DNA of 64,000 nt from an uncultured Acidobacteriaceae bacterium (GCA_963757515.1 CAVWRV010000005.1:39870-103869), one strand, 5' to 3'. Counted from the stretch's first letter, positions 1 to 64,000 are shown. Program-made: numbers and translations. The notes: a model not told the origin generated them from the letters alone.

Positions 1-163
1 TCACCTTCAAAAATAGGGCTGGGACTGGCCTCTAAGCCCTTGGCGGGAGCCCAGGCGGGGGACCGCGGAATCGTCAACTGGATCTCAGGCCAGGTCACAA
101 GGCAAGCCGTCTTGAGGGCACGACTTCGCAAGTTACCGAAAATCCGACTTTGCTGGCGCTTCG

Positions 164-1024
164 TCAGAAGCCGTGGGATGTGAGAAAGTTGATGACGATC
201 GAAGCGAAAAGATCGGGCTTTTCAAGGTACAAGAGATGTCCTGTACTGGGCACGACAACCCGAGCAGCTCCGGGGATCAACATGACCAGAGCCCCTGAAA
301 CCGCCTGATTATCAGCAATGTCTGCTGAACCCGTGAGAATCAGCGTGGGGACTCGTATATCGCGCACATATGGAAAGACAGGCTTTTCCGGGAGAGGCAT
401 ATCGTCGTGGTTGTGGTCTTGTGGAAAAGCGTTGAGCAGCTTCCGGAGGTGCTCGCGGGCAGCGTCATTTCCAGGTGCGATGAAGTAGACATTTTTGGCC
501 CTCACTTCCACAGGATCCTTAGCTTCTTGAAACTCCATTTGCGCCATGACGAAATGCTCGGAGTAAGGGAAACCGTCTGCCTCCGGGCCAACAAGTACAA
601 GATCGCCAATTTGTTCTGGGTATCGAAGGGCAACACGTAAGGCGATATTCCCGCCGTGAGAACTTCCGACCAGTGCAGCCTGCGCTATCTTGCGATCTCG
701 GATAATCGCTGCAACATCGTCAGCTTCGTAGTACGGCTTCTTAGTAGCTAGGGAGTGGCCGTACCCACGGCGATCGTACCGTATCACGTGGAATTGTTTG
801 CAGAGGGAGGGCCATACATCATCCCACACGGCTGAATTTACCACCCCATCATGAAGGAGAATCACAGCCTTCGAACCTTTACCGCATTCTTCGTAGTACA
901 AGCGAGATCCTTCTACTTCGACAAATGAACCAGGTGGATTCGCGGACACAGTTGATTGCGCGTAAAGAACTCCGACTCCGATCAGAGTGGAGAACACTAC
1001 AAGCGGCAAGCCGAGAATTTTCAT
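164..1024 (-). CDS. secreted alpha/beta-fold hydrolase
   Basis: 286-aa ORF with N-terminal signal peptide (MKILGLPLVVFSTLIGVGVLYAQ). G-x-S-x-G nucleophile elbow (GSSHGG). Overall layout matches alpha/beta hydrolases. Confidence 0.85.
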   Translation of the reverse strand: MKILGLPLVVFSTLIGVGVLYAQSTVSANPPGSFVEVEGSRLYYEECGKGSKAVILLHDGVVNSAVWDDVWPSLCKQFHVIRYDRRGYGHSLATKKPYYEADDVAAIIRDRKIAQAALVGSSHGGNIALRVALRYPEQIGDLVLVGPEADGFPYSEHFVMAQMEFQEAKDPVEVRAKNVYFIAPGNDAAREHLRKLLNAFPQDHNHDDMPLPEKPVFPYVRDIRVPTLILTGSADIADNQAVSGALVMLIPGAARVVVPSTGHLLYLEKPDLFASIVINFLTSHGF

Positions 1025-1192
1025 AAAGACAGAGTATTCCCAAAATCAATGGCTGCCCGTGAAACGGAATTTTGAGTAACTTCGAACTCTTCCCGGCCGG
1101 AACCACGGGCAATTTACCGATAACGTGACTTTTCTGGCAGCTTCGCGAGTACCGTTTAATCTCAGACCCCAAGTTTTCACTTCGTCTCCTGT

Positions 1193-3856
1193 TCAAGGTC
1201 GATTTGAATGTTCGCCGTGCATGACCATCATAGGGTCCAAGCGTGAGCTTCGATACGCAGGAATTGAGCTGGTAAGTAGTACCATTACGGCGGATATGAG
1301 TGGCCCAGTCAACCATACCCACAGCGGTCGAGCGCCGGTCACTCCGGTGTCTCCTTCCAGACTGTTCAAGAGCCCGAAAGCTATTGACGTACCTGCGAGG
1401 CTGCCCACGAAGGTAAGTCGTAAGCCTGTAGCTAGGACGTTAAGAAAAATCTTCAGGCGCGGGGCACCCAGAGCGATGAGAAGGCCCAGTTCGCGCCTAC
1501 GTTGATACTCAGCAAGATTCTGACTGCTGAATAGACCAAGAATGGTGAGTACGGTGCCGACGAAGGCCAGTGCACTGGCGATCAACTGCACGATTCGCAA
1601 AAGTGCAAGGGCAGACCGAGTGAGTTGGGCACCGAGGGTATCTACAGTCGGCGGGGCTAAATCGCGGCGTGGCACGGCCTCGACTCTATGTCGCAATTCA
1701 GCCAGCATTCGGCCATTCCAATTCGGGGCATTCATGATCAATGTCATGCGCGGGCAGCAATCTTGCTTCATCGGAAAGTACACGGTAGGTTGTGTGGGCC
1801 GCCGGAACGTCCCCAACTCCGGAGATCCAACCACGCCGATGATTTCAGTTCGCACACCACGATCGTCGATGATTTCAGTTCCTAGCGGTTTCTCCCCGAA
1901 GTAAAGGTCAGCGGCTTCTTGGTTAATCACGCCTACCCGATACTGATCGGGCGTCTCAGGAAACCTACGTCCAGCAATCAGAGACAGGTCAAAAGCCGAG
2001 AAATAGTTCGACGAGACGATGTTAACGTCTAGCGGTATACGTAGCATGGGCGAGGCGACAGGCGCACGAAAATGTGCATTCTCGATGCGCGCGGTCGCAT
2101 CGGGGCGACCTACGTTATCGTAGTAGATTGTGGGACGTTGACTCTTCGATGCCACCGTCGCCTTTCTCCTGACTACCCCTATGATCTCGACTGGTGTGCC
2201 AACTGGATCTTGAATGACCCTACCGACTGTGTCCTGACCGAAAAGCTCTGCGGCCGCCTCCTCATTCACGACTCCAACATGGGCCATCTGATCTCCGAAG
2301 GAGAAGAGCCGTCCCGCAACTGGATTGTTGTCCAAGACGTTGAGAGCGTCGGGCGTAAGCCACTCAATATCAATCTTTATTTTGCGGAGTTGTGTCGCAG
2401 GCGGCTGGAGTTTGAAGAATCGCCAACCTGGTTGATTGCCAGGGAGTCGAGCGGCCCACGCAAGTGGAAGGAGACCATCCACCGACTTGACCTGTTGCTC
2501 TACTTCCTTGAAATCTGCCGGTCGAGTCAGTGCCTCTTCAGTTAAGAGAATTAAGCCTCCTCGTCCATCCCGAGCACCGGATTGGAGGGCCGATCGTAGG
2601 CTTTGCTGAAGGAAAGCCACAGAGATGAAAACCAGACAGCACAGCGTAATTTGCCCAATGATTATTCCCGCCCAAAGCTTCCTGTATGCTCTTGATGGCG
2701 TCCCCGTTTCGGATCGAAGAATCTCCCATGGGCGATCCGTTACCGTCACGGCGAGCGGCATCATTCCAAAGAGGACGGTGGTAGCTACACATAGCAACGA
2801 GCCCGTGAAAATAGTTGCCAAGTGTGGCGCAAACACAAAGCGTTCTGCGTCCTCCCGAAATAGAAAGATTGGGACAATATGTGCTGTCCACGCGGCCAGA
2901 AGTGTCCCGAAGGCTCCGCCAGCAAAAGAAATGACGACGCTATCTGACAAAAGCTCGCCTGCCAACTCTCTGCGGGAAGCGCCGAGCGCGACGCGAAGAG
3001 ATGTTTCATGGGAACGTCGCGAAGCTCTCGCCGTCAGCAAGGAACCGATGTTGATGCAAGCGATCACAAACACAGCGGCGGCGGCAAAAGTGACTAGGAC
3101 CCTTACACGCGACAATACGTAGGCTGTCCTGGGAGTCATATCACGGAAGGCTACTATGACTATTCCACCGGTTTTACCGAGACTCTTCTGGGCGGCGGCC
3201 TGCGCCTGACTGATTGAGACATTCGCTTGAAGACGCGCAACGACCCACAAATTCCTGTGCTGTGGCTCGGGACCCTGCGGCGATCGATCTGGCGAGCGTA
3301 TCCAAACATCGACAGGGCGATCGCGATAAAGACCTTCCAGACCACTTGGCGCAATCCCGACTATCGAATAAGTCACGTTATCGACACGAACGTGATCACG
3401 ATGGCTGACTAGCCTTCCACCAAACTCACGTTGCCACATGCGATCACTGATTACTGCCCCATTTCCTATCCGCAGGTTAAGTGCTTCTGCAAGGCTCGGG
3501 GCAACGCTGGCAGTGGTTACCACCTCAGTGTGATCGACGATTAAAGCTTCGCTTGGGGTAATGCGAGCAGCGTCAACCCAAGCGAAAGTATCGTGAAGTT
3601 TGCGTAGCCGTTCATAATCGCTCTGAGAAAATGGCCCTGCCTCGTGTAGAGCGTTCTGGCTGTATATGGAAACGATTCTGTCATCCAGGCCTAACGCAGA
3701 AGTGGGGTGAGTCAGTCCTTCGACGAACCCGTAAACAGCAGCATTACTTCCTACTCCAAACGCAATCGTGAGTATGAGAGCCAGCGACAGCCCCGGAGTT
3801 CGAGCGAACGTTTTCGCGGACCGGAGAAGCTTTAGAGCGGCTCGGGAAAAGGCCAT
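1193..3856 (-). CDS. ABC-transporter permease, MacB/FtsX-like duplicated permease (ADOP family)
   Basis: 887-aa intact ORF. N-terminal TM helix after a basic stretch, then two large periplasmic domains each followed by an FtsX-type 4-TM bundle. Typical of Acidobacterial duplicated orphan permeases. Confidence 0.85.
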   Translation of the reverse strand: MAFSRAALKLLRSAKTFARTPGLSLALILTIAFGVGSNAAVYGFVEGLTHPTSALGLDDRIVSIYSQNALHEAGPFSQSDYERLRKLHDTFAWVDAARITPSEALIVDHTEVVTTASVAPSLAEALNLRIGNGAVISDRMWQREFGGRLVSHRDHVRVDNVTYSIVGIAPSGLEGLYRDRPVDVWIRSPDRSPQGPEPQHRNLWVVARLQANVSISQAQAAAQKSLGKTGGIVIVAFRDMTPRTAYVLSRVRVLVTFAAAAVFVIACINIGSLLTARASRRSHETSLRVALGASRRELAGELLSDSVVISFAGGAFGTLLAAWTAHIVPIFLFREDAERFVFAPHLATIFTGSLLCVATTVLFGMMPLAVTVTDRPWEILRSETGTPSRAYRKLWAGIIIGQITLCCLVFISVAFLQQSLRSALQSGARDGRGGLILLTEEALTRPADFKEVEQQVKSVDGLLPLAWAARLPGNQPGWRFFKLQPPATQLRKIKIDIEWLTPDALNVLDNNPVAGRLFSFGDQMAHVGVVNEEAAAELFGQDTVGRVIQDPVGTPVEIIGVVRRKATVASKSQRPTIYYDNVGRPDATARIENAHFRAPVASPMLRIPLDVNIVSSNYFSAFDLSLIAGRRFPETPDQYRVGVINQEAADLYFGEKPLGTEIIDDRGVRTEIIGVVGSPELGTFRRPTQPTVYFPMKQDCCPRMTLIMNAPNWNGRMLAELRHRVEAVPRRDLAPPTVDTLGAQLTRSALALLRIVQLIASALAFVGTVLTILGLFSSQNLAEYQRRRELGLLIALGAPRLKIFLNVLATGLRLTFVGSLAGTSIAFGLLNSLEGDTGVTGARPLWVWLTGPLISAVMVLLTSSIPAYRSSRLDPMMVMHGEHSNRP

Positions 3857-4730
3857 TCACTCTAACTAGCACGTAGGGGACCACAAATTGGCCACCCAGT
3901 CCACTGAGCTAGAGCGGCGCGGAACACGACAAGCCGTCCAGTTTCGAGGGGCAGTGACCATATTTGGACAACTCGGTAAACTGTCGGAGCAACCAGCCAC
4001 CATTGCTTATTGGTTGTTCCTTGAAAACGTTGGGACACCTTCAGACCGGCGTTTGCTGAAGGAACCTCTGAAACGGGGTTTCAGGTGAATTGCCTGGCCC
4101 AGTGCTCCGGCTGGAGGGGAACTTACCGGAAACGAAACTTTTCAGGCAGCTCGCCAAACCTCATCCTTCGGAAGGTAGAATTAGCATCCCCGGGGGAGTG
4201 TGGTGTGAAGCATATAGTCTTTGGCGGAATTGCAGGATACGCAGGATTGATGGTCTCTTTGGTACTAGTCGTTTTTTTTGCGAGCCGAAATGCAGGGCGG
4301 ATCGGGTGGCGGCACCAATCTTCAGGCGACATTGAAAGCGGAACGCGGCTACTACGGAGACTTTCGGCTAGAATTGATAACTTTTCATTTGACGAACCAC
4401 TCGAACCGCGTTCTGAGCACGGCGGAGAGTTCATGGCAGTTGGTGATCGATGGAGAGCCATTACGTGACCGCGGTGGCCAACTTTGGACGGGCCCTCGAC
4501 CGGCAGAGGGCTATGGTTCATTGCCTCCGGGTAGAGATTTTCAATTCGGTAAAGCGCTCCCGTTGAAGGAATACTTTCCCGAACATCGCCAATACGAAGT
4601 TTTCAGGAGAGCGGCTGGCTTTAAGAGCAACACTGTAGTTGTTAATGGGGGCACAGCACCTTAGTTGTTATGGCTGGTTTGTAAAACGGGGTTTTCGGTA
4701 CTTGCCCACCCCGACCGATCGCCTGGGAGT

Positions 4731-5867
4731 TTACCGATACCCGAGCAACCCCTTCTCCAAAGCTGCAGCTTCCGCGTCGGTATCAGTAAACGGGAGCTGT
4801 AGTGCCAGCTTCATCCGCTTCATCACCTTGTCGTCGACCTTCTCAATCTTGTACTCCGCAATGATTGCGGTAAGGATCATCATGTAGAACTCTCCGGCGA
4901 GCTGGAAGTGGCTACCAGCGAGAAGCTCGAACGATGATGCCTTCAAGGTGAAGCCGCTTACACCGGCTGAATGCGAATACCAACTCAGTTGCGGGTAACG
5001 CACCTCATAGATTTCTTCATACGGCATCTTCAACAGAGCGGCCCGCTGTTTCAGGTTCAACCCAGACCAGTGCTCTACCTTCTTCACACCTGGCCAGAGC
5101 TTCGCCTGCTCAGCCGCTACACGGCTTTCGTTGTTCTTGATGAAGTCCTGATGCACGGTCACGTCCGTTTTCGACGTGGGGTTGGCGGCCTTGTACGCCA
5201 CAATCTTCCGCGCTGCACGAATCTTCTCCACGTCAGTGAATGCGCCCACTTTTTCGATGGCATCAGAAACTACGTCTATGAGCTTCATGTCGATAGCCAG
5301 CTCAAACAATGAGCGCGTCACCATAGCGATTGCTTGAAAGTCGCGTACTGTGCGGAGGTTCAACAGGCTTTCCACGTTCATCCTGACTCGCTGATAGATC
5401 GTGGAGACGAGGGTGTCGCGGTTCGTCTTCAACACGATGGTGGACACGACCGGCCCCACGCTCTCTTTATCGAAGACGTTGAGCCCTTTCAGAGAGGTGT
5501 AGTACCGCTCCGTTGCCGTCATCACATCCGGGCCGATCTTCAGTTGCAGCTTACGAAACACACGCATGGCGTCATGCGAGGTGAACTGTCCACGCGGCAT
5601 GCCGGTCACATGCGCGAACGCCTGTTTGATGGGGAACTGCACACCATCCACTTCGACATAAAGCTCACGAATGGATTCCGGCTCTACGTCCTGCAAGCGG
5701 GAGCGAACGTCAGCAGCACCCAGGGAGAACTCGTTTCCGGCTACTGTAAAGGTCATGTTTTTTTCCATCACTATCGCATCACCACCTAATAATATACCAT
5801 CTTTAAGAAAACCTACTATAAAACTGACTTTCGTTCTGTTTACGTCAATCGACTCAAAATGAACCAT
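4731..5867 (-). CDS. hypothetical protein (orphan, low-GC), no recognisable domain
   Basis: 378-aa uninterrupted ORF in a clearly lower-GC stretch (AT-rich 5' end at 5760-5867). Protein-like composition. No motif I can assign. One weak R-x5-H (RGQFTSH). Confidence 0.6.
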   Translation of the reverse strand: MVHFESIDVNRTKVSFIVGFLKDGILLGGDAIVMEKNMTFTVAGNEFSLGAADVRSRLQDVEPESIRELYVEVDGVQFPIKQAFAHVTGMPRGQFTSHDAMRVFRKLQLKIGPDVMTATERYYTSLKGLNVFDKESVGPVVSTIVLKTNRDTLVSTIYQRVRMNVESLLNLRTVRDFQAIAMVTRSLFELAIDMKLIDVVSDAIEKVGAFTDVEKIRAARKIVAYKAANPTSKTDVTVHQDFIKNNESRVAAEQAKLWPGVKKVEHWSGLNLKQRAALLKMPYEEIYEVRYPQLSWYSHSAGVSGFTLKASSFELLAGSHFQLAGEFYMMILTAIIAEYKIEKVDDKVMKRMKLALQLPFTDTDAEAAALEKGLLGYR

Positions 5868-6207
5868 TTATCGGCACGGCAAGCGTACGGGAGACAGTCG
5901 CTAAATCGTATTTTTAAGCCAACGTTTCCTTTTTATCCGTGCTCGCTCTCCTGCATGGGTTGGGAGCAGGCAATCACGGGTGCGGCGGAGGATTACCCCC
6001 TGGACTATTTATTGTGGAAACCTCGGCCCCAATCTTTCCGGTCAAAGCTAGTGACCAAACGACGGTGCCCTTTGAGTCCCTGCGCCGGTATATTCGACTC
6101 ATCCGCGAAGAAGAGGAAATTAAACAAGCACCCAGGAGACTTGGCAGGATCTGGACCGAACCCATATCAGGGGAATACCCAAACGTCAGGGAATCTCGGC
6201 TCTGAAG

Positions 6208-6663
6208 ATGGTTGCCTCTAGGAGAGAGATGGACAGGGAAGAAGTAGCCGAAATCTACGAATCATACTTTCAATTGCAGGACCTACGTAGCTTCGAGGAG
6301 AGGCTATCGCTCCCTTTCGTGCTGGGCAGCGTGGCTCTCGATCCCGCTAACGCCTCGAAACTTGCTGCCGAATTGAATCGTCGCGGCTTGGACGCCGGCT
6401 TGGACGGCCCCTTGTTGCAGGAACGGGTCGCAAAACGGGTAAGCAACCTCCAAAAACTTAAAACAGTTGATGCTCCCGCTCCGAAAACGACGGCAAAGGC
6501 AAGGAACAGGCAAACCGGGCGCGCACAGAATCCATTCCACGATTTCGTTACCAATGAGATTCGGAACTTGGGCGACAAGATAAAGATCGTTCCTTCCAGC
6601 ATCGAAAAGTCACGGTGTGCCTTGAAAGCACTACTCACAACCCGCGGAAATGCGGCGACATGA
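6208..6663 (+). CDS. hypothetical small protein (possibly 3' part of a frameshifted gene with ORF 5939..6205)
   Basis: 151-aa ORF with charged, helical-looking sequence. Its start lies 2 nt after the TGA of the protein-like ORF 5939..6205, which is in another frame. Confidence 0.3.
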   Translation: MVASRREMDREEVAEIYESYFQLQDLRSFEERLSLPFVLGSVALDPANASKLAAELNRRGLDAGLDGPLLQERVAKRVSNLQKLKTVDAPAPKTTAKARNRQTGRAQNPFHDFVTNEIRNLGDKIKIVPSSIEKSRCALKALLTTRGNAAT

Positions 6664-7408
6664 TACCTTTTTCCTACATCTTCTGCGTGCGCACTCCTGG
6701 GCCAAATTCGAAACTGAGCCGCATGTACGAGGCCCGCAACACACGTCTAAGCGTGTACGCCAAGCAACGTATCCCTGCCGCCCTGATGACAAGCAACAGA
6801 GCACTACCCTGGTTACCAAAGAAATCTTCTAACCCTCTCGACGAAGCCCAAAAACCGTACTACTGTGAGAGTAGCCACCCCCATCAGCGCCGTCTTACTT
6901 GACGGTCCTGCCTGGCTTTGCACCGGCCCACTCTGCCCCTGCATCCGCCGCCAACAGCCGGGAAAGCATCAGCGCCTGCCGGCATGATGACGGGTGTAGC
7001 AAACGCGAATGTGACATCGAAAGCGACGGATTCACGCCTGTCGGCAGCGTTTCTGTGTCCCGTGGGGGGAGTCTGCGGAGAGCACAAATCACCGTGCCGC
7101 AACCAGGGTACGCTCAGTGCGTCCTCTTGATTAAGCAGTTTTGACAACCTGGAAACCACCATCGGAGGCCGGTGCGGCGCCGGACTACACGGGCGCACAG
7201 ACGAGCAGGCGGGACGTTTGCCAATACGCAGTGTGGGCAGAGAGATCGTCCCGCTTGCCACCGGACTGACTAGGGGAAAGTCGGACCAGCCGCCTGCGGC
7301 AAGGCAACGTTCTGCCGTCCAAGTTTTGGAGTCGAGCGTTCCCCGGTCGGCATATGATCGCCAAAACATCGGTACGGAGCGGCAAGCCCCCACCTCAGAA
7401 GGGGACTT

Positions 7409-7435
7409 ATAGCGCTTATAGCGCTTTTAGCGCAC
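7409..7435. repeat. tandem 9-mer array TATAGCGCT-TATAGCGCT-TTTAGCGCA followed by T-run
   Basis: Read directly: three 9-bp units containing palindromic AGCGCT. Followed by CTTTTCTTTTTT. Related array at 8742-8791. Confidence 0.8.
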
Positions 7436-7560
7436 TTTTCTTTTTTGCCGGGGCTAAAACGTTTGCGTGAGAACCCCGGTTCAGAATGGAGTCTCAGCGG
7501 GACAGGGCGTAGGGTATTACCACGTTCGTAAGAGGGCATCTGTTCCTTCATTTACGAAGG

Positions 7561-7674
7561 TGCTCAAATCAATTAGTTTGAGCATCTTGATCATCTTCGT
7601 TAAACAAAGGACTTAGCCGCCAACCTTGATCACCTTCAGGTAGCATTTGAGCACCTTCGTTGAACAAAGGACTT
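7561..7674. promoter_or_regulatory. palindrome plus three iteron-like direct repeats upstream of, and overlapping, ORF 7647
   Basis: TGCTCAAAtcaattagTTTGAGCA perfect 8-bp-stem palindrome at 7561-7584. CTTGATCAYCTTC-type repeats at 7586, 7625 and 7648. ~34-bp imperfect direct repeat (gagcatcttgatcatcttcgttaaacaaaggactt / tagcatttgagcaccttcgttgaacaaaggactt). Confidence 0.4.
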
Positions 7675-8744
7675 TCCAGCTCCGGGGACATGGGGACAAA
7701 CAGGGCGACCTGATACCTATTGCGGCATTTCCTCGCGGAGCCAACAAAATTAGGGAGCTAGCAAGGCACGGAGAAGCTCGGGGAACGTCTGAGGCAAGAC
7801 TGACTTTGGAGCTTGCTATCGAGCAGGGTCGGGGCGGATTCGCCATGATCTCCGAGTTCCGGGCAATGCTGGAGCGCTTCGATTCGGAACACGACCGCTC
7901 CCTTCTGGCGCGGATATTACTTCTTCGCTTGCACGTCGAAGTCGGAGACCGGCCAGATCGATATTGCAGGCTCTACAGCAAGATGATCAAAAACGCCCAA
8001 TTATGGGATGCGCATTCTGAGGACAACGTCACTCCCAACACTTTAAAGCGAACATTGTCTATCACTGTTAGTCGTCTAGCTGGCTCTCGGGAGCAACAAT
8101 TCAAATGTCCAGCTTCCGCGGAGTTTGTTTCCTGATTCGCCGCCGGCACCAATTATGGAGGACGACATCCGGTCGCCCGCGAACTCCGCCGCGCCCGCGA
8201 CTGGGCTACCGCGACTCCCGAAATCCTTTTTAGCCGTAATGCCGCTGCCCGCGAGCTCTGGCAGGACCGCTATCCCGCCTTGAGCCAGCTCCGGCCAGGC
8301 CTGCGGGGCGCCGCGACCAGCCGCGCCGAGGCCCATGTCCTGCGTCTCAGCGCCATCTACGCCGCCCTGGACTCCACCTCCGTCATCGGCCTGCCCCATC
8401 TCCAGGCTGCCCTTGCCGTATGGGATTACTGCTACGCCAGCGCCGCCCTCCTCTTCGGCATGTCTACCGGGGACCCGATCGCCGACCGTATCCGCGAAGC
8501 CATCGAGGCCTCCGGCGACGGACTGTCGAAGTATCAGATCAGGCGTCTCTTTCACGGCCACGTCGAGGGCAACCTTATCGACGCTGCCCTCGAAAAACTC
8601 GTGGCCCTGGGCGGCGCAATCCACGCTCGAAGTGAGCCCACCGCAGGTCGACCCTCTACCCGCTGGTCGGTCATCGCAGAGGACGAACACGAAGAAAATG
8701 AGGAATTGGTAGCGGAGGACGAGGCACCGGCAGAAGATCAGTAG
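7647..8744 (+). pseudogene. ORF interrupted by a single in-frame TGA (8133-8135); 5' part low-GC, 3' part high-GC with strong GC3 bias
   Basis: ORFs 7647..8135 and 8280..8744 are in the same frame. Reading continues through the TGA (…AEFVS*FAAGTNYGG…RELWQDRYPALSQLRPG…). Only a TTG start is available after the stop. The 3' part ends …EDEHEENEELVAEDEAPAEDQ. No family assignable. Confidence 0.35.
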
Positions 8745-8791
8745 GGCTTTTAGCGCTTATAGCGCTTATAGCGCTTTTAGCGCATTTTTTT
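8742..8791. repeat. tandem 9-mer array TAGGGCTTT-(TAGCGCTTA)x2-TAGCGCTTT-TAGCGCA followed by T7
   Basis: Read directly. The first TAG is the stop codon of ORF 8280..8744. Same unit as the array at 7409-7435. Confidence 0.8.
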
Positions 8792-8835
8792 AGACGCTCC
8801 GAGAAGCCGGAGCGTCTCCCTTTGCGGTATTTTGG
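8792..8835 (+). terminator. candidate intrinsic terminator
   Basis: Perfect 10-bp stem AGACGCTCCG-agaagc-CGGAGCGTCT (8792-8817) followed by ccctttgcggtatttt. Confidence 0.45.
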
Positions 8836-9267
8836 CGTTGCGATGAGCGCACGCGCTTCGCTAATCTTCACCCAGGTCGGAAAACAGCTTCGACAGGTTC
8901 ACCCAGATGGGCGTGCCGGAAACCTCCAGGGTTTCAGCGGCAATCCAGGCATCTCCAATACCCTCGCGTCCAGTTCGCGAAGCGGGGTCGACGATCCATG
9001 CGGCGCGGAAGCCCATCTGCAGATAGGGGATGTTCCGGGGCCAGCTCGGGCTGTTGGTAGGCTTGGCGGGCTTCAGCCTCCGGTGAGTCTCGCCCGCAGC
9101 CACATGCTATCTCCAGACCGTTGCCGAGTTGGGTCCCCCTCAACCGAAGCGTTATTTGGCTTCCGCCGATATGCCTGTAACGTCAGGAATAGGTGGCTGC
9201 CGAAAGAAGATTAGCCCAGGTTCGGTTGCAGTAGGCAGCGAGTCCACATAAAACGGAGGCACCGAGT

Positions 9268-9534
9268 ATGAACCCCGGCGCCGATGAGCTGAACCGATCG
9301 GTAAAGCGATTGGAGGAACTGTGGCTCGTGTCGAACAAATACGATGCCGCGGGCTGCTGCACGATATGTAATGGCGTGGTTCGTCACGAACCGTGGTGCG
9401 TCATGGTTAACAAGGAAATGGAGTATGTCTTCCTGCTCACCGTAAACCCCACGATCATCACCGAAGGTGACACGATCGAGCTACATTCTCTGGGCGTGCT
9501 ATGGCATTCCTGTGCCTCGAAACACCCTCATTGA
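9268..9534 (+). CDS. small hypothetical protein with Cys pairs (CCTIC…HEPWC)
   Basis: 88-aa ORF preceded by GGAGG 9 nt upstream of the ATG. Confidence 0.4.
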   Translation: MNPGADELNRSVKRLEELWLVSNKYDAAGCCTICNGVVRHEPWCVMVNKEMEYVFLLTVNPTIITEGDTIELHSLGVLWHSCASKHPH

Positions 9535-9564
9535 TGCGGCCAAGACTCTTCACTTCAGAACATT

Positions 9565-9921
9565 TCATTTCGAAATCAGTCTGCCAACCTGGTTGAGCAA
9601 TTCGAGCACAGGTATTCCCTTGGTAATGACCAGGTCCGCATGCTCGGTCCCCGGGGGCGCTTCCACCAACCCGCTGAAAAGAACCACCGGAATTTCCGGT
9701 TTTAGCCGTTTCATTTCGGCAGCCACCTGTGCTCCAGTAATGCCGGGCAGGCAATAGTCCGTAACGACCAAGTCGACCTGGTTACACCTGAAGAGTTCCA
9801 AAGCAGCCGCACCGTCTGAAGCGGTCAGGACTTTATAGCCAGCACTTGATAGAACCATACAACGCAGCGCCAGCGCAGCCGCTTGATCATCAACACACAA
9901 AATGACACGGGTATTCGACAA
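9565..9921 (-). CDS. stand-alone response-regulator receiver (CheY-like) domain protein
   Basis: 118 aa. Residue pattern: acidic residues near the N-terminus, phosphoacceptor-like D in LVVTD, conserved K in ITKG. Confidence 0.85.
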   Translation of the reverse strand: MSNTRVILCVDDQAAALALRCMVLSSAGYKVLTASDGAAALELFRCNQVDLVVTDYCLPGITGAQVAAEMKRLKPEIPVVLFSGLVEAPPGTEHADLVITKGIPVLELLNQVGRLISK

Positions 9922-10488
9922 GCACTTCCTCTTTGGGTAGGGATATTCCGCGAAAAACTGTCGATTGCGCGTCGGCTAACGAGAGCACGGAGAGAACAGA
10001 TATAACTCAGGGACAGCCAAAGTTCTTTGCGCCAGAGCAATGATGATGGCGGGCGTGCGGAGTTGATGAGCCTGAATGCTCCGCCATGCACCCGCCGGCG
10101 CAGCCGAAACCAGTATCTTTTCGGGCTAAGCGGTGGTGCTTCCCAGAGGCGACGCTAAGGAGAATCTGGCACAGGATCAGTCCCTGTAACGATGGCGACG
10201 GCGTCACATGGCGGAGTTTGCGATGTCTAACCAAGCTGCCAACCCGGCCGGATTACTCCCACTGCGCTCGGGCATGGTCACGCGGCGAGCCAGAACCTAT
10301 CAACGGGCAACGACAACGTTCGGGCGCCACTCTTCATGCGGGTTCCAGCCTCCGCTACGATATGGGTAACAACGCAAAGGGGAGCTACCCCGACGGTTCC
10401 GGACGTTGGGCTGCAACAGCTGATGGAGGGAATCGCGGCTGCAGATCGTTAGCCAGGCCGCTTTGATTCGCGCGATCAGAACCCGCGA

Positions 10489-11154
10489 ATGGATGAAGGA
10501 GATACCAGAATGACTACTTTGGATTTGCTCGATCAAATGCAGACGCACCTCGGTGTGCCATGGCAAAGTCAGCGTGCCGGCGGCTACTCTGACGGCGTAT
10601 TGACCGGTGACCCCTACGCTCAAGTGACCGGTATACTAACCTGCTTCACTCCTACGGTCGATGTCCTTCGACACGCAATCAGCTCCGGCCACAACACTGT
10701 GATTTGCAGAGAATCCCCTTTCTACAGCAGAGGAGAAAAACAGCCGATTGCGTACCGGTCGGGAGCAATGACCGCAAAAGAGTTTTTGGAGAGCGATCCC
10801 GTCTACCAGGCAAAATTGGCACTGATCAGCACCAATTCGCTCATTATTGTCAGATTTGTCGATAACTGGGATGCGCGGAAGACCGATGGGCAGCTCGAAG
10901 GCCTGGTAAAGGCGCTGAAGTGGGATGGATATCATCTTTCCGTGAAAGGCGATGTGAAGTTTTATCGCCCGGGTAACAACTTCTTCAGTATCCCTCCGAT
11001 CTCGATGGCGGCCTTGGCTTCGGGCTTGGGGCGTTCCTCCATCGGCGTAAGGCATATGGGGCACTCCGGGTTCGTGGCAGGTCAATCGCAGGACGCTTTG
11101 TGTGTGACACACTACACTAGTGGGGCGCATCAAAAGCCGCGATTCCCCATCTAA
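10489..11154 (+). CDS. hypothetical protein (weak resemblance to the N-terminal half of Nif3/DUF34, but lacking the HH metal ligands)
   Basis: 221-aa ORF. The last ~30 codons are encoded by an R1-family repeat end (11057-11125). Confidence 0.5.
   Translation: MDEGDTRMTTLDLLDQMQTHLGVPWQSQRAGGYSDGVLTGDPYAQVTGILTCFTPTVDVLRHAISSGHNTVICRESPFYSRGEKQPIAYRSGAMTAKEFLESDPVYQAKLALISTNSLIIVRFVDNWDARKTDGQLEGLVKALKWDGYHLSVKGDVKFYRPGNNFFSIPPISMAALASGLGRSSIGVRHMGHSGFVAGQSQDALCVTHYTSGAHQKPRFPI
11057..11125. repeat. R1-family solo end (ccgggttcgtggcaggtcaatcgcaggacgctttgt…cactacactag)
   Basis: Near-identical to the right flank of the R1 copy at 59435-59502 and inverted relative to the left flank at 12888-12905. 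Confidence 0.6.
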
Positions 11155-11172
11155 TCACTGAACGGAGGATTT

Positions 11173-11643
11173 ATGGAGACAGCAACATTTGGCGCAGGAT
11201 GCTTCTGGGGGGTCGAGGCTCGCTTTCAGCAGGTTCCAGGAGTGATCGAGACCGCTGTAGGGTACGAGGGCGGCAAGCTCGACAACCCAACGTATCAAGA
11301 CGTCTGCACCGACCGCACAGGACACGCGGAGGTGGTGGAGGTGAAATTCGATCCGGCGAAGGTAAGCTATCAAAGCCTGCTGGATTTGTTTTTTGAGCTG
11401 CACGATCCCACCCAGCTCAACCGCCAGGGTCCGGACTGGGGAGCCCAATATCGCAGCGCGGTATTTTTTCATTCCCCGGAGCAGGAGGCCGCGGCCAAGG
11501 CGACCATCGCCCGGCTCACAGGGCAGAAGACCTTCAGAAAGCCGATCGTCACCCAGGTAGTGCCGGCGCAGAGCTTCTGGCGCGCGGAGGAATACCACCA
11601 GAAGTACCTGGAGAAGCGCGGCGCGCTCTCCTGTCATATCTGA
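11173..11643 (+). CDS. msrA: peptide-methionine (S)-S-oxide reductase
   Basis: 156 aa. GCFWG active-site motif ([13 protein letters not shown]). Full-length match to the MsrA pattern. Confidence 0.95.
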
Positions 11644-11683
11644 TCGCAGCACCGGCCCCCACCGTGGCGGTTCGTCTTATGAC

Positions 11684-12841
11684 GTGCTCATCGTGGGGGC
11701 CGGCGCCGCGGGCCTGCTCTGCGCGATCGAGGCAGGCCGTGGCGGCCGCCGCGTTTTATTGCTGGATCACGCCAACCGCATTGGCAAAAAGATCCTGATC
11801 TCCGGTGGGGGACGCTGTAACTTCACCAACCTCCATACCACAGCAGACAACTTTCTTTCGGCGAATCCTCACTTTGCCAAGTCTGCGCTGGCTCGCTACA
11901 GCCCGGTTGATTTCCTGCAACTGGTCGAGCGGCACCAGATCCCCTGGCACGAAAAGAAGCTGGGACAGCTGTTTTGCGACCGCGCATCGAGTGACATCGT
12001 TAACATGCTGGAGCAGGAGTGCGCGGCAGCGGGTGTAACCATCCAGATTGCCAATCCGGTCCGAGAAATTAGCCACCGTGATGGTTTCCATCTAAACACT
12101 GAACACGGGATGGTCCGCGGGCGATCACTGGTTATCGCTAGCGGGGGGCTGTCGATCCCGAAGATGGGCGCCACTCCGTTTGGGTATCAAGTCGCGCGGC
12201 AGTTTGGCTTGAGCATCCAACCATGCCGGCCGGCACTGGTGCCGCTTACTTTTTCTACGGACGACCTCGACCGCTACACCGGCCTGGCTGGAGTTTCGAC
12301 TGAGGTGTTCGCCGCTGCCGGGTCCGGGCGCTTTCGGGAGAAGCTGCTTTTTACTCACCGCGGCCTCAGCGGGCCGGCGATGCTGCAGATCTCGTCTTAT
12401 TGGCGGCCCGGCCAAGCTGTTCTGATCGACCTTGCGCCGGAGCGTTTCTGGACCAGCGACCTTCGAGCCCAGATTTCCGAGCGCGATCTCGTGAGCGCGC
12501 GGATCGCGCTGCGCAGCGTTCTTCCCCATCGCCTGGCGGACCGCTGGCTGGCACTCCAACCACCTTCCGCGTGGACCAACCGGGGTTTGGACGAGGCCGA
12601 GAGCGCTCTCCACCACTGGACCTTCTTTCCTGCGGGGACCGAAGGCTACGAAAAGGCGGAAGTCACGGCAGGCGGAGTGGACACGGCGGAGTTGAGCGCC
12701 CGGACTATGGAAAGCCGCAAGGTACCGGGGCTCTATTTTATTGGGGAAGTGGTCGATGTAACCGGACATCTTGGCGGGTTCAATTTCCAGTGGGCGTGGG
12801 CTTCGGGCGCGGCCGCGGGCCGCTCCCTGGCGGGCAGTTAG
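11684..12841 (+). CDS. BaiN/YhiN(HI0933)-family NAD(P)/FAD-dependent oxidoreductase
   Basis: N-terminal dinucleotide-binding motif YDVLIVGAGAAGL. Family-typical C-terminal GG…FQWAW region. True start probably a few codons upstream, overlapping the msrA end. Confidence 0.85.
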   Translation: MLIVGAGAAGLLCAIEAGRGGRRVLLLDHANRIGKKILISGGGRCNFTNLHTTADNFLSANPHFAKSALARYSPVDFLQLVERHQIPWHEKKLGQLFCDRASSDIVNMLEQECAAAGVTIQIANPVREISHRDGFHLNTEHGMVRGRSLVIASGGLSIPKMGATPFGYQVARQFGLSIQPCRPALVPLTFSTDDLDRYTGLAGVSTEVFAAAGSGRFREKLLFTHRGLSGPAMLQISSYWRPGQAVLIDLAPERFWTSDLRAQISERDLVSARIALRSVLPHRLADRWLALQPPSAWTNRGLDEAESALHHWTFFPAGTEGYEKAEVTAGGVDTAELSARTMESRKVPGLYFIGEVVDVTGHLGGFNFQWAWASGAAAGRSLAGS

Positions 12842-12882
12842 CCAGCTGGAGGGTCACATAACATCGTGATCACGCAAATGCG

Positions 12883-13150
12883 TTAAGAATCTTGACCTGC
12901 CACGAACCCGGGTGCCCCATACCCCCGATTTCCTGTAGAGCTTGTTGGGTTCCGCGGACTTCATGCGCCTTTCGCATATGCAGCCCTTGCCAGCGCCGCG
13001 TGCAGGAAATTCGGGGTATCTCGCTCGTTTTCGCGAGATGTGGGGGGCGAACGTTGGTCGCCCCTTTACAACCTGGACGGATACCAGTCGCAGTGCAGTG
13101 GAATCCCACATCTCGCGAAAACGAGCGAGATCTGGGGCACCCGGGGTTCT
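12883..13150. repeat. R1-family composite palindromic element, module order L-Y-X-R
   Basis: Outer inverted ends …cttgacctgccacgaacccgggtgccccat / …ggggcacccgggg. Module Y is bounded by acccccgatttcctg…caggaaattcggggt. Module X is bounded by atctcgctcgttttcgcgagatgtgggg…cccacatctcgcgaaaacgagcgagat. Compare 59148-59502. Confidence 0.8.
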
Positions 13151-13183
13151 TCCGCACGGACCAAAAAAAATACCTGCACCCTT

Positions 13184-13918
13184 CTACGATTTCCTGGTCG
13201 CCGGCTCCGCGAGCCAGAGGCTGATCGACCACCACAGCAGGATCAGCAGATAGACAGAGATCCGGAAGAACGAAAAGAAGACGTAATCGCTCATTTCGCG
13301 CCCGGTGGTGAAATATCCGCCGCCCGCCAGCAGGGCCGCGGAATAGATACCGAATCCGAAGCTGAGAGCGGCGACATTGCTGCGCCAGGTTAGCCGCAGG
13401 GGGCGTAGTAGAAACAAGAGCATAATTGCCCACTCCACCATCAACACCGACAACAGGAAGTGGATGACAACCAGGACCACGCGGAACGAGGAGTGGCCGG
13501 ACGGAGCCACGCGCAGTACGATCAGTGCGCCGCTCGCAACCAACAGCAATGGTAAAGTGAAGCGGCGAAAACCAGTGAGCGGCCGCAGTGCGATCCAGAT
13601 GAGTTCCGCCAGCACAGCACACTGCAACAGGATGTCTGTGAGGTCGACGATCATGGTTGCAACGAGGTGCGCAGGATGACCGGAGAAGCGCACCGAGGCG
13701 GCGAGCCCTACGGACCGTATGAGATAAAAGACAATCAGCAGCGTAAACCAGGGGAACCGGGCGATCCGCCTGCGCATGATAAGCACGATCAGAAGTAACA
13801 AATGTCCGAGGAGCCCAGCGGCCCAGATGAGTTGGTTTGTCATCAATCCCGTTTTAGTTTGAAGGCCGCTCAGTTGAACAATCGGTACATCCGGAACCCA
13901 GGGCAGCGAACAGGTCAC
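13184..13918 (-). CDS. hypothetical polytopic membrane protein
   Basis: 244-aa ORF with ~6 hydrophobic helices. Alternative start at MTNQ. Confidence 0.6.
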   Translation of the reverse strand: MTCSLPWVPDVPIVQLSGLQTKTGLMTNQLIWAAGLLGHLLLLIVLIMRRRIARFPWFTLLIVFYLIRSVGLAASVRFSGHPAHLVATMIVDLTDILLQCAVLAELIWIALRPLTGFRRFTLPLLLVASGALIVLRVAPSGHSSFRVVLVVIHFLLSVLMVEWAIMLLFLLRPLRLTWRSNVAALSFGFGIYSAALLAGGGYFTTGREMSDYVFFSFFRISVYLLILLWWSISLWLAEPATRKS

Positions 13919-13955
13919 GCCCCCAGTCTAAACTTGTTTTCGGCAAAGCTTTCTG

Positions 13956-15368
13956 ATGCAAACAGGGACAAGATCCGGCCCCACCCCGACTCTTTGGCAA
14001 TCGGTTCGAGAAGCCATGCGCGGCAGCCACCAGGACTACACCGCCGGCAGCCTGAACCGGTCGATCCTGCTGCTCGCCATTCCTATGGTGCTGGAGATGG
14101 TGCTCGAATCGCTGTTCGCCGTGGTCGACGTGTTTTGGGTCAGCCGCCTCGGTGCAGACGCCATTGCCACCGTCGGCCTGACCGAGTCCGTCCTCACCCT
14201 GGTGTTCGCAGTGGGCATAGGACTTGGCATGTCGACAACAGCCATGGTTGCGCGCCGTGTAGGCGAGAAGGACCCGGATGGGGCAGCCATTGCCGCCGTC
14301 CAAGCCGTGTTCCTCGGGGTCATCGCCTCGTTCGTGCTCGGCCTTCCATTTTTCTTCCTCGCGCCTCGGCTGCTGGGGCTGATGGGCGCTTCGCCGGCGA
14401 TCGTCGCCACCGGCGCGAATTACACCCGCATTGCTCTTGGCGGCTCGGGCGTGGTTCTGCTGCTGTTTCTGAACAATGCCATCTTCCGCGGAGCCGGGGA
14501 TGCCGCCATCGCCATGCGGCTGCTCTGGGTTTCGAATATCCTCAACCTGATCCTCGATCCCTGTCTGATCTTTGGCCTCGGTCCATTCCCGAAACTCGGA
14601 GTCACCGGCGCGGCGCTGGCCACTTTCTCCGGGCGCGGCATTGGTGTCCTCTATCAGTTCTATCGTCTGGGCAAGGGGACGGAGCGCATTCGCATTCTCC
14701 GCTGCCACATGCGCATCCAGGGCACGGTTCTCTGGCGGCTGGTGCGCGTATCCTTTATCGGGATTCTGCAGTTCCTGATCGGCCAGGCGAGCTGGATCGG
14801 CCTGGTCCGCATCGTCAGCCTTTTCGGTGCGCCCGCCCTGGCAGCCTACACCATTGCGATTCGTATTGTTATCTTCGCCATATTGCCTTCCTGGGGATTG
14901 AGCAATGCAGCCGCAACCCTGGTGGGCCAGAACCTCGGCGCGGGCCATCCTGACAGGGCGCGCAATGCCGTATGGCGGACCGGCCTGTGGAACATGGTCT
15001 TCCTAGGCTCGGTCGGGATTCTCTTTATCGTGTTCGCACCAGGTATCATCGGGTTGTTCACCAAGGATCCCGCGGTGATTCCGGTGGCCATCCATTGTCT
15101 TCGCATCTTCAGCTGTGGCAATGTGGCTTACGCATACGGTATGGTGCTGCTGCAAGCGTTCAATGGGGCCGGCGATACGCTTACCCCAACCTACGTCAAT
15201 CTATTCGGCTTCTGGATCCTGGAGATTCCGCTGGCCTGGTGGCTGGCCATGCACTCGTTTATGCATGTCAACGGGGTTTTCGTATCAGTCGTTGTTGCCC
15301 AGTCCGTCATTGTGCTCATCACCCTCGTACTCTTCCGCCAGGGCCGCTGGGCAAAGCAGCGCATTTAG
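13956..15368 (+). CDS. MATE-family multidrug/oligosaccharidyl-lipid exporter
   Basis: 470-aa 12-TM protein with typical MATE repeats. Alternative start at 14016 (MRGSHQ). Confidence 0.9.
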   Translation: MQTGTRSGPTPTLWQSVREAMRGSHQDYTAGSLNRSILLLAIPMVLEMVLESLFAVVDVFWVSRLGADAIATVGLTESVLTLVFAVGIGLGMSTTAMVARRVGEKDPDGAAIAAVQAVFLGVIASFVLGLPFFFLAPRLLGLMGASPAIVATGANYTRIALGGSGVVLLLFLNNAIFRGAGDAAIAMRLLWVSNILNLILDPCLIFGLGPFPKLGVTGAALATFSGRGIGVLYQFYRLGKGTERIRILRCHMRIQGTVLWRLVRVSFIGILQFLIGQASWIGLVRIVSLFGAPALAAYTIAIRIVIFAILPSWGLSNAAATLVGQNLGAGHPDRARNAVWRTGLWNMVFLGSVGILFIVFAPGIIGLFTKDPAVIPVAIHCLRIFSCGNVAYAYGMVLLQAFNGAGDTLTPTYVNLFGFWILEIPLAWWLAMHSFMHVNGVFVSVVVAQSVIVLITLVLFRQGRWAKQRI

Positions 15369-15372
15369 TCCA

Positions 15373-16776
15373 CTAGTAGATGCGGCTGGCGATGATTTGC
15401 GTGTTGGCGGCGTTCGATTCAATGCTGGTGGACTGCAACAGCACTTCGAACGAGCGCAGCTTGCCGCCGGGCAAGAGGGCTTTCTTTAATACTGGTGCGA
15501 TGGCGTCCCCGCGGAAGAGTGTTTCTGCCGCGGCTTGGGTGCCCGCCACGTCGAGCCCCTGGATCACCAGCATATGGCCAGTGCCGGCAAGATTGGGGAC
15601 GAAGGTGATCAAGGCATAAGTCTGGTGAGCCGGCTCATTCCAGTGGCTGGCGTAGGACGTGGACTCTCCCGGCTGCGGATTTGCGTTGGAGATCCACGCC
15701 CCCTGCATCTCGTTGCGATAAACAACGCGAAAGTTGGCATTCTTCTGGACCACTTCCGTCCAGGGATTACTGCCAATCGAGCCAATAAGAATGACATTCG
15801 CGTTCTTGAGGTCTGCCACACGCAGGTCGCGGGGAAAGCGGAGAATGAGATGTTGCGGATTGATCTCCGGAAGGCGCGAGAGCGATGACACAATTTCGAG
15901 GTCGACGAAGCTGGTGAACTCCTGGCTGCGCAGGTCGCTGGCGCTGTGCGCGTCCATCGCCGGCAGGCGGAGGGTCAGATAGTCACCCCTAAGGTAATCA
16001 GCCAATCCGACCTTCTGCTGAGCCAAATCCTCCACGATGTTGAAACCGCAGTCCGCGGGAACAACAAAAGTGTTCAAGGAAGAATGGAAGAGTGCGGCCC
16101 ATAACGGGTGCGATGGATCGACGGGTTGGCGCCCCCCGGCCACCCATCGGGATGCCCCCACGCTGAGGCCGACCAAAGCAACACTGTAAGCGACCAGCCA
16201 CGCCAGGGGGCGAAGCGGTTTCCGTAACGGCCGCCCTTCAGAGAGAGCCGATAGCGGTCTCGCATGCGGGGCCATCACGGCGACGGCCTGCACGGATTTC
16301 GCGGCCGTCTGTACCTCCCGGGTTACGAATACCGGAACGTATCCACCCAGGGGAATTTCTATTTGCACAGACTCCGCTAGCCCCTCATCCGCAAAGTACT
16401 CTGCCAGGCGCTTGCGAAGTTGGCGTGCATAATTTCGGACGATGTTGTCCTCAACCGTCCGGTAACCATGGGGCCGGTCGAAGACCTGGATCCCGATCTG
16501 ATATTCGCTGATCTCACCCTGGCGGCCGCTGAGCAGCTCGCCACAAATATGAAGTAGAAACTTGGAGAGTAGCGGGGCTTTGCTGAAGTGCCGGCTAGCG
16601 ACGATCCTTGCTACCAGCAGCCAACGGGGATCATCCTTCTGGCTGGGAAACCTCTCGGGAGAAAAGTACGCTTGCGTAGTCTTCACGTCGGGAGCCGCCT
16701 TGCCAAAGGCTATCGTTCGCAAATAAACATGCGATGAATTTGAGCGAGCGCCGGGGCGCAGAACGGCCCTGTTCAT
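15373..16776 (-). CDS. membrane-anchored transcriptional regulator-like protein (CadC/OmpR-type winged-helix N-terminus + TM + periplasmic domain)
   Basis: N-terminal …LLHICGELLSGRQGEISEYQIGIQVFDRPHGYRTVEDNIVRNYARQLRKRL… fits the trans_reg_C pattern. Single TM (LAWLVAYSVALVGLSV). ~270-aa extracytoplasmic domain. Divergent from the TonB-dependent receptor. Confidence 0.6.
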   Translation of the reverse strand: MNRAVLRPGARSNSSHVYLRTIAFGKAAPDVKTTQAYFSPERFPSQKDDPRWLLVARIVASRHFSKAPLLSKFLLHICGELLSGRQGEISEYQIGIQVFDRPHGYRTVEDNIVRNYARQLRKRLAEYFADEGLAESVQIEIPLGGYVPVFVTREVQTAAKSVQAVAVMAPHARPLSALSEGRPLRKPLRPLAWLVAYSVALVGLSVGASRWVAGGRQPVDPSHPLWAALFHSSLNTFVVPADCGFNIVEDLAQQKVGLADYLRGDYLTLRLPAMDAHSASDLRSQEFTSFVDLEIVSSLSRLPEINPQHLILRFPRDLRVADLKNANVILIGSIGSNPWTEVVQKNANFRVVYRNEMQGAWISNANPQPGESTSYASHWNEPAHQTYALITFVPNLAGTGHMLVIQGLDVAGTQAAAETLFRGDAIAPVLKKALLPGGKLRSFEVLLQSTSIESNAANTQIIASRIY

Positions 16777-16947
16777 GGAGAATTTACATCCCGTCTAACT
16801 GATGTCCCAGGTACCGTTTAGCGGCCCTGTTTACAGGGGTATACACCTCCCTCGCAGGGGGTAAACACTTTCGATGCAAGCCCAGCGCACCTAGCCTGAC
16901 GCCAGCGAAGTGTCAGCGAAAAGACATTCCGCAGGAGCGCCTGGAAT

Positions 16948-19900
16948 ATGACATTTATGACGATCCAGAAATATATCGCCTCTCTGCGCGACGTCCGGAG
17001 AGACGTCTGCAGAATTTGCGTAACACGAATTCTACCCAGCCTGTTGATGTGCTCGTTGTTTGCCATTGCTTCCCGCGCGCAGGTGACCACGGGAAACCTG
17101 AGCGGGCAGGTAATGGATTCCTCCGGAGCGATCGTGAGCGATGCTGGTGTCACCGCGACCGCGGCCGATACGGGCTACGAGCGGACGACCAAAAGCGGGT
17201 CTGACGGCAGTTACATTCTTGCCGATCTCCCCATTGGCAATTACACCTTAAGCGTCACGGCGCCGGGCTTCACGAATATCAAGCAGGGGGTGGCGTTGGG
17301 GGTCGGCGAGCGGGTTCGGCTGGACTTCCATCTTACGGTCGGTGCAGACAATCAGACGGTGCAGGTAAGTGCGCAGGCGGTGAACCTCTCCCGCGATGAC
17401 GCGTCCATCAGCACGCTGGTTACCTCAGATACCATTGCCAGCACCCCGCTCTATTTGCGCAACTGGGACGACCTGCTACGCACGGTGCCCGGGGTGCAGA
17501 TCAACCGCTACACCAATCAGAGCGGAGCCACGTCGTCAGGCCGTACGGGAAGTTTCAACGTCAATGGTATTCATTCGTTGCAAAACAACTTTCTTTTGGA
17601 TGGCATCGACAACAACACGTTTTCTGAGAATGTGCAGGAGCTTAGTACGGAGTCCGCACACCCTTCGGTGGATGTGATCTCAGAGTTCAATGTGATTACA
17701 AATCCTTATTCGGCGGAATATGGCCGGGGGCCGGGCGCGGTCGTGTCTGTGAGCACACACAGCGGATCGAACCAGCTGCACGGCACTGTCTATGAGTTTG
17801 TGCGCAACCAATATTTCGACTCTTTCGACTATTTCACCAAGCGCAGCACCAACCGGAAAGCAGAGGACAACCAGAACCAGTTTGGCGCCAGCCTGGGTGG
17901 TCCGATTAAGCGCGACCGTCTCTTCGGCTTTTTCAATTACGAGGGCACGCGCATCAAGCAGGGCCTCTCGCGCATCTCAACCGTGCCTCTGGATAACGAA
18001 CGTATTGGCGATTTTAGCAATGCGGCTGCCGCCGCGGCAGGGGTTGCAAAGTACCCGACGGTGTACGACCCGACCACTTGCCCTACGCCATACACCCTCA
18101 ACAAAGCCTGCCAGGCATTCCCCAATAACCAGGTCCCGGCGGCACGGATCGACACCTCGGTCGCCGCCCTGATCGCTCTCTTCCCCGAGCCCAACTACAA
18201 GCCGGGCTCGGCGACGTTCCCCGAGCTGAACAACTACACCCGCACCGGAGCAGCCACCGACTTTAACAACAGCTACGACGGCCGGGGCGACTGGACGCCT
18301 TCTTCCGCGGATACGGTTTTCGTCAGATACAACTATTTCAACCGCACTCGGTCCATCCCAGGGTACTTTGGCGGCTTGGCTGACGGCACCTCGACCTCGG
18401 CCTGGGGTAACCAGGCTCTGAAAGGTCATAGTGTGGTGTTGGGTTGGACGCACGTGATGAACCCGCGCATGGTCAACGAATTCCGCTTTGGCTGGGTGCG
18501 AAACGTCTCCTACGCCCAGCAACAACCGTTCTCTCTCCCCCAGCAGGCGGGCAGCTTTGTGCCTGGCATCCCTAGCAACCCGGCGATCGGTGGGGGCGTA
18601 CCGTTGACCACTTTCACCAATAAGACCTTTCTGGGCTCTCCGGATTTTCTGCCCAAGCGGCAGATTCCAATGCTCTATCAATACAACGACACCCTCGGCT
18701 GGCAGCTGGGCAAGCACAATCTCAAGTTCGGCACCACCGTCTACCTGCCCATGCGCAACATCTTTCAGGATGAGCCGGGCACGCGCGGCGACCTGACCTT
18801 TACTGGAGTGTTTACCGGCCTTTCGTACGCGGACGGTTTGCTGGGCGCAACCCAATACACGCAATTGACGAATGTGTTTTTCGTCGATCAACGTATCTGG
18901 ATGGCTTCAGGCTTTGTGGAAGATGATTGGAAAGTGACGCCCCGGCTCACCCTGAATTTGGGCTTGCGTTACGATTTTGCGACTCCGGCGCTCGAAGGAC
19001 AGAACCGGATGGCCAACTTCGATCCTGGCGGAACCGGGTCGCTGGTCTTCGCCAAATCGGGTTCGTTGAGCAGCCGGGCGCTGGTGAACACCAACAACAG
19101 GAACTTTGGCCCGCGCTTCGGTGTCTCGTACGGACTGGACGCGAAGACCGTGGTGCGTGGAGGGTACGGACTCTATTACACGCTGTTCGAGCGCTTCGGC
19201 AGCGAAGATCAACTGGCGCTGAACCCTCCTAATCTGGTCAATAAGACGCCGGCCAGCAACACCTACCCGGTCCTGAAGCCGTCGGTTGGATTTCCGTCGA
19301 ACTTCCTCGATCCCTCGACCATCAACTTCAACGCACTGCAAAATTTCCACATTCGCGCGCTCGATCCCACGGCGCACTCGCCGAGTGTGCAGCAGTGGAG
19401 TTTCGGCTTCCAACGGGAGGTGAGCAGCTGGCTGGCGGAGGTCGACTATGTGGGGACCAAATCGACCCACCTCGACGTGATTTACGACTATAACCAACCC
19501 CTCATCGCGGGTGGGGTAAGCACCAAGATCCAGCCATACACCAATTTCGGACAGATCGAATATACGACTCCGATCGGCTTTGGCAACTACAACGGATTGC
19601 AGGCCAGCCTGACGCACCCGCAGGCGAAGGGGTTCAGCGTGCGCGTGGCCTACACCTACTCCCGCAGCCTCGATAACACGCCGGAAGAGTTGGAGACCAA
19701 CTCGGGCGATCCGCCGAACGGTCGCAACTATAGTTCCTGGTATGGTCCCAGCGACTTTAATATCCCACAACGCATTTCGGGCACGTATATCTACGAGCTT
19801 CCCTTCGGGCATGGCAAGCAGATGCTGAATTCCGGTCCGCTGGCCTGGGTCTTCGGCAACTGGCGCACGTCTGGGGTGTACACGTTCTATAGCGGCCATC

Positions 19901-20340
19901 CAATTACGGCCAACTGGGGTAGCGAAAGCAGCCTGCTTGACGCGTACGGGTATGCGACGGCCGTGCCCAACGTAGTCGCGCCGGTGCACTACCCGAAGCA
20001 GCAAAGCTGCTTCTTCTACACCGCACAGAACAGCGCGTGCTCGGCCTTCGGCTCCGGCTTGACGAGTCCTTTTGCCGACCCCGGTAAGTACGTAGTTGGC
20101 AACGGCAGCAGGAATACCCTGCACGGCCCAAATACCCAGGTCTTCGATGCGGCGCTGATCAAGAACATACCCATCCACGAGAGCTGGAATGCGGAAGCGC
20201 GGTGGGAGGTCTTCAACGTCGCCAACCACGCTTTGTTCGGCCAGCCAAACGGGAATGTGAGCAGTGGAAGCGCGGCCTCCATCACCTCGCTTTCGGGGGA
20301 TCCACGTGTCATGCAGTTTGCGATACGCATCAGCTGGTAA
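16948..20340 (+). CDS. TonB-dependent outer-membrane receptor with N-terminal carboxypeptidase-regulatory-like domain
   Basis: 1130 aa. CarbopepD_reg-like N-terminus (GQVMDSSGAIVSDAGVTAT…GNYTLSV). Plug/barrel features. C-terminal aromatic residue. Confidence 0.9.
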   Translation: MTFMTIQKYIASLRDVRRDVCRICVTRILPSLLMCSLFAIASRAQVTTGNLSGQVMDSSGAIVSDAGVTATAADTGYERTTKSGSDGSYILADLPIGNYTLSVTAPGFTNIKQGVALGVGERVRLDFHLTVGADNQTVQVSAQAVNLSRDDASISTLVTSDTIASTPLYLRNWDDLLRTVPGVQINRYTNQSGATSSGRTGSFNVNGIHSLQNNFLLDGIDNNTFSENVQELSTESAHPSVDVISEFNVITNPYSAEYGRGPGAVVSVSTHSGSNQLHGTVYEFVRNQYFDSFDYFTKRSTNRKAEDNQNQFGASLGGPIKRDRLFGFFNYEGTRIKQGLSRISTVPLDNERIGDFSNAAAAAAGVAKYPTVYDPTTCPTPYTLNKACQAFPNNQVPAARIDTSVAALIALFPEPNYKPGSATFPELNNYTRTGAATDFNNSYDGRGDWTPSSADTVFVRYNYFNRTRSIPGYFGGLADGTSTSAWGNQALKGHSVVLGWTHVMNPRMVNEFRFGWVRNVSYAQQQPFSLPQQAGSFVPGIPSNPAIGGGVPLTTFTNKTFLGSPDFLPKRQIPMLYQYNDTLGWQLGKHNLKFGTTVYLPMRNIFQDEPGTRGDLTFTGVFTGLSYADGLLGATQYTQLTNVFFVDQRIWMASGFVEDDWKVTPRLTLNLGLRYDFATPALEGQNRMANFDPGGTGSLVFAKSGSLSSRALVNTNNRNFGPRFGVSYGLDAKTVVRGGYGLYYTLFERFGSEDQLALNPPNLVNKTPASNTYPVLKPSVGFPSNFLDPSTINFNALQNFHIRALDPTAHSPSVQQWSFGFQREVSSWLAEVDYVGTKSTHLDVIYDYNQPLIAGGVSTKIQPYTNFGQIEYTTPIGFGNYNGLQASLTHPQAKGFSVRVAYTYSRSLDNTPEELETNSGDPPNGRNYSSWYGPSDFNIPQRISGTYIYELPFGHGKQMLNSGPLAWVFGNWRTSGVYTFYSGHPITANWGSESSLLDAYGYATAVPNVVAPVHYPKQQSCFFYTAQNSACSAFGSGLTSPFADPGKYVVGNGSRNTLHGPNTQVFDAALIKNIPIHESWNAEARWEVFNVANHALFGQPNGNVSSGSAASITSLSGDPRVMQFAIRISW

Positions 20341-20443
20341 GTGAAGAGAGGGGCCACGAAAGGCAGGTTGTTGCCAGATCGTTCCGGGTTGTTCTGTCGT
20401 CCAGGCGATCGCTGGCGGTGGTGCGAGAGCGGAGTCATACTGC

Positions 20444-20760
20444 TTGAAGGGTACGGGCTTCAGGCCGTACATCCTCACCGAACGTCAATGGGCTTTCCAG
20501 GCTGCGGAAAAACCCAATGTTTTTGAAGGGTACGACCTTTAGGTCGTACGTAAACTATTGCAAACAGGTGCGGCTTTAGCCGCTGAGGGAACAACTCTCG
20601 CCCCTCCAGGACTTTTTCCGCAGCCTGTTTAGCCCCTGAGGTTGCGAACCAGCTAGCTCATCGAAAAAAAGGCTGGCTAGCCCCTGAAGAACACTCCCTC
20701 AGCGGCTAAAGCCGCTCACCGAGGCAAAGTTTGGCAGGGCTGAAGCCCCGCCCCTTCAAA
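20444..20760. repeat. R2-family composite palindromic element (copy 1)
   Basis: Hairpin GTACGACCtttaGGTCGTAC. Interleaved inverted pairs caggctgcggaaaaa/tttttccgcagcctg and gcggctttagccgctgaggg/ccctcagcggctaaagccgc. Repeated tagcccctgagg. Confidence 0.75.
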
Positions 20761-20851
20761 GATCACAATAAGAGTTTCAGAAACCTGATTTCGACAGGTC
20801 TGCTGGGCAACCCGCTTTACATAAGTTTCGGGGGCTCGCTGAGGGCAAGGG

Positions 20852-21874
20852 ATGCGTCGAAAGTATTTCCAGCTTGGTCATTTTCTGCTGGCCGCGACTC
20901 TTGGTTTTTCGTCTTGGTCCGGCGGCCTGATGGCTCAGAAGGTACCCGATCCAGGATCGCGTACGGTCATGGATGCGCATAACTGCTACCCCTACTTTGA
21001 GTGGTGGGGCAACCGCATTGACCGGGCTCTTTCTACCGGAACGCCGCTGGCGATCGAGCAGGATCTCGGCTGGTATAGCGACCCCAAGACGGGTCGAAGC
21101 TGGTCCGTCGTAACCCATGGAGCGCCCATGACCGGGCAGGAGCCGACCATGGATAAGTATTTCTTCGAGCGCGTGCGCCCCATCGTGGAACAAGCGATGA
21201 AGGAAGGGAACCATGGGAACTGGCCGCTGATCACCCTCAATCTGGATTTCAAAGATAACAAGCCGGAACATCTGGCCGCGGTTCTTGAACTCCTGCGCGC
21301 GCATCAGGACTGGATCAGCAGCGCTCCCAGAAATCGAGATCCTTCGCTGGTTGAGCCCCTGCGGGTGAAGCCGATCCTGGTGCTGACGGGTGAAGCCGAT
21401 GCCCAGCAGCGGGTCTTCTACGACCAGCTTGCAGAGGGTGATGCCGTGTTGGCATTTGGCGCGGTTCACTCCGAAGGTAAGGACTACCAGGCAACGCCCA
21501 AACTAATCGGCACTGAGAAGGCGACGAATTACCGCCGCTGGTGGAACAATCCCTGGCGGGTGGTTGAATCTGGCGGACAGGCTCACGCCGGCCCGTGGAC
21601 CGCAGAGAAAATGGTGCGGCTGCAAGCGCTGGTAAACCTCGCGCACGCTAATGGCCTGTGGATCCGCTTCTACACCTTGGATGGAGCCACCAGCGACGAA
21701 TTGAGCAGTTTTGGATGGTTCAAGAGCTACAACTTCGGCGCGCTGGAGGCGGCGCGGGTGCGGTGGCAAGCCGCGATTGCTGCGGGTGTCGACTATCTGG
21801 CCTCAGACCAGTACGAGCAAGTGGCAGAGGAGATCCGTAGCGGTCCACGCGCGGGGCGGCCAACCAAGCCCTAA
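20852..21874 (+). CDS. secreted PLC-like phosphodiesterase-fold protein (PI-PLC X-box-like AHNCYP motif)
   Basis: 340 aa. N-terminal signal peptide. The AHNCYPYFEWW segment resembles the catalytic His region of PI-PLC X / GDPD-type TIM-barrel phosphodiesterases. Tentative. Confidence 0.55.
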   Translation: MRRKYFQLGHFLLAATLGFSSWSGGLMAQKVPDPGSRTVMDAHNCYPYFEWWGNRIDRALSTGTPLAIEQDLGWYSDPKTGRSWSVVTHGAPMTGQEPTMDKYFFERVRPIVEQAMKEGNHGNWPLITLNLDFKDNKPEHLAAVLELLRAHQDWISSAPRNRDPSLVEPLRVKPILVLTGEADAQQRVFYDQLAEGDAVLAFGAVHSEGKDYQATPKLIGTEKATNYRRWWNNPWRVVESGGQAHAGPWTAEKMVRLQALVNLAHANGLWIRFYTLDGATSDELSSFGWFKSYNFGALEAARVRWQAAIAAGVDYLASDQYEQVAEEIRSGPRAGRPTKP

Positions 21875-21880
21875 GACTCA

Positions 21881-23083
21881 TCATTGCCATGCCTGGCGGT
21901 AGATCTCCTCGATCTCTTCCGCGGTTGGGATACGAGGATTGTTCTGGGGCGAGCCGGAGGCAAGCGCCTGTGCCGCCATGGCGGGGAGCAGCGCGATGTA
22001 TCGTTCCTGCGGGATGCCGAACTGCTTAGGTGAGGGCACCTGCAATTCGGCGTTGCGACTGTACAAATTGCGAATCAGTTGATCGACCGCTAACGGATCG
22101 GTATCGTGCGCCTGGGCCACGCCCATGGTGCGCGCACATTCTGCATAACGGTCCAGGGCAGCTTCTGCCGAGAAGGCCGTCACCGCCGGCAGCAGCATGG
22201 CATTCGAGAGTCCGTGCGGAATATGGAAATGCGCTCCCAGGGGACGGCTCATTCCATGCACCAGGGCTACGCTGGCGTTGGAGAAGGCAATGCCCGCTTG
22301 CGTTGCCGCCAGCATCATGGCCTCACGTGCCTTGCGGTTGCCAGGCTCCCGGAAGCTGGTTGGAAGCTCTCTCCAGATAGTCTTCATGGCGGCCAGCGCG
22401 AGCGCGTCGGTAAACGGGTTCGCCTTGCGGCTGACGAAGGCCTCAATCGCGTGGGTCAGGGAATCGGTGCCGGTGTCCGCAGTCAGCCGGGGCGGCATGG
22501 TCAGCGTCAGTTCGTAGTCCACCACCGCGGCCGCCGGCAACAGGCTGTGCCCGGCGAGCAGCATTTTCTCTCCGCTTTCCGCATCTGTGATCACCGTAAA
22601 GCGTGTGACCTCCGATCCGGTACCGGCGGTGGTCGGAATCGCCACATGCACCGGACCGGCGGCCGGAATTGGGCGCGGAACCCGGTAGTCCCGGACTTTT
22701 CCCCCATTGGCTGCCAGCATGCCGATGGCCTTCGCGGTATCGATGGAGCTACCGCCTCCCAGGCTGACCAGGCTGTCGTGCCCGCCCTCCACGAACACCC
22801 GAACGCCCGCATCCACCACCACCGTGGTGGGATCCGACACTGTCTCATGGAAGATCTCACAGCTTAGACCCGCATCTCGTATCTGCGTGCGCAAACTCTC
22901 GGCCAGTTGAGTCTTCATCAGAAAGGGATCTGTCACAATCAAAGGCCGTCTGCACTGGAGGCGTTGCAGCAGCGCGGACGCTTCTGCGAACGAACCTCCC
23001 CCGAGCTTGAGAATGGCCGGAATCTGGATCTCAGTTTTCATCAGTATCTCCGCTGGGCCTAACGCAACCTGGAGCAATGACAC
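21881..23083 (-). CDS. iron-containing (group III) alcohol dehydrogenase family protein
   Basis: 400 aa. GGGSSIDTAKAIG motif and metal-binding His cluster. Confidence 0.9.
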   Translation of the reverse strand: MSLLQVALGPAEILMKTEIQIPAILKLGGGSFAEASALLQRLQCRRPLIVTDPFLMKTQLAESLRTQIRDAGLSCEIFHETVSDPTTVVVDAGVRVFVEGGHDSLVSLGGGSSIDTAKAIGMLAANGGKVRDYRVPRPIPAAGPVHVAIPTTAGTGSEVTRFTVITDAESGEKMLLAGHSLLPAAAVVDYELTLTMPPRLTADTGTDSLTHAIEAFVSRKANPFTDALALAAMKTIWRELPTSFREPGNRKAREAMMLAATQAGIAFSNASVALVHGMSRPLGAHFHIPHGLSNAMLLPAVTAFSAEAALDRYAECARTMGVAQAHDTDPLAVDQLIRNLYSRNAELQVPSPKQFGIPQERYIALLPAMAAQALASGSPQNNPRIPTAEEIEEIYRQAWQ

Positions 23084-23208
23084 AGTTGGTGTATTGTTCC
23101 AGATGGGTTTGGCCTGCCTAATTACTGTAGTACCTTACTGGTCACTGGCGAAACTCAAGCACATCGGGATAGTTCAGGCGCGATTTCCGGGGTGTACGGA
23201 AGGACAGG

Positions 23209-24000
23209 ATGGCTTCTTCTCTGACGGAGTTAGGGACCCGCCCCTTGGGCGCCACGGGAACAACTCCGTGTCCAGTGAACCTGACCAAGCTACCGGGTGT
23301 GGATCTAAGCGCCCGTTACCACTCTGACCGTTGCGGCGGCGACTTCTTCGATGGGCAAGCCATCGGCTTCCGGCTGGTGTTCCTGTTGACGGATATTGCC
23401 GGCCCGCGAGGGGAAGCCCACACCATTGCGGCTGAAGCGCAATTTGCTTTCCGGCAAAGAGCGTGGGATCTGTTTAGTGCGCCGGGAGCAAACGAACCGG
23501 ACGCGATCGCCACACTCGCGCATGACGTCAACCGATCCCTGATGGAGGCGGCCAACGGCGTGCGCTTTGCTCCTACCTTTTTAGGTTGTTTCAACGTGAA
23601 CCTGGGCATTTTGACGTACTGCAACGCAGGCCGGGTTCTGGCTGTGTTTCGCGATGCGAAGAGCGCGCAGGTTCTCGAGCGTGGTGGAGTTCCCTTGGGG
23701 CTTTTCACTCACGTTACGTATGAACCGGCTGTTTTGGCTTTCGAACCCCATGACAAACTGCTGCTGGTTACCAAGGGGGTCACCGAGAGCCGGCGGGGAG
23801 CAGCCGAATTTGGAGCCAAGCGTATAGAGCGCCTGTTGGTACATTCCAAGGGAGATTCTGCCTCGGCAATCTGCGACACGGTGCTGCGCGAGGCTTATGA
23901 GTTCGGCAATCATCCCTGGTCGCGGGTGTACGACTTTCTGCATCCACGCAGGCAACGCAGCAATGAGGACCTGACCGCGGTTGCACTGGTGCGGAGATAA
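23209..24000 (+). CDS. PP2C/SpoIIE-type serine phosphatase domain protein
   Basis: CGGDFFDG and LTDIAG… motifs of the SpoIIE/PP2C family. Start probably upstream of the listed M. Confidence 0.6.
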   Translation: MASSLTELGTRPLGATGTTPCPVNLTKLPGVDLSARYHSDRCGGDFFDGQAIGFRLVFLLTDIAGPRGEAHTIAAEAQFAFRQRAWDLFSAPGANEPDAIATLAHDVNRSLMEAANGVRFAPTFLGCFNVNLGILTYCNAGRVLAVFRDAKSAQVLERGGVPLGLFTHVTYEPAVLAFEPHDKLLLVTKGVTESRRGAAEFGAKRIERLLVHSKGDSASAICDTVLREAYEFGNHPWSRVYDFLHPRRQRSNEDLTAVALVRR

Positions 24001-24087
24001 CTAACGGAAAACAGAGTGGTCAATGGAGTCGGGGCCAAAAAACGGACGCTCCCGAAGGAGCGTCCGTTAACCAGGCTTGCGGGCAGC

Positions 24088-25797
24088 TTACTTCAGGTAC
24101 AAGCCGGGAAGAACGGGAGTCCCTTCGACCCGAACCGCATACAGTTCCGAGGGACTGATGTCGAGTGCTTTCAGGATCGTTGGCGCCACCTGGGCGGTCC
24201 CAACCTCGGCACGGACCGTCTTGGCGCTGGAAAGACGGGTTGGACAGCAGCAGCATGACATTGGTGTCGTCATGAGCGAAGCCGCCATGTTCCGCCAGCT
24301 TTGCGCTGCTGCCGGAGTAGGTGACGCCGACATTCGGGGTTACGATGATGTCCGGCGTGCGCGGGTCCACGGTCGGATCGTTATAGTTAATGGAAAGCGT
24401 GTTCCCGTAGTAAATCTGCCCCAGGGCGATTCCGCTGGCAGAGGCATTGTCTTCGAGGATTTTGACGCTGGCGTCAGTATCGGCGGAGCTCTTCAGCCAG
24501 AGCAGGGAAACATCATCCTCCGTCGGTCCAATGCCGCTGGGGTTGTTGGTGGATTCGGAGTCGGGAATGTATCCCGCGTTGGAGAGCAGGGTGGCCGGCG
24601 AAGTGCCGTTCTTGAGCTGGGAAACATAGCGGCTTGAGTCGATGGGCGACTGGCCGTGCTTGGCGGTGATTACGATCAGGGTCGAACTGTACAGACCCTT
24701 CGACTTCAACTCGCTCACCCATGCGCCGATCGAGGCGTCGACGAACTTGATTTCGCCCAGAAGCGCCTCAGTGGGTGTACCGGCGGCATCCAGATATCCG
24801 CCAGTCTTGTTGTTGCTCTTCTCAACCAACTTCTGTCCCACGCTGACGGCCTGGAAGTTCATGCCGAAGATGTTGGGAACTTTGGTTTGTCTTGAGCCGA
24901 GGTGGTCCTTGCCGTCGATCTCATTCAGGATGGCGTTGACCTTCAAGCTGGTCGTAGCACTGGATGTTCTGGAAGCTGTTGGTCCAGGCGGTGATGTCGG
25001 AGCCCGGATCGGGGACGGTGGAGCAGGAGAGGCCGGTCGGTGTCTTGACACCGGGCAGGGCGATTACGTTGGAGTTGATTTCGGGTGCGTAGAAGTCGTC
25101 AAGGGCGATTGGGCCAAGGCCGCTGGCGACGGAGGAGTAAGCCGGATGCTTGTCAGACCATGCCGCGTATCCGCCGGCCCCGTGGATGACGCTGAAGATG
25201 CTGTTGGTGCGGACGAAATTCCAGGGGTAAACAGGATTGCAGCCATTGTTGGGATCGCGGGGCAGTTTCTGTGGGATCGATGGAGTTGAGGCCTCCGTCG
25301 GTCAGCGCTGCGCCGGGAGCGCCGCCATTCACTTTGGTCTGGTCGATGTCAATGCCCTCCTCATACTCAGTGGTGGTGCCGGTCGGGCTGGCGAACGGGG
25401 TGCAGGGGCCTGCAGCGAGGCCATTGCCGGTAGTTTTTGCCGGGGCGTCATAGTTTCGGGAATAGGCGACATCGTAATAGACGCCGGTGAGGGCTGGGCT
25501 TCCGCCAGTGATGATTGCTGTCAGGCCGGGGAAGGAGTCCGAGGGTTTTGAGGTGCTGGCGGCGACGTAGTTGACGCCGGTCTTGCCCAGGGCGGCGAGC
25601 GCCGGGCAGTAGGGATCGCCATTGTTGACGGTGCTGATGCCGTTGGCGCAGTTCGCGAAATCGGCGGCATGCATGCCGTCGATGCTGATCAAAAGAACCC
25701 GCTTAATGGGACCCTGGCCCCAAGCTACTGTCTTGAGCGACCGCGGAAGCCGCCGAACAGCGGCCACGAGGGAAAGTACTGCAATTGCTTTTTTCAT
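24088..25797 (-). CDS. secreted alkaline-phosphatase-superfamily protein, apparently frameshifted at least twice
   Basis: Signal peptide MKKAIAVLSLVAAV, VLLISIDGMH metal-site motif (25153..25797 frame). Body in ORF 24020..25051. Family-typical C-terminus …APTILKALDISPSELYAVRVEGTPV in ORF 24088..24333. Confidence 0.6.
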
Positions 25798-25936
25798 TTC
25801 ATACCTCCGGGAACAATGGTTAATAGACCCGGAGGAGTTTTGCATTGCGGGGACGTAAAAATCCGTGAATGAATCTTAAAGTGGTAAGACATTTGATGCG
25901 CTCGAGCGTCTAGGCTTCCGTGATGTCGGATCGCGG

Positions 25937-26389
25937 TTATTTTGAAGCTTTCGGCCGTGCTCGTACCCGGTCACGCCGCGCTGCCCACTCTGCGGTTGAG
26001 AACAGCCCCGGGCCTATTTCGATCAGCCGGGGAATCATCTTGAAGACCGAAACCTGGCTCCACAGTTTTCCTTCGCGGGTTCGAAATCCCTTCTCGTTCA
26101 GATCGCTGGCTATGCTGGAGAAGGGGAAGTCCTGAACCACCAGGTCCATCATCTGGGTAAGCACCATGCGCTCGCGAGGATCGAACTCCAGCCGCTGGCA
26201 ATCGTCAGAGATGCGTAGGCCATAGGGGATCTCCTCGTTAAAAGCGCCCTCACTCGGCGCTTCATCCCCTGGGAGCTCCGCCGCCACTCGATGCGACACC
26301 AATTGCCACCCGGCGGCCATACGCTGCTGTATCAGGGATGGGCTAAATGGCCCGGAAACTACATCTCGTATCCGTTCAAAGTGCGCCAT
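25937..26389 (-). pseudogene. serine-recombinase 'Recombinase'-domain fragment lacking the catalytic resolvase domain
   Basis: …LNEKGFRTREGKLWSQVSVFKMIPRLIEIG… matches the Recombinase (PF07508-like) pattern of large serine recombinases. No N-terminal Ser catalytic domain present. Confidence 0.45.
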
Positions 26390-26593
26390 GGGTATCCTCC
26401 TCGGATGACAGGACTATAATCGCTTCCGTTAGTCAGCAATCGAAGGACCAAGCCTCGCAGCCAGCGCACTTGAAAGCAGATTGCTTTCAGCGACTTATGC
26501 AGAACGAGTTAGAGCGGAAGGAGTCAATGTTCGAAATCGTAAATCGGTGTTCGCCCGCGGACACGGACTGTCGCGTGACATTGCGGAACGAGT

Positions 26594-27429
26594 TTGCTGT
26601 GTACCGTTACGGTGCGCATGGTATTTTCGGATCTCGATCTTTCACGACGACTCGAACGCGCCGAAGGGCAGGCGTGCCTGGAGTTTGCTCAAGCCCGCTC
26701 TCGCCTCTATCCGGACAGCGGTGCCTCCTGGATAGAGTGCGCGGGCGCATACGCCGTCTTTGACGGAGTTGACTCCCCCGTCACGCAAAGCTTCGGTTTG
26801 GGCTCTTTGAGCCGTTAAGCCCGGCCGCGTTGGACAGGATCGAGGGCTTTTTTCTCGACCGCGGAGCGGTCGTGGTGCATGAGGTGAGTCCACTGGCGGG
26901 CATCGCGACCCTCGACTTGCTTTGCGCTCGGGGATACCGGCCGATTGAACTGAGCAGCGTGCTGCACCGGCCCGTCGACAGGCCCGCGAGTGAAAGCCAG
27001 AGTGCGGTTAACGGTGCGCGTGGCCGGTCGGGCAAGAAGCGGCGCTGTGGGCGGACGTCAGCGCGCGGGGATGGGCGCACGAACATCCTGAGTTGGTGGA
27101 TTTTCTCCAACAGTTTGGCGCCCTTGCATTTGCCCGTGAGCATAGCGTGAATTTTATTGCCGAGCTGGATGGTCAAGCCTGGAGCGGCGGGCACGCTGTG
27201 TCTCCATGACGGGGTCGCCCTTTTCGGCGGGGCGTCGACCATTCCGGAGATGCGCCGGCGCGGACTTCAGGCGGCCCTGCTCGAAGCCCGGATGCGCTAC
27301 GCGTTTGAGCATGGCTACCCTCTAGCCATGATGGTGACGGAGGCGGGCAGCCAGTCTCAACGCAATGCCGAACGCCAAGGCTTTCGCATTGCGTACACAC
27401 GCACCAAATGGCGGCTGTACAGCCAGTGA
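26594..27429 (+). CDS. GNAT-family N-acetyltransferase, split over three frames
   Basis: C-terminal motif-A region RRRGLQAALLEA…SQRNAERQGFR in 27157..27429. N-terminal parts are in 26594..26818 and 26830..27150. Confidence 0.5.
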
Positions 27430-27526
27430 AAAGCCGCAACCTCACGGACCCTTAACGAGCACCGGCTGAACAGGTTGCTGATGTGGTCTGGCGGATCAGC
27501 CTTAGGCCGACGTAATCAATTGAGAA

Positions 27527-28850
27527 TCACTCGGCTTCAGTGGCGAGGGCCATCGCGCGCGATACAATTCGAGCCTCTGTAGTCGGGGCGCCGCTACACT
27601 CGCTCAAATCGTTCTTAGGGCCAGTCCCTAACTTACTCGGATCTGCCATGCGGCCCATAAACAAGATACTGTCTGAGCGATTGTCGCGAATCAGGAAGAC
27701 GAACGGATGGTCGGCGCGGAAAACAGGCGGCGCCTGCTCCGGGGCGCGCATCGCCAGGGCGCGCATCGTCACCGCTGTTGCCGCCGCTGCTTCGGTTCCT
27801 TCCTCATTGACGTCGACATACGCCTTATGAATAACCGCTGAGACAGCGAAATCGTGATGGCCGGTCATGCCGGAAAAATCCGCGCTGGCAGGCAAAAGCC
27901 TGCGGCATCCCCATCGCGGCAAGCGTGGTGCCCAGTTCGAATTGTTGCGTCATCTTGAACTTAGGCAGGGTCACGACAACTTTGGAAACCGGCGCTAACT
28001 GTTGCAGCCATTGCTGCATGTTGGAAGCAGTCAGCGATTGTTCCAGGGCAGACAAACCGCTTCGATCCTTGGGCAGGAAGATGATCATGGACAGCTCCTT
28101 GCTCTTATAAGGAATGTCCAGTGCCTGAAAGGTTCCGCCGTCGAAGTAGTTGAAACCGCCTTCGCGATGCATCAGAGGCGCGGTCGTGGTCTGCGCCTGG
28201 GATAGATAGAAATCCTCATTCTTGGTCTGCGCCTTGTCGAATTGCGCCTGCCAGTCACCCTTGAAATAGATTGCGTTGGTCAGAACCAACCGTGTGTCAG
28301 CCCGGAGTGCGCCCGGTTGGAGCAGGTCCTTGATCTTATCTTGTGTTTTCTGCTCCACCCAGCGGTTGATGGTCAACCGCGCTTCCTCGGTCGCGCCTTT
28401 GAAATCTACCTGGTTCAGGCCGGCGCCATAATCGGTCTTGAGCAGAGCCAGGAAGGTATCGAGAAAGGTGTAGCCCTGTTGCGCCCAGAGTGCATTGGCC
28501 ACGCTAAGCTGATAGCCGTCGTGCGCGGCATTGAGGTCACTCAGCAGCGCGCCCATCGCCGGGTGCAGTTGCTCCGGCGGCAGCGTGAAATGCAGCGTTT
28601 TCGCCATCTGGGAGGCGGTATCGCCGCGGGCCCCGGCATAGGCCATGGCCAGGGCGGTGGAAATGCTCTCGGGCGAGAAGAAGAGATTGCCGTTCTGCTT
28701 GCGCAACTGGCCGTACAGCGCAAGTGCAAACGTGTTGTTGTCCGCGGCTGCCGCCGTTCGATCAGCGGCGGCCAAGGGCTTTGTCTCCGTCCCCTGTGCG
28801 CGCAGCAGCAGGACCAGGCAGGGAATGAGTGTCAGTAACAGGAGTTTCAT
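27527..28850 (-). CDS. secreted serpin (serine protease inhibitor), one apparent frameshift near 27925
   Basis: Signal peptide. Serpin core motifs FSPESISTALAMAYAGA, NAIYFKGDWQ, ADFSGM. Hinge/RCL EEGTEAAAATAV. C-terminal HPFVFLIRDNRSDSILFMGR. Confidence 0.8.
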
Positions 28851-28990
28851 AAAGATCTCCCTCAGAGGGTGGGACCATTGCCGGCTCCGCGTACCACTTC
28901 CATTGGTTGATCATAGTCACCGCGTGCCCAACAGTTATACGATATCGCTGCTTGGCAGGGAAAACCACGGGCCACCAGAGAGCAGGGCAG

Positions 28991-29401
28991 ATGAATCCTG
29001 AATCGGCGAAATTACGCGATTTTGCAATTCGCTACACCGCTGCGTGGTGCAGTCAGAACGCGCTGAGCGTGGCGGCTCTTTACGCACCCGAAGGCGGGCT
29101 TAGCGTGAATGAAGGCAGTCCCGCCGTAGGCCGGAAAGCCATTACCGAGCTGGTTCAGGGATTCATGACGGCGTTTCCAGATTTACAGGTGCTTCTGGAT
29201 GACGTTTCCCTGGAGCGCAATGGAGCTGTATACAGCTGGACCCTGATCGGCACCAACACCGGGCCGGGTGGGACCGGACGGCCGGTTCGCATCAGCGGCT
29301 ACGAGGTGTGGAGAATCGGAGAGGATGGATTGATTGCCGAGTCTCACGGCCATTTCGATAGCGCCGCCTACCGGCGCCAGCTCAGCACGCAGCAAACTTG
29401 A
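28991..29401 (+). CDS. SnoaL-like / NTF2-fold protein (ester-cyclase-like)
   Basis: 136 aa from ATG 28991. LRDFAIRYTAAWCSQN…VNEG…ITELVQGFMTAFPDLQ pattern of SnoaL-like cyclases. Confidence 0.6.
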   Translation: MNPESAKLRDFAIRYTAAWCSQNALSVAALYAPEGGLSVNEGSPAVGRKAITELVQGFMTAFPDLQVLLDDVSLERNGAVYSWTLIGTNTGPGGTGRPVRISGYEVWRIGEDGLIAESHGHFDSAAYRRQLSTQQT

Positions 29402-29514
29402 TTTTCACAGCACAAAAAAATCTTTGCCGGCCGATTCACGCCGTTCTCATCGCGGATTGATATAGTTCGGCCCGTTGGGGTAGACGTCCGCTACCACTGC
29501 TGAGGAGACTATCG

Positions 29515-31179
29515 ATGCAAACCATATCCCGAAAATTCGCCTGCACTTTGCTGACGGGTGTAGCGGCGCTTTCGCCTGCGCTGGCGGCTGCACAAAACGG
29601 AACAGACAAAGGTACAAATAGGCTCTATCCAAACAATCTTGTCGTCAGCCGCAGCGTCTACGACAACAATCCGGGCAATGTGACGGTGGGGGAAATTCTT
29701 CCGCCGAACTGCGCCCAGACCACCGGTGGCTGTTCCGCCGCGACGGGCGCTCCTTATGACGGAACCTACCCCACGGTTTTCAACAATAATCTCTACGATG
29801 GCAGCTTCGGCGTCACCTCAAGAATTTATCTCGACCAGTTAACCCTGAGCGGCTGGAAGATCAGCTCTATTGAAGTGCCAAATAGCGACCAGGGGATTCC
29901 CGCGTCAGCCAATCATCTGGTAACCAGCTTCAGTTCCAAATCTGAGCTCGCGCTCAATCTTTCTACCGACGGCAAGTTCCTCACCTTCATGGGCTACGTC
30001 GCGCCCCTCAACATTCTCGACGTTTCCAACTCCAACACGCCGCTGGTTGTCGATCCCACGAGCCCCGTCGGCCAGACGCCGACATACCGCGCGGTTGCCA
30101 GGGTCGGCCGGGACGGAAAGTTCCGCTTCACGGAGACCAATGCTTACAGCGGAAACAACGGCCGGGCAGCCATCTTCAACGACAACGCAGATGTCTATTA
30201 CACCGCGGGAAACGCCGGCAACGGCAGCAATCCGCAGCCGGCCGGCGTCATTCTTGGTGCAGGCGCCCAGCTCATTCCGTTCCAGCACGAAAGCGAAAAG
30301 AACCAGGATCCCGGTCTTCCTACACCGGTGGCCAGCTTCTCCGTGACCCAGCTCGGCGACCCAGCGGATAAGATCGGCAAAGACGATAACTTCCGCGGGA
30401 TGACGATCTTTAACAACGTCCTCTACTACACCAAAGGCAGCGGAGGCAACGGGGTCAACACGGTTTACTTTGTCGACACAACCGGCACCGCCTGCCCCAA
30501 AGGAGTTGGCCTTCCGGTTTCAGGGGCCCAGCTCCCGGCCACTCCGCTCTCCTACGATCCGGGTACGCTGCCGACCGCTGGTCTGCCTAGCAACATGTGC
30601 ATCCTTGCCGGCTTCCCAACGACGCTGGCGAAGAATGCGACCATGTTTCCCTTCGGCCTATGGTTTGCGGATGCAAACACGTTGTATGTAGCGGACGAAG
30701 GAGACGGCTACGCGGGAGGCGCCGATCTCTACACGCATGCCGCGGCGCAGACGACAGCGGGGCTGCAGAAGTGGGTCTTCGATGCAACCGCGAAGACCTG
30801 GAAGATGGCGTATGTCCTCACCAACGGACTCGGCATCGGTACACCCTATTCGGTGGCCAACTATCCCACGGGCATCAACGCGGCCACCAAACTGCCGTGG
30901 GCGCCTGCAACCGACGGCCTGCGGAACATTACGGGATTGGTGGGTCCCGATGGCCTGGTCGGGATCTGGGCAGTCAGCTCGACCGTGAGCGGGAATGGTG
31001 ACCAGGGGGCGGATCCCAATCGACTGTTCGTGGTCGTGGACCTCCTGAAGAATACGGATCCCACCGTTGCCTCATATCTTCCCTTCTTCGACGTGCGCGA
31101 CGCTCAGTCCGGTGAGGTCCTTCGTGGAGTGTCGTTTACTCCAGGAACGGATTTTTCCGCTTTCCTTGGGCTTTTCTAG
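29515..31179 (+). CDS. secreted hypothetical protein (Gly/Asn/Thr-rich, probable beta-rich fold)
   Basis: 554 aa. GAGGAG SD. Signal peptide …ALSPALAAAQ. Confidence 0.7.
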   Translation: MQTISRKFACTLLTGVAALSPALAAAQNGTDKGTNRLYPNNLVVSRSVYDNNPGNVTVGEILPPNCAQTTGGCSAATGAPYDGTYPTVFNNNLYDGSFGVTSRIYLDQLTLSGWKISSIEVPNSDQGIPASANHLVTSFSSKSELALNLSTDGKFLTFMGYVAPLNILDVSNSNTPLVVDPTSPVGQTPTYRAVARVGRDGKFRFTETNAYSGNNGRAAIFNDNADVYYTAGNAGNGSNPQPAGVILGAGAQLIPFQHESEKNQDPGLPTPVASFSVTQLGDPADKIGKDDNFRGMTIFNNVLYYTKGSGGNGVNTVYFVDTTGTACPKGVGLPVSGAQLPATPLSYDPGTLPTAGLPSNMCILAGFPTTLAKNATMFPFGLWFADANTLYVADEGDGYAGGADLYTHAAAQTTAGLQKWVFDATAKTWKMAYVLTNGLGIGTPYSVANYPTGINAATKLPWAPATDGLRNITGLVGPDGLVGIWAVSSTVSGNGDQGADPNRLFVVVDLLKNTDPTVASYLPFFDVRDAQSGEVLRGVSFTPGTDFSAFLGLF

Positions 31180-31342
31180 ATACCTTATCGCCCAGCAACC
31201 GATCCCCCGGGGATTGGTTGCTGGGCCAGCCTGAGATTTGTTGCCCTGCCCGTCAACGCGCCCAATCCTACCCGGCAGCATTCGCTGAGGGCTGCATTTT
31301 TCGCTTGACATGTACTAGTACACTAGTACAACATTCATCTGG

Positions 31343-31788
31343 ATGAAGCCTCCCGTTCCAGTCCGGCGCCCGTTTACCTTCCGCCTCGACATGCGTAGCG
31401 GTGTCCCTCTCTACCGCCAACTCATCGATCAGGTCCAGGCCGCCATTGCTACAGCATTGCTGGTCCCTGGTGACCAGCTACCCACGGTCCGTCAGGTTGC
31501 CGTTGACCTCGAGATCAATCCCAACACCGTGATGCGTGCTTATCGGGAAATGGAAATCCGCGGCATCGTCGACACGCAACAGGGTACGGGGACCTTTGTT
31601 GCGCAGCAGAACACGGAGCGCGATGCAGTCGAGCATTCCCGCGGCCTGGAGCAGCTGGTGGAAGAGTTTGCCGCCCGGGCAGGAGCGGGCGGCTTCAACC
31701 TCGAAGAACTGATGATGGCCCTCCGCGACCGCCTGGCAGAAGGCAAACAGGCAAGCGGCCCCGAGACCAAAAGGAGAAAAACGATGAG
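31343..31788 (+). CDS. GntR-family (YtrA-like) winged-helix transcriptional regulator
   Basis: HTH VPLYRQLIDQVQAAIATALLVPGDQLPTVRQVAVDLEINPNTVMRAYREMEIRGIV. In the given sequence it reads through into the SPFH gene; an ATGA stop/start overlap exists in the +1 frame. Confidence 0.7.
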
Positions 31789-32659
31789 CTACACGGGCAA
31801 AACCTTAGATGTCGATATAAGTGGACCGGGGATCCTAGCCTTTATTGTGTTCACGGCTGCCGGCTTTGGAGCCGCTCGTTTGGTTCACTCGCCGGTTGCT
31901 CTTATTGCCGGCATCGCCATTGGCATCTACCTCATGTTCTCGATCAAGGTGGTGCAGCAGTGGCAACGGGTCGCGATCCTTCGTTTTGGGCGATACCGTG
32001 GCCTGCGTGGTCCCGGTATGTTCCTCATCGTGCCGGTTATGGACACGCTCAGCCGATTTGTCGATCAGCGGGTTCGGGTCGCGACCGTTACCGCCGAATC
32101 CACGCTCACCCGTGACACGGTCCCGGTCAACGTGGACGCGATTGTCTTCTGGCTGGTGTGGAACGCCGAGAAATCCATTCTCGAAGTGGAGAACTTCACG
32201 GATGCGGTGAACATGAGCGCGCAGACTGCCTTGCGTGAATCCATTGGCCGCCACGAACTGGCGCAGATGATCACCGAGCGCGAAAGCATGGGCCAGCAGT
32301 TACAGCTGATCCTCGATGCCAAGACCAATCCCTGGGGCATCACCATTCAATCGGTTGAGATTCGCGACGTCCGCATTCCCCAGGCGCTCGAGAACGCGAT
32401 GTCGCAGCAGGCGCAGGCGGAACGCGAACGCCAGGCTCGTCTGATCCTCGGCGATGCCGAAACCCAGGTCGCCGTCAAGTTCGCCGAAGCTGCCCGGACC
32501 TATGGTGACAACCCGGGAGCACTCCACTTACGGGCGATGAACATGCTCTACGAAGCCATGAAAGAGAAGGGAGCGATGGTCATCGTTCCCTCGACCGCTG
32601 TTGAAACCATGGGTTTGGGCGGAACTCTCGCTACCGCGGCGATTGGCCGCGAGCGATAG
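31786..32659 (+). CDS. SPFH/band-7 (stomatin/prohibitin-like) membrane protein
   Basis: AAGGAG 7 nt upstream of ATG 31786. N-terminal TM segments. SPFH core (AILRFGRYRGLRGPGMFLIVP…) and C-terminal coiled-coil AQAERERQARL. Confidence 0.8.
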
Positions 32660-32692
32660 TCAGTCTATTTTTCGGAAAAGGAGCGATTCACC

Positions 32693-33100
32693 ATGCGAAA
32701 CATCAACCAATGCATCGTCGTATCATTCCTGCTGGCCGGCTCAATTGCCGGCTACGGACAGAGTTCCCTTAGCGGCGAATGGCGCGGCACGGAAAACAAC
32801 CTTCCTTTGATGGATCTGACCATCGAACAGAACGCCAGCCACGCCCCTGGAAGCGCTATCTTCTACCTCATAAAACGTAACACTGACGGTAGCAACCCGC
32901 ACGTCGACGGCCAGGCCGGCGGCCCGATGGAAAACGTGAGGTACGAACCAGAAAAGCTGAGCTTCGATATGCACCGCCCGGACGGGTCGTTGGTCAGCTT
33001 TCGGGTGGAGCTGGCCGACGCCAACCACGCGAGGTTGTTTCGCACCAGCGACCATGCCCCGGAAGGCTCGGGCTTTCCCCTCGTCCGCGTAAAACCATAA
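32693..33100 (+). CDS. small secreted hypothetical protein
   Basis: 135 aa. AAGGAG SD. Signal peptide. Immediately downstream of the SPFH gene. Confidence 0.65.
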   Translation: MRNINQCIVVSFLLAGSIAGYGQSSLSGEWRGTENNLPLMDLTIEQNASHAPGSAIFYLIKRNTDGSNPHVDGQAGGPMENVRYEPEKLSFDMHRPDGSLVSFRVELADANHARLFRTSDHAPEGSGFPLVRVKP

Positions 33101-33269
33101 TTGCTTTGCTGAGGCAGCCGGCTTTGCCGTCCCGCCGGTACTGTTGAGCGTCGGTTTGCTTTTTATCAGACCGATCCCTGGGTTACACTCGGCCGTCCCT
33201 CCGGGACTAAATCGGTGAACAGCGAGTTCTCAAACACGCGGCTATTCCAAAGCTCTGATGCGAAAGCAA

Positions 33270-33328
33270 GTCACTTGACAAGCCTGCCTATACGCTGTAT
33301 ACCATTCACCTATACGGTGTATAGGTAA
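33270..33328 (+). promoter_or_regulatory. sigma70-like promoter with two tandem palindromic operators upstream of the TetR gene
   Basis: TTGACA (33273-33278), 17-nt spacer, TATACC. CTATACgctGTATAc and CTATACggtGTATAG palindromes overlap the -10 region and the leader. Confidence 0.5.
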
Positions 33329-33907
33329 ATGGATCAGGCGACACAGGAACGGATTTCGGAAGCGGCTCTCAGGCTTTTTGAGACCGATGGAGAGGGCGGC
33401 GTAAGCATGCGGCGGGTTGCCAACGCTGTGGGCATAACGCCTATGGCGATCTATCACCACTTCGCCGACCGGAGAGCGCTGCTGAACTTCGTCGTGGACC
33501 GCGAGTTTGCCAAGTACCTGGAATCTTTTCAGGCGGTCCCCCAGCGGGGCTCCTATGAATCCCGGCTTTTGACCTGCATGGACGCTTACATCGACTATGC
33601 GTTCGCCCGTCCGCGCATCTTTGATTACGTCTTCGCCGAGCCCCGGCCGGGCGCGCGGCGGTATCCGGAGGATTTTCGGGCGCGGCGTTCGCCCACCCTG
33701 AATCCAGTGGCTGATCTGTTGCAGAGTGCGATGGAAGCCGGCTTTTTAAGACAAGACGATGTGTGGGAGGTTGCCATGGAGCTGTGGGCTCATACGCATG
33801 GTTATGTTTCGCTCTACCGCGGCGGCCGTTTCGACCTGCCGGAGAAGGAGTTTCGCGCTCTAGTACGCCGTTCGCTCAGGAGGTTGATCCATGGCCTTAA
33901 AGCCTAG
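33329..33907 (+). CDS. TetR/AcrR-family transcriptional regulator
   Basis: N-terminal HTH RISEAALRLFETDGEGGVSMRRVANAVGITPMAIYHHF. Confidence 0.9.
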   Translation: MDQATQERISEAALRLFETDGEGGVSMRRVANAVGITPMAIYHHFADRRALLNFVVDREFAKYLESFQAVPQRGSYESRLLTCMDAYIDYAFARPRIFDYVFAEPRPGARRYPEDFRARRSPTLNPVADLLQSAMEAGFLRQDDVWEVAMELWAHTHGYVSLYRGGRFDLPEKEFRALVRRSLRRLIHGLKA

Positions 33908-35306
33908 TATGACTGTCCTCGTTGCATTGTGCCTCACCGTATCGGCGGCCCTGCTCTTCTTCGGGACTGGCCTTACTCCCGTGTGGATGCTGTTATGGCT
34001 GGCGCCGATTCCCGTCTTGTGGCTCGCACCGCGTGTCTCTGCCGGGCAGGCCTTTTTCTTTGCCGTTGCGGCCTATGTGATGGGGGCATTCAATCTCTGG
34101 TTTTATTTGACGATCGTGACCCCGGTATGGATTACGCTGCTGTTAACGTTTGCCCCGGCCTGCTTATTTGCCACAGCAGTAGTACTCTTTCGTAATCGCA
34201 TGCTGCGCGGGCGGTTGTGGCAAGCGGCGCTGATCGTGCCGGCGTTCTGGGTGACCTATGAGTACCTGACCTCGTTGCTGTCGATCCATGGGACGATTGG
34301 CAATATCAGCTACAGCCAGATGAACTTCCTGCCCATTCTGCAGCTTGCGGCCGTGACCGGGATCTGGGGCATCAGCTTCTCCCTCCTGTTCTTCGCGGCC
34401 ACGGTTGCGGGGCTTCTGAGTCCAGCTCCGGCCAGGGAAAAGTGGGTCCTTTCGGTCACGGCAGCGGCCTTCTTCCTCTGCGTCTTCGGTTATGGATTCT
34501 TGCGCCTGGCGAGATCGCCGAAAAACGCGCCCATGGTCAAGGTCGGGCTGGTCGCTTCCGACGATTCAGAGATGATGCTGGCGCCTACCCCGGGGCAGGC
34601 GCTGGGGATGTATGACCGGTTCGGTAAGGAGATCCGGACCCTGCAAGGGCGGGGAATCCAGATGTTCGTGCTGCCCGAAAACAGCGGTTCGGTGACCGAC
34701 GCGTCGGTCGCCGCAACGGATGAGAAGCTGGGGGCGGTGGCGAGGGAAGCGCACGCTTTCGTCGCCATTGGAGTGGCCCGCATCGGGCCGACAGTCTCAC
34801 GGAACGAGGAGAGGCTTTATGCCCCCGATGGCACGCTGGCCGCGACCTATGACAAGCATCACCTGCTGCCGCCCTTTGAGAACCAGTTCACGCCGGCAAC
34901 CACACGCACCACGCTAAAAGAGCCTTCCGGCACATGGGGACTCCAGATCTGCAAGGACATGGATTTCCCACTGTTGAGCAGGCAGTATGCGAAAGACGGA
35001 GTCGGCCTGATGATCGTTCCGGCGTGGGACTTCACGCTGGATGGATGGTCACACGGCCGCATCGCCATCATGCGCGGTGTGGAAGGCGGATTCAGCATCG
35101 CCCGATCGGCGAAGCGGAGCATTCTTTATGTCACGGACGATCGCGGACGTGTACTTGCTGAGCAGAACACCATGTTACTTCCCTTCGCGACCGTCGTGAC
35201 ATCGGTTCCCGTGCATCATGACGTGACTCTTTATTCGAGATGGGGTGACTGGTTTGCCTGGCTAAACATTGCTTTGCTGGCCGGCTTGTTGTTGTTGAAA
35301 ATCTGA
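33891..35306 (+). CDS. Lnt-like membrane protein with C-terminal carbon-nitrogen hydrolase (nitrilase-superfamily) domain
   Basis: ~6 N-terminal TM helices, then a CN-hydrolase-like domain (…VGLVASDDSEMM…FVLPENSG…ICKDMDFP…). Confidence 0.65.
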   Translation: MALKPSMTVLVALCLTVSAALLFFGTGLTPVWMLLWLAPIPVLWLAPRVSAGQAFFFAVAAYVMGAFNLWFYLTIVTPVWITLLLTFAPACLFATAVVLFRNRMLRGRLWQAALIVPAFWVTYEYLTSLLSIHGTIGNISYSQMNFLPILQLAAVTGIWGISFSLLFFAATVAGLLSPAPAREKWVLSVTAAAFFLCVFGYGFLRLARSPKNAPMVKVGLVASDDSEMMLAPTPGQALGMYDRFGKEIRTLQGRGIQMFVLPENSGSVTDASVAATDEKLGAVAREAHAFVAIGVARIGPTVSRNEERLYAPDGTLAATYDKHHLLPPFENQFTPATTRTTLKEPSGTWGLQICKDMDFPLLSRQYAKDGVGLMIVPAWDFTLDGWSHGRIAIMRGVEGGFSIARSAKRSILYVTDDRGRVLAEQNTMLLPFATVVTSVPVHHDVTLYSRWGDWFAWLNIALLAGLLLLKI

Positions 35307-35752
35307 GCGAGTGCTGCCGCGGCCGTTGTTCCCTACGATGGACTAGAGCGACATGCTGAGCGACAAGGGTTGATCGATGGGTTTGGGCAGGAGCGCCACG
35401 GGCGACTTGCAATCCGCTATGGGGCAGGCCGTTGCGGCGTCGAGACATGCAGGCTCTACGCAGACTTGAAGGGAATGGCCTCGGAGGCAAATTGCATTGC
35501 GCAGCTTCTCTGCATGTTCGGTGGGATGGCGGCAAATGAGCATTGGCTGTTTCCTCTGTTGATTCGTATCGACTCCATTTTGGAAACATTCGACCCTGGA
35601 GCAAAACAAAACAATCAGTGGATGGGCGGTGTTTCCGATCGGAAAAATTGGCGGGCGAAGCGGCCGCGTCGCTTCGCCAACAGATTGCCGCGAATTCCAC
35701 TACCCCGGAATACCTGGTCTTAAGGGTCCACGGGAAGTGGCCACCGCTAAAT

Positions 35753-36337
35753 TTACCTTTGTTGCCTCACGCTTTGAACTACGCCCGGCAGAGCCGGGGA
35801 TCCAAAATGCTTGGAACCCGGGGACTCAAAGGTCAGCGTGATATTGGAAAATTCAACGTCGCTGCCGCCGGTAATTTCTATCACCACAGGGGATGGTTCA
35901 ACGGTGGCGGGGGCGGGGCCTCCGTTGACTGTGAACCTGGCCGTACCGGTTACCTTGAATCCATTCGTAATCGGGGTGACGTCGCCATCGACCAGCGTGA
36001 TGTGGTGCGTATGGGCGCCCCGGCCGGCCGGATCAAAATTCCCGTTCCCACCGGTCTTTGTCAGGACCCAACCATCGGAGAATTCCATGTTCAGGGCAGC
36101 GGAAAAATCCGCCTTGGTTCCGTCTTCCGCTAACGTCAGGGACCATGGGCCGAGAACCTCATACGGACCAGTTGCAGTGGTCGTTGTACCCATCGTCGCC
36201 ATGGTTTGAGGCGTATAGGCGTTCATTACCCCCCTGAATTCCTTATGGGTTGATGTTTGAGCCAAGGCGCCAGTACCTACCGCCAGCGTCAGGACTGCGA
36301 GGATGGGTGCTGACCACGGGGAAGCTTTGCTTTTCAT
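35753..36337 (-). CDS. secreted hypothetical protein (Thr/Gly-rich)
   Basis: GGAGG 8 nt upstream of ATG (36337). Signal peptide MKSKASPWSAPILAVLTLAVGTGALAQT. Confidence 0.6.
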   Translation of the reverse strand: MKSKASPWSAPILAVLTLAVGTGALAQTSTHKEFRGVMNAYTPQTMATMGTTTTATGPYEVLGPWSLTLAEDGTKADFSAALNMEFSDGWVLTKTGGNGNFDPAGRGAHTHHITLVDGDVTPITNGFKVTGTARFTVNGGPAPATVEPSPVVIEITGGSDVEFSNITLTFESPGSKHFGSPALPGVVQSVRQQR

Positions 36338-36549
36338 GAAATTCCTCCAAATTTGAGAGTCACGCCTTTGCGACGTGGGGACACCATCGGGCAGGTGCGT
36401 GCTCCGGGTCAAAAGGCAATGCGCGGAATCGCGGCCGTTCCGCTACTTGCCGTCGAATGCTGTGCTTTGCCGTGCCTTCGACGGCAGAGCACGCTACAAT
36501 TCCGGTGCAAAGGGTTCGTCAAGACAGGGGACCGAGCAGGAGATCCGCG

Positions 36550-38601
36550 ATGGGCGAACTATCCCCTGGCACCGTGCCAACCGCCAAAGCCACCGAAGAC
36601 CGCCTGGATTCGTGGAAAGAAATCGCGGCCTACCTCAGCCGCGACGTGACCACCGTCCAGCGCTGGGAGAAGCGGGAGGGGATGCCCGTACACCGGCACC
36701 TGCACGACAGGATGGGCTCGGTCTATGCTTCCCGGGCGGAGTTGGACGCCTGGGCACGGGGCCGAAATCTTCGCGCAGCGCAGGAGAACGGGAACAATGC
36801 CACCGCTCCTAATCCCCCGGCTTCGCTGCCGGAACCGGCGAAGACGATCGCCCGGCCCAGATGGAAGTTTGTTTTGCCCCTGGCCGCGGCGGCAGCCGTG
36901 CTGGCGATCGGTGCAAGCCTCTGGTTGCAACGGACGGAGCCTTTTTGGCGAAACCCCATCGCGGACGCGAGATTTCAGACGGTTACGGACTTCGAAGGGA
37001 TTCAGCAGGCGGCTGCGGTATCACGCGACGGTCATCTGGTAGCGTTTCTGTCGGACCGGGACGGGCAGATGGACGTTTGGGTTACCCAGGCTGGCTCGGG
37101 ACAATTCCACAACTTGACCCGGGGCAGCATGCCGGACCTGGGCAATCCATCGATCCGCGCTCTCGGGTTCTCACCCGATGGTTCTGTGGTCACGTTTTGG
37201 GTTCGCAAGCCAGACAGCTCGAGTGGCGGCGACATCAGTATCTGGGCGGTGCCGACCCTGGGAGGACAGCCGAGGCTGTACCTCGAAGGCGTGGCCGAGT
37301 ACGATTGGTCGCCCGACGGCGCCCGCCTCGCCTACCACACACCCGGACCAGGAGACCCGCTGTTTGTGTCCGAGGGCGCGCCGCAGCCGGGAGGCCGGCC
37401 CATCTTCCATGCGCCCGCCGGGCTCCACTCTCATTTTCCCTCGTGGTCGCCCGACGCGGCTTTCCTCTATTTCGTCCAGGGTGAGCTCCCGGACAAATTA
37501 GACATCTGGCGTATCCCTTCGGGCGGGGGAACTCCGGAACAGATCACGTCACACCATGCAGCTGTAACCTACCCTGTTCTGGTGGATCGGCGCACGCTGT
37601 TGTATCTGGCCAGCGATTCCGACGGGTCGGGACCGTGGCTTCATAGCATTGACGTCGAGCGTCGCATTCCCCACCGGCTGACCACAGGTCTTGACCGTTA
37701 CACGTCGCTGGCGGCCAGCGCCGACGGTCGCCGCCTGGTGGCCACCCTGGCCAGCACCAAGACAACACTGTGGCGAATGCCGATCGCTGATTCACCAACG
37801 ACGGTATCGGCAGCGGCTCCGATTCCTCTCACCACCGGCACGGGGTTGTCGCCACGATTAGCCGCCGATAGCCTGCTGTATGTGTCTGCCACCGGCACGG
37901 GAGAGAGTATCTGGAAGTTTGCCCAGGGAACCAGCACCGAGTTGTGGAGTGGCGTGGAAGCGCGTGTTTTTGGGGGTCCGGCCATCTCCCCCGATGGACA
38001 CTCTTTCGCCTTCTCGGTCAGCCAACACGGGCAAACGTTGCTGTACGTGATGCAGGCCGACGGCACCCACGCCCGGGTCGTGGCCGATTCGCTCAACCTG
38101 CAGGGTGCCCCAGCATGGGCGCCCGACGGGCAATCGATCACGACGGCGGCGGACGATCACGGCTTCCCGCACCTGTTTCGCGTACCGCTCGACGGCCGCT
38201 CTCCCACGGTGTTTGTCCGGGAGTATTCGGTCGATCCCGCGTGGTCGCCCGACGGGCGCTTCGGTGTCTATTCAGGACCCGATATCGGCACCACGCTGGC
38301 GGTGAAAGCCGTCACTCCCGAGGGCGCACCGCGTCCCCTGCCACCCTTGAAACTGACTCGCGGGGCTCGGCACATAGCTTTCCTTCCGGGAGGAGGGTCA
38401 CTGGTGGTCTTGCGGGGAGCGATTCAACACAAGAATCTCTGGCTTATCGACGTGGAGACGGGCGCCGAGCGGCAGTTGACCAACCTCCCTGAAGACTTTA
38501 ACATTCGCGACTTCGACATTTCCCCGGACGGCCGTGAAGTTGTTCTCGAACGAGCGCAGGAAAGTTCCAATGTGGTGATGCTGGATCTTCCCCGACGATA
38601 A
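36550..38601 (+). CDS. N-terminal HTH-like domain + TM + periplasmic TolB-like (PD40/WD40-like) beta-propeller protein
   Basis: Motif LDSWKEIAAYLSRDVTTVQRWEKREGMPVHR. TM (FVLPLAAAAAVLAIGASLWL). Repeated S/W-SPDG PD40-like repeats (AFLSDRDG, GFSPDGS, WSPDGAR, WSPDAAF, ISPDGH, WAPDGQ, WSPDGR, ISPDGR). Confidence 0.8.
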   Translation: MGELSPGTVPTAKATEDRLDSWKEIAAYLSRDVTTVQRWEKREGMPVHRHLHDRMGSVYASRAELDAWARGRNLRAAQENGNNATAPNPPASLPEPAKTIARPRWKFVLPLAAAAAVLAIGASLWLQRTEPFWRNPIADARFQTVTDFEGIQQAAAVSRDGHLVAFLSDRDGQMDVWVTQAGSGQFHNLTRGSMPDLGNPSIRALGFSPDGSVVTFWVRKPDSSSGGDISIWAVPTLGGQPRLYLEGVAEYDWSPDGARLAYHTPGPGDPLFVSEGAPQPGGRPIFHAPAGLHSHFPSWSPDAAFLYFVQGELPDKLDIWRIPSGGGTPEQITSHHAAVTYPVLVDRRTLLYLASDSDGSGPWLHSIDVERRIPHRLTTGLDRYTSLAASADGRRLVATLASTKTTLWRMPIADSPTTVSAAAPIPLTTGTGLSPRLAADSLLYVSATGTGESIWKFAQGTSTELWSGVEARVFGGPAISPDGHSFAFSVSQHGQTLLYVMQADGTHARVVADSLNLQGAPAWAPDGQSITTAADDHGFPHLFRVPLDGRSPTVFVREYSVDPAWSPDGRFGVYSGPDIGTTLAVKAVTPEGAPRPLPPLKLTRGARHIAFLPGGGSLVVLRGAIQHKNLWLIDVETGAERQLTNLPEDFNIRDFDISPDGREVVLERAQESSNVVMLDLPRR

Positions 38602-38603
38602 CG

Positions 38604-38797
38604 GGGGTTCTCAGGCTGCGAAAAAGTCGCTCTCTGGGGAATTGTGGGTGCCCCATATCTCGCGCTTTTTGCGAGATGTGGGAAAGAAACTCAACTAAAA
38701 ACAGAACCCGTCGGTAACCGGCCGCTTTTCCCACATCTCGCAAAAAGCGCGAGATAAGGGGTACCCACAATTCCCCAGAGAGCGACTTTTTCGCAGC
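38604..38797. repeat. R1-related element: ~40-bp terminal inverted repeats enclosing an X-type palindromic module
   Basis: gctgcgaaaaagtcgctctctggggaattgtgggtgcccc (38604-38643) and its inverted partner ggggtacccacaattccccagagagcgactttttcgcagc (38758-38797). Inner module atctcgcgctttttgcgagatgtggg…cccacatctcgcaaaaagcgcgagat. Confidence 0.75.
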
Positions 38798-38874
38798 TGT
38801 TCAGGAGGGCGCCAGGTCAAGAGCACTACAATGATCCTCGGTCTTCGAGAACCACCACCAACTGGAGGCCGCGC

Positions 38875-39861
38875 ATGTCCGCGCCCCGTTCTCATGGACT
38901 CCCCAGCCCGACGGTCTGTGCGTGGATTGTGATTGCCATGCTGGCCATGGTCGTTATTCCGGCGGCCATCACTCTCGAAACCATACACCAACCCGCTCCG
39001 CTCATGCCTGTCAACCAGAACTCAACACCGCATGGGTACACCTTTAGTCTTCTGCTGTTTATTATTCCCAGCGCGTTGATCGCCGGATGGTTTCTACCAA
39101 GCGAGGGATTGCACATCCCTCGGCGCGCGTTCTATTGGACCCTCGGCATTCTTGTCCCGCTGGGTTGCTTGCTCGATTTTGTTTTCGCGCAGTGGTTCTT
39201 CGACTATCCCAACCGTGGCGCAACCCTGGGTATTTATGCCCCGGCGCTGGGTAGGCCCGTTCCGGTGGAAGAGTACGTTTTCTATTTCACCGGCTTTCTC
39301 ATCGTTCTTCTTTTATATGTTTGGCTGGGAGAGTTCTGGCTGGCGGCTTACAACGTGATCGACTATCCTGGCGAAGCTAACAAGGTGCGCCGGCTGTTAC
39401 AGTTTCATCCCAGGTCGCTGCTTCTGGCGGCAGTGCTGATTGGTGCTGCGTGGTTTTTCAAGAAAAATTTTGCCGTGCCGGACGACCGGCCTGGCTTTCC
39501 CGGCTACTTCACCTTCCTCGTCGCCGGGGCTCTGCTTCCGGCAGCGAGTTTCTTCCCGGTGGCCCGGCGCTTCATCAACTGGCGTGCCCTCAGCCTCACA
39601 CTGTTCTTTATGCTACTTGTCAGCCTGCTTTGGGAAGCGACTCTGGCTGTCCCCTACAACTGGTGGAACTTCCAGCATCGTCAGATGACTGGTATTTTTA
39701 TCGGCGCCTGGTCGGGCCTACCCATCGAAGAAGTTTTCGTTTGGGTTGCGGTTACCTACGCCACGGCAATTGTCTTTGAAGTGGTTAAGGTGTGGCTGGC
39801 GTCAGAACGCTCCGTGCGCGACGCTATGCTGGGCACGAAACGAAGGGCCAAGGATCAGTAA
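38875..39861 (+). CDS. hypothetical polytopic membrane protein
   Basis: 328 aa with ~8 TM helices. No assignable motif. Confidence 0.7.
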   Translation: MSAPRSHGLPSPTVCAWIVIAMLAMVVIPAAITLETIHQPAPLMPVNQNSTPHGYTFSLLLFIIPSALIAGWFLPSEGLHIPRRAFYWTLGILVPLGCLLDFVFAQWFFDYPNRGATLGIYAPALGRPVPVEEYVFYFTGFLIVLLLYVWLGEFWLAAYNVIDYPGEANKVRRLLQFHPRSLLLAAVLIGAAWFFKKNFAVPDDRPGFPGYFTFLVAGALLPAASFFPVARRFINWRALSLTLFFMLLVSLLWEATLAVPYNWWNFQHRQMTGIFIGAWSGLPIEEVFVWVAVTYATAIVFEVVKVWLASERSVRDAMLGTKRRAKDQ

Positions 39862-39901
39862 CTTCCGCAAGCAGCTAGGTCATCGGGCGGAGGAGGAAAA
39901 T

Positions 39902-40501
39902 ATGTTTCAAACCGATGAATCCCTTTCGACAGTCACTACAATTAGAACCATGAGCTCTCCCATTCAAACGATTCCCGTGCGCCGCATCACCGGCGAAGAA
40001 ACGAACCTCGGCGAGTATAGCGGCAAGGTTCTCCTGGTCGTCAACGTTGCTTCCAAGTGCGGACTTACCAAGCAGTATGAATCTCTGGAAAGGCTTTATC
40101 GTGATTACCGCGATCGCGGCCTCGTGGTCGTCGGTTTTCCGGCGAACGATTTCAAAGGCCAGGAGCCTGGCAGCAACGCTGAAATCGCGAATTTTTGCAG
40201 CGGCAACTTTGGCGTCGACTTTCCCCTGTTTGAAAAGATCACCGTGGTTGGGGAAGGGAAGCACCCGCTCTACAAGGAGCTGATCGCAGCCCAGCCGAAG
40301 TCCACCAGCACCTCCGAGGTCCCGTTCAGCGAGGACTTGAAGCGCTACGGGATCCAGCCGAATCCGGAGCCGGAAATACTCTGGAATTTCGAGAAGTTTC
40401 TGGTCGGCCGGCACGGCCAGGTAACCGCCCGCTTTTCTCCCAACACCACACCCGACGATCCGGCGCTGGTGAGGGCGATCGAAGCGGAACTAGCCAATTG
40501 A
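39902..40501 (+). CDS. glutathione peroxidase
   Basis: GGAGGAGGA SD before ATG 39902. GPx motifs VLLVVNVASKCGLT (Cys-type), FPANDF, W…NFEKFLV. Confidence 0.9.
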   Translation: MFQTDESLSTVTTIRTMSSPIQTIPVRRITGEETNLGEYSGKVLLVVNVASKCGLTKQYESLERLYRDYRDRGLVVVGFPANDFKGQEPGSNAEIANFCSGNFGVDFPLFEKITVVGEGKHPLYKELIAAQPKSTSTSEVPFSEDLKRYGIQPNPEPEILWNFEKFLVGRHGQVTARFSPNTTPDDPALVRAIEAELAN

Positions 40502-40511
40502 GGAAGACACG

Positions 40512-40691
40512 ATGCACCCCGAAGAGGTCTTCATGTTGTTCGTGGAGGCGATCAATCGTCACGACGTGCAAGCCTTAACATGGCAGACGCCTGCTGCCTG
40601 GAAGGCCGTGATTCGTGAGAGCAAGATGATGGAATGGCGCGTGTTCGCAGACAACAAGCCGGTGTACGAGATTCTGGCGAAGCGGAACTAG
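40512..40691 (+). CDS. 59-aa ORF resembling only the N-terminus of an NTF2/SnoaL-like protein (possible remnant)
   Basis: GAGGAAG SD. EVFMLFVEAINRHDVQAL is a typical NTF2-like N-terminal helix. Ends 30 nt before the R2 repeat. Confidence 0.3.
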   Translation: MHPEEVFMLFVEAINRHDVQALTWQTPAAWKAVIRESKMMEWRVFADNKPVYEILAKRN

Positions 40692-40721
40692 TGGTGTGTC
40701 TCACGCAGATTATCGCTTATC

Positions 40722-41216
40722 TGCAGTGAAGGGTACGGGCTTTACAGGCTGCGGAAAAACCCAATGTTTTTGAAGGGTACGACCTTTAGGTCGTACGTAA
40801 ACTATTGCAAACAGGTGCGGCTTTAGCCGCTGAGGGAACAACTCTCGCCCTCCAGGACTTTTTCCGCAGCCTGTTCAGCCCGTACATATAAAGGAGGCGA
40901 AAACGATGGGCTTTAGAGTCTGCGTGAGAGCTCTGCACTGAGTCTCGAAGGGGCGGCTGAACTTGGGGCTAAAATTTCAGCCGTCCCTGGCGGGACTAAT
41001 CCAGATTCGTGCCTGCTACCCAGGACTATCGTCCTGGGTTACTTTCAGCCCGTCCCTTCGGGACTCGGTGCAGAGCTCTCACGCAGCTCCTTAGCCCCTG
41101 AGGCAAGCTTTTCGTCTGCGATATGCTGAAAAGCATGCCTCAGCGGCTAAAGCCGATTTCGTTCAAAGCAGTTACGTACGACCTGAAGGCCGTACCCTTT
41201 TTAGCCCCTGAGGGAA
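40722..41216. repeat. R2-family composite palindromic element (copy 2, expanded)
   Basis: Shares the first ~150 bp with 20444-20600. Carries extra nested palindromes (ctgcgtgagagctctgcac…gtgcagagctctcacgcag, ccaggactatcgtcctgg, gtcccttcgggac) and a second cctcagcggctaaagccg copy. Confidence 0.75.
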
Positions 41217-41381
41217 CGCGCGGCCCACCGGAGTTGATTCTGAATGCCCTCAAAATGGACCTGAGTATTGACGCACTACACCAGCCAACTGTGAGCCGAA
41301 TTACTGCCGGATTGCCACCAACAGTTCAAAGAACAGCGGTATATTTTCATGCGATAATCCCAGCCAAGCCATTCTGCGGCG

Positions 41382-41969
41382 ATGAGATTGCATGGAAAGG
41401 GTGTCGGTTTGGCGTTAAAAAGGCGGGAGGTTCTGCATCTTTTAGCCTGTGCGACCGGATCTGCATTCGCCGCTGGCGATCGCTTGGCCGCGCAAGCGAC
41501 ACCAGAGCGCAAGAGCCCGATAGAACCGCAGCCCCAGTCTCAACTTAATCCCGTTCATCCTCAGGCCGTTTCCCATGAAGACATTCAGATGGAGAAGGTA
41601 CTAGGCATCGGCGGACTGTTTTTTAGGGCCCAAGACCCGGCGGCCCTAGGTCATTGGTATCAAGAACACCTGGGCATTTCCTTGACGCCGCAGAACTACC
41701 ATGAGTCTGTCTGGCAAACCGAAGCTGGTCCTACCGTGTTCACCCCATTTCCTCTTAAAAGCAAGTATTTCGGCGATCCGAAACAGACGTGGATGGTCAA
41801 TTTCCGGGTGCGAAATCTGGACAGGATGGTCGCACAGCTACGGGGGGCGGGAATCACCGTTGACGTTGATCCGCAGGAATATCCAAACGGGCGCTTTGCC
41901 CGCCTTCACGATCCAGAGGGAAATCCAATCGAACTGTGGCAACCAGCAGGATCCGGCGCAACAACATAG
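41382..41969 (+). CDS. VOC-family (glyoxalase/bleomycin-resistance fold) protein with Tat-like signal
   Basis: RR-motif leader (KRREVLHLLACATGSAFAAG). VOC core IGGLFFRAQDP…FARLHDPEGNPIELWQP. Confidence 0.7.
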   Translation: MRLHGKGVGLALKRREVLHLLACATGSAFAAGDRLAAQATPERKSPIEPQPQSQLNPVHPQAVSHEDIQMEKVLGIGGLFFRAQDPAALGHWYQEHLGISLTPQNYHESVWQTEAGPTVFTPFPLKSKYFGDPKQTWMVNFRVRNLDRMVAQLRGAGITVDVDPQEYPNGRFARLHDPEGNPIELWQPAGSGATT

Positions 41970-42088
41970 AATTTTGCGAAATGGCGGGGCAGCCTCTCCG
42001 AAGCGTCCTTCCGGATTGACGGCCAGCTGCCCAGAGACATTCAGCCGAGCACACAGCCGCTCGGCCATTTTGTCGGGCGCAGATGCTT

Positions 42089-42631
42089 TCAGTCTGCCCC
42101 CTGAAGTCCTAGCCATTTGCCTTTGCTGAAGTACAAAATTATGGATGCCTTCTCGCATATTCCAACATCGACGCCGTTATGATCCAGCGGTGGGAGAGAC
42201 TTAAGTTCCGCCGGCGCATATGCCTGTGCATGATCGACAATGTATTTCGGTGTTGCAATGCCGACCGTCACTTCACATTTATCCGCCTGGGGTGCAGGAT
42301 CGAATCCACCTCGGAAGATGATCTCTCCCTTCCATGCTCCCTTTGATCTTGAATAAACGAGGACGTTCTGGGTTTTGAGTGAAGGAGTATGGCAAACAAT
42401 GGCGTAGTCAACAGATGTGCGCGACCAGAAATGGCTCATCGTGTAGGCTGCATCCTCATTCTCAGTAGCACCTTTGTATTTCGGAATGAGGCATTGTCGC
42501 TTAGTGAGGTCCTGGCGAACTTCCGTAGGGAGCTGCTGAATGGATTCAGGCGTTCTTTCCTTGGCGACCGGGTCAAAGACCTGTCCTAAAGCAGAACTTG
42601 CTAGCAGACAGAAAATAAAAAGCTTACTCAT
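42089..42631 (-). CDS. secreted hypothetical protein (low-GC)
   Basis: Signal peptide MSKLFIFCLLASSALGQ. ~47% GC. Confidence 0.55.
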   Translation of the reverse strand: MSKLFIFCLLASSALGQVFDPVAKERTPESIQQLPTEVRQDLTKRQCLIPKYKGATENEDAAYTMSHFWSRTSVDYAIVCHTPSLKTQNVLVYSRSKGAWKGEIIFRGGFDPAPQADKCEVTVGIATPKYIVDHAQAYAPAELKSLPPLDHNGVDVGICEKASIILYFSKGKWLGLQGAD

Positions 42632-42895
42632 GCGATCATTGTCGCGCCAGAATTTCCTGACTGGAAAACAATAAAAACCTTCCTGCGCTGTTTGTTGGAC
42701 AGCAATCCCGTACGCCAGCCATTGCCCAATGAACTTAGCCAGTGATTCCTGGCGGTGAGGTCGGCAATTTGGAAGTTTGGCTATGGGCCGCCTTAATGAG
42801 CGCAAAATCTCTAGTGCCGTATCGACAGCGCTCCGCGCGGAGAGATCTTGCGTTTGCTGGAGAGCTTGACGCGGTCCGTGGCTCAGATGTGCGGC

Positions 42896-43363
42896 TCATG
42901 CCGCGCTCGGTTGCGTCACTATGCCATTCCTCGCTTCAATCGCCTTAATGCTGTTTACGAATGCCTTCTCCAGAAGGCTCCTGCCAATGGTTTCGAGGAC
43001 GAAACCGAGCAGGTGCCCTTTGAGGTTTTTGCCCTCGCGTGTGACCGCAACGTCAATGTCGGTGGTGCCGTCGGAATGACGAATAAATGTGTAGTTATGG
43101 CCAGAGGCGCCGCCCCATATGTTGGAGTCTGTGGTGGTGAGGACGACATTGTTCGGTTCGGACCAGTCGTAATGCAGCCGCTCCCACACGCCTCCGGAGC
43201 CTTCGGTGACGTCAGCTTGGGCATGGCCAAGCTGATGCACCTGGAGATATTCGTCGGTGCTGTTTCCGAACAGCGCTGATCGGCCGGGCCCAAAATCAGT
43301 AAGACCAGCGATGTACTGCTCGGGCGTAAGAAATGTGGTCTGGTGAAGGTGGATGGTAGCCAT
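42896..43363 (-). CDS. hypothetical protein, possibly SRPBCC/START-like fold
   Basis: 155 aa. GGAGGA SD. Divergent from the TetR gene. Confidence 0.55.
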   Translation of the reverse strand: MATIHLHQTTFLTPEQYIAGLTDFGPGRSALFGNSTDEYLQVHQLGHAQADVTEGSGGVWERLHYDWSEPNNVVLTTTDSNIWGGASGHNYTFIRHSDGTTDIDVAVTREGKNLKGHLLGFVLETIGRSLLEKAFVNSIKAIEARNGIVTQPSAA

Positions 43364-43408
43364 GTTTCCTCCCTGTGCCCATCTATGACGGGCGTCCTAC
43401 ATTTTGAT

Positions 43409-43422
43409 ATGATGATCATCAT
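43409..43422. promoter_or_regulatory. perfect 14-bp palindrome ATGATGATCATCAT in the divergent intergenic region (candidate TetR operator)
   Basis: Read directly. Ends 2 nt before the TetR ATG (43425). Confidence 0.4.
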
Positions 43423-43424
43423 GA

Positions 43425-43988
43425 ATGGGGGATTCAGAAAAGATGCGTTACCCAGCCAAAGAAACCGCCGCCAGGCATGAACTCATAGTGAAAGAGGCCT
43501 CGCGCCTCTTCCGCGAACGGGGATTCGAAAACGTCACTGTTGGCGAGGTAATGAAGGCCGCAGGCCTTACACATGGCGCGTTCTACGCGCACTTCACCTC
43601 CAAGCAAGAGCTTCAGGAGGCTGCAGTTGCGTACGGCCAGGAAGTCTCGAGAGACCGCGCTCAAAGTGACGGCGCAACAAAAAAAGGTAGACGTGCCTAC
43701 GCTGAACGTTACCTGGCTGTCCGACACCGTGATAATCCCGGTTATGGCTGCACTATGGCTGCACTGGGGCCTGAAGTAGCTCGCTCCACACCTGAACTCA
43801 AGGCAACGTTCGAGAGGGGACTGGAGGAGATTCTCGCCGCAAGAGGCGGAGATCGTGAAGAAGCCATCTTTCAGACAGCCGCATTATTAGGCGGAATCGT
43901 GCTGGCACGCGCGGTAAAAGATCCGCAACTTTCGGATGAGATTCTAGAGAGCGTTCGGCAGAACCTCAATTGCAATGGTTCCCGTTGA
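43425..43988 (+). CDS. TetR-family transcriptional regulator
   Basis: HTH IVKEASRLFRERGFENVTVGEVMKAAGLTHGAFYAHF. Confidence 0.9.
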   Translation: MGDSEKMRYPAKETAARHELIVKEASRLFRERGFENVTVGEVMKAAGLTHGAFYAHFTSKQELQEAAVAYGQEVSRDRAQSDGATKKGRRAYAERYLAVRHRDNPGYGCTMAALGPEVARSTPELKATFERGLEEILAARGGDREEAIFQTAALLGGIVLARAVKDPQLSDEILESVRQNLNCNGSR

Positions 43989-44006
43989 ATCGCGAAACGA
44001 GAAAGC

Positions 44007-45008
44007 TTAATCAGAGAAATCCAGCAAGACCTTTTCCTGTCCTGCCTCACCATCGGCGAGGCTTACTGCCTCTTGGAAGTCTTTAACTGAATACCGCACA
44101 CTCGCCGGCGGCGTAAGTGCTCCCTTCGATAACATGGTGAGAAGATCGCTCGTCGCTGCTCGCACTTCGTCGAGCGGCTGGGAAGGCACCCAACGCGGAA
44201 GCCACCAGCCGCGAACCGTTGCTGTGGAATAAATCAACCGCGGAGCAAAGAGCGGCATGAGGAATTTCGCGGGATCCGTCTGCCGATGACTGGAAAGGGC
44301 TCCATACACAAGCATGGTTCCGGCGGGAGCGAGGTTGCGGGCAATCTCGGCGCCAAGGTCTCCGGCAACGCAGTCAATCGCTCGTTCAACGCCCTTGCCC
44401 GCGGTCAATTCCTGCAGGCGTGACCTGAGATCCTCGTCGGCTGTGCAGATGACCTCATCGCCTCCGAGGTTGCGTATGATTGACTCCTGCTCGCGCCGCC
44501 GGATGACGTTGATTGTCTTGAATCGATACTGCTGCGCCAGTTGAAGCACGAACTTCCCCACGCTGGATGCAGCCGCCGTCTGCAGAAGCCAGTCGCCCTC
44601 CTTGAGCCTGTGAGTTGATATGGTCAATGCCCATGCCGTCAAAGGATTGATGTAGGAAGCGGCGGCGGCCGAATCGTCCAGGCCGTCTGGAACGGGCACG
44701 AGTTTGTCCGCTGGGCACACGATCTGCTCGCGCCAGGTGTTCCATGTGTTAACAAAAACTACGCGCGTTCCAGCCATCGGACCTTGCACGCCCGGACCTA
44801 CGGCCTCCACAATCCCCACCCCTTCAATGCCCGGGCTGGCCGGCAACTCCGGCTGATAGCCATAGCGCCCGCGCACCATGTGCAGGTCGGATGCGTTGAT
44901 CGGGCTGAGCAGCACTCGGACGAGCACTTCGCCGGGGGCTAAAGGCGGAGTAGGGATTTCTGCCAGTTCCAGTACGCTCTTCGGTTCACCGGTCTCGCGA
45001 AAGATCAA
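44007..45008 (-). CDS. zinc-independent MDR-superfamily NAD(P)H quinone oxidoreductase / enoyl reductase-like
   Basis: 333 aa. GroES-like N-terminus. Rossmann AASSVGKFVLQLA. Confidence 0.9.
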   Translation of the reverse strand: MIFRETGEPKSVLELAEIPTPPLAPGEVLVRVLLSPINASDLHMVRGRYGYQPELPASPGIEGVGIVEAVGPGVQGPMAGTRVVFVNTWNTWREQIVCPADKLVPVPDGLDDSAAAASYINPLTAWALTISTHRLKEGDWLLQTAAASSVGKFVLQLAQQYRFKTINVIRRREQESIIRNLGGDEVICTADEDLRSRLQELTAGKGVERAIDCVAGDLGAEIARNLAPAGTMLVYGALSSHRQTDPAKFLMPLFAPRLIYSTATVRGWWLPRWVPSQPLDEVRAATSDLLTMLSKGALTPPASVRYSVKDFQEAVSLADGEAGQEKVLLDFSD

Positions 45009-45247
45009 TGCTCTTCATCTAGTACCTCCTGGCTCTTGGGCGATGGCTGATTCCGGCCGAATGTTCTGGTTCTTCGGGAATAAGAATCGGAGTTGGCGAT
45101 GGAGGAGAACATCTCCGTCAAAGCTGAGAAATGCTGCACCCAAATTGGCTGAACGATACATTCCGCAGCGTCATTTGCCATGTACTCCTTCATCTGCGGG
45201 GAGAATTTTTGTGTACGGAGGAGTCTCATGTCAATGGCTAGCCGGTT

Positions 45248-45790
45248 TTACGACCTGCCGGGCCGAGAAACCAGAAGACGGCCCCCTGAGGCAAGTGTGA
45301 GCCGGGACGGCGGCGAGATCGCACTCAGATTCAACGCATTTAGATGCGCTGCCTCACGGCCACCCAAGACAACAACTGCTTCGTAATCGCCTGACGGGAC
45401 TTCAGAGAATGCGAAGCTGCCGTCCACAGCAGTGCGCGCCACCAGTTCGCCATGTCCGCCGACCAAGTGTATCTCTGCTGAGCGCAGCGGCCGACCGAAC
45501 GCATCGGTCAGAGCTCCCTTCCATGCACTTGCCTCACCAGCCGGCAATTGCGTCTTCAGGTAAACGGACCGTTCATTTGGATTCTGCGTTGGTATGTAAA
45601 CAATGGGGTTTTGTCCGCCAACAACATTCCTGCTCTCGGGTAATATCGCCGGCGCGTGGACTTTGATGGGTTCGCGGCTGCGGCCGGCCAGGGGGGAGGC
45701 TGTCGTTCGCTCGCTCCCACTGAGGTGGACCCGGAAGCCTCCTCGGGCTCTGATCGGGCAAAGAGTAAGGCGCTCTCTTGAATTGAACAA
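45248..45790 (-). pseudogene. partial duplicate (C-terminal CarboxypepD_reg-like domain only) of gene 51589..52545
   Basis: Nucleotide block 45241-45752 is ~90% identical to 51582-52088. The N-terminal 45 codons are unrelated. Confidence 0.5.
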
Positions 45791-45796
45791 AACAGG

Positions 45797-45836
45797 TTGA
45801 CGGGATCACATCGTATCTGTATATACTGTCTATACA
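45797..45836 (+). promoter_or_regulatory. promoter with inverted-repeat operator upstream of the YtrA-like GntR gene
   Basis: TTGACG, 17-nt spacer, TATATA. Imperfect palindrome TGTATATACtgtcTATACACA directly before the ATG (45840). Confidence 0.45.
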
Positions 45837-45839
45837 CAG

Positions 45840-46241
45840 ATGTACGGAACCTTTACACTCTCGCAGTCGGATAAGCGCCCCATGTACTTCCAGATCATGG
45901 AGCAAATCAAGCAACGGATTATGGTCGGTGACTGGGCGGAAGGTCAGCCCATCCCTTCTATCCGCCAACTTGCCGTCGATCTTCAGGTAAGCGTCATCAC
46001 TGTCAAGCGTGCCTATTACGAACTGGAACGCGAAGGCGTCATCGTCACTCAGCATGGCAAGGGTTCACACGTAGCGTCTACTCCGGGCTTGGGTGCTCGC
46101 TTGCGCGAGCAGGAGTTGGAGCAGCATTTAGAGCAGGCTGCTCGCATCGCATCGCAACTGGGCATGCCGCCCAAACGACTGGTAGAACGGTTGCGCGAAG
46201 CCGGAGACCGGGTAGCGGAAAAGGATAAGGAACTCATATGA
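45840..46241 (+). CDS. GntR-family (YtrA subfamily) transcriptional regulator
   Basis: 133 aa. HTH …PSIRQLAVDLQVSVITVKRAYYELEREGVIVT…. Confidence 0.9.
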   Translation: MYGTFTLSQSDKRPMYFQIMEQIKQRIMVGDWAEGQPIPSIRQLAVDLQVSVITVKRAYYELEREGVIVTQHGKGSHVASTPGLGARLREQELEQHLEQAARIASQLGMPPKRLVERLREAGDRVAEKDKELI

Positions 46242-47134
46242 ACGATCTCGCTGTAGAACTGAGCGGAGTCAGCAAGAAGTATCGCTACTTCACGCTCGAA
46301 GATATTCATTTGAAGCTGCCGCGGGGGCAAATCATGGGCCTCATCGGGGCCAATGGCGCGGGCAAGTCCACCACAATCCGCGTCTTGATGGGCCTGGTTC
46401 ATCAGGATTCGGGTGAAGTTCGGGTGCTCGGCCACCGCATGCCCGCCGAACAGGTCGCCGCTAAATGGGACATCGGTTTCGCATCAGAGGACATGCGGCT
46501 ATACGATTCCATGACTCTTGACTGGCACATGAGTTTCATGCGGTCGATTTACCCCAACTGGGACGCCTCTTACGCGCAGCTTCTTCTCAAGCGTTTTGGA
46601 TTGCGCGCGGAGCAGAAGATGAAAGGCCTCTCCCACGGCCAGCGCGTCAAAGCGTCGCTGCTCCTGGTTCTGGCGCGCAAGCCCCAACTGCTGGTGCTGG
46701 ACGAGCCCACGACCGGCCTGGACCCGGTCGCGCGTCACGAGATTCTCCGCGAATTGACCGGCGTCATGGCCGAAGAGGGTCGCAGCATCCTGTTCTCGTC
46801 GCACAACACTCAGGATGTGGAACAGATTTCCGACCAAATCACCTTCATTGATCGCGGCCGCATCATCGACTCCATGGACAAGGAGACCTACCTTGACCGT
46901 TGGCGGCGGCTGCGCCTCGAGGTTCCTTTGGGAATCGAATTGCCGCCGCTGCCCGGAATCGTAGGCGTGCAACGGCAGGGAAGACTGGCAGTCGCCACCT
47001 CCAATGCCTTTGTGCCCGATCTTGCCCATGCCTATGAACACACCGGCGTCCGCGTTCAGAGCATCGAGAGCATGACGCTGGAAGAGATTTTCGTTGCCAA
47101 TGTAGAACACAGCCGCGAGGAGGTGGAAGCGTGA
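46238..47134 (+). CDS. ABC transporter ATP-binding protein
   Basis: Walker A GANGAGKST. Signature LSHGQRVK. Walker B LLVLDEPTTGLD. Start overlaps the GntR stop (ATGA). Confidence 0.95.
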   Translation: MNDLAVELSGVSKKYRYFTLEDIHLKLPRGQIMGLIGANGAGKSTTIRVLMGLVHQDSGEVRVLGHRMPAEQVAAKWDIGFASEDMRLYDSMTLDWHMSFMRSIYPNWDASYAQLLLKRFGLRAEQKMKGLSHGQRVKASLLLVLARKPQLLVLDEPTTGLDPVARHEILRELTGVMAEEGRSILFSSHNTQDVEQISDQITFIDRGRIIDSMDKETYLDRWRRLRLEVPLGIELPPLPGIVGVQRQGRLAVATSNAFVPDLAHAYEHTGVRVQSIESMTLEEIFVANVEHSREEVEA

Positions 47135-47805
47135 GAAGCTCCGTCATCGGTCATCTGATTTTGAAAGATTGGCGCCTCAACCGCCTGCTCATCTCGCTTT
47201 CCATTGGCATCGGCCTGGTCGCGTTGGTGTTGGCGCAATACGCGGGACAAGTCGTTCGTCTTCTGGGCACCGTATGGTTCTTTGTGTCGCTGTGTATTCT
47301 CGGCAGCATGCTGCCAGGCGCAGCCATCCTGAACGAGCGGAAAAAACAGACGTTGGCGTTTGTCATGAGCCTTCCCGTTTCTTCGGTTCAGTACTCGATC
47401 GCGAAAGCTTTGTCGGTTTCGGCCATGTTCCTGGTCCCTTGGCTCACGCTGCTAATCTCAGCGCTGATTTTCATTGAGACGGGTCACGCGATGCCTCACG
47501 GAATCATTCCAATGTTGCTCATTCTCGCCATGCTGCCTTTGATCGGTTTTTGCCTCATCTCTGCCGCCGCGCTGGTAGGAGAATCGGAGGGCTGGCTCAT
47601 GGCGGCCAGCATTCTCTGCAATTCCTCATACTGGCTTGTTTGGTACTTTCTGGCCCGCATCCCATCGCTCACAGCGAATTGGACTGGCCCGGTGGCGGTC
47701 TGGAATTCGGCGGCTCTCACCGTCCTCTCGATGGAGCTTGGATTGATCGCGTCCATCGTCGGTATCGCGTTATTCCTCCAATCCAGGAAGCGCGATTTCA
47801 TTTAG
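47131..47805 (+). CDS. ABC-2-type membrane permease-like protein
   Basis: 224 aa, 6 predicted TM helices. 4-nt overlap with the ATPase gene. Confidence 0.7.
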   Translation: MRSSVIGHLILKDWRLNRLLISLSIGIGLVALVLAQYAGQVVRLLGTVWFFVSLCILGSMLPGAAILNERKKQTLAFVMSLPVSSVQYSIAKALSVSAMFLVPWLTLLISALIFIETGHAMPHGIIPMLLILAMLPLIGFCLISAAALVGESEGWLMAASILCNSSYWLVWYFLARIPSLTANWTGPVAVWNSAALTVLSMELGLIASIVGIALFLQSRKRDFI

Positions 47806-47838
47806 CTGATCTCGATCGAAGACCCGAAAGGAAATGCC

Positions 47839-49676
47839 ATGCGATACGTGTGTCTGTTTGCACTGCTCACCTCGACGCTGTGGGCTCAAGATGGCGCCGC
47901 GATTTATAAGGAGCGTTGCGCGTCCTGCCATGACACGCCCGCGGCGCGTGTTCCATCACTTGAGCACGATAAAAGCCATGAGCGGCGAAGCCATTTACCT
48001 GGCCCTTACGCGCGGCGTCATGAAGACTCAGGCAGAGGGCCTCTCCACCGCTCAAATCTTCGGCCTGCTCGGCTACATCGCGCCCACCGGCGACGCCGCC
48101 GCGGCCGCCCCGCAAGTGACGCCCACGTGCCAAACTCAACCGCCGTTTCCCGTCAGCGCACGAACCCCCGAATGGAACGGCTGGAGCACAAGGATTACTA
48201 ATTCGCGTTTCCAGGACGCCGCTTCCGCCGGTCTTACCGCCGGCGATCTGGGCAGACTCAAGCTCAAGTGGGCGTTCAACCTCGGCGATGTAACGGAAGC
48301 GCGGTCGCAGCCTGCGGTTCTCGGGAGATACGTGTTCATCGGTGCCACGACCGGAGCACTCTACGCACTTGATGCCGATTCCGGCTGCACCATCTGGGGA
48401 TTTCGCGCCGCTTCCGGTATCCGTGGCGGTGTCGCCATCGGTGACGCCGCCGGCACAGCCGCCGTATTCTTCTCCGATAGGGCTGCAAATGTGTATGCGC
48501 TCAATGCGAAAACGGGTAAGTTGATCTGGAAGGTTCGCCCCGTCGATCACTTCGCCACGATGGCCACCGCCACGCCCCGCTATTACAACGGCGTGCTGTA
48601 CCAGGCATTCGCTTCTTTTGAAGAAGCCATCGGCGGCGATCCCAAATACCAGTGCTGCACTTTTCGTGGCAGCGTGGTGGCCCTCAATGCCGCTAACGGC
48701 GATAAGTTGTGGCAAACCTTTACCATTCCCGATCCCGCCGGGCCCACGCGCATGAGTCCCGCGGGCACGCAGCAATACGGCCCCTCGGGAGCCGGCGTCT
48801 GGGCGACTCCGACCATTGATGAGCAACAGGGCGCTCTCTACGTTGCTACCGGGGACAACTATTCCGACCCGCCGACCAACACGAGCGACGCTGTTCTTGC
48901 CATGGATCTCAAAACCGGCAAACTCCTCTGGTCAGCGCAACTCACCAGCAACGACGCCTTCAACAACGCGTGCTGCTATGCCCATACCCGGGAATTGCCC
49001 TGCGACGCACGGTTCTGACTCACGACTTCGGCCAGCCGCCGATCCTCCTCAACTTTAGGCGCAGGCAAACGAGCCTTAGTGATCGCACAGAAGTCCGGCA
49101 TGGCGTATGGCCTCGATCCCGACGCAAAAGGCAAGATGCTCTGGCAGACGCGGGTAGGAAAAGGAGGAACATTCGGAGGCAGCCAGTGGGGTTCGGCGTC
49201 GGATGGGGCAAAGGTCTATGTCGCCATCTCCGATCTTGCAATGGGCGCAGTACCGGATCCGAAATCGGCTAAGGGCTATCGGTTCGTTCTGGATCCTCAC
49301 AAGGGAGGCGGACTCTACGCCCTTGAATCTCGAACCGGCAAGATCGTGTGGAGTGCGCCGGCTACGCCCTGCGACGCCGTCGCGAACTGGCTGTTCGCCT
49401 GCGCAATCTGCCGCTGTTACCGCTATTCCAGGCGTGGTCTTCTCCGGTTCGGTGGACGGCCACCTACGCGCTTATTCATCCTCCACGGGCAGGGTTCTAT
49501 GGGATACGGATACCGCGCGCGACTTTCCCGCGGTAAACGGCAAACCCGCGAATGGGGGCTCGATAGACGGTGCGGGTCCGGCTATCGTCAATGGCATGAT
49601 CTTCGTCAACTCCGGTTACGGCCAATGGGGCGGCATGTCTGGAAATGTGCTCTTGGCTTTTTCCGTGCAGTGAAAG
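47839..49676 (+). CDS. PQQ-dependent quinohemoprotein dehydrogenase (N-terminal cytochrome c + 8-bladed PQQ propeller), split over four frames
   Basis: CASCHD heme c site (47839 frame). PQQ-propeller repeats …GALYALDADSGCTIW…, …NVYALNAKTGKLIW…, …GGLYALESRTGKIVW…, …GHLRAYSSSTGRVLW… distributed over ORFs 47834..49018, 49079..49714 and 49203..49673. Confidence 0.65.
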
Positions 49677-49972
49677 AAGACGGCGGCTCGGGGCTCGATA
49701 TCGATCCCCTGTAGTCTTTGAGCTGTATCTTCTCTGGAGGAGGTCGTTCACGGCGACTGGGGCCACTTGTCTATATAGTCGGCATCTCGTCAACTTGGCC
49801 GGTAACATTCCGCTTTGTCCCCCATCTGGCAGGCACTTCTCCGAGCAGCCGGTTATTCGGCCACTTGCCAAAATTATAGAGCGACCCTGGCAGCGGAATG
49901 TCACAGTCTATGTAGTATGCTATATATTGAGTGCTTGTATAACACTGGCATGGTAGGTGTTGGCGCGGAGGA

Positions 49973-51451
49973 TTGATGCGTATACTCGCCCCCAAGCAGT
50001 TTGCACTCATGGCATTGCTTTGTTCCATAACACCACTTGCGCATGCGCAGAATGCAGTCGTATCTGCACCGGACATCGAGCAGCGAGTTCAACATGTCAT
50101 TACGGGCCTGACTGGCGGCGTGGTGATTAAAGGCAATGAGCACGCGACTCAAACGCTTGCCAATCGAATGACGGAACTCAGGGTTCTTGGCGTGAGCATC
50201 GCAGTCATTCATCAGGGAAAGATCGAATGGGCGCGTGGCTTTGGTGTGCGCAGCCTGGGTGGACCGCCCGTCACCGCCGATACGATGTTTCAGGCCGCCT
50301 CTATCAGTAAGCCGCTTGCGGCCATGGCGGCTTTGCGTATGGTGCAGGAAGGAAAGCTTTCGCTGGATGCTGACGTAAGTACCTACTTAACCAGCTGGAA
50401 GTTTCCTGCCGACCCCGTTGCTATGGGAAAGCCCATAACGCTGCGAGAGTTGTTGACACATACGGCTGGAACTACCGTACACGGATTTCCCGGGTACGCC
50501 ACAGATGAGCCCGTCCCGACGTTGCTACAGGTGCTCAACGGTGAAAAGCCTGCGAATACACCGGCGATCCGCAGCGAAGCGGCGCCTGGGGTTGATTGGA
50601 AGTACTCAGGCGGCGGATACACCATCATGCAGCAGGTTCTAATCGATGCCAGCAAAGAACCCTTCCCCAAACTAATGAGGGCCTCGGTGCTAATACCTAT
50701 CGGTATGACGCACAGCACGTATGAGCAGCCCCTGCCGCAGGCTCTTCAAGATTTCGCCGCTACTCCTTATCGGGCCGACGGCAAACCTGTTGAAGGTGGA
50801 GCGCACACCTACCCCGAAATGGCAGCAGCTGGTTTGTGGACAACCCCGAGCGAACTGGCACGCTACGCACTTGAAGTCGAGCAATCCCTCGAGGGGAAAG
50901 CGAATCACGTTCTGTCGATCGAGATGACACGACAGATGCTAACGCCAGGTATCGGACACTGGGGTCTAGGCCTCGAGATCGGCGGGACAGATTCCAACCC
51001 ATACTTCTCACATGGCGGAGCGAACGCGGGTTTCAGGAATATCTTCGTGGCATACGAGAAGAGTGGCGATGGCGCTGTCGTCATGACCAACAGTGACGCC
51101 GGCGGTGAGTTGGGCGACGAAGTCATGCACAGCATCGCCGACGAATACGGGTGGCCTGACTTTCGTTCTACTATCCGTGTAGCCGTCCGGATCGATCCCA
51201 AGATCCTGGCCCAATACGTCGGAACTTTCGAGCTTCGGAAAGGATTCGACTTGGTTGTTACGTTGGAGGGTAGCCAGTTGATGATTCAGGCGACTGGTGA
51301 GGGAAAAGATCCACTCTACGCCGAAACAGAGACGAAGTTTTTTCCAACCGTTGTCCCAGCGGAAATCGAGTTCGTCCAAGATGGCCAAGGCAAGGTGACC
51401 CATCTCGTTCTGCATCGGAACGGGCACGACATAAAGGCGCCGAAGAAGTAG
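49973..51451 (+). CDS. beta-lactamase-fold serine hydrolase (class C / esterase-like)
   Basis: Signal peptide. S-x-x-K motif ASISKPLAA. Y-x-N-like and downstream motifs. Confidence 0.85.
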   Translation: MMRILAPKQFALMALLCSITPLAHAQNAVVSAPDIEQRVQHVITGLTGGVVIKGNEHATQTLANRMTELRVLGVSIAVIHQGKIEWARGFGVRSLGGPPVTADTMFQAASISKPLAAMAALRMVQEGKLSLDADVSTYLTSWKFPADPVAMGKPITLRELLTHTAGTTVHGFPGYATDEPVPTLLQVLNGEKPANTPAIRSEAAPGVDWKYSGGGYTIMQQVLIDASKEPFPKLMRASVLIPIGMTHSTYEQPLPQALQDFAATPYRADGKPVEGGAHTYPEMAAAGLWTTPSELARYALEVEQSLEGKANHVLSIEMTRQMLTPGIGHWGLGLEIGGTDSNPYFSHGGANAGFRNIFVAYEKSGDGAVVMTNSDAGGELGDEVMHSIADEYGWPDFRSTIRVAVRIDPKILAQYVGTFELRKGFDLVVTLEGSQLMIQATGEGKDPLYAETETKFFPTVVPAEIEFVQDGQGKVTHLVLHRNGHDIKAPKK

Positions 51452-51588
51452 CCGGCCCGGGCATGGAGGCCGCTAGTGGACGAATACCGGACCGTGTACG
51501 AATATTGCTGAAGGGCTGATGAGTCCTGAAAAACGCCCCGTAGCCACTTGGTCCTATAGTCGGCATTTCGGACACTAGCTAGCCGGTT

Positions 51589-52545
51589 TTACGGCAACTT
51601 GCCGGGCCGAGAGACCAGAAGACGGCCGCCAGAGGCAAGTGTGAGCCGGGACGGCGACGAGATCGCACTCAAATGCAGCGCATTTAGATGCGCTACCTCA
51701 CGGCCACCCAAGACAACAACTACTTCGTAATCGCCTGACGGGACTTCAGAGAATGCGAAGCTGCCGTCCCCAGCAGTGCGCGCCACCAGTTCGCCATGTC
51801 CGCCGATCAAGTGTATCTCTGCTGAGCGCACCGGCCGGCCGGACGCATCGGTCAGAGCTCCCCTCCATGCACTTGCCTCACCAGCCGGCAATTGCGTCAG
51901 GTACACGGCCCGTTCATTTGGATTCTGCGTTGGTATGGAGACAATGTGGTTTTGTCCGCCGACAACATTCCTGCTCTCGGGTGATATCGCCGGCGCGTGT
52001 GACTTTGATGGGTTCGCGGCTGCGGCCGGCCAGGGCCGAGGCTGTCGTTCGCTCGCTCCCACTGAGGTGGACCCGGAAGCCTCCTCAGACCCGCTCATGG
52101 GTGTATCTGGGGTCGTCGCTCGATTGAGTCGTTCCACCACCGCTTCAATCGGAGACATCCGTCCATTCGAACCCGGGACGGGCAGGTGAGCGATCGACCG
52201 GCTCAGCAAAAATCCAAAGGCAACGATTGTGGCCAGCGACAGCGTGCCGCCGAGGAGAATCGATCCACGCCCTATCGGTTCCTCGTCCAGAACCTTGAAG
52301 CAGGGAATACCCTCGGCATTGGGTGAAAGCGACGCTGCTTCTGTCGCCGCATAGGAGTTCCGGTAAGCCTGCGGGAGTCCGACTAAAACGTCCGCCACCA
52401 GGTCCCACAAGAGGCGGGCCCTTTTGAAAAAACCTGTCTCGTCGCGGAGACGGTCCCGAATCAATTGGAGCGCCTCACCCTCGTATTCCTTACGGAACCT
52501 CGAAGGATACAGACGAAACAGGCGAGTGTACATCTTCTCAGACAT
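51589..52545 (-). CDS. PadR-associated membrane-anchored protein with C-terminal carboxypeptidase-regulatory-like domain
   Basis: 318 aa. Central TM (ILLGGTLSLATIVAFGFLL). C-terminal AEIHLIGGHGELVARTAGDGSFAFSEVPSGDYEVVV. 8-nt overlap with the PadR gene. Confidence 0.7.
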   Translation of the reverse strand: MSEKMYTRLFRLYPSRFRKEYEGEALQLIRDRLRDETGFFKRARLLWDLVADVLVGLPQAYRNSYAATEAASLSPNAEGIPCFKVLDEEPIGRGSILLGGTLSLATIVAFGFLLSRSIAHLPVPGSNGRMSPIEAVVERLNRATTPDTPMSGSEEASGSTSVGASERQPRPWPAAAANPSKSHAPAISPESRNVVGGQNHIVSIPTQNPNERAVYLTQLPAGEASAWRGALTDASGRPVRSAEIHLIGGHGELVARTAGDGSFAFSEVPSGDYEVVVVLGGREVAHLNALHLSAISSPSRLTLASGGRLLVSRPGKLP

Positions 52546-52888
52546 AATCCCCCCTCAGGATTTTTCGGGCTCGCGCAACACGCAAAACGTCCGCCATCTT
52601 TTCCGCCTCCGATCGCGCCATTTTGCGGCCGGCTACGGTCAACCGGTAATAGCGGCGGCGCTCTGAGCGTACGTCGAGGTTCTCCGGCCGATCAACCTCC
52701 TCGATCAGCTTTCCCTCAAGGAGCGTTTGGATGGAACCATACAGGGTTCCCGGCCCAAGGCGAAGACGCCCGCCAGTCTGCTCCTCAACCTGCCGCATGA
52801 TTGCGTATCCGTGCAGGTCGCCATCGGCCAGGGCAAGCATAATCTGGAACGCAGCGGAGGGTAGAGGATGAAGTTTCCGTTTTGGCAT
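52538..52888 (-). CDS. PadR-family transcriptional regulator
   Basis: …FQIMLALADGDLHGYAIMRQVEEQTGGRLRLGPGTLYGSIQTLLEGKLI…. Confidence 0.9.
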   Translation of the reverse strand: MPKRKLHPLPSAAFQIMLALADGDLHGYAIMRQVEEQTGGRLRLGPGTLYGSIQTLLEGKLIEEVDRPENLDVRSERRRYYRLTVAGRKMARSEAEKMADVLRVARARKILRGDYV

Positions 52889-53261
52889 TGTTCCTCGATA
52901 ATCGATATATCGATGAACGACTGTATATCCGCTCGATGCTACTTGTCAACCGACCTTGAATCGTGCCTGATTGTGGATTTAAGGGGTCGCCGTTCCGAAC
53001 GAGCACACAAGACAGAGGGCTGCGAATGTCGGGTCAACGCGGACTCGACGTTGGCGAGAGCCACCTAAGAACTAGCCAGCCCTCCTCTGCTCGCTTAGTG
53101 TTCGAGATGCCGGTTATACGTCCACATGCCAGAGACATAGACGATTGGACGACTCAGTGACTTTGCCTGAAGTCAACAGTTGAGCCAAGGCGAGAAGCCG
53201 GGTTCAACCAGGCTTCCGCCGCCACCTTTAGCTGTATCTCTCGCATGACCATCTCAAAACG

Positions 53262-53780
53262 TCAAATTCCTATTTCGCCTGTGCTAGCCCCAGCAATAAC
53301 CGCAGCAATTTTATCGAGTATCTGGTTCCAGCCCTCCAATTGCCCGCTATTCTTTGCGCTCTCCATGGGTTCATTTCCAATGTGGGTGAGTTTCGTCTGG
53401 CCGTTCCCAAGATCCTCAAAGATGGTCACGTCGTACGCACCGTCTATGGCCTCATGTTCTATTCCTAATTGCGCAGGCTCAACCTTGTTTCCCTCCGAGT
53501 CCGAAAAGTACATGGAGGAAACGATCTTCTCGTGCAGAACAATCTCGTGGTATTCAACCGCATTCCAGAACTCCTGCCCATCCGGCGCCTTCATGCAGTA
53601 GAGAGATTTTCCCCCAACGCGAAAATCCATCTGACAAACCGGAGCAGTAAAGCCCTTCGGTCCCCACCACTGCATCACGTACTTCGGGTCTGTCCACGCC
53701 TTCCAAACCAACTCGCGTGGGGCATCAAAAACTCTTGTGACAACCATCCGCTCAATTTCGCTAACCGTGTTTTCTGCCAT
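53262..53780 (-). CDS. SRPBCC-superfamily protein, AHSA1 (activator of Hsp90 ATPase)-like
   Basis: RVFDAPRELVWKAWTDPKYVMQWWGP signature of the AHSA1/SRPBCC family. Confidence 0.8.
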   Translation of the reverse strand: MAENTVSEIERMVVTRVFDAPRELVWKAWTDPKYVMQWWGPKGFTAPVCQMDFRVGGKSLYCMKAPDGQEFWNAVEYHEIVLHEKIVSSMYFSDSEGNKVEPAQLGIEHEAIDGAYDVTIFEDLGNGQTKLTHIGNEPMESAKNSGQLEGWNQILDKIAAVIAGASTGEIGI

Positions 53781-54114
53781 CTCTGACCTCCTCTTTCTTC
53801 ATTTGATTTACAACTACATCCAGTTTGTCGAAGCTCTCTTCCCAGAATCGGCGATAGCTAATCGCCCAGTCGCTGACTGTCTTGATCGCCTCTGGCCTAA
53901 GTGTGCACACACTCTCTCGTCCACGCTTCGTCTTGATCACAATCCGCGCCCGCACTAGGTAGGCAATATGTTTTGAAATCATCTGCTGTGAGAGTGCAAA
54001 CGGTTCCGTCAATCCATGCACAGAGGCTGGCCCGTGGGAGAGTCGTTCGATCATTGCCCGGCGGGTTGGATCAGACAAAGCCGCAAATGTTGTACCCAGA
54101 TTATCCACAACCAT
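53761..54114 (-). CDS. ArsR/SmtB-family transcriptional regulator
   Basis: …FAALSDPTRRAMIERLSHGPASVHGL…SQQMISKHIAYL… Overlaps the downstream SRPBCC gene by 20 nt. Confidence 0.8.
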   Translation of the reverse strand: MVVDNLGTTFAALSDPTRRAMIERLSHGPASVHGLTEPFALSQQMISKHIAYLVRARIVIKTKRGRESVCTLRPEAIKTVSDWAISYRRFWEESFDKLDVVVNQMKKEEVRDGRKHG

Positions 54115-54628
54115 ATAGTTGTGGATCGCATGGTCAATGTCAAGTGTGAATTTTGCGATTCTTGATTTCTGTTCCCTGATCTCTGAACCCTGACACCTGC
54201 GCTGATTGATACTCCGCGTAGGAAGGCGAGCCGGCAAGGGTTATGGCGCTGGCATCAGGGGCAGGAGGAATGTGGACTGTCTCTGGAACCTTCTCGGTGT
54301 CTCACCGCCCTGTTCGGCAAGTGATCTTTGCCAGACGACTCGCTAGGACCTACGCGGTGAGTGGTAAATCGCCAACGCCCTCACCGACGACGATGTGCCT
54401 CCACATGGACGAAAAGTCGGCAAATCGGACAGTTGACCGTGAGCCGGGCCCCAACGGTCCGGACAGCTAACGTTCCTCGGACAGGTGGATTTCGGATTCC
54501 CGTTAACTACTGGCGGCGTGAATAGGTCTCTCCTGGTCGCTGGTATTCATTGCTCAAGGCGGCCCGGCCCGGCGTACCGTTGACCGGGAAACAACTTTAA
54601 GAGAAGAGTTTGCCGAACCTCTCCCCGT

Positions 54629-55465
54629 CTATACCTTTGGCATAAAGTGATCGGCCGAATCGAGATCGGTGACCACTCCGCTATGGATCCCAAATAGATC
54701 GGGCGATGCCAGATCGCTGGCCAGTTCTATTTCGGTATCAACCGAGGTCGGCTTTCCTTCGATGGCGGCGTTCTCGCGCATCAGTTCTACCTGGGCCTGG
54801 ATACGTTTGAGGTCGCTCTCATTCTCCCGCAGCAGCCGGTCTCGATTGCGCAGATTCTCCAGCCGCCGTTCCAGGATAGCGACCGTTGCTTGCTGCGAGC
54901 GGACCAGGGCCGCCGATTGGTTTGGAGCTGCACTGCCTTGTTTCAGGTCTGCAATGGAGCGCTCCAGACCTTCCCCGGACTCAAGACCAAGCTCGTTGGT
55001 CAGGTGGTCACGCGCGACCAAAAGCTTGAGGAATATCCATTGCAGCTTTTCCAGGCTTGCCCTGGTGCCGGCCATGAGCTGGGCATCGACGCCGAGCTTT
55101 TGATAGATGGAGAGCACCCGTGCCGAGCTTGCCTGCAGGCCGTTCAATCTTGTTTGCAGGTCGGCAGGCAGGGCTGCGATCAGGGCTGCCCGCCGGGAGG
55201 CCGCATCCTCGAGCGCAGGAGCGGCGGATCGGGAATCAACTACTTTTTGAAATCGCGGATTGAACGCCAGCGCGGAAACAACAATTGTCTCCAGTCCCAG
55301 GGCGGCGAGCCAGATACTGGGCTCAACGAAGCCGAGCACTCCCAGGCCGAACACGCCCATGGCGTTGACCGGCACGCGGCCGAGACCAGGCACGGGCACG
55401 CCGACCAGAAACGCCGCCTTGAGGTAGCGCCACATAGAACCGCTAGGAGCGCGTCCTCTCGCCAT
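54629..55465 (-). CDS. membrane protein with two N-terminal TM helices and long coiled-coil (PspA-operon partner)
   Basis: 278 aa. Hydrophobic N-terminus. Heptad-rich C-terminal half. 23-nt overlap with the pspA-like gene. Confidence 0.6.
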   Translation of the reverse strand: MARGRAPSGSMWRYLKAAFLVGVPVPGLGRVPVNAMGVFGLGVLGFVEPSIWLAALGLETIVVSALAFNPRFQKVVDSRSAAPALEDAASRRAALIAALPADLQTRLNGLQASSARVLSIYQKLGVDAQLMAGTRASLEKLQWIFLKLLVARDHLTNELGLESGEGLERSIADLKQGSAAPNQSAALVRSQQATVAILERRLENLRNRDRLLRENESDLKRIQAQVELMRENAAIEGKPTSVDTEIELASDLASPDLFGIHSGVVTDLDSADHFMPKV

Positions 55466-56189
55466 CGGGCGTGCTCACCGACGGGAGGGTTTCGATGGCG
55501 CCGCTGCCGATCTGCTGCGGTTGTTGTTTCGCTTCAAATTGAGCCAGCGCCTGTTCGGCCAGGGCACTCTGTTCCGCTTCCCGGATGTGGACATCGTGCA
55601 GGTCAAGGCTGTCGACCGCGACCCGCACCCGGCCCGCCGCCTTGTACCGCTCTTCGTTTACCATCTCTTCCAGCCGGTTAAGCGTCTCGCCGCTGCCGCC
55701 CAGCTCGGTGACCATGCCTGAAGCCATTTGCGTAATCTCGGCCATAGCCCGCTTCATCTTCAGATCACTGATGCCCGATTTGAGGGACTCGATCTTCTGC
55801 CGGGCAATCGAAATGGCAACATCGCGGGCCCGCACCAATTCCTTGTAAGTGGTCTCCGCTTGCTCCATCTGCTTGCGGTTCTCGTCCAGTTCCCGCTCGA
55901 CCGTCTGCAATCGGAGGGCATAGCGGCCGGCCGCCGCGCGATCACCCACCTTCAGATTCGCACTGGTCCTGGCGCGAAGATCGTTTTCGTCGCTTTCCAG
56001 CTTGCGCACCTGGGCAATCAGCCTTTCGACCAGGCCCGCATGCGCAGCCAGGCCGCTGTTGAACTTGCCAATCTGCTTGCGCAGGTTTTCCTGTTCGACT
56101 TCCAGAAGCGCCTCAGGATTCTCCCGTTCGAGGCCCGAAATGAACAATCCGAAAAAACCGTAGAACAAGTTCGATATTCGACGGAACAT
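55443..56189 (-). CDS. PspA/IM30 (Vipp1/LiaH) family protein
   Basis: GGAGA SD before ATG (56189). MFRRISNLFYGFF…ENPEALLEQ… N-terminus and continuous coiled-coil characteristic of PspA/IM30. Confidence 0.85.
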   Translation of the reverse strand: MFRRISNLFYGFFGLFISGLERENPEALLEVEQENLRKQIGKFNSGLAAHAGLVERLIAQVRKLESDENDLRARTSANLKVGDRAAAGRYALRLQTVERELDENRKQMEQAETTYKELVRARDVAISIARQKIESLKSGISDLKMKRAMAEITQMASGMVTELGGSGETLNRLEEMVNEERYKAAGRVRVAVDSLDLHDVHIREAEQSALAEQALAQFEAKQQPQQIGSGAIETLPSVSTPDGERTRS

Positions 56190-56199
56190 ATTGGATCTC

Positions 56200-57392
56200 C
56201 TAGTGAGCTTCGCGGCGCTGCCAGCTCGCGAGCAGGTTAGTGACAACTTCGGCCTTGGGCGCGGCGCATATCCTGCCGAGGTCTATCTTAATGCCATTGG
56301 TTTGATAGCGGGTCCAGGGAGAGTCCGGGGTCCTGGTGGGCACGTTCGGGTTGGCCGGCCGAAAGCCGTGGTTGATCGATTCCCGCTGCACCGGTTCGCT
56401 CAGCAGAAAGTCGGAGAAACGCCTGTGCCGCTTGGCGCTGGTCGTCCGAGCTCCAGGACGCGTTCAGTATGTAATACGGGTTTTCATTCCAGATGTTGTA
56501 CTCGGGATAAATCACGTGAATCGGTCCCCACCGGCCTTCTGCGTTCTTGAGGTAGTCGATGGCCACGCTCTCGTAAACCAGCAGGGCGTCGTAGCTGGAT
56601 GGACCCTTCAGCACCATCTCGCGCATCAGGTTGCCGGTGCTGTTGGAGTCGCTGCTGGCGGCCGATTCCAGCTGCGATAACCAGGCTTGAAACTTGATGT
56701 CGGTGACTTCGCCAACGGTAAGGTCGTCGGTCTTCTTGAAGTAGTTGTGGCCTGCCAGCAGCAGTGCAAGAATGCCGGAGTTCGAGTCTCCCGGATTGGT
56801 GTGGCCGAACTTGAACAGCCCCCAGTCCGGCTGTTTGCCGATGGTCTGCCATCCCCCGGGTTCATGCAGCGCACGATTGACGGTGTCGAAGTCGACCGCG
56901 CCGTAATGCTGCTTGAATGCCTGGTAGCGCTCTTCCCACATCACAAAAACCATCGGTGTCAGGGCCAGCGGTTCTTCCTTGAGAATGGGGTTCGGAACCA
57001 TACTTTGCCTGCCAGTCCTCCACGAACGTGTTTTTGTAGACAGCGCTCGCGGGCGACCACACGTCGATGCGCTTATCCCCGGAGAGCGCCGCATGCGCTC
57101 CTTCCAGCGAACCCATGGGAATGAGGTCCACTTGAATGTGCTTTCCCTCGGGAGTCGATTTAAATTCCTCGACCGCCGCTTCCAGCCACTTTTGCTTTTC
57201 CGTTCCATAGGCGATGCCGATTTCGACGTTCTTGCTATCGCCGGTCAGGACGTTGCCGGCATTCAGCGCGGCCGGGAGAACATGGCGCCGTTGAGCCAGC
57301 CAATAGGCGCCGGCGACACAACCGACGACGAACAGGGCAATGACTGTTTTGCCTAACCACGTGAGCGAAGGGCGATCGGTGTTGTTGGCCAT
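56200..57392 (-). pseudogene. membrane-anchored PBP2-like (periplasmic-binding-fold) protein, paralog of the upstream gene, with at least two frame disruptions and no VWA domain
   Basis: Pieces in ORFs 56862..57392, 56288..57208 and 56200..56391 align in order to gene 57396..59085 (…YGTEKQKW…, …FKFGHTNPGDSNSG…, …HGFRPANPNV…). Shift at a G4/C4 run near 56995. Confidence 0.5.
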
Positions 57393-57395
57393 GGA

Positions 57396-59085
57396 TTAGA
57401 AGAAAGTGGAGATGTCGCGAAACACTTCTACGATATTGGTCGGTGTTCCATCGTAGGCTTTGCCCTGGGTGGAGTCGGCGATCTGCTGCAGTACATCCCG
57501 CCGGGCGTCATGCCCGTAGGCGATGGTAAAGATGCGAATAGTATGGGTCTCGGCGTCAGGGTGAATCTTTGCCAGCAGCTGATCAAGGGTTTCCGTACTC
57601 TTGTTATCCTCCCCGTCGGTGAGCACCACGAGGGCGCGGATATGATCGCCAGGCTGCTGCAGCAAATGCGCATAGCCTTGATCTACGGCGTCGTAAAGAG
57701 CAGTCTGGCCGGCGGGAAAGACGGAGTCGATCGCGGTATCGGAGACCTGGCGTCCCTGGGCCGCAGGCTGATCCTGGCTGGCCCAGGCCGCGGTGGTGTT
57801 GAACGGTAGCAGGGAGAAATCGTCCTTGTCGCTGAGCAGCGAAACCAGCTGTTTCGCCCCCGCCTTGGCTGCAGACATTTTGTCCTCTTCCCGCATGCTG
57901 CCGGAGGTGTCGAGCACCAGCACAATGTCTGCTGCCTTCTTCTCGTCGTTGTCCCATTGCTGCTGCAGGGCCGCGATCACCTCGGAAGACGGCACCTCCA
58001 GGGTGGTGGTGGGTTGCTTGGGATCAACCCCGTGCGCGGCATCGATCGGCGGCCCGACGGCAACATCGGGTGAGCCGGGACGAAAGCCGTAGGTCATTGC
58101 CTTCTCCTGCTGCGGACGGCCGAGCAGGTAGCGAATGTAAATCTGCGCCGCTTCCTGCCTTTCCGGGGTCACCCAGGGGCGATTCACAATGCCGACCGGA
58201 TGATCGCTCCAGAACGTGCCTTCGCGAGGATAAATCGCCACCACCGGGAACGGCATGGAGCTGACTTTGGCATACGACTCGACCACCATGCTCTCGTACA
58301 ATACCGCAGCGGATAAATATTCCGGGCCGCTGTCGAATAGTTTTCGGCCAAAGAAGCCGGTAGAACTGCCATAGTGCACAACGGAATTCTCGATGCCGCT
58401 GACAAAAGCGCGCGTCTTGGGATTTTGCACATCGGCGAGCGTGAGCCCGCGTACTTTTCCGGTGGCGGCATAGTTCTCGGCGATGAGGGAAATGATGCCG
58501 CTGTTGCTGTACGCCGGGTGGGTGTGGCCGAACTTGAAGCTGCCCCATTGGGGAAATCCATAGGTGCTCCAGCCTTTCTTGTCTCGTGCCAGGGACAGGA
58601 TGTCCGCCCAGCCGATGGGCTTCTTTCCCCAGCCGATGGCTTCGGCCATCGGCTTCCACATAGCAATCACGACCGGCGAAAGCAGCAGGTTTTGCGTGGC
58701 GCCAATCAAATCCTGGCCCGTGGCGGCGCGAGATTTTGCGTTCCCGAGCTTGATGAACACATTCGAAGCCGGGCTGGTGAGATCGTCCTGTTCCGCGCCG
58801 CTCAGTACATCATCGATGCATTCGCCAGACCCCTTTGGGATGGCTTTCACCAGGATTCGTCTTGCCGCCGGCCGTCCGTGCGCCGCTTTGATTGAAAGCG
58901 GCGGTTACGTCGTCAATCCACTTCTGCTTTTCGGAGCCGTAGGAGAAGAGCAGCTGAATCTCATCTTTTGAAGTTTGTTGCTGGGGGCCGCTTTGGCGGG
59001 CGGTCTCCGTCTTCGACCGGCAGCCAAGCTGGAGCGGGAGTAAGGCGGTAAGGAGGAGCAGCACAGAAACCTTACGACTTGTCAT
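57396..59085 (-). CDS. lipoprotein with PBP2-like (PhnD/SsuA-like binding fold) domain fused to a C-terminal von Willebrand factor A domain; one apparent 1-nt frameshift near 58865
   Basis: Lipobox LQLGC. PBP2-like region (…SYGSEKQKW…, …FKFGHTHPAYSNSG…). VWA MIDAS motif VLVLDTSGSM and …LTDGEDN…. Confidence 0.65.
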
Positions 59086-59147
59086 CTATTTCCCCGCTTC
59101 CAAGGATACTCGATGTGGCGGATCTAGCCTGGATCGCGCAATGGCGC

Positions 59148-59502
59148 TAAGAATCTTGACCTACTACGAACCCGGGGTGCCCCATATCTCGCTCGTTTTT
59201 GGCGAGATGTGGGGGGCGACCGTTGGTCGCCCCTTTACCACCTGGACGGATACCAGTCGCAGTGCAGTGGAATCCCACATCTCGCGAAAAACGAGCGAGA
59301 TACCCCGAATTTCCTGCACGCAGCACCGGACAAGACCACTTGTGCGCCTTTCTTTAAGGAAAGGCGCATGAAGTTTGCGGAACCCACTAAGCTCCTCCGG
59401 AAATCGGGGATATGGGGCACCCGGGTTCGTGGCAGGTTAATCGCAGGACGCTTTGTTACATCGCGGGATAAACGTGCATCTGTGTGACGCACTACACTAG
59501 CA
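59148..59502. repeat. R1-family composite palindromic element, module order L-X-Y(inverted)-R plus shared right tail
   Basis: Same L end, X module and outer R end as 12883-13150. The Y module is present as the reverse complement and on the other side of X. The right tail ggttcgtggcaggttaatcgcaggacgctttgt…cactacactag also occurs at 11057-11125. Confidence 0.8.
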
Positions 59503-59642
59503 CCGACTTCGGAGCCGCATGGAGTCGCGTGGGCGGGACGAGACGCGGGATCCCTCAGGCGCCAGCGGCCACTGGCCAGTAGACAATCGATTGATTATGA
59601 TGGCTGATCGAAAAGTTTGCCGGATGGAACGAGGAAATTCTC

Positions 59643-61049
59643 ATGAAAATGCATGTCGCCTGGCTTTTATTGTGTGCACTCCTAATCACATCTCACCGTG
59701 CATCAACCGCGCAGGAGGCGCCTGATGCCAGGCTGTGGTTGACGACTGCGGATCGCTCCGCGCTGCTCGCCGCGCAGAAGGACCCATTGCGCTTTTCTTC
59801 ACCCGCGAACGGGCTTCCGAACATCGACGTAAATGACATGCAGCAGTTCCAATCCATAGATGGCTTTGGTTTTGCTCTGACCGGAGGCAGCGCGCAGCTT
59901 CTCATGCGCATGGAGCCCGGCGCGAGGGCAGACCTGCTCAAGGAGCTCTTCGCAACCCAGGCCAACGACGTCGGGGTTAGCTACCTCAGGGTAACCATTG
60001 GGTCTTCCGACATGAATGAACGCGTGTATTCGTACGATGATTTGCCACCGGGTGAGACCGATGTGAATCTTGCCCGCTTCAGTCTGGGTCCTGACCGCGC
60101 TGACGTCATTCCGGTACTCAAGCAGATTCTGGGGATCAATCCCGCAATCAAAATCCTCGCCTCGCCATGGTCTGCCCCAGCGTGGATGAAGACGAACGAT
60201 CGGGCGAAAGGCGGCCACCTGAAGCCTGAGTACTACGGGCCGTACGCCGCCTACTTTGTGAAGTACATCGAGCAGATGAAGGCCGAGGGCATCTCCATCG
60301 CAGCCATCACGGTACAGAACGAGCCATTGAACCCCAAGAACACGCCCAGCATGGTGATGTTCGCTGAGGAAGAAGGCACGTTTATCGCCAAGTATCTGGA
60401 ACCGGCTTTTCGCAATGTGGGAACGACCACCAGGATACTCTTGTACGACCACAATCCGGACGTGCTTTCCTACCCTCTGTCGATCCTCGAGGACCCGGCT
60501 GCCGGCAAGTATGTCGATGGAACTGCTTTTCACTTATACGGCGGTGTGCCCTCCGCACTGACAGAAGTGCATAATGCGTACCCAAACAAGAATCTATACA
60601 TGACCGAGCAGGCGATCACCGGCCCTGAGGAGGAACCGCTTCCGATCGCCGCGGCTGTCAGCGGAGTGTTGATTGCCGCCACGCGGAACTGGAGCCGCAA
60701 CGTACTGCTCTGGAATCTCGCCGCCGACCCAAAGAATGGTCCCCACACCAACGACGGAGGATGCACAGGCTGCCAGGGCGCCGTCACTCTGGACGGCAAC
60801 CGCATTTCTCGTAATGTGGCGTACTATGCAGTCGCACACTTTTCCAGGTTTGTGCCACCGGGATCCGTACGCGTGGGGTCCAGTGAGCAGGAGCAGCTTG
60901 CATCGGCCGCGTTTCTCACCCCCGACGGCAAGATCGTGCTGGTGGCATCGAACACGGCCAACTTTCCCAAGAGCTTTAACGTGAAGTATCACGGCGTGTG
61001 GTTCACAACCATGCTGCCTGAGGAATCGGTGGGAACCTATGTGTGGTAG
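59643..61049 (+). CDS. glycoside hydrolase family 30 (glucosylceramidase/beta-1,6-glucanase/xylanase-like)
   Basis: Signal peptide. GH30 features …RVTIGSSDM…, …LASPWSAPAWMKTN…, catalytic-acid-region NEP. Confidence 0.9.
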   Translation: MKMHVAWLLLCALLITSHRASTAQEAPDARLWLTTADRSALLAAQKDPLRFSSPANGLPNIDVNDMQQFQSIDGFGFALTGGSAQLLMRMEPGARADLLKELFATQANDVGVSYLRVTIGSSDMNERVYSYDDLPPGETDVNLARFSLGPDRADVIPVLKQILGINPAIKILASPWSAPAWMKTNDRAKGGHLKPEYYGPYAAYFVKYIEQMKAEGISIAAITVQNEPLNPKNTPSMVMFAEEEGTFIAKYLEPAFRNVGTTTRILLYDHNPDVLSYPLSILEDPAAGKYVDGTAFHLYGGVPSALTEVHNAYPNKNLYMTEQAITGPEEEPLPIAAAVSGVLIAATRNWSRNVLLWNLAADPKNGPHTNDGGCTGCQGAVTLDGNRISRNVAYYAVAHFSRFVPPGSVRVGSSEQEQLASAAFLTPDGKIVLVASNTANFPKSFNVKYHGVWFTTMLPEESVGTYVW

Positions 61050-62778
61050 CAAAACGGGCCAGTGGGTGGCCACAACCGGTCTGATAGCCGCGCTGTTGGC
61101 GCACGCTGCCTCTGCTGCGATGGCCGCAAGCCGCAGAAAAACTGATCTGGGTCCGAATGTTTTTATCTTCGGCCCATCGATGCCGGCATCGGCCATTCAA
61201 CGCCGGATCAATGATGTCTACGCCCGGCAACACGACGAGTTCGGCGCTGAACGCGATGCCCTGATGTTTCTCCCGGGCGAATACAAAGTGGATATCCCGA
61301 TCGGGTTTTACAGCGAAGTGGTGGGCTTAGGAGCTTCTCCGGATGACGTGCGTATCGCAGGCAACGTGCACTCAGATGCGGCCTTACCGAACAACAACGC
61401 CACGACCACCTTCTGGAGAGCGGCCGAGGGTTTCTCTGTAACTCCGGCTGGGGGCACCATGCAATGGGCGGTATCGCAGGCAGCACCCTTTCGGCGCATG
61501 CACATTCGCGGCGATATTGTGCTCCATCAGCACGGTGGCTGGGCGAGCGGCGGTTGGATGTCTGACGACCTGATTGATGGCAACGTCGGTTCCGGTTCGC
61601 AGCAGCAATGGATCTCGAGAAACACCGAATGGGGCAGTTGGCGTGGCGCTAACTGGAACATGGTCTTCGTAGGCATCCCCAATCCGCCCGCGGGGCAGTG
61701 GCCTGTGCCCCCCTATACCGAGGTCTCCGAAACTCCGATTATTCGGGAGAAGCCGTTTTTGCAGGCCGATAAAGCGGGAAATTTGAGCGTCCGCATTCCT
61801 TCCCTGCGCACCCGGAGTGTGGGCATCACGTGGCACGGCGGGAACACGCCCGGGAGATCGATACCGATCAGCCGCTTCTACGTTGCCCGGCCAAATGCCG
61901 ATAGTGCCGTCACCATCAACGCCCATCTGGCCAAAGGGGAGAATCTGCTATTGACTCCCGGCATTTACAAGCTGACAGAAGCGCTCCGCATCTCCCGGCC
62001 CAACACGGTGGTGTTAGGACTTGGCTTCGCTACCCTGCAGCCGACCAACGGTACGGCGGCAATGGCTACCGCCGACGTGGATGGAATTATCGTTGCCGGT
62101 CTGCTGTTCGATGCCGGAGTAAAACAATCGCCGGTCCTTCTGGAAGTGGGCCCGGTGGGAAGCAAGGGTCGGCATCTTCAGAATCCGATTTCTCTTCATG
62201 ACGTCTTCTTCCGCGTCGGCGGCGCCGGCGTGGGCCGCGCGGAAGTCAATCTTCAGATCAACAGCAGCGACGCCATCCTCGATCACACCTGGATCTGGCG
62301 AGCCGATCACGGCTCAGGCGTGGGCTGGCTCAGCAACACCAGCGCCAACGGGCTTATCGTCAATGGAGATAACGTCACCGCTTACGGTCTTTTCGTGGAG
62401 CACCATCAGCAATTTCAAGTGCTTTGGAACGGAAACAACGGGCGAACTTATTTCTATCAATCCGAAATTCCGTACGATCCACCGGATCAGGCCAGTTACG
62501 GGAGCGCACCCGGTACAAACGGCTGGGCTGCTTACAAAGTATCGAATGATGTGACCAGCCACGAGGCTTGGGGCCTTGGGATCTACAGCGTCTTTCTGCA
62601 TCCCGGGGTCACGCTGACCCGTGCCATAGAGGTCCCAAAGACCCCCGATGTGAAGTTCAACCACATGATTACGGTTGCTCTGGGCGATTACGGCGAGATC
62701 AGTCACGTCATCAACGATTTGGGTGAAGCGGCCTCACTTCACCCGCGGGTCACACCTAAGGTCACGATTTATCCATAA
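61039..62778 (+). CDS. secreted right-handed beta-helix (pectate-lyase-fold) protein, putative glycoside hydrolase/lyase
   Basis: 579 aa. Signal peptide. Repetitive G/N/W-rich parallel-beta-helix-like segments. Overlaps the GH30 gene by 11 nt. Confidence 0.55.
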   Translation: MCGSKTGQWVATTGLIAALLAHAASAAMAASRRKTDLGPNVFIFGPSMPASAIQRRINDVYARQHDEFGAERDALMFLPGEYKVDIPIGFYSEVVGLGASPDDVRIAGNVHSDAALPNNNATTTFWRAAEGFSVTPAGGTMQWAVSQAAPFRRMHIRGDIVLHQHGGWASGGWMSDDLIDGNVGSGSQQQWISRNTEWGSWRGANWNMVFVGIPNPPAGQWPVPPYTEVSETPIIREKPFLQADKAGNLSVRIPSLRTRSVGITWHGGNTPGRSIPISRFYVARPNADSAVTINAHLAKGENLLLTPGIYKLTEALRISRPNTVVLGLGFATLQPTNGTAAMATADVDGIIVAGLLFDAGVKQSPVLLEVGPVGSKGRHLQNPISLHDVFFRVGGAGVGRAEVNLQINSSDAILDHTWIWRADHGSGVGWLSNTSANGLIVNGDNVTAYGLFVEHHQQFQVLWNGNNGRTYFYQSEIPYDPPDQASYGSAPGTNGWAAYKVSNDVTSHEAWGLGIYSVFLHPGVTLTRAIEVPKTPDVKFNHMITVALGDYGEISHVINDLGEAASLHPRVTPKVTIYP

Positions 62779-62918
62779 ATGACCCAATTCGCCCGACATG
62801 TTCTGCGGGTTAGATTCACAGATCAATTGAGCGTTCCGCTGGCATCGGCGCGGGGCGAGGCTCTCGCTATAATAGAAGTGGTGTTGTCCGCCTGAAACAG
62901 TGCGGAGCAATCGCAGCC

Positions 62919-64000
62919 ATGCTCAAGACCACCAGGGAAGAAATGACGACAGCGCAGCAACATCCTCTGCAAAAGATCCTCGAAAGTCGAATCGCCATCA
63001 TCGACGGAGCGATGGGTACGACTATCCGCACCTACGGCATGAAGGAAGCCGACATCCGGGGGGAGCGCTTCAAGGACTCGACCAAGGACCTGCTGAACAA
63101 CGGAGACCTCTTCTCCCTCACCCAGCCGGACATGATCTGTGACATCCATCGCCGGTTTTTGGAAGCCGGGGCGGACATCATCGAGACCAACACCTTCGGC
63201 GCGACCAGCATCACCCAGAGCGAATTCTTCGTGGAGGATCCGCGCGAGCACGGCGGCCGCAAGGATCCCGACTTCTACCAAAAGGTCATCGATGATCCGT
63301 TCCTCAACGGCCTGGCCTGGGAGATCAATGAGAAGTCGGCGCAGCAATGCCGTCACGTGGGCCGATCGTGTAGCGAGCGCAACCTCGCGTCAACGTTTCG
63401 TGGCGGGAGCGATCGGGCCGCTGACCGTGTCTCTCTCCAACTCGCCCGATGCCGATGACGCAGGCTTCCGGGTAGTCACCTTCGATCAGGTCAAAGCCGC
63501 CTACAAGCACCAGGTGCGCGCCCTCATCGCCGGCGGTGTAGATCTGCTCCTGGTAGAGACCATCTTCGACTCGCTCAATGCCAAGGCGGCGCTGGTCGCC
63601 ATCCGTGAGGTTTTCGACGAGGACGGCAAGCAACTGCCGGTGATGATCTCCGCGGCGGTAGGGCGTGGCGGCGAGACGCTGATCTCCGCCCAGACCACCG
63701 AGGCCTTCTGGAACGCGGTGAAGCACGTGAAGCCGCTGTCAGTAGGGCTCAACTGCTCTCTCGGCCCCGATCTGATGTATCCCTTCCTGGAAGAGCTTTC
63801 GGAGAAGGCCAACGTAGCGATCTCCTGCTACCCCAACGCCGGTTTGCCGAATCCGCTGTCGGAAACCGGGTTCGATCTGGGGCCGCAGGACATGGCTCGC
63901 TATCTGGGTGAATTTGCCAAGGGAGGCTGATCAATATTGCCGGCGGCTGCTGCGGCAACACCCCGGAGCACATCGCGGCGATCGCCAAAGCGCTCGAAGG
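62919..64000 (+). CDS. metH: methionine synthase (B12-dependent), N-terminal homocysteine-binding region; partial at window end with two apparent frameshifts
   Basis: …IAIIDGAMGT…, …DIIETNTFGA…, …RFVAGAIGP…, …LLLVETIFDSLNAKAA…, …LNCSLGPD…, …EFAKGG|LINIAGGCCGNTPEHIAAIAKAL distributed over three frames. Confidence 0.85.

Follow-up and report, generated by a model that had tools for sequence, protein, structure and literature searches.

A multi-phylum cluster of two solute-binding-domain proteins, a helical membrane protein and an optional PspA/IM30 protein in an uncultured Acidobacteriaceae bacterium

Within the 64-kb window analysed here, meaning the whole stretch of DNA from an uncultured Acidobacteriaceae bacterium, four adjoining genes on the minus strand (59085-54629) place a member of the PspA/IM30 family beside two proteins with solute-binding domains, one of them fused to a von Willebrand factor A (VWA) domain, and beside a fourth protein of an unnamed family. 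The question raised by this locus is whether such dissimilar neighbours constitute a functional unit of the cell envelope and, if so, whether PspA is at its centre.

Gene layout and the three single-base insertions

The ORFs and the Pfam matches agree with the original prediction on the order of the genes, the strand, the coordinates at which they end and the domains that they encode. It had, however, taken genes 1 and 2 as intact ORFs and thereby missed three frameshifts: gene 1 is found in the window as two ORFs (59085-58810 and 58850-57396) and gene 2 in three frames (57392-56862, 57208-56288 and 56391-56200). Alignment of the window with a contig of 98% nucleotide identity, L001, located one extra base in gene 1 (58859, gapped alignment) and two in gene 2 (56995 and 56411), each to within +/-1 and none assigned a strand. 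Deleting one base at each of the three sites yields proteins of 562 aa (gene 1) and 396 aa (gene 2), which align to each other straight across the frameshift sites.

These insertions could be genuine, in which case genes 1 and 2 would be pseudogenes in this organism and the cluster would be decaying; three independent +1 insertions lie inside 2.5 kb, all within genes 1 and 2, some of the three sites are outside homopolymers and the AAA+ ATPase found in relatives has already gone from this lineage. We nevertheless regard decay as distinctly unlikely. Both genes are unbroken, at exactly 562 and 396 aa, in L001, and at the same lengths in the MAG L006 (94% amino acid identity), while the repaired product of gene 1 shows 99% identity to P0001, an unbroken protein of 562 aa, and no stop codons or larger deletions have built up. 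Moreover, single-base insertions also affect other genes of the window, a metH-like one among them, and L001 has about 15 of its own within genes that are unbroken in the window, which argues that the assemblies are error-prone. As two such close relatives keep both genes intact, the three frameshifts are most likely assembly errors rather than gene decay.

The start of gene 4 (g4) had been placed at the ATG at 55465, overlapping pspA. As homologs keep the N-terminus MWRYLKAAF and mostly measure 264-269 aa, the start is most likely the ATG at 55435, 7 nt past the pspA stop codon. With this start the intergenic gaps are 3, 10 and 7 nt in order, so that the tight spacing of a single cluster proposed originally holds whilst the exact range of 3-45 nt does not.

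The four proteins and their binding fold

Gene 1 (57396..59085, minus strand, as are all features below; 562 aa when repaired, from ORFs, reconstruction and Pfam) encodes a solute-binding domain (aa 49-335, 58080..58941, Pfam and Foldseek) followed by a C-terminal VWA domain (aa 386-545, 57450..57929, Pfam E=2e-13). Its Pfam scores of 37.0 bits for SBP_bac_11, 42.2 for SBP_bac_8 and 51.3 for VWA are all above the gathering scores (25 for SBP_bac_11 and 23.8 for VWA, PF00092). The MIDAS motif DTSGS that had been pointed out in the VWA domain (57897-57911) belongs to a complete set, D392, S394, S396, T461 and D490, kept in 59, 59, 53, 50 and 53 of 60 diverse representatives respectively, and the closest structural matches of the domain are ITIH, integrin I domains, BatB (3ibs) and the calcium-channel alpha2-delta subunit. 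Direct reading of the sequence gives a signal peptide with a lipobox-like LQLGC ending in Cys22 (59020..59085). This cysteine is present in 36/36 Terriglobia homologs, where the hydrophobic region mostly terminates in G/S-C followed by R/K; the Gln at -3 in the window protein falls outside the PROSITE lipobox pattern, and 23 of 60 diverse members match the core pattern. Gene 1 is a probable lipoprotein.

Gene 2 (56200..57392, 396 aa when repaired, likewise from ORFs, reconstruction and Pfam) is a membrane-anchored protein with the solute-binding domain only (SBP_bac_11, 58.4 bits against the gathering score of 25). That the two binding proteins are paralogs, as first proposed, is upheld by 32% identity over 347 aa (E=1e-50). 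Aligning 27 paralogs that represent several phyla defines the N-terminal anchor (57294..57359) by the motif P.LT.LGK..I.LF..C..GAY, in which Thr11 is found in 22/22 loci with gene 4 and 0/5 without, a covariation drawn from a small sample and confounded by phylogeny.

The binding fold was originally described as PhnD/SsuA-like. This assignment was rejected: phosphonate/sulfonate binding-protein models in Pfam and NCBIfam gave no match to genes 1 and 2, Pfam places them in SBP_bac_11/SBP_bac_8, and the neighbours are FbpA, Sbp, AfuA and SubI. Foldseek matches to the AF2 model of gene 1 include FbpA (7w3w), 5um2, 1sbp, AfuA and HitA, and the sequence-level relatives of the paralog profile in the PDB are sulfate-binding proteins alone (1sbp at E=3.7e-4, 5um2 and SubI), which argues for an Sbp-like rather than a PhnD/SsuA-like fold. 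Although the fold class is common to Sbp/CysP/SubI (1sbp, 5um2, 6ddn), the similarity is very remote (best E=4e-4, in the C-terminal lobe alone), and the NCBIfam sulfate/thiosulfate models scored below their cut-offs (TIGR00971, 16.8 against 155.5; NF008106, 13.0 against 308). Loops resembling anion-binding regions contain some of the best-kept positions (G196 in 58/60, E264 in 60/60, T290 in 57/60 and R335 in 57/60), and because the loops matching the anion regions of sulfate-binding proteins are highly conserved in both paralogs, a ligand pocket appears to have been retained. Sbp/CysP/SubI also differ in that the cluster lacks a transporter, its first binding protein carries a VWA fusion and its second is held by a membrane anchor. 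As anticipated in the original prediction, ABC permease and ATPase genes were found neither at the window cluster nor in L001-L004; ABC-like ORFs, taken as those with a Walker A and a signature motif, occur at 6/85 loci, with no constant place in the gene order.

Gene 3 (55443..56189, 248 aa) was rightly assigned to PspA/IM30, with 38.5 bits on PspA_IM30 (PF04012) against a gathering score of 33.9 and a match covering profile positions 2-218 of 220; the cluster PspA of L004 scores 41.6 bits, and a phmmer search with gene 3 against PDB sequences gave no match at E<=0.01. The N-terminal amphipathic segment MFRRISNLFYGFFGLFISGL, with a hydrophobic moment of 0.52 (Eisenberg scale), is a candidate alpha0. 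The PspAs of the cluster are 55-64% identical between phyla and near-identical in the N-terminal motif, in favour of a PspA dedicated to the cluster. PspB, PspC, PspF, LiaI, LiaF and Toastrack were all absent from the four cluster proteins by Pfam and NCBIfam, and likewise from the called neighbours within ~8 kb (Pfam labels of L001, with four downstream genes scanned), in line with the expectation that PspBC or Lia-type partners would be missing.

The g4 protein (54629..55435, 268 aa, from the conserved start) matches nothing in Pfam, NCBIfam or the PDB, and none of its 716-804 homologs is named. An amphipathic N-terminal stretch is followed by a hydrophobic hairpin (aa 23-58, 55262-55369, seen in the sequence) with a near-invariant Glu49 and then by an all-helical C-terminal domain; the AF2 model is helical throughout (pLDDT 74.6, the AF2 models overall being of moderate confidence, pLDDT 75-77). 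The two segments of the hairpin have 15 and 18 residues, perhaps too few to cross the membrane. A signal peptide is absent and basic residues flank the hairpin at both ends, so that by the positive-inside rule the helical domain is probably cytoplasmic, and almost nothing of the protein is exposed to the periplasm.

Conservation of the cluster across genomes

Contigs representing one genome per species contain at least 594 stretches that match. A more detailed comparison was made of the 62 species-level genomes with enough downstream sequence, which belong to the Acidobacteriota, Verrucomicrobiota, Planctomycetota and Desulfomonilaceae. The cluster is conserved over at least four bacterial phyla, well past the Acidobacteriota across which conservation of the neighbourhood had been proposed as a check, and the same gene order is seen in dozens of species-level genomes spread over several phyla, an arrangement far beyond chance. 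The paralog adjoins the VWA gene in 61/62 loci and g4 is present in 51/62, while PspA is found in 26/62 (~40%) and the AAA+ ATPase in 27/62. The locus was therefore misnamed as a PspA operon: its constant core consists of the SBP-VWA protein, the SBP paralog and g4, and PspA is an optional add-on usually paired with the ATPase, which accompanies it in 23 of the 26 PspA-bearing genomes. Where PspA is present its gene separates that of the second binding protein from g4, and the ATPase comes after g4. Pairwise identities correlate from one component to another (r=0.88, 0.54 and 0.60), in line with their co-inheritance.

Writing S for the SBP paralog, P for PspA, g for g4, A for the AAA+ ATPase and a dash for absence, the 62 loci include 24 of pattern S-g-, 23 of SPgA and three of SPg-, the last all (3/3) from the Acidobacteriaceae lineage of the window. 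The ATPase of relatives is nearest to VAT/Cdc48/p97 D2 (E=7e-40), and tblastn with the L002 and L004 ATPases gave zero matches in the window. The form seen here, with PspA but without the ATPase, is a derived form of this lineage.

Possible function and related systems

As many clusters are without PspA, the core does not depend on it for its function. We tentatively favour, at somewhat less than even confidence, a reading in which the region encodes an envelope-spanning module whose periplasmic pair is coupled through g4 to a dedicated PspA. The two binding proteins would pair up as a periplasmic receptor for a small anionic ligand, and the VWA MIDAS site could in addition bind a protein or an envelope component. 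The anchored paralog may then touch the g4 hairpin inside the membrane; since g4 has almost no periplasmic part, any link between g4 and the binding proteins would rest on this contact of membrane anchors. The cytoplasmic helical domain of g4 would serve as a membrane docking platform for the cluster PspA, an assumption given that the core does not need PspA, and the docked PspA would stabilise or remodel the inner membrane there, whilst in relatives the AAA+ ATPase might recycle PspA or g4 assemblies. Each of these coupling steps is deduced from the way the genes are ordered and their sequences conserved, and envelope sensing or membrane repair, as suggested for this locus, is a reasonable hypothesis.

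VWA/MIDAS domains typically mediate protein-protein adhesion, and the core might instead be a structural or adhesive periplasmic assembly and not a sensor, in which the lipoprotein is held through its MIDAS to a partner in the outer membrane or the cell wall, the SBP folds act as scaffolds and g4, with or without PspA, merely reinforces the inner membrane below. The structural matches of the VWA domain would suit this, as would the PspA-free core of 24/62 genomes and a conserved gene set that contains no kinase, sigma factor or transcription factor. However, the high conservation of the anion-region loops in both paralogs suggests that the ligand pocket is kept, and the cluster encodes no partner for the VWA domain; we consider an adhesive assembly unlikely.

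Less probable again is that g4 is a very divergent membrane-anchored ESCRT-III/Snf7-like protein, which would make the cluster a system of two ESCRT-III proteins. Its all-helical model and amphipathic N-terminal stretch are compatible with this, and Ravi et al. report PspA together with an inactive-AAA+AAA protein (PMC11237479); the tests run here detected no similarity of g4 to Snf7 or PspA. That the binding proteins serve ordinary ABC transport of sulfate, molybdate or iron and lie beside pspA by chance has their membership of SBP_bac_11/SBP_bac_8 and their weak likeness to sulfate-binding proteins in its favour, yet is highly improbable and effectively refuted by the conserved neighbourhood, with a gene order constant in four phyla, no permease or ATPase nearby, a TIGR00971 score far below cut-off, and a VWA fusion and conserved membrane anchor that are not traits of transporters.

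Amongst characterised families, gene 1 resembles BatA/BatB and YfbK (K07114) in being envelope-associated with a VWA domain and a complete MIDAS, and proteins of its type are named 'Ca-activated chloride channel homolog' (K07114) by JGI. However, the cluster has no MoxR/TPR Bat context, and the N-terminal solute-binding domain is foreign to those families. As in PspFABC and LiaIH/LiaF, an IM30 effector adjoins a small integral-membrane partner which could be its membrane recruiter, but g4 is unrelated in sequence to the classical Psp and Lia partners and the conserved set includes two periplasmic proteins.

A further parallel is with the ESCRT-III/Vps4 of archaea and eukaryotes, as relatives encode a PspA of the ESCRT-III superfamily with a classical AAA+ ATPase of Cdc48/VAT type, the presumed ancestral clade of Vps4 (PMC10936438). 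This likeness carries no claim of MIT or Vps4 orthology, and it differs in that the periplasmic parts of the cluster have no ESCRT counterpart and the window has no ATPase. The SBP-VWA/SBP/g4 trio could conceivably be a multi-phylum, envelope-spanning device in which a periplasmic receptor that binds both ligand and protein controls PspA and, in the full form, the Cdc48-like ATPase; we think this rather unlikely, but if true the trio would be the functional equivalent in bacteria of ESCRT-III/Vps4, triggered from the outside in, and the window would carry an ATPase-less derivative of it.

The closest systems appear to be the PspA operons with an inactive-AAA+AAA ATPase described in the large PSP survey of Ravi et al. 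(mSystems 2024, PMC11237479; Table S3 and Text S2.2), some of which add a divergent Snf7 with a membrane anchor and a solute-binding protein of PBPB type, with or without OmpA (for example, AEY64321.1, OGG56892.1 and AKJ06548.1); 'SIG+TM+Snf7' proteins are listed there beside PspA and the double-AAA ATPase. Common to both are a PspA beside a helical membrane-anchored protein, an exported SBP in the operon, the lack of PspBC, PspF or Lia partners and, in relatives of the window, a classical AAA+ protein of ~560 aa, the N-terminal half of which does not match, beside PspA. In contrast to those operons, the SBPs here are a pair of SBP_bac_11 (Sbp-like) paralogs with one VWA-fused, they come first with PspA between the paralog and g4, ABC transporter genes are absent from the cluster and the ATPase from the window, and g4 bears no likeness to Snf7 or PspA that the tests run here could detect. 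Related PspA-AAA operons are already known, whilst vWA goes unmentioned in the text and one supplementary file of that paper.

Gene structure and surroundings in the window

The four-gene cluster of the original prediction is real: ORF calling gives four coding regions, all on the minus strand from 59085 to 54629, which encode a solute-binding protein with a C-terminal VWA domain (SBP-VWA, gene 1), a membrane-anchored SBP paralog (gene 2), PspA (gene 3) and a fourth protein, g4. The first two, for which no frameshift had been noted, are broken. Gene 1 is divided between two frames, 59085-58810 (91 aa), in which LQLGC ends the signal peptide, and 58850-57396 (484 aa); gene 2 occupies three (57392-56862, 57208-56288 and 56391-56200). 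With a single base deleted at three sites, proteins of 562 and 396 aa are reconstructed, and across the frameshifts these align with each other over 347 residues at 32% identity (E=1e-50). All four genes are unbroken (562, 396, 248 and 278 aa as called) in L001, an ENA metagenome contig 98.1% identical to window positions 49394-64000, comparison with which places the surplus bases of the window at 58859, 56995 and 56411. The cluster genes are also intact in L006, a locus whose proteins are 94% identical and which comes from an uncultured Acidobacteriaceae MAG.

Both assemblies look error-prone, since a metH-like S-methyltransferase gene of the window (62919-63930, plus strand) is also split into two frames by an insertion at about 63353, and L001 for its part carries around 15 inserted single bases, within GH30 and LAM55-like genes which are intact in the window. 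The window appears to derive from an error-prone, probably long-read, metagenome assembly, and assembly error is the most likely source of the frameshifts in genes 1 and 2. Real gene decay in the strain of the window would account for the same broken frames, but with the genes open in both relatives we consider pseudogenisation quite unlikely. Further single-base insertions relative to L001 lie outside the cluster, at 53291, 61956 and 62160.

Spacings between the genes are 3, 10 and 7 nt. A start of g4 at 55465, overlapping pspA, had been proposed; homologs of g4 are mostly 264-269 aa long and begin with a conserved MWRYLKAAF, which instead places the start at the ATG at 55435, 7 nt past the pspA stop. 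A scan of the cluster region for regulatory signals found no sigma-70-like promoter, and terminator-like sites were no more frequent than chance predicts (6 against an expectation of 5.8). No Rfam family was matched within 53500-60000, and none of the four cluster proteins of the window matched an anti-phage defence system in PADLOC.

A repeated element (59130-59460) with internal inverted repeats (59185-59213 versus 59274-59302) lies in the 558-nt intergenic stretch upstream of the cluster, and a 76-aa ORF is called across the element in L001; copies with 80-96% identity lie at 12868-13149, 11051-11101 and 38646-38682 of the window, and the element could be REP/MITE-like. An ArsR-type HTH gene and an AHSA1/SRPBCC gene (53262-54237, minus strand), 392 nt downstream of g4, are not kept beside the cluster in other lineages. 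A 512-bp duplication (51578-52086 versus 45237-45744, 94% identity) is located within a gene which encodes a 318-aa membrane protein containing a CarboxypepD_reg domain and which shares 8 nt with a PadR-family regulator gene (52538-52888); pairs of PadR and a partner are described among PSP-associated systems in the survey by Ravi et al. (2024; PMC11237479).

The two binding proteins

Gene 1 exceeds the Pfam gathering scores for SBP_bac_11 (37.0 bits), SBP_bac_8 (42.2 bits) and VWA (51.3 bits), whilst gene 2 scores 58.4 bits against SBP_bac_11. The MIDAS motif of gene 1 is intact (D392, S394, S396, T461 and D490), its residues being kept in 50-59 of 60 representatives which share just 29-60% identity. 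Gene 1 is probably a lipoprotein, as Cys22 is invariant in 36 Terriglobia homologs and the homologs have typical lipoprotein signal peptides; the assignment stops short of certainty because position -3 in the window is an atypical Gln.

The suggestion of a PhnD/SsuA-like fold had to be abandoned. A profile of 27 paralogs compared with all PDB sequences matched sulfate-binding proteins only (1sbp, E=3.7e-4; 5um2, E=4e-3; SubI 6ddn, E=0.011), and the AF2 model (pLDDT 76.8) of P0001, an intact homolog 99% identical to gene 1, matched FbpA, Sbp, AfuA, HitA and FutA as well as VWA structures in Foldseek. Scores against the NCBIfam sulfate-binding models are far under the cut-off, and the cluster binding proteins are not orthologs of transport proteins.

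The N-terminal anchor of the paralog is conserved in sequence (P.LT.LGK..I.LF..C..GAY), and its Thr11 is present in 22/22 loci with g4 and 0/5 loci without, a covariation which is suggestive of a tie between anchor and g4 and is phylogenetically confounded. Some distant SBP-VWA homologs (P0250, P0331, P0335 and P0371) carry N-terminal extensions of 450-780 residues, and in a Lentisphaerales locus (L065:9401-11578) the paralog has a long, apparently cytoplasmic N-terminal extension ahead of its membrane anchor.

Conservation of the cluster across genomes

Terriglobia contigs with an SBP-VWA 63-64% identical to that of the window encode SBP-VWA, the SBP paralog, PspA, g4 and an AAA+ ATPase in a row, and the Acidisarcina locus tags ACPOL_5558 to ACPOL_5562 indicate the adjacency of the cluster genes. 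One genome per GTDB species was scanned with a 16-sequence SBP-VWA alignment, giving at least 594 confirmed stretches, from which 80 loci were kept; these belong to the Acidobacteriota (Terriglobia, Blastocatellia, Thermoanaerobaculia, Holophagales and Vicinamibacteria), Verrucomicrobiota, Planctomycetota, Desulfomonilaceae and a few others. HMMs made from the cluster proteins were run on the six-frame ORFs of every locus, and components were counted in the 62 loci that extend 4.8 kb or more downstream. The neighbourhood is strongly kept, with an adjacent paralog in 61/62 loci and g4 in 51/62, whilst PspA is found in 26/62 and the ATPase in 27/62. Using S for the paralog, P for PspA, g for g4, A for the ATPase and a dash for absence, the patterns are S-g- (24 loci), SPgA (23), S--- (seven), SPg- (three), S--A (three, all Planctomycetes), S-gA (one) and ---- (one).

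From these counts, SBP-VWA, SBP and g4 are the constant core of the cluster. The original prediction described a PspA operon; the centre is instead this trio. PspA and the ATPase act as a dyad, the former lying between the paralog and g4 and the latter after g4, and the ATPase accompanies the cluster PspA in 23/26 cases. Pairwise identities correlate within the core (SBP-VWA/SBP r=0.88, SBP-VWA/g4 r=0.54, SBP/g4 r=0.60), to which species phylogeny contributes.

The window holds the reduced four-gene form, and tblastn found no AAA+ ATPase anywhere in its 64 kb. Granulicella aggregans and Acidisarcina polymorpha have this form too. The SPg- loci fall within the lineage of the window (the uncultured Acidobacteriaceae MAG, L006; an unclassified Acidobacteriota MAG, L007; and Granulicella, L008), and in a neighbour-joining tree of SBP-VWA they stand beside a Terriglobia clade which is almost wholly SPgA, so that loss of the ATPase is the likeliest origin of this form. 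SPgA loci are dispersed among S-g- loci in the rest of the tree, which implies that the dyad has been repeatedly lost or repeatedly transferred.

In four loci (L027, L029, L037 and L068, from Blastocatellia and one other MAG) a g4 homolog, more divergent in sequence, is divergently encoded upstream of SBP-VWA and not after the paralog. In a Planctomycetes locus (L059:11005-11859) the paralog and the ATPase are separated by a coiled-coil ORF of 285 aa whose N-terminus (MFRAIWRYFRAIGYM...) resembles that of PspA and which is recognised neither by Pfam nor by the cluster HMMs; similar gaps occur in L071 and L073, and in all three of these Planctomycetes loci g4 and a recognisable PspA are missing.

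PspA, its partners and a possible mechanism

Gene 3 (56189-55443, 248 aa) matches PspA_IM30 with 38.5 bits (gathering score 33.9) over profile positions 2-218 of 220 and has an amphipathic N-terminus; it is divergent, phmmer finding no relative in the PDB. Cluster PspAs are 55-64% identical between Acidobacteriota, Verrucomicrobiota and Planctomycetota, with an almost identical N-terminus (MF.R..NL.RGF..LFISGLE.QNPEALLEVE), and judged by sequence they form a dedicated orthologous subfamily which travels with the cluster. The ATPase of the relatives is a 562-563-aa AAA protein encoded 3' of g4 (for example, L002:11732-13423 and L004:11687-13375), the active domain of which is closest to VAT/Cdc48/p97 D2 (E=7e-40).

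The AF2 model of g4 (pLDDT 74.6) is all helical, with a short N-terminal helix, hydrophobic helices at 23-34 and 40-57 and, after these, a helical domain. Basic residues lie on both sides of the hairpin and a signal peptide is absent, so by the positive-inside rule both termini would be cytoplasmic; Glu49, within the second hydrophobic helix, is almost invariant across phyla. No match to g4 was found in Pfam, NCBIfam or the PDB, and the 804 matches of a multi-phylum profile search are all unnamed, none with a Pfam domain. A relationship to PspA/ESCRT-III gained no support: hhalign against the cluster PspA profile gave a probability of 1.2%, six members had no Pfam support at E<=1, the g4 profile found none among PDB sequences, and the best Foldseek matches in the PDB were BAR domains (E=0.19), with CdvB2 at E about 1. 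That g4 is nevertheless a cryptic ESCRT-III protein, as its helical fold and position next to PspA might allow, is improbable.

We tentatively propose a model whose probability falls a little below even. The two exported binding proteins would form a periplasmic receptor pair, both keeping a pocket like that of anion-binding proteins, and one may bind a protein or envelope component through its MIDAS. The anchored paralog would touch the g4 hairpin, the cytoplasmic helical domain of g4 would dock the cluster PspA and, in the full form, the ATPase would recycle PspA or g4 assemblies. Half of the clusters do without PspA, so the core must serve a function independent of it, and scaffolding or shaping of the membrane may be a role of g4 itself. 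A purely structural or adhesive role would suit the VWA domain and the PspA-less clusters; we regard it as unlikely, if worth keeping in mind. That these are transport binding proteins adjacent by chance, as their domain family might suggest, can be set aside as highly improbable: no transporter belongs to the cluster, in agreement with the original prediction, as ORFs with Walker A and an ABC signature occur in only 6/85 loci and never at a fixed position, which makes a transport role unlikely.

In this widely conserved family of clusters a PspA of its own, a Cdc48-like ATPase and a specific partner in the membrane are brought together with a proposed periplasmic receptor pair in one defined genetic context, and natural variants, without PspA and ATPase or without ATPase alone, are available for comparison. 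Two large sets of proteins from soil Acidobacteriota, Verrucomicrobiota and Planctomycetota, annotated as 'hypothetical' or 'Ca-activated chloride channel homolog', also gain a context from the family; the contribution of the window is limited to the reduced four-gene form, with apparent assembly errors in its sequence.

Our literature search found no paper pairing SBP_bac_11 and VWA in the sense of this cluster, and vWA goes unmentioned in the text and one supplementary file of the PSP survey of Ravi et al. (2024; PMC11237479). That survey does describe PspA beside an 'inactive classical AAA + classical AAA' protein, and some operons with a solute-binding protein (PBPB with or without OmpA) and ABC components. 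In contrast to those PspA-AAA operons, the present cluster has a different binding-protein family, as a paralogous pair with a VWA fusion, is without a transporter, differs in gene order and has a partner, g4, which is not recognisably Snf7-like. Systems of vps4 and ESCRT-III are restricted to archaea and eukaryotes (Makarova et al., 2024; PMC10936438), and a Vps4-like ATPase appears absent in bacteria (2025 review, PMC7619361); the cluster family bears on the question of how bacteria target and recycle PspA/IM30 polymers without Vps4.
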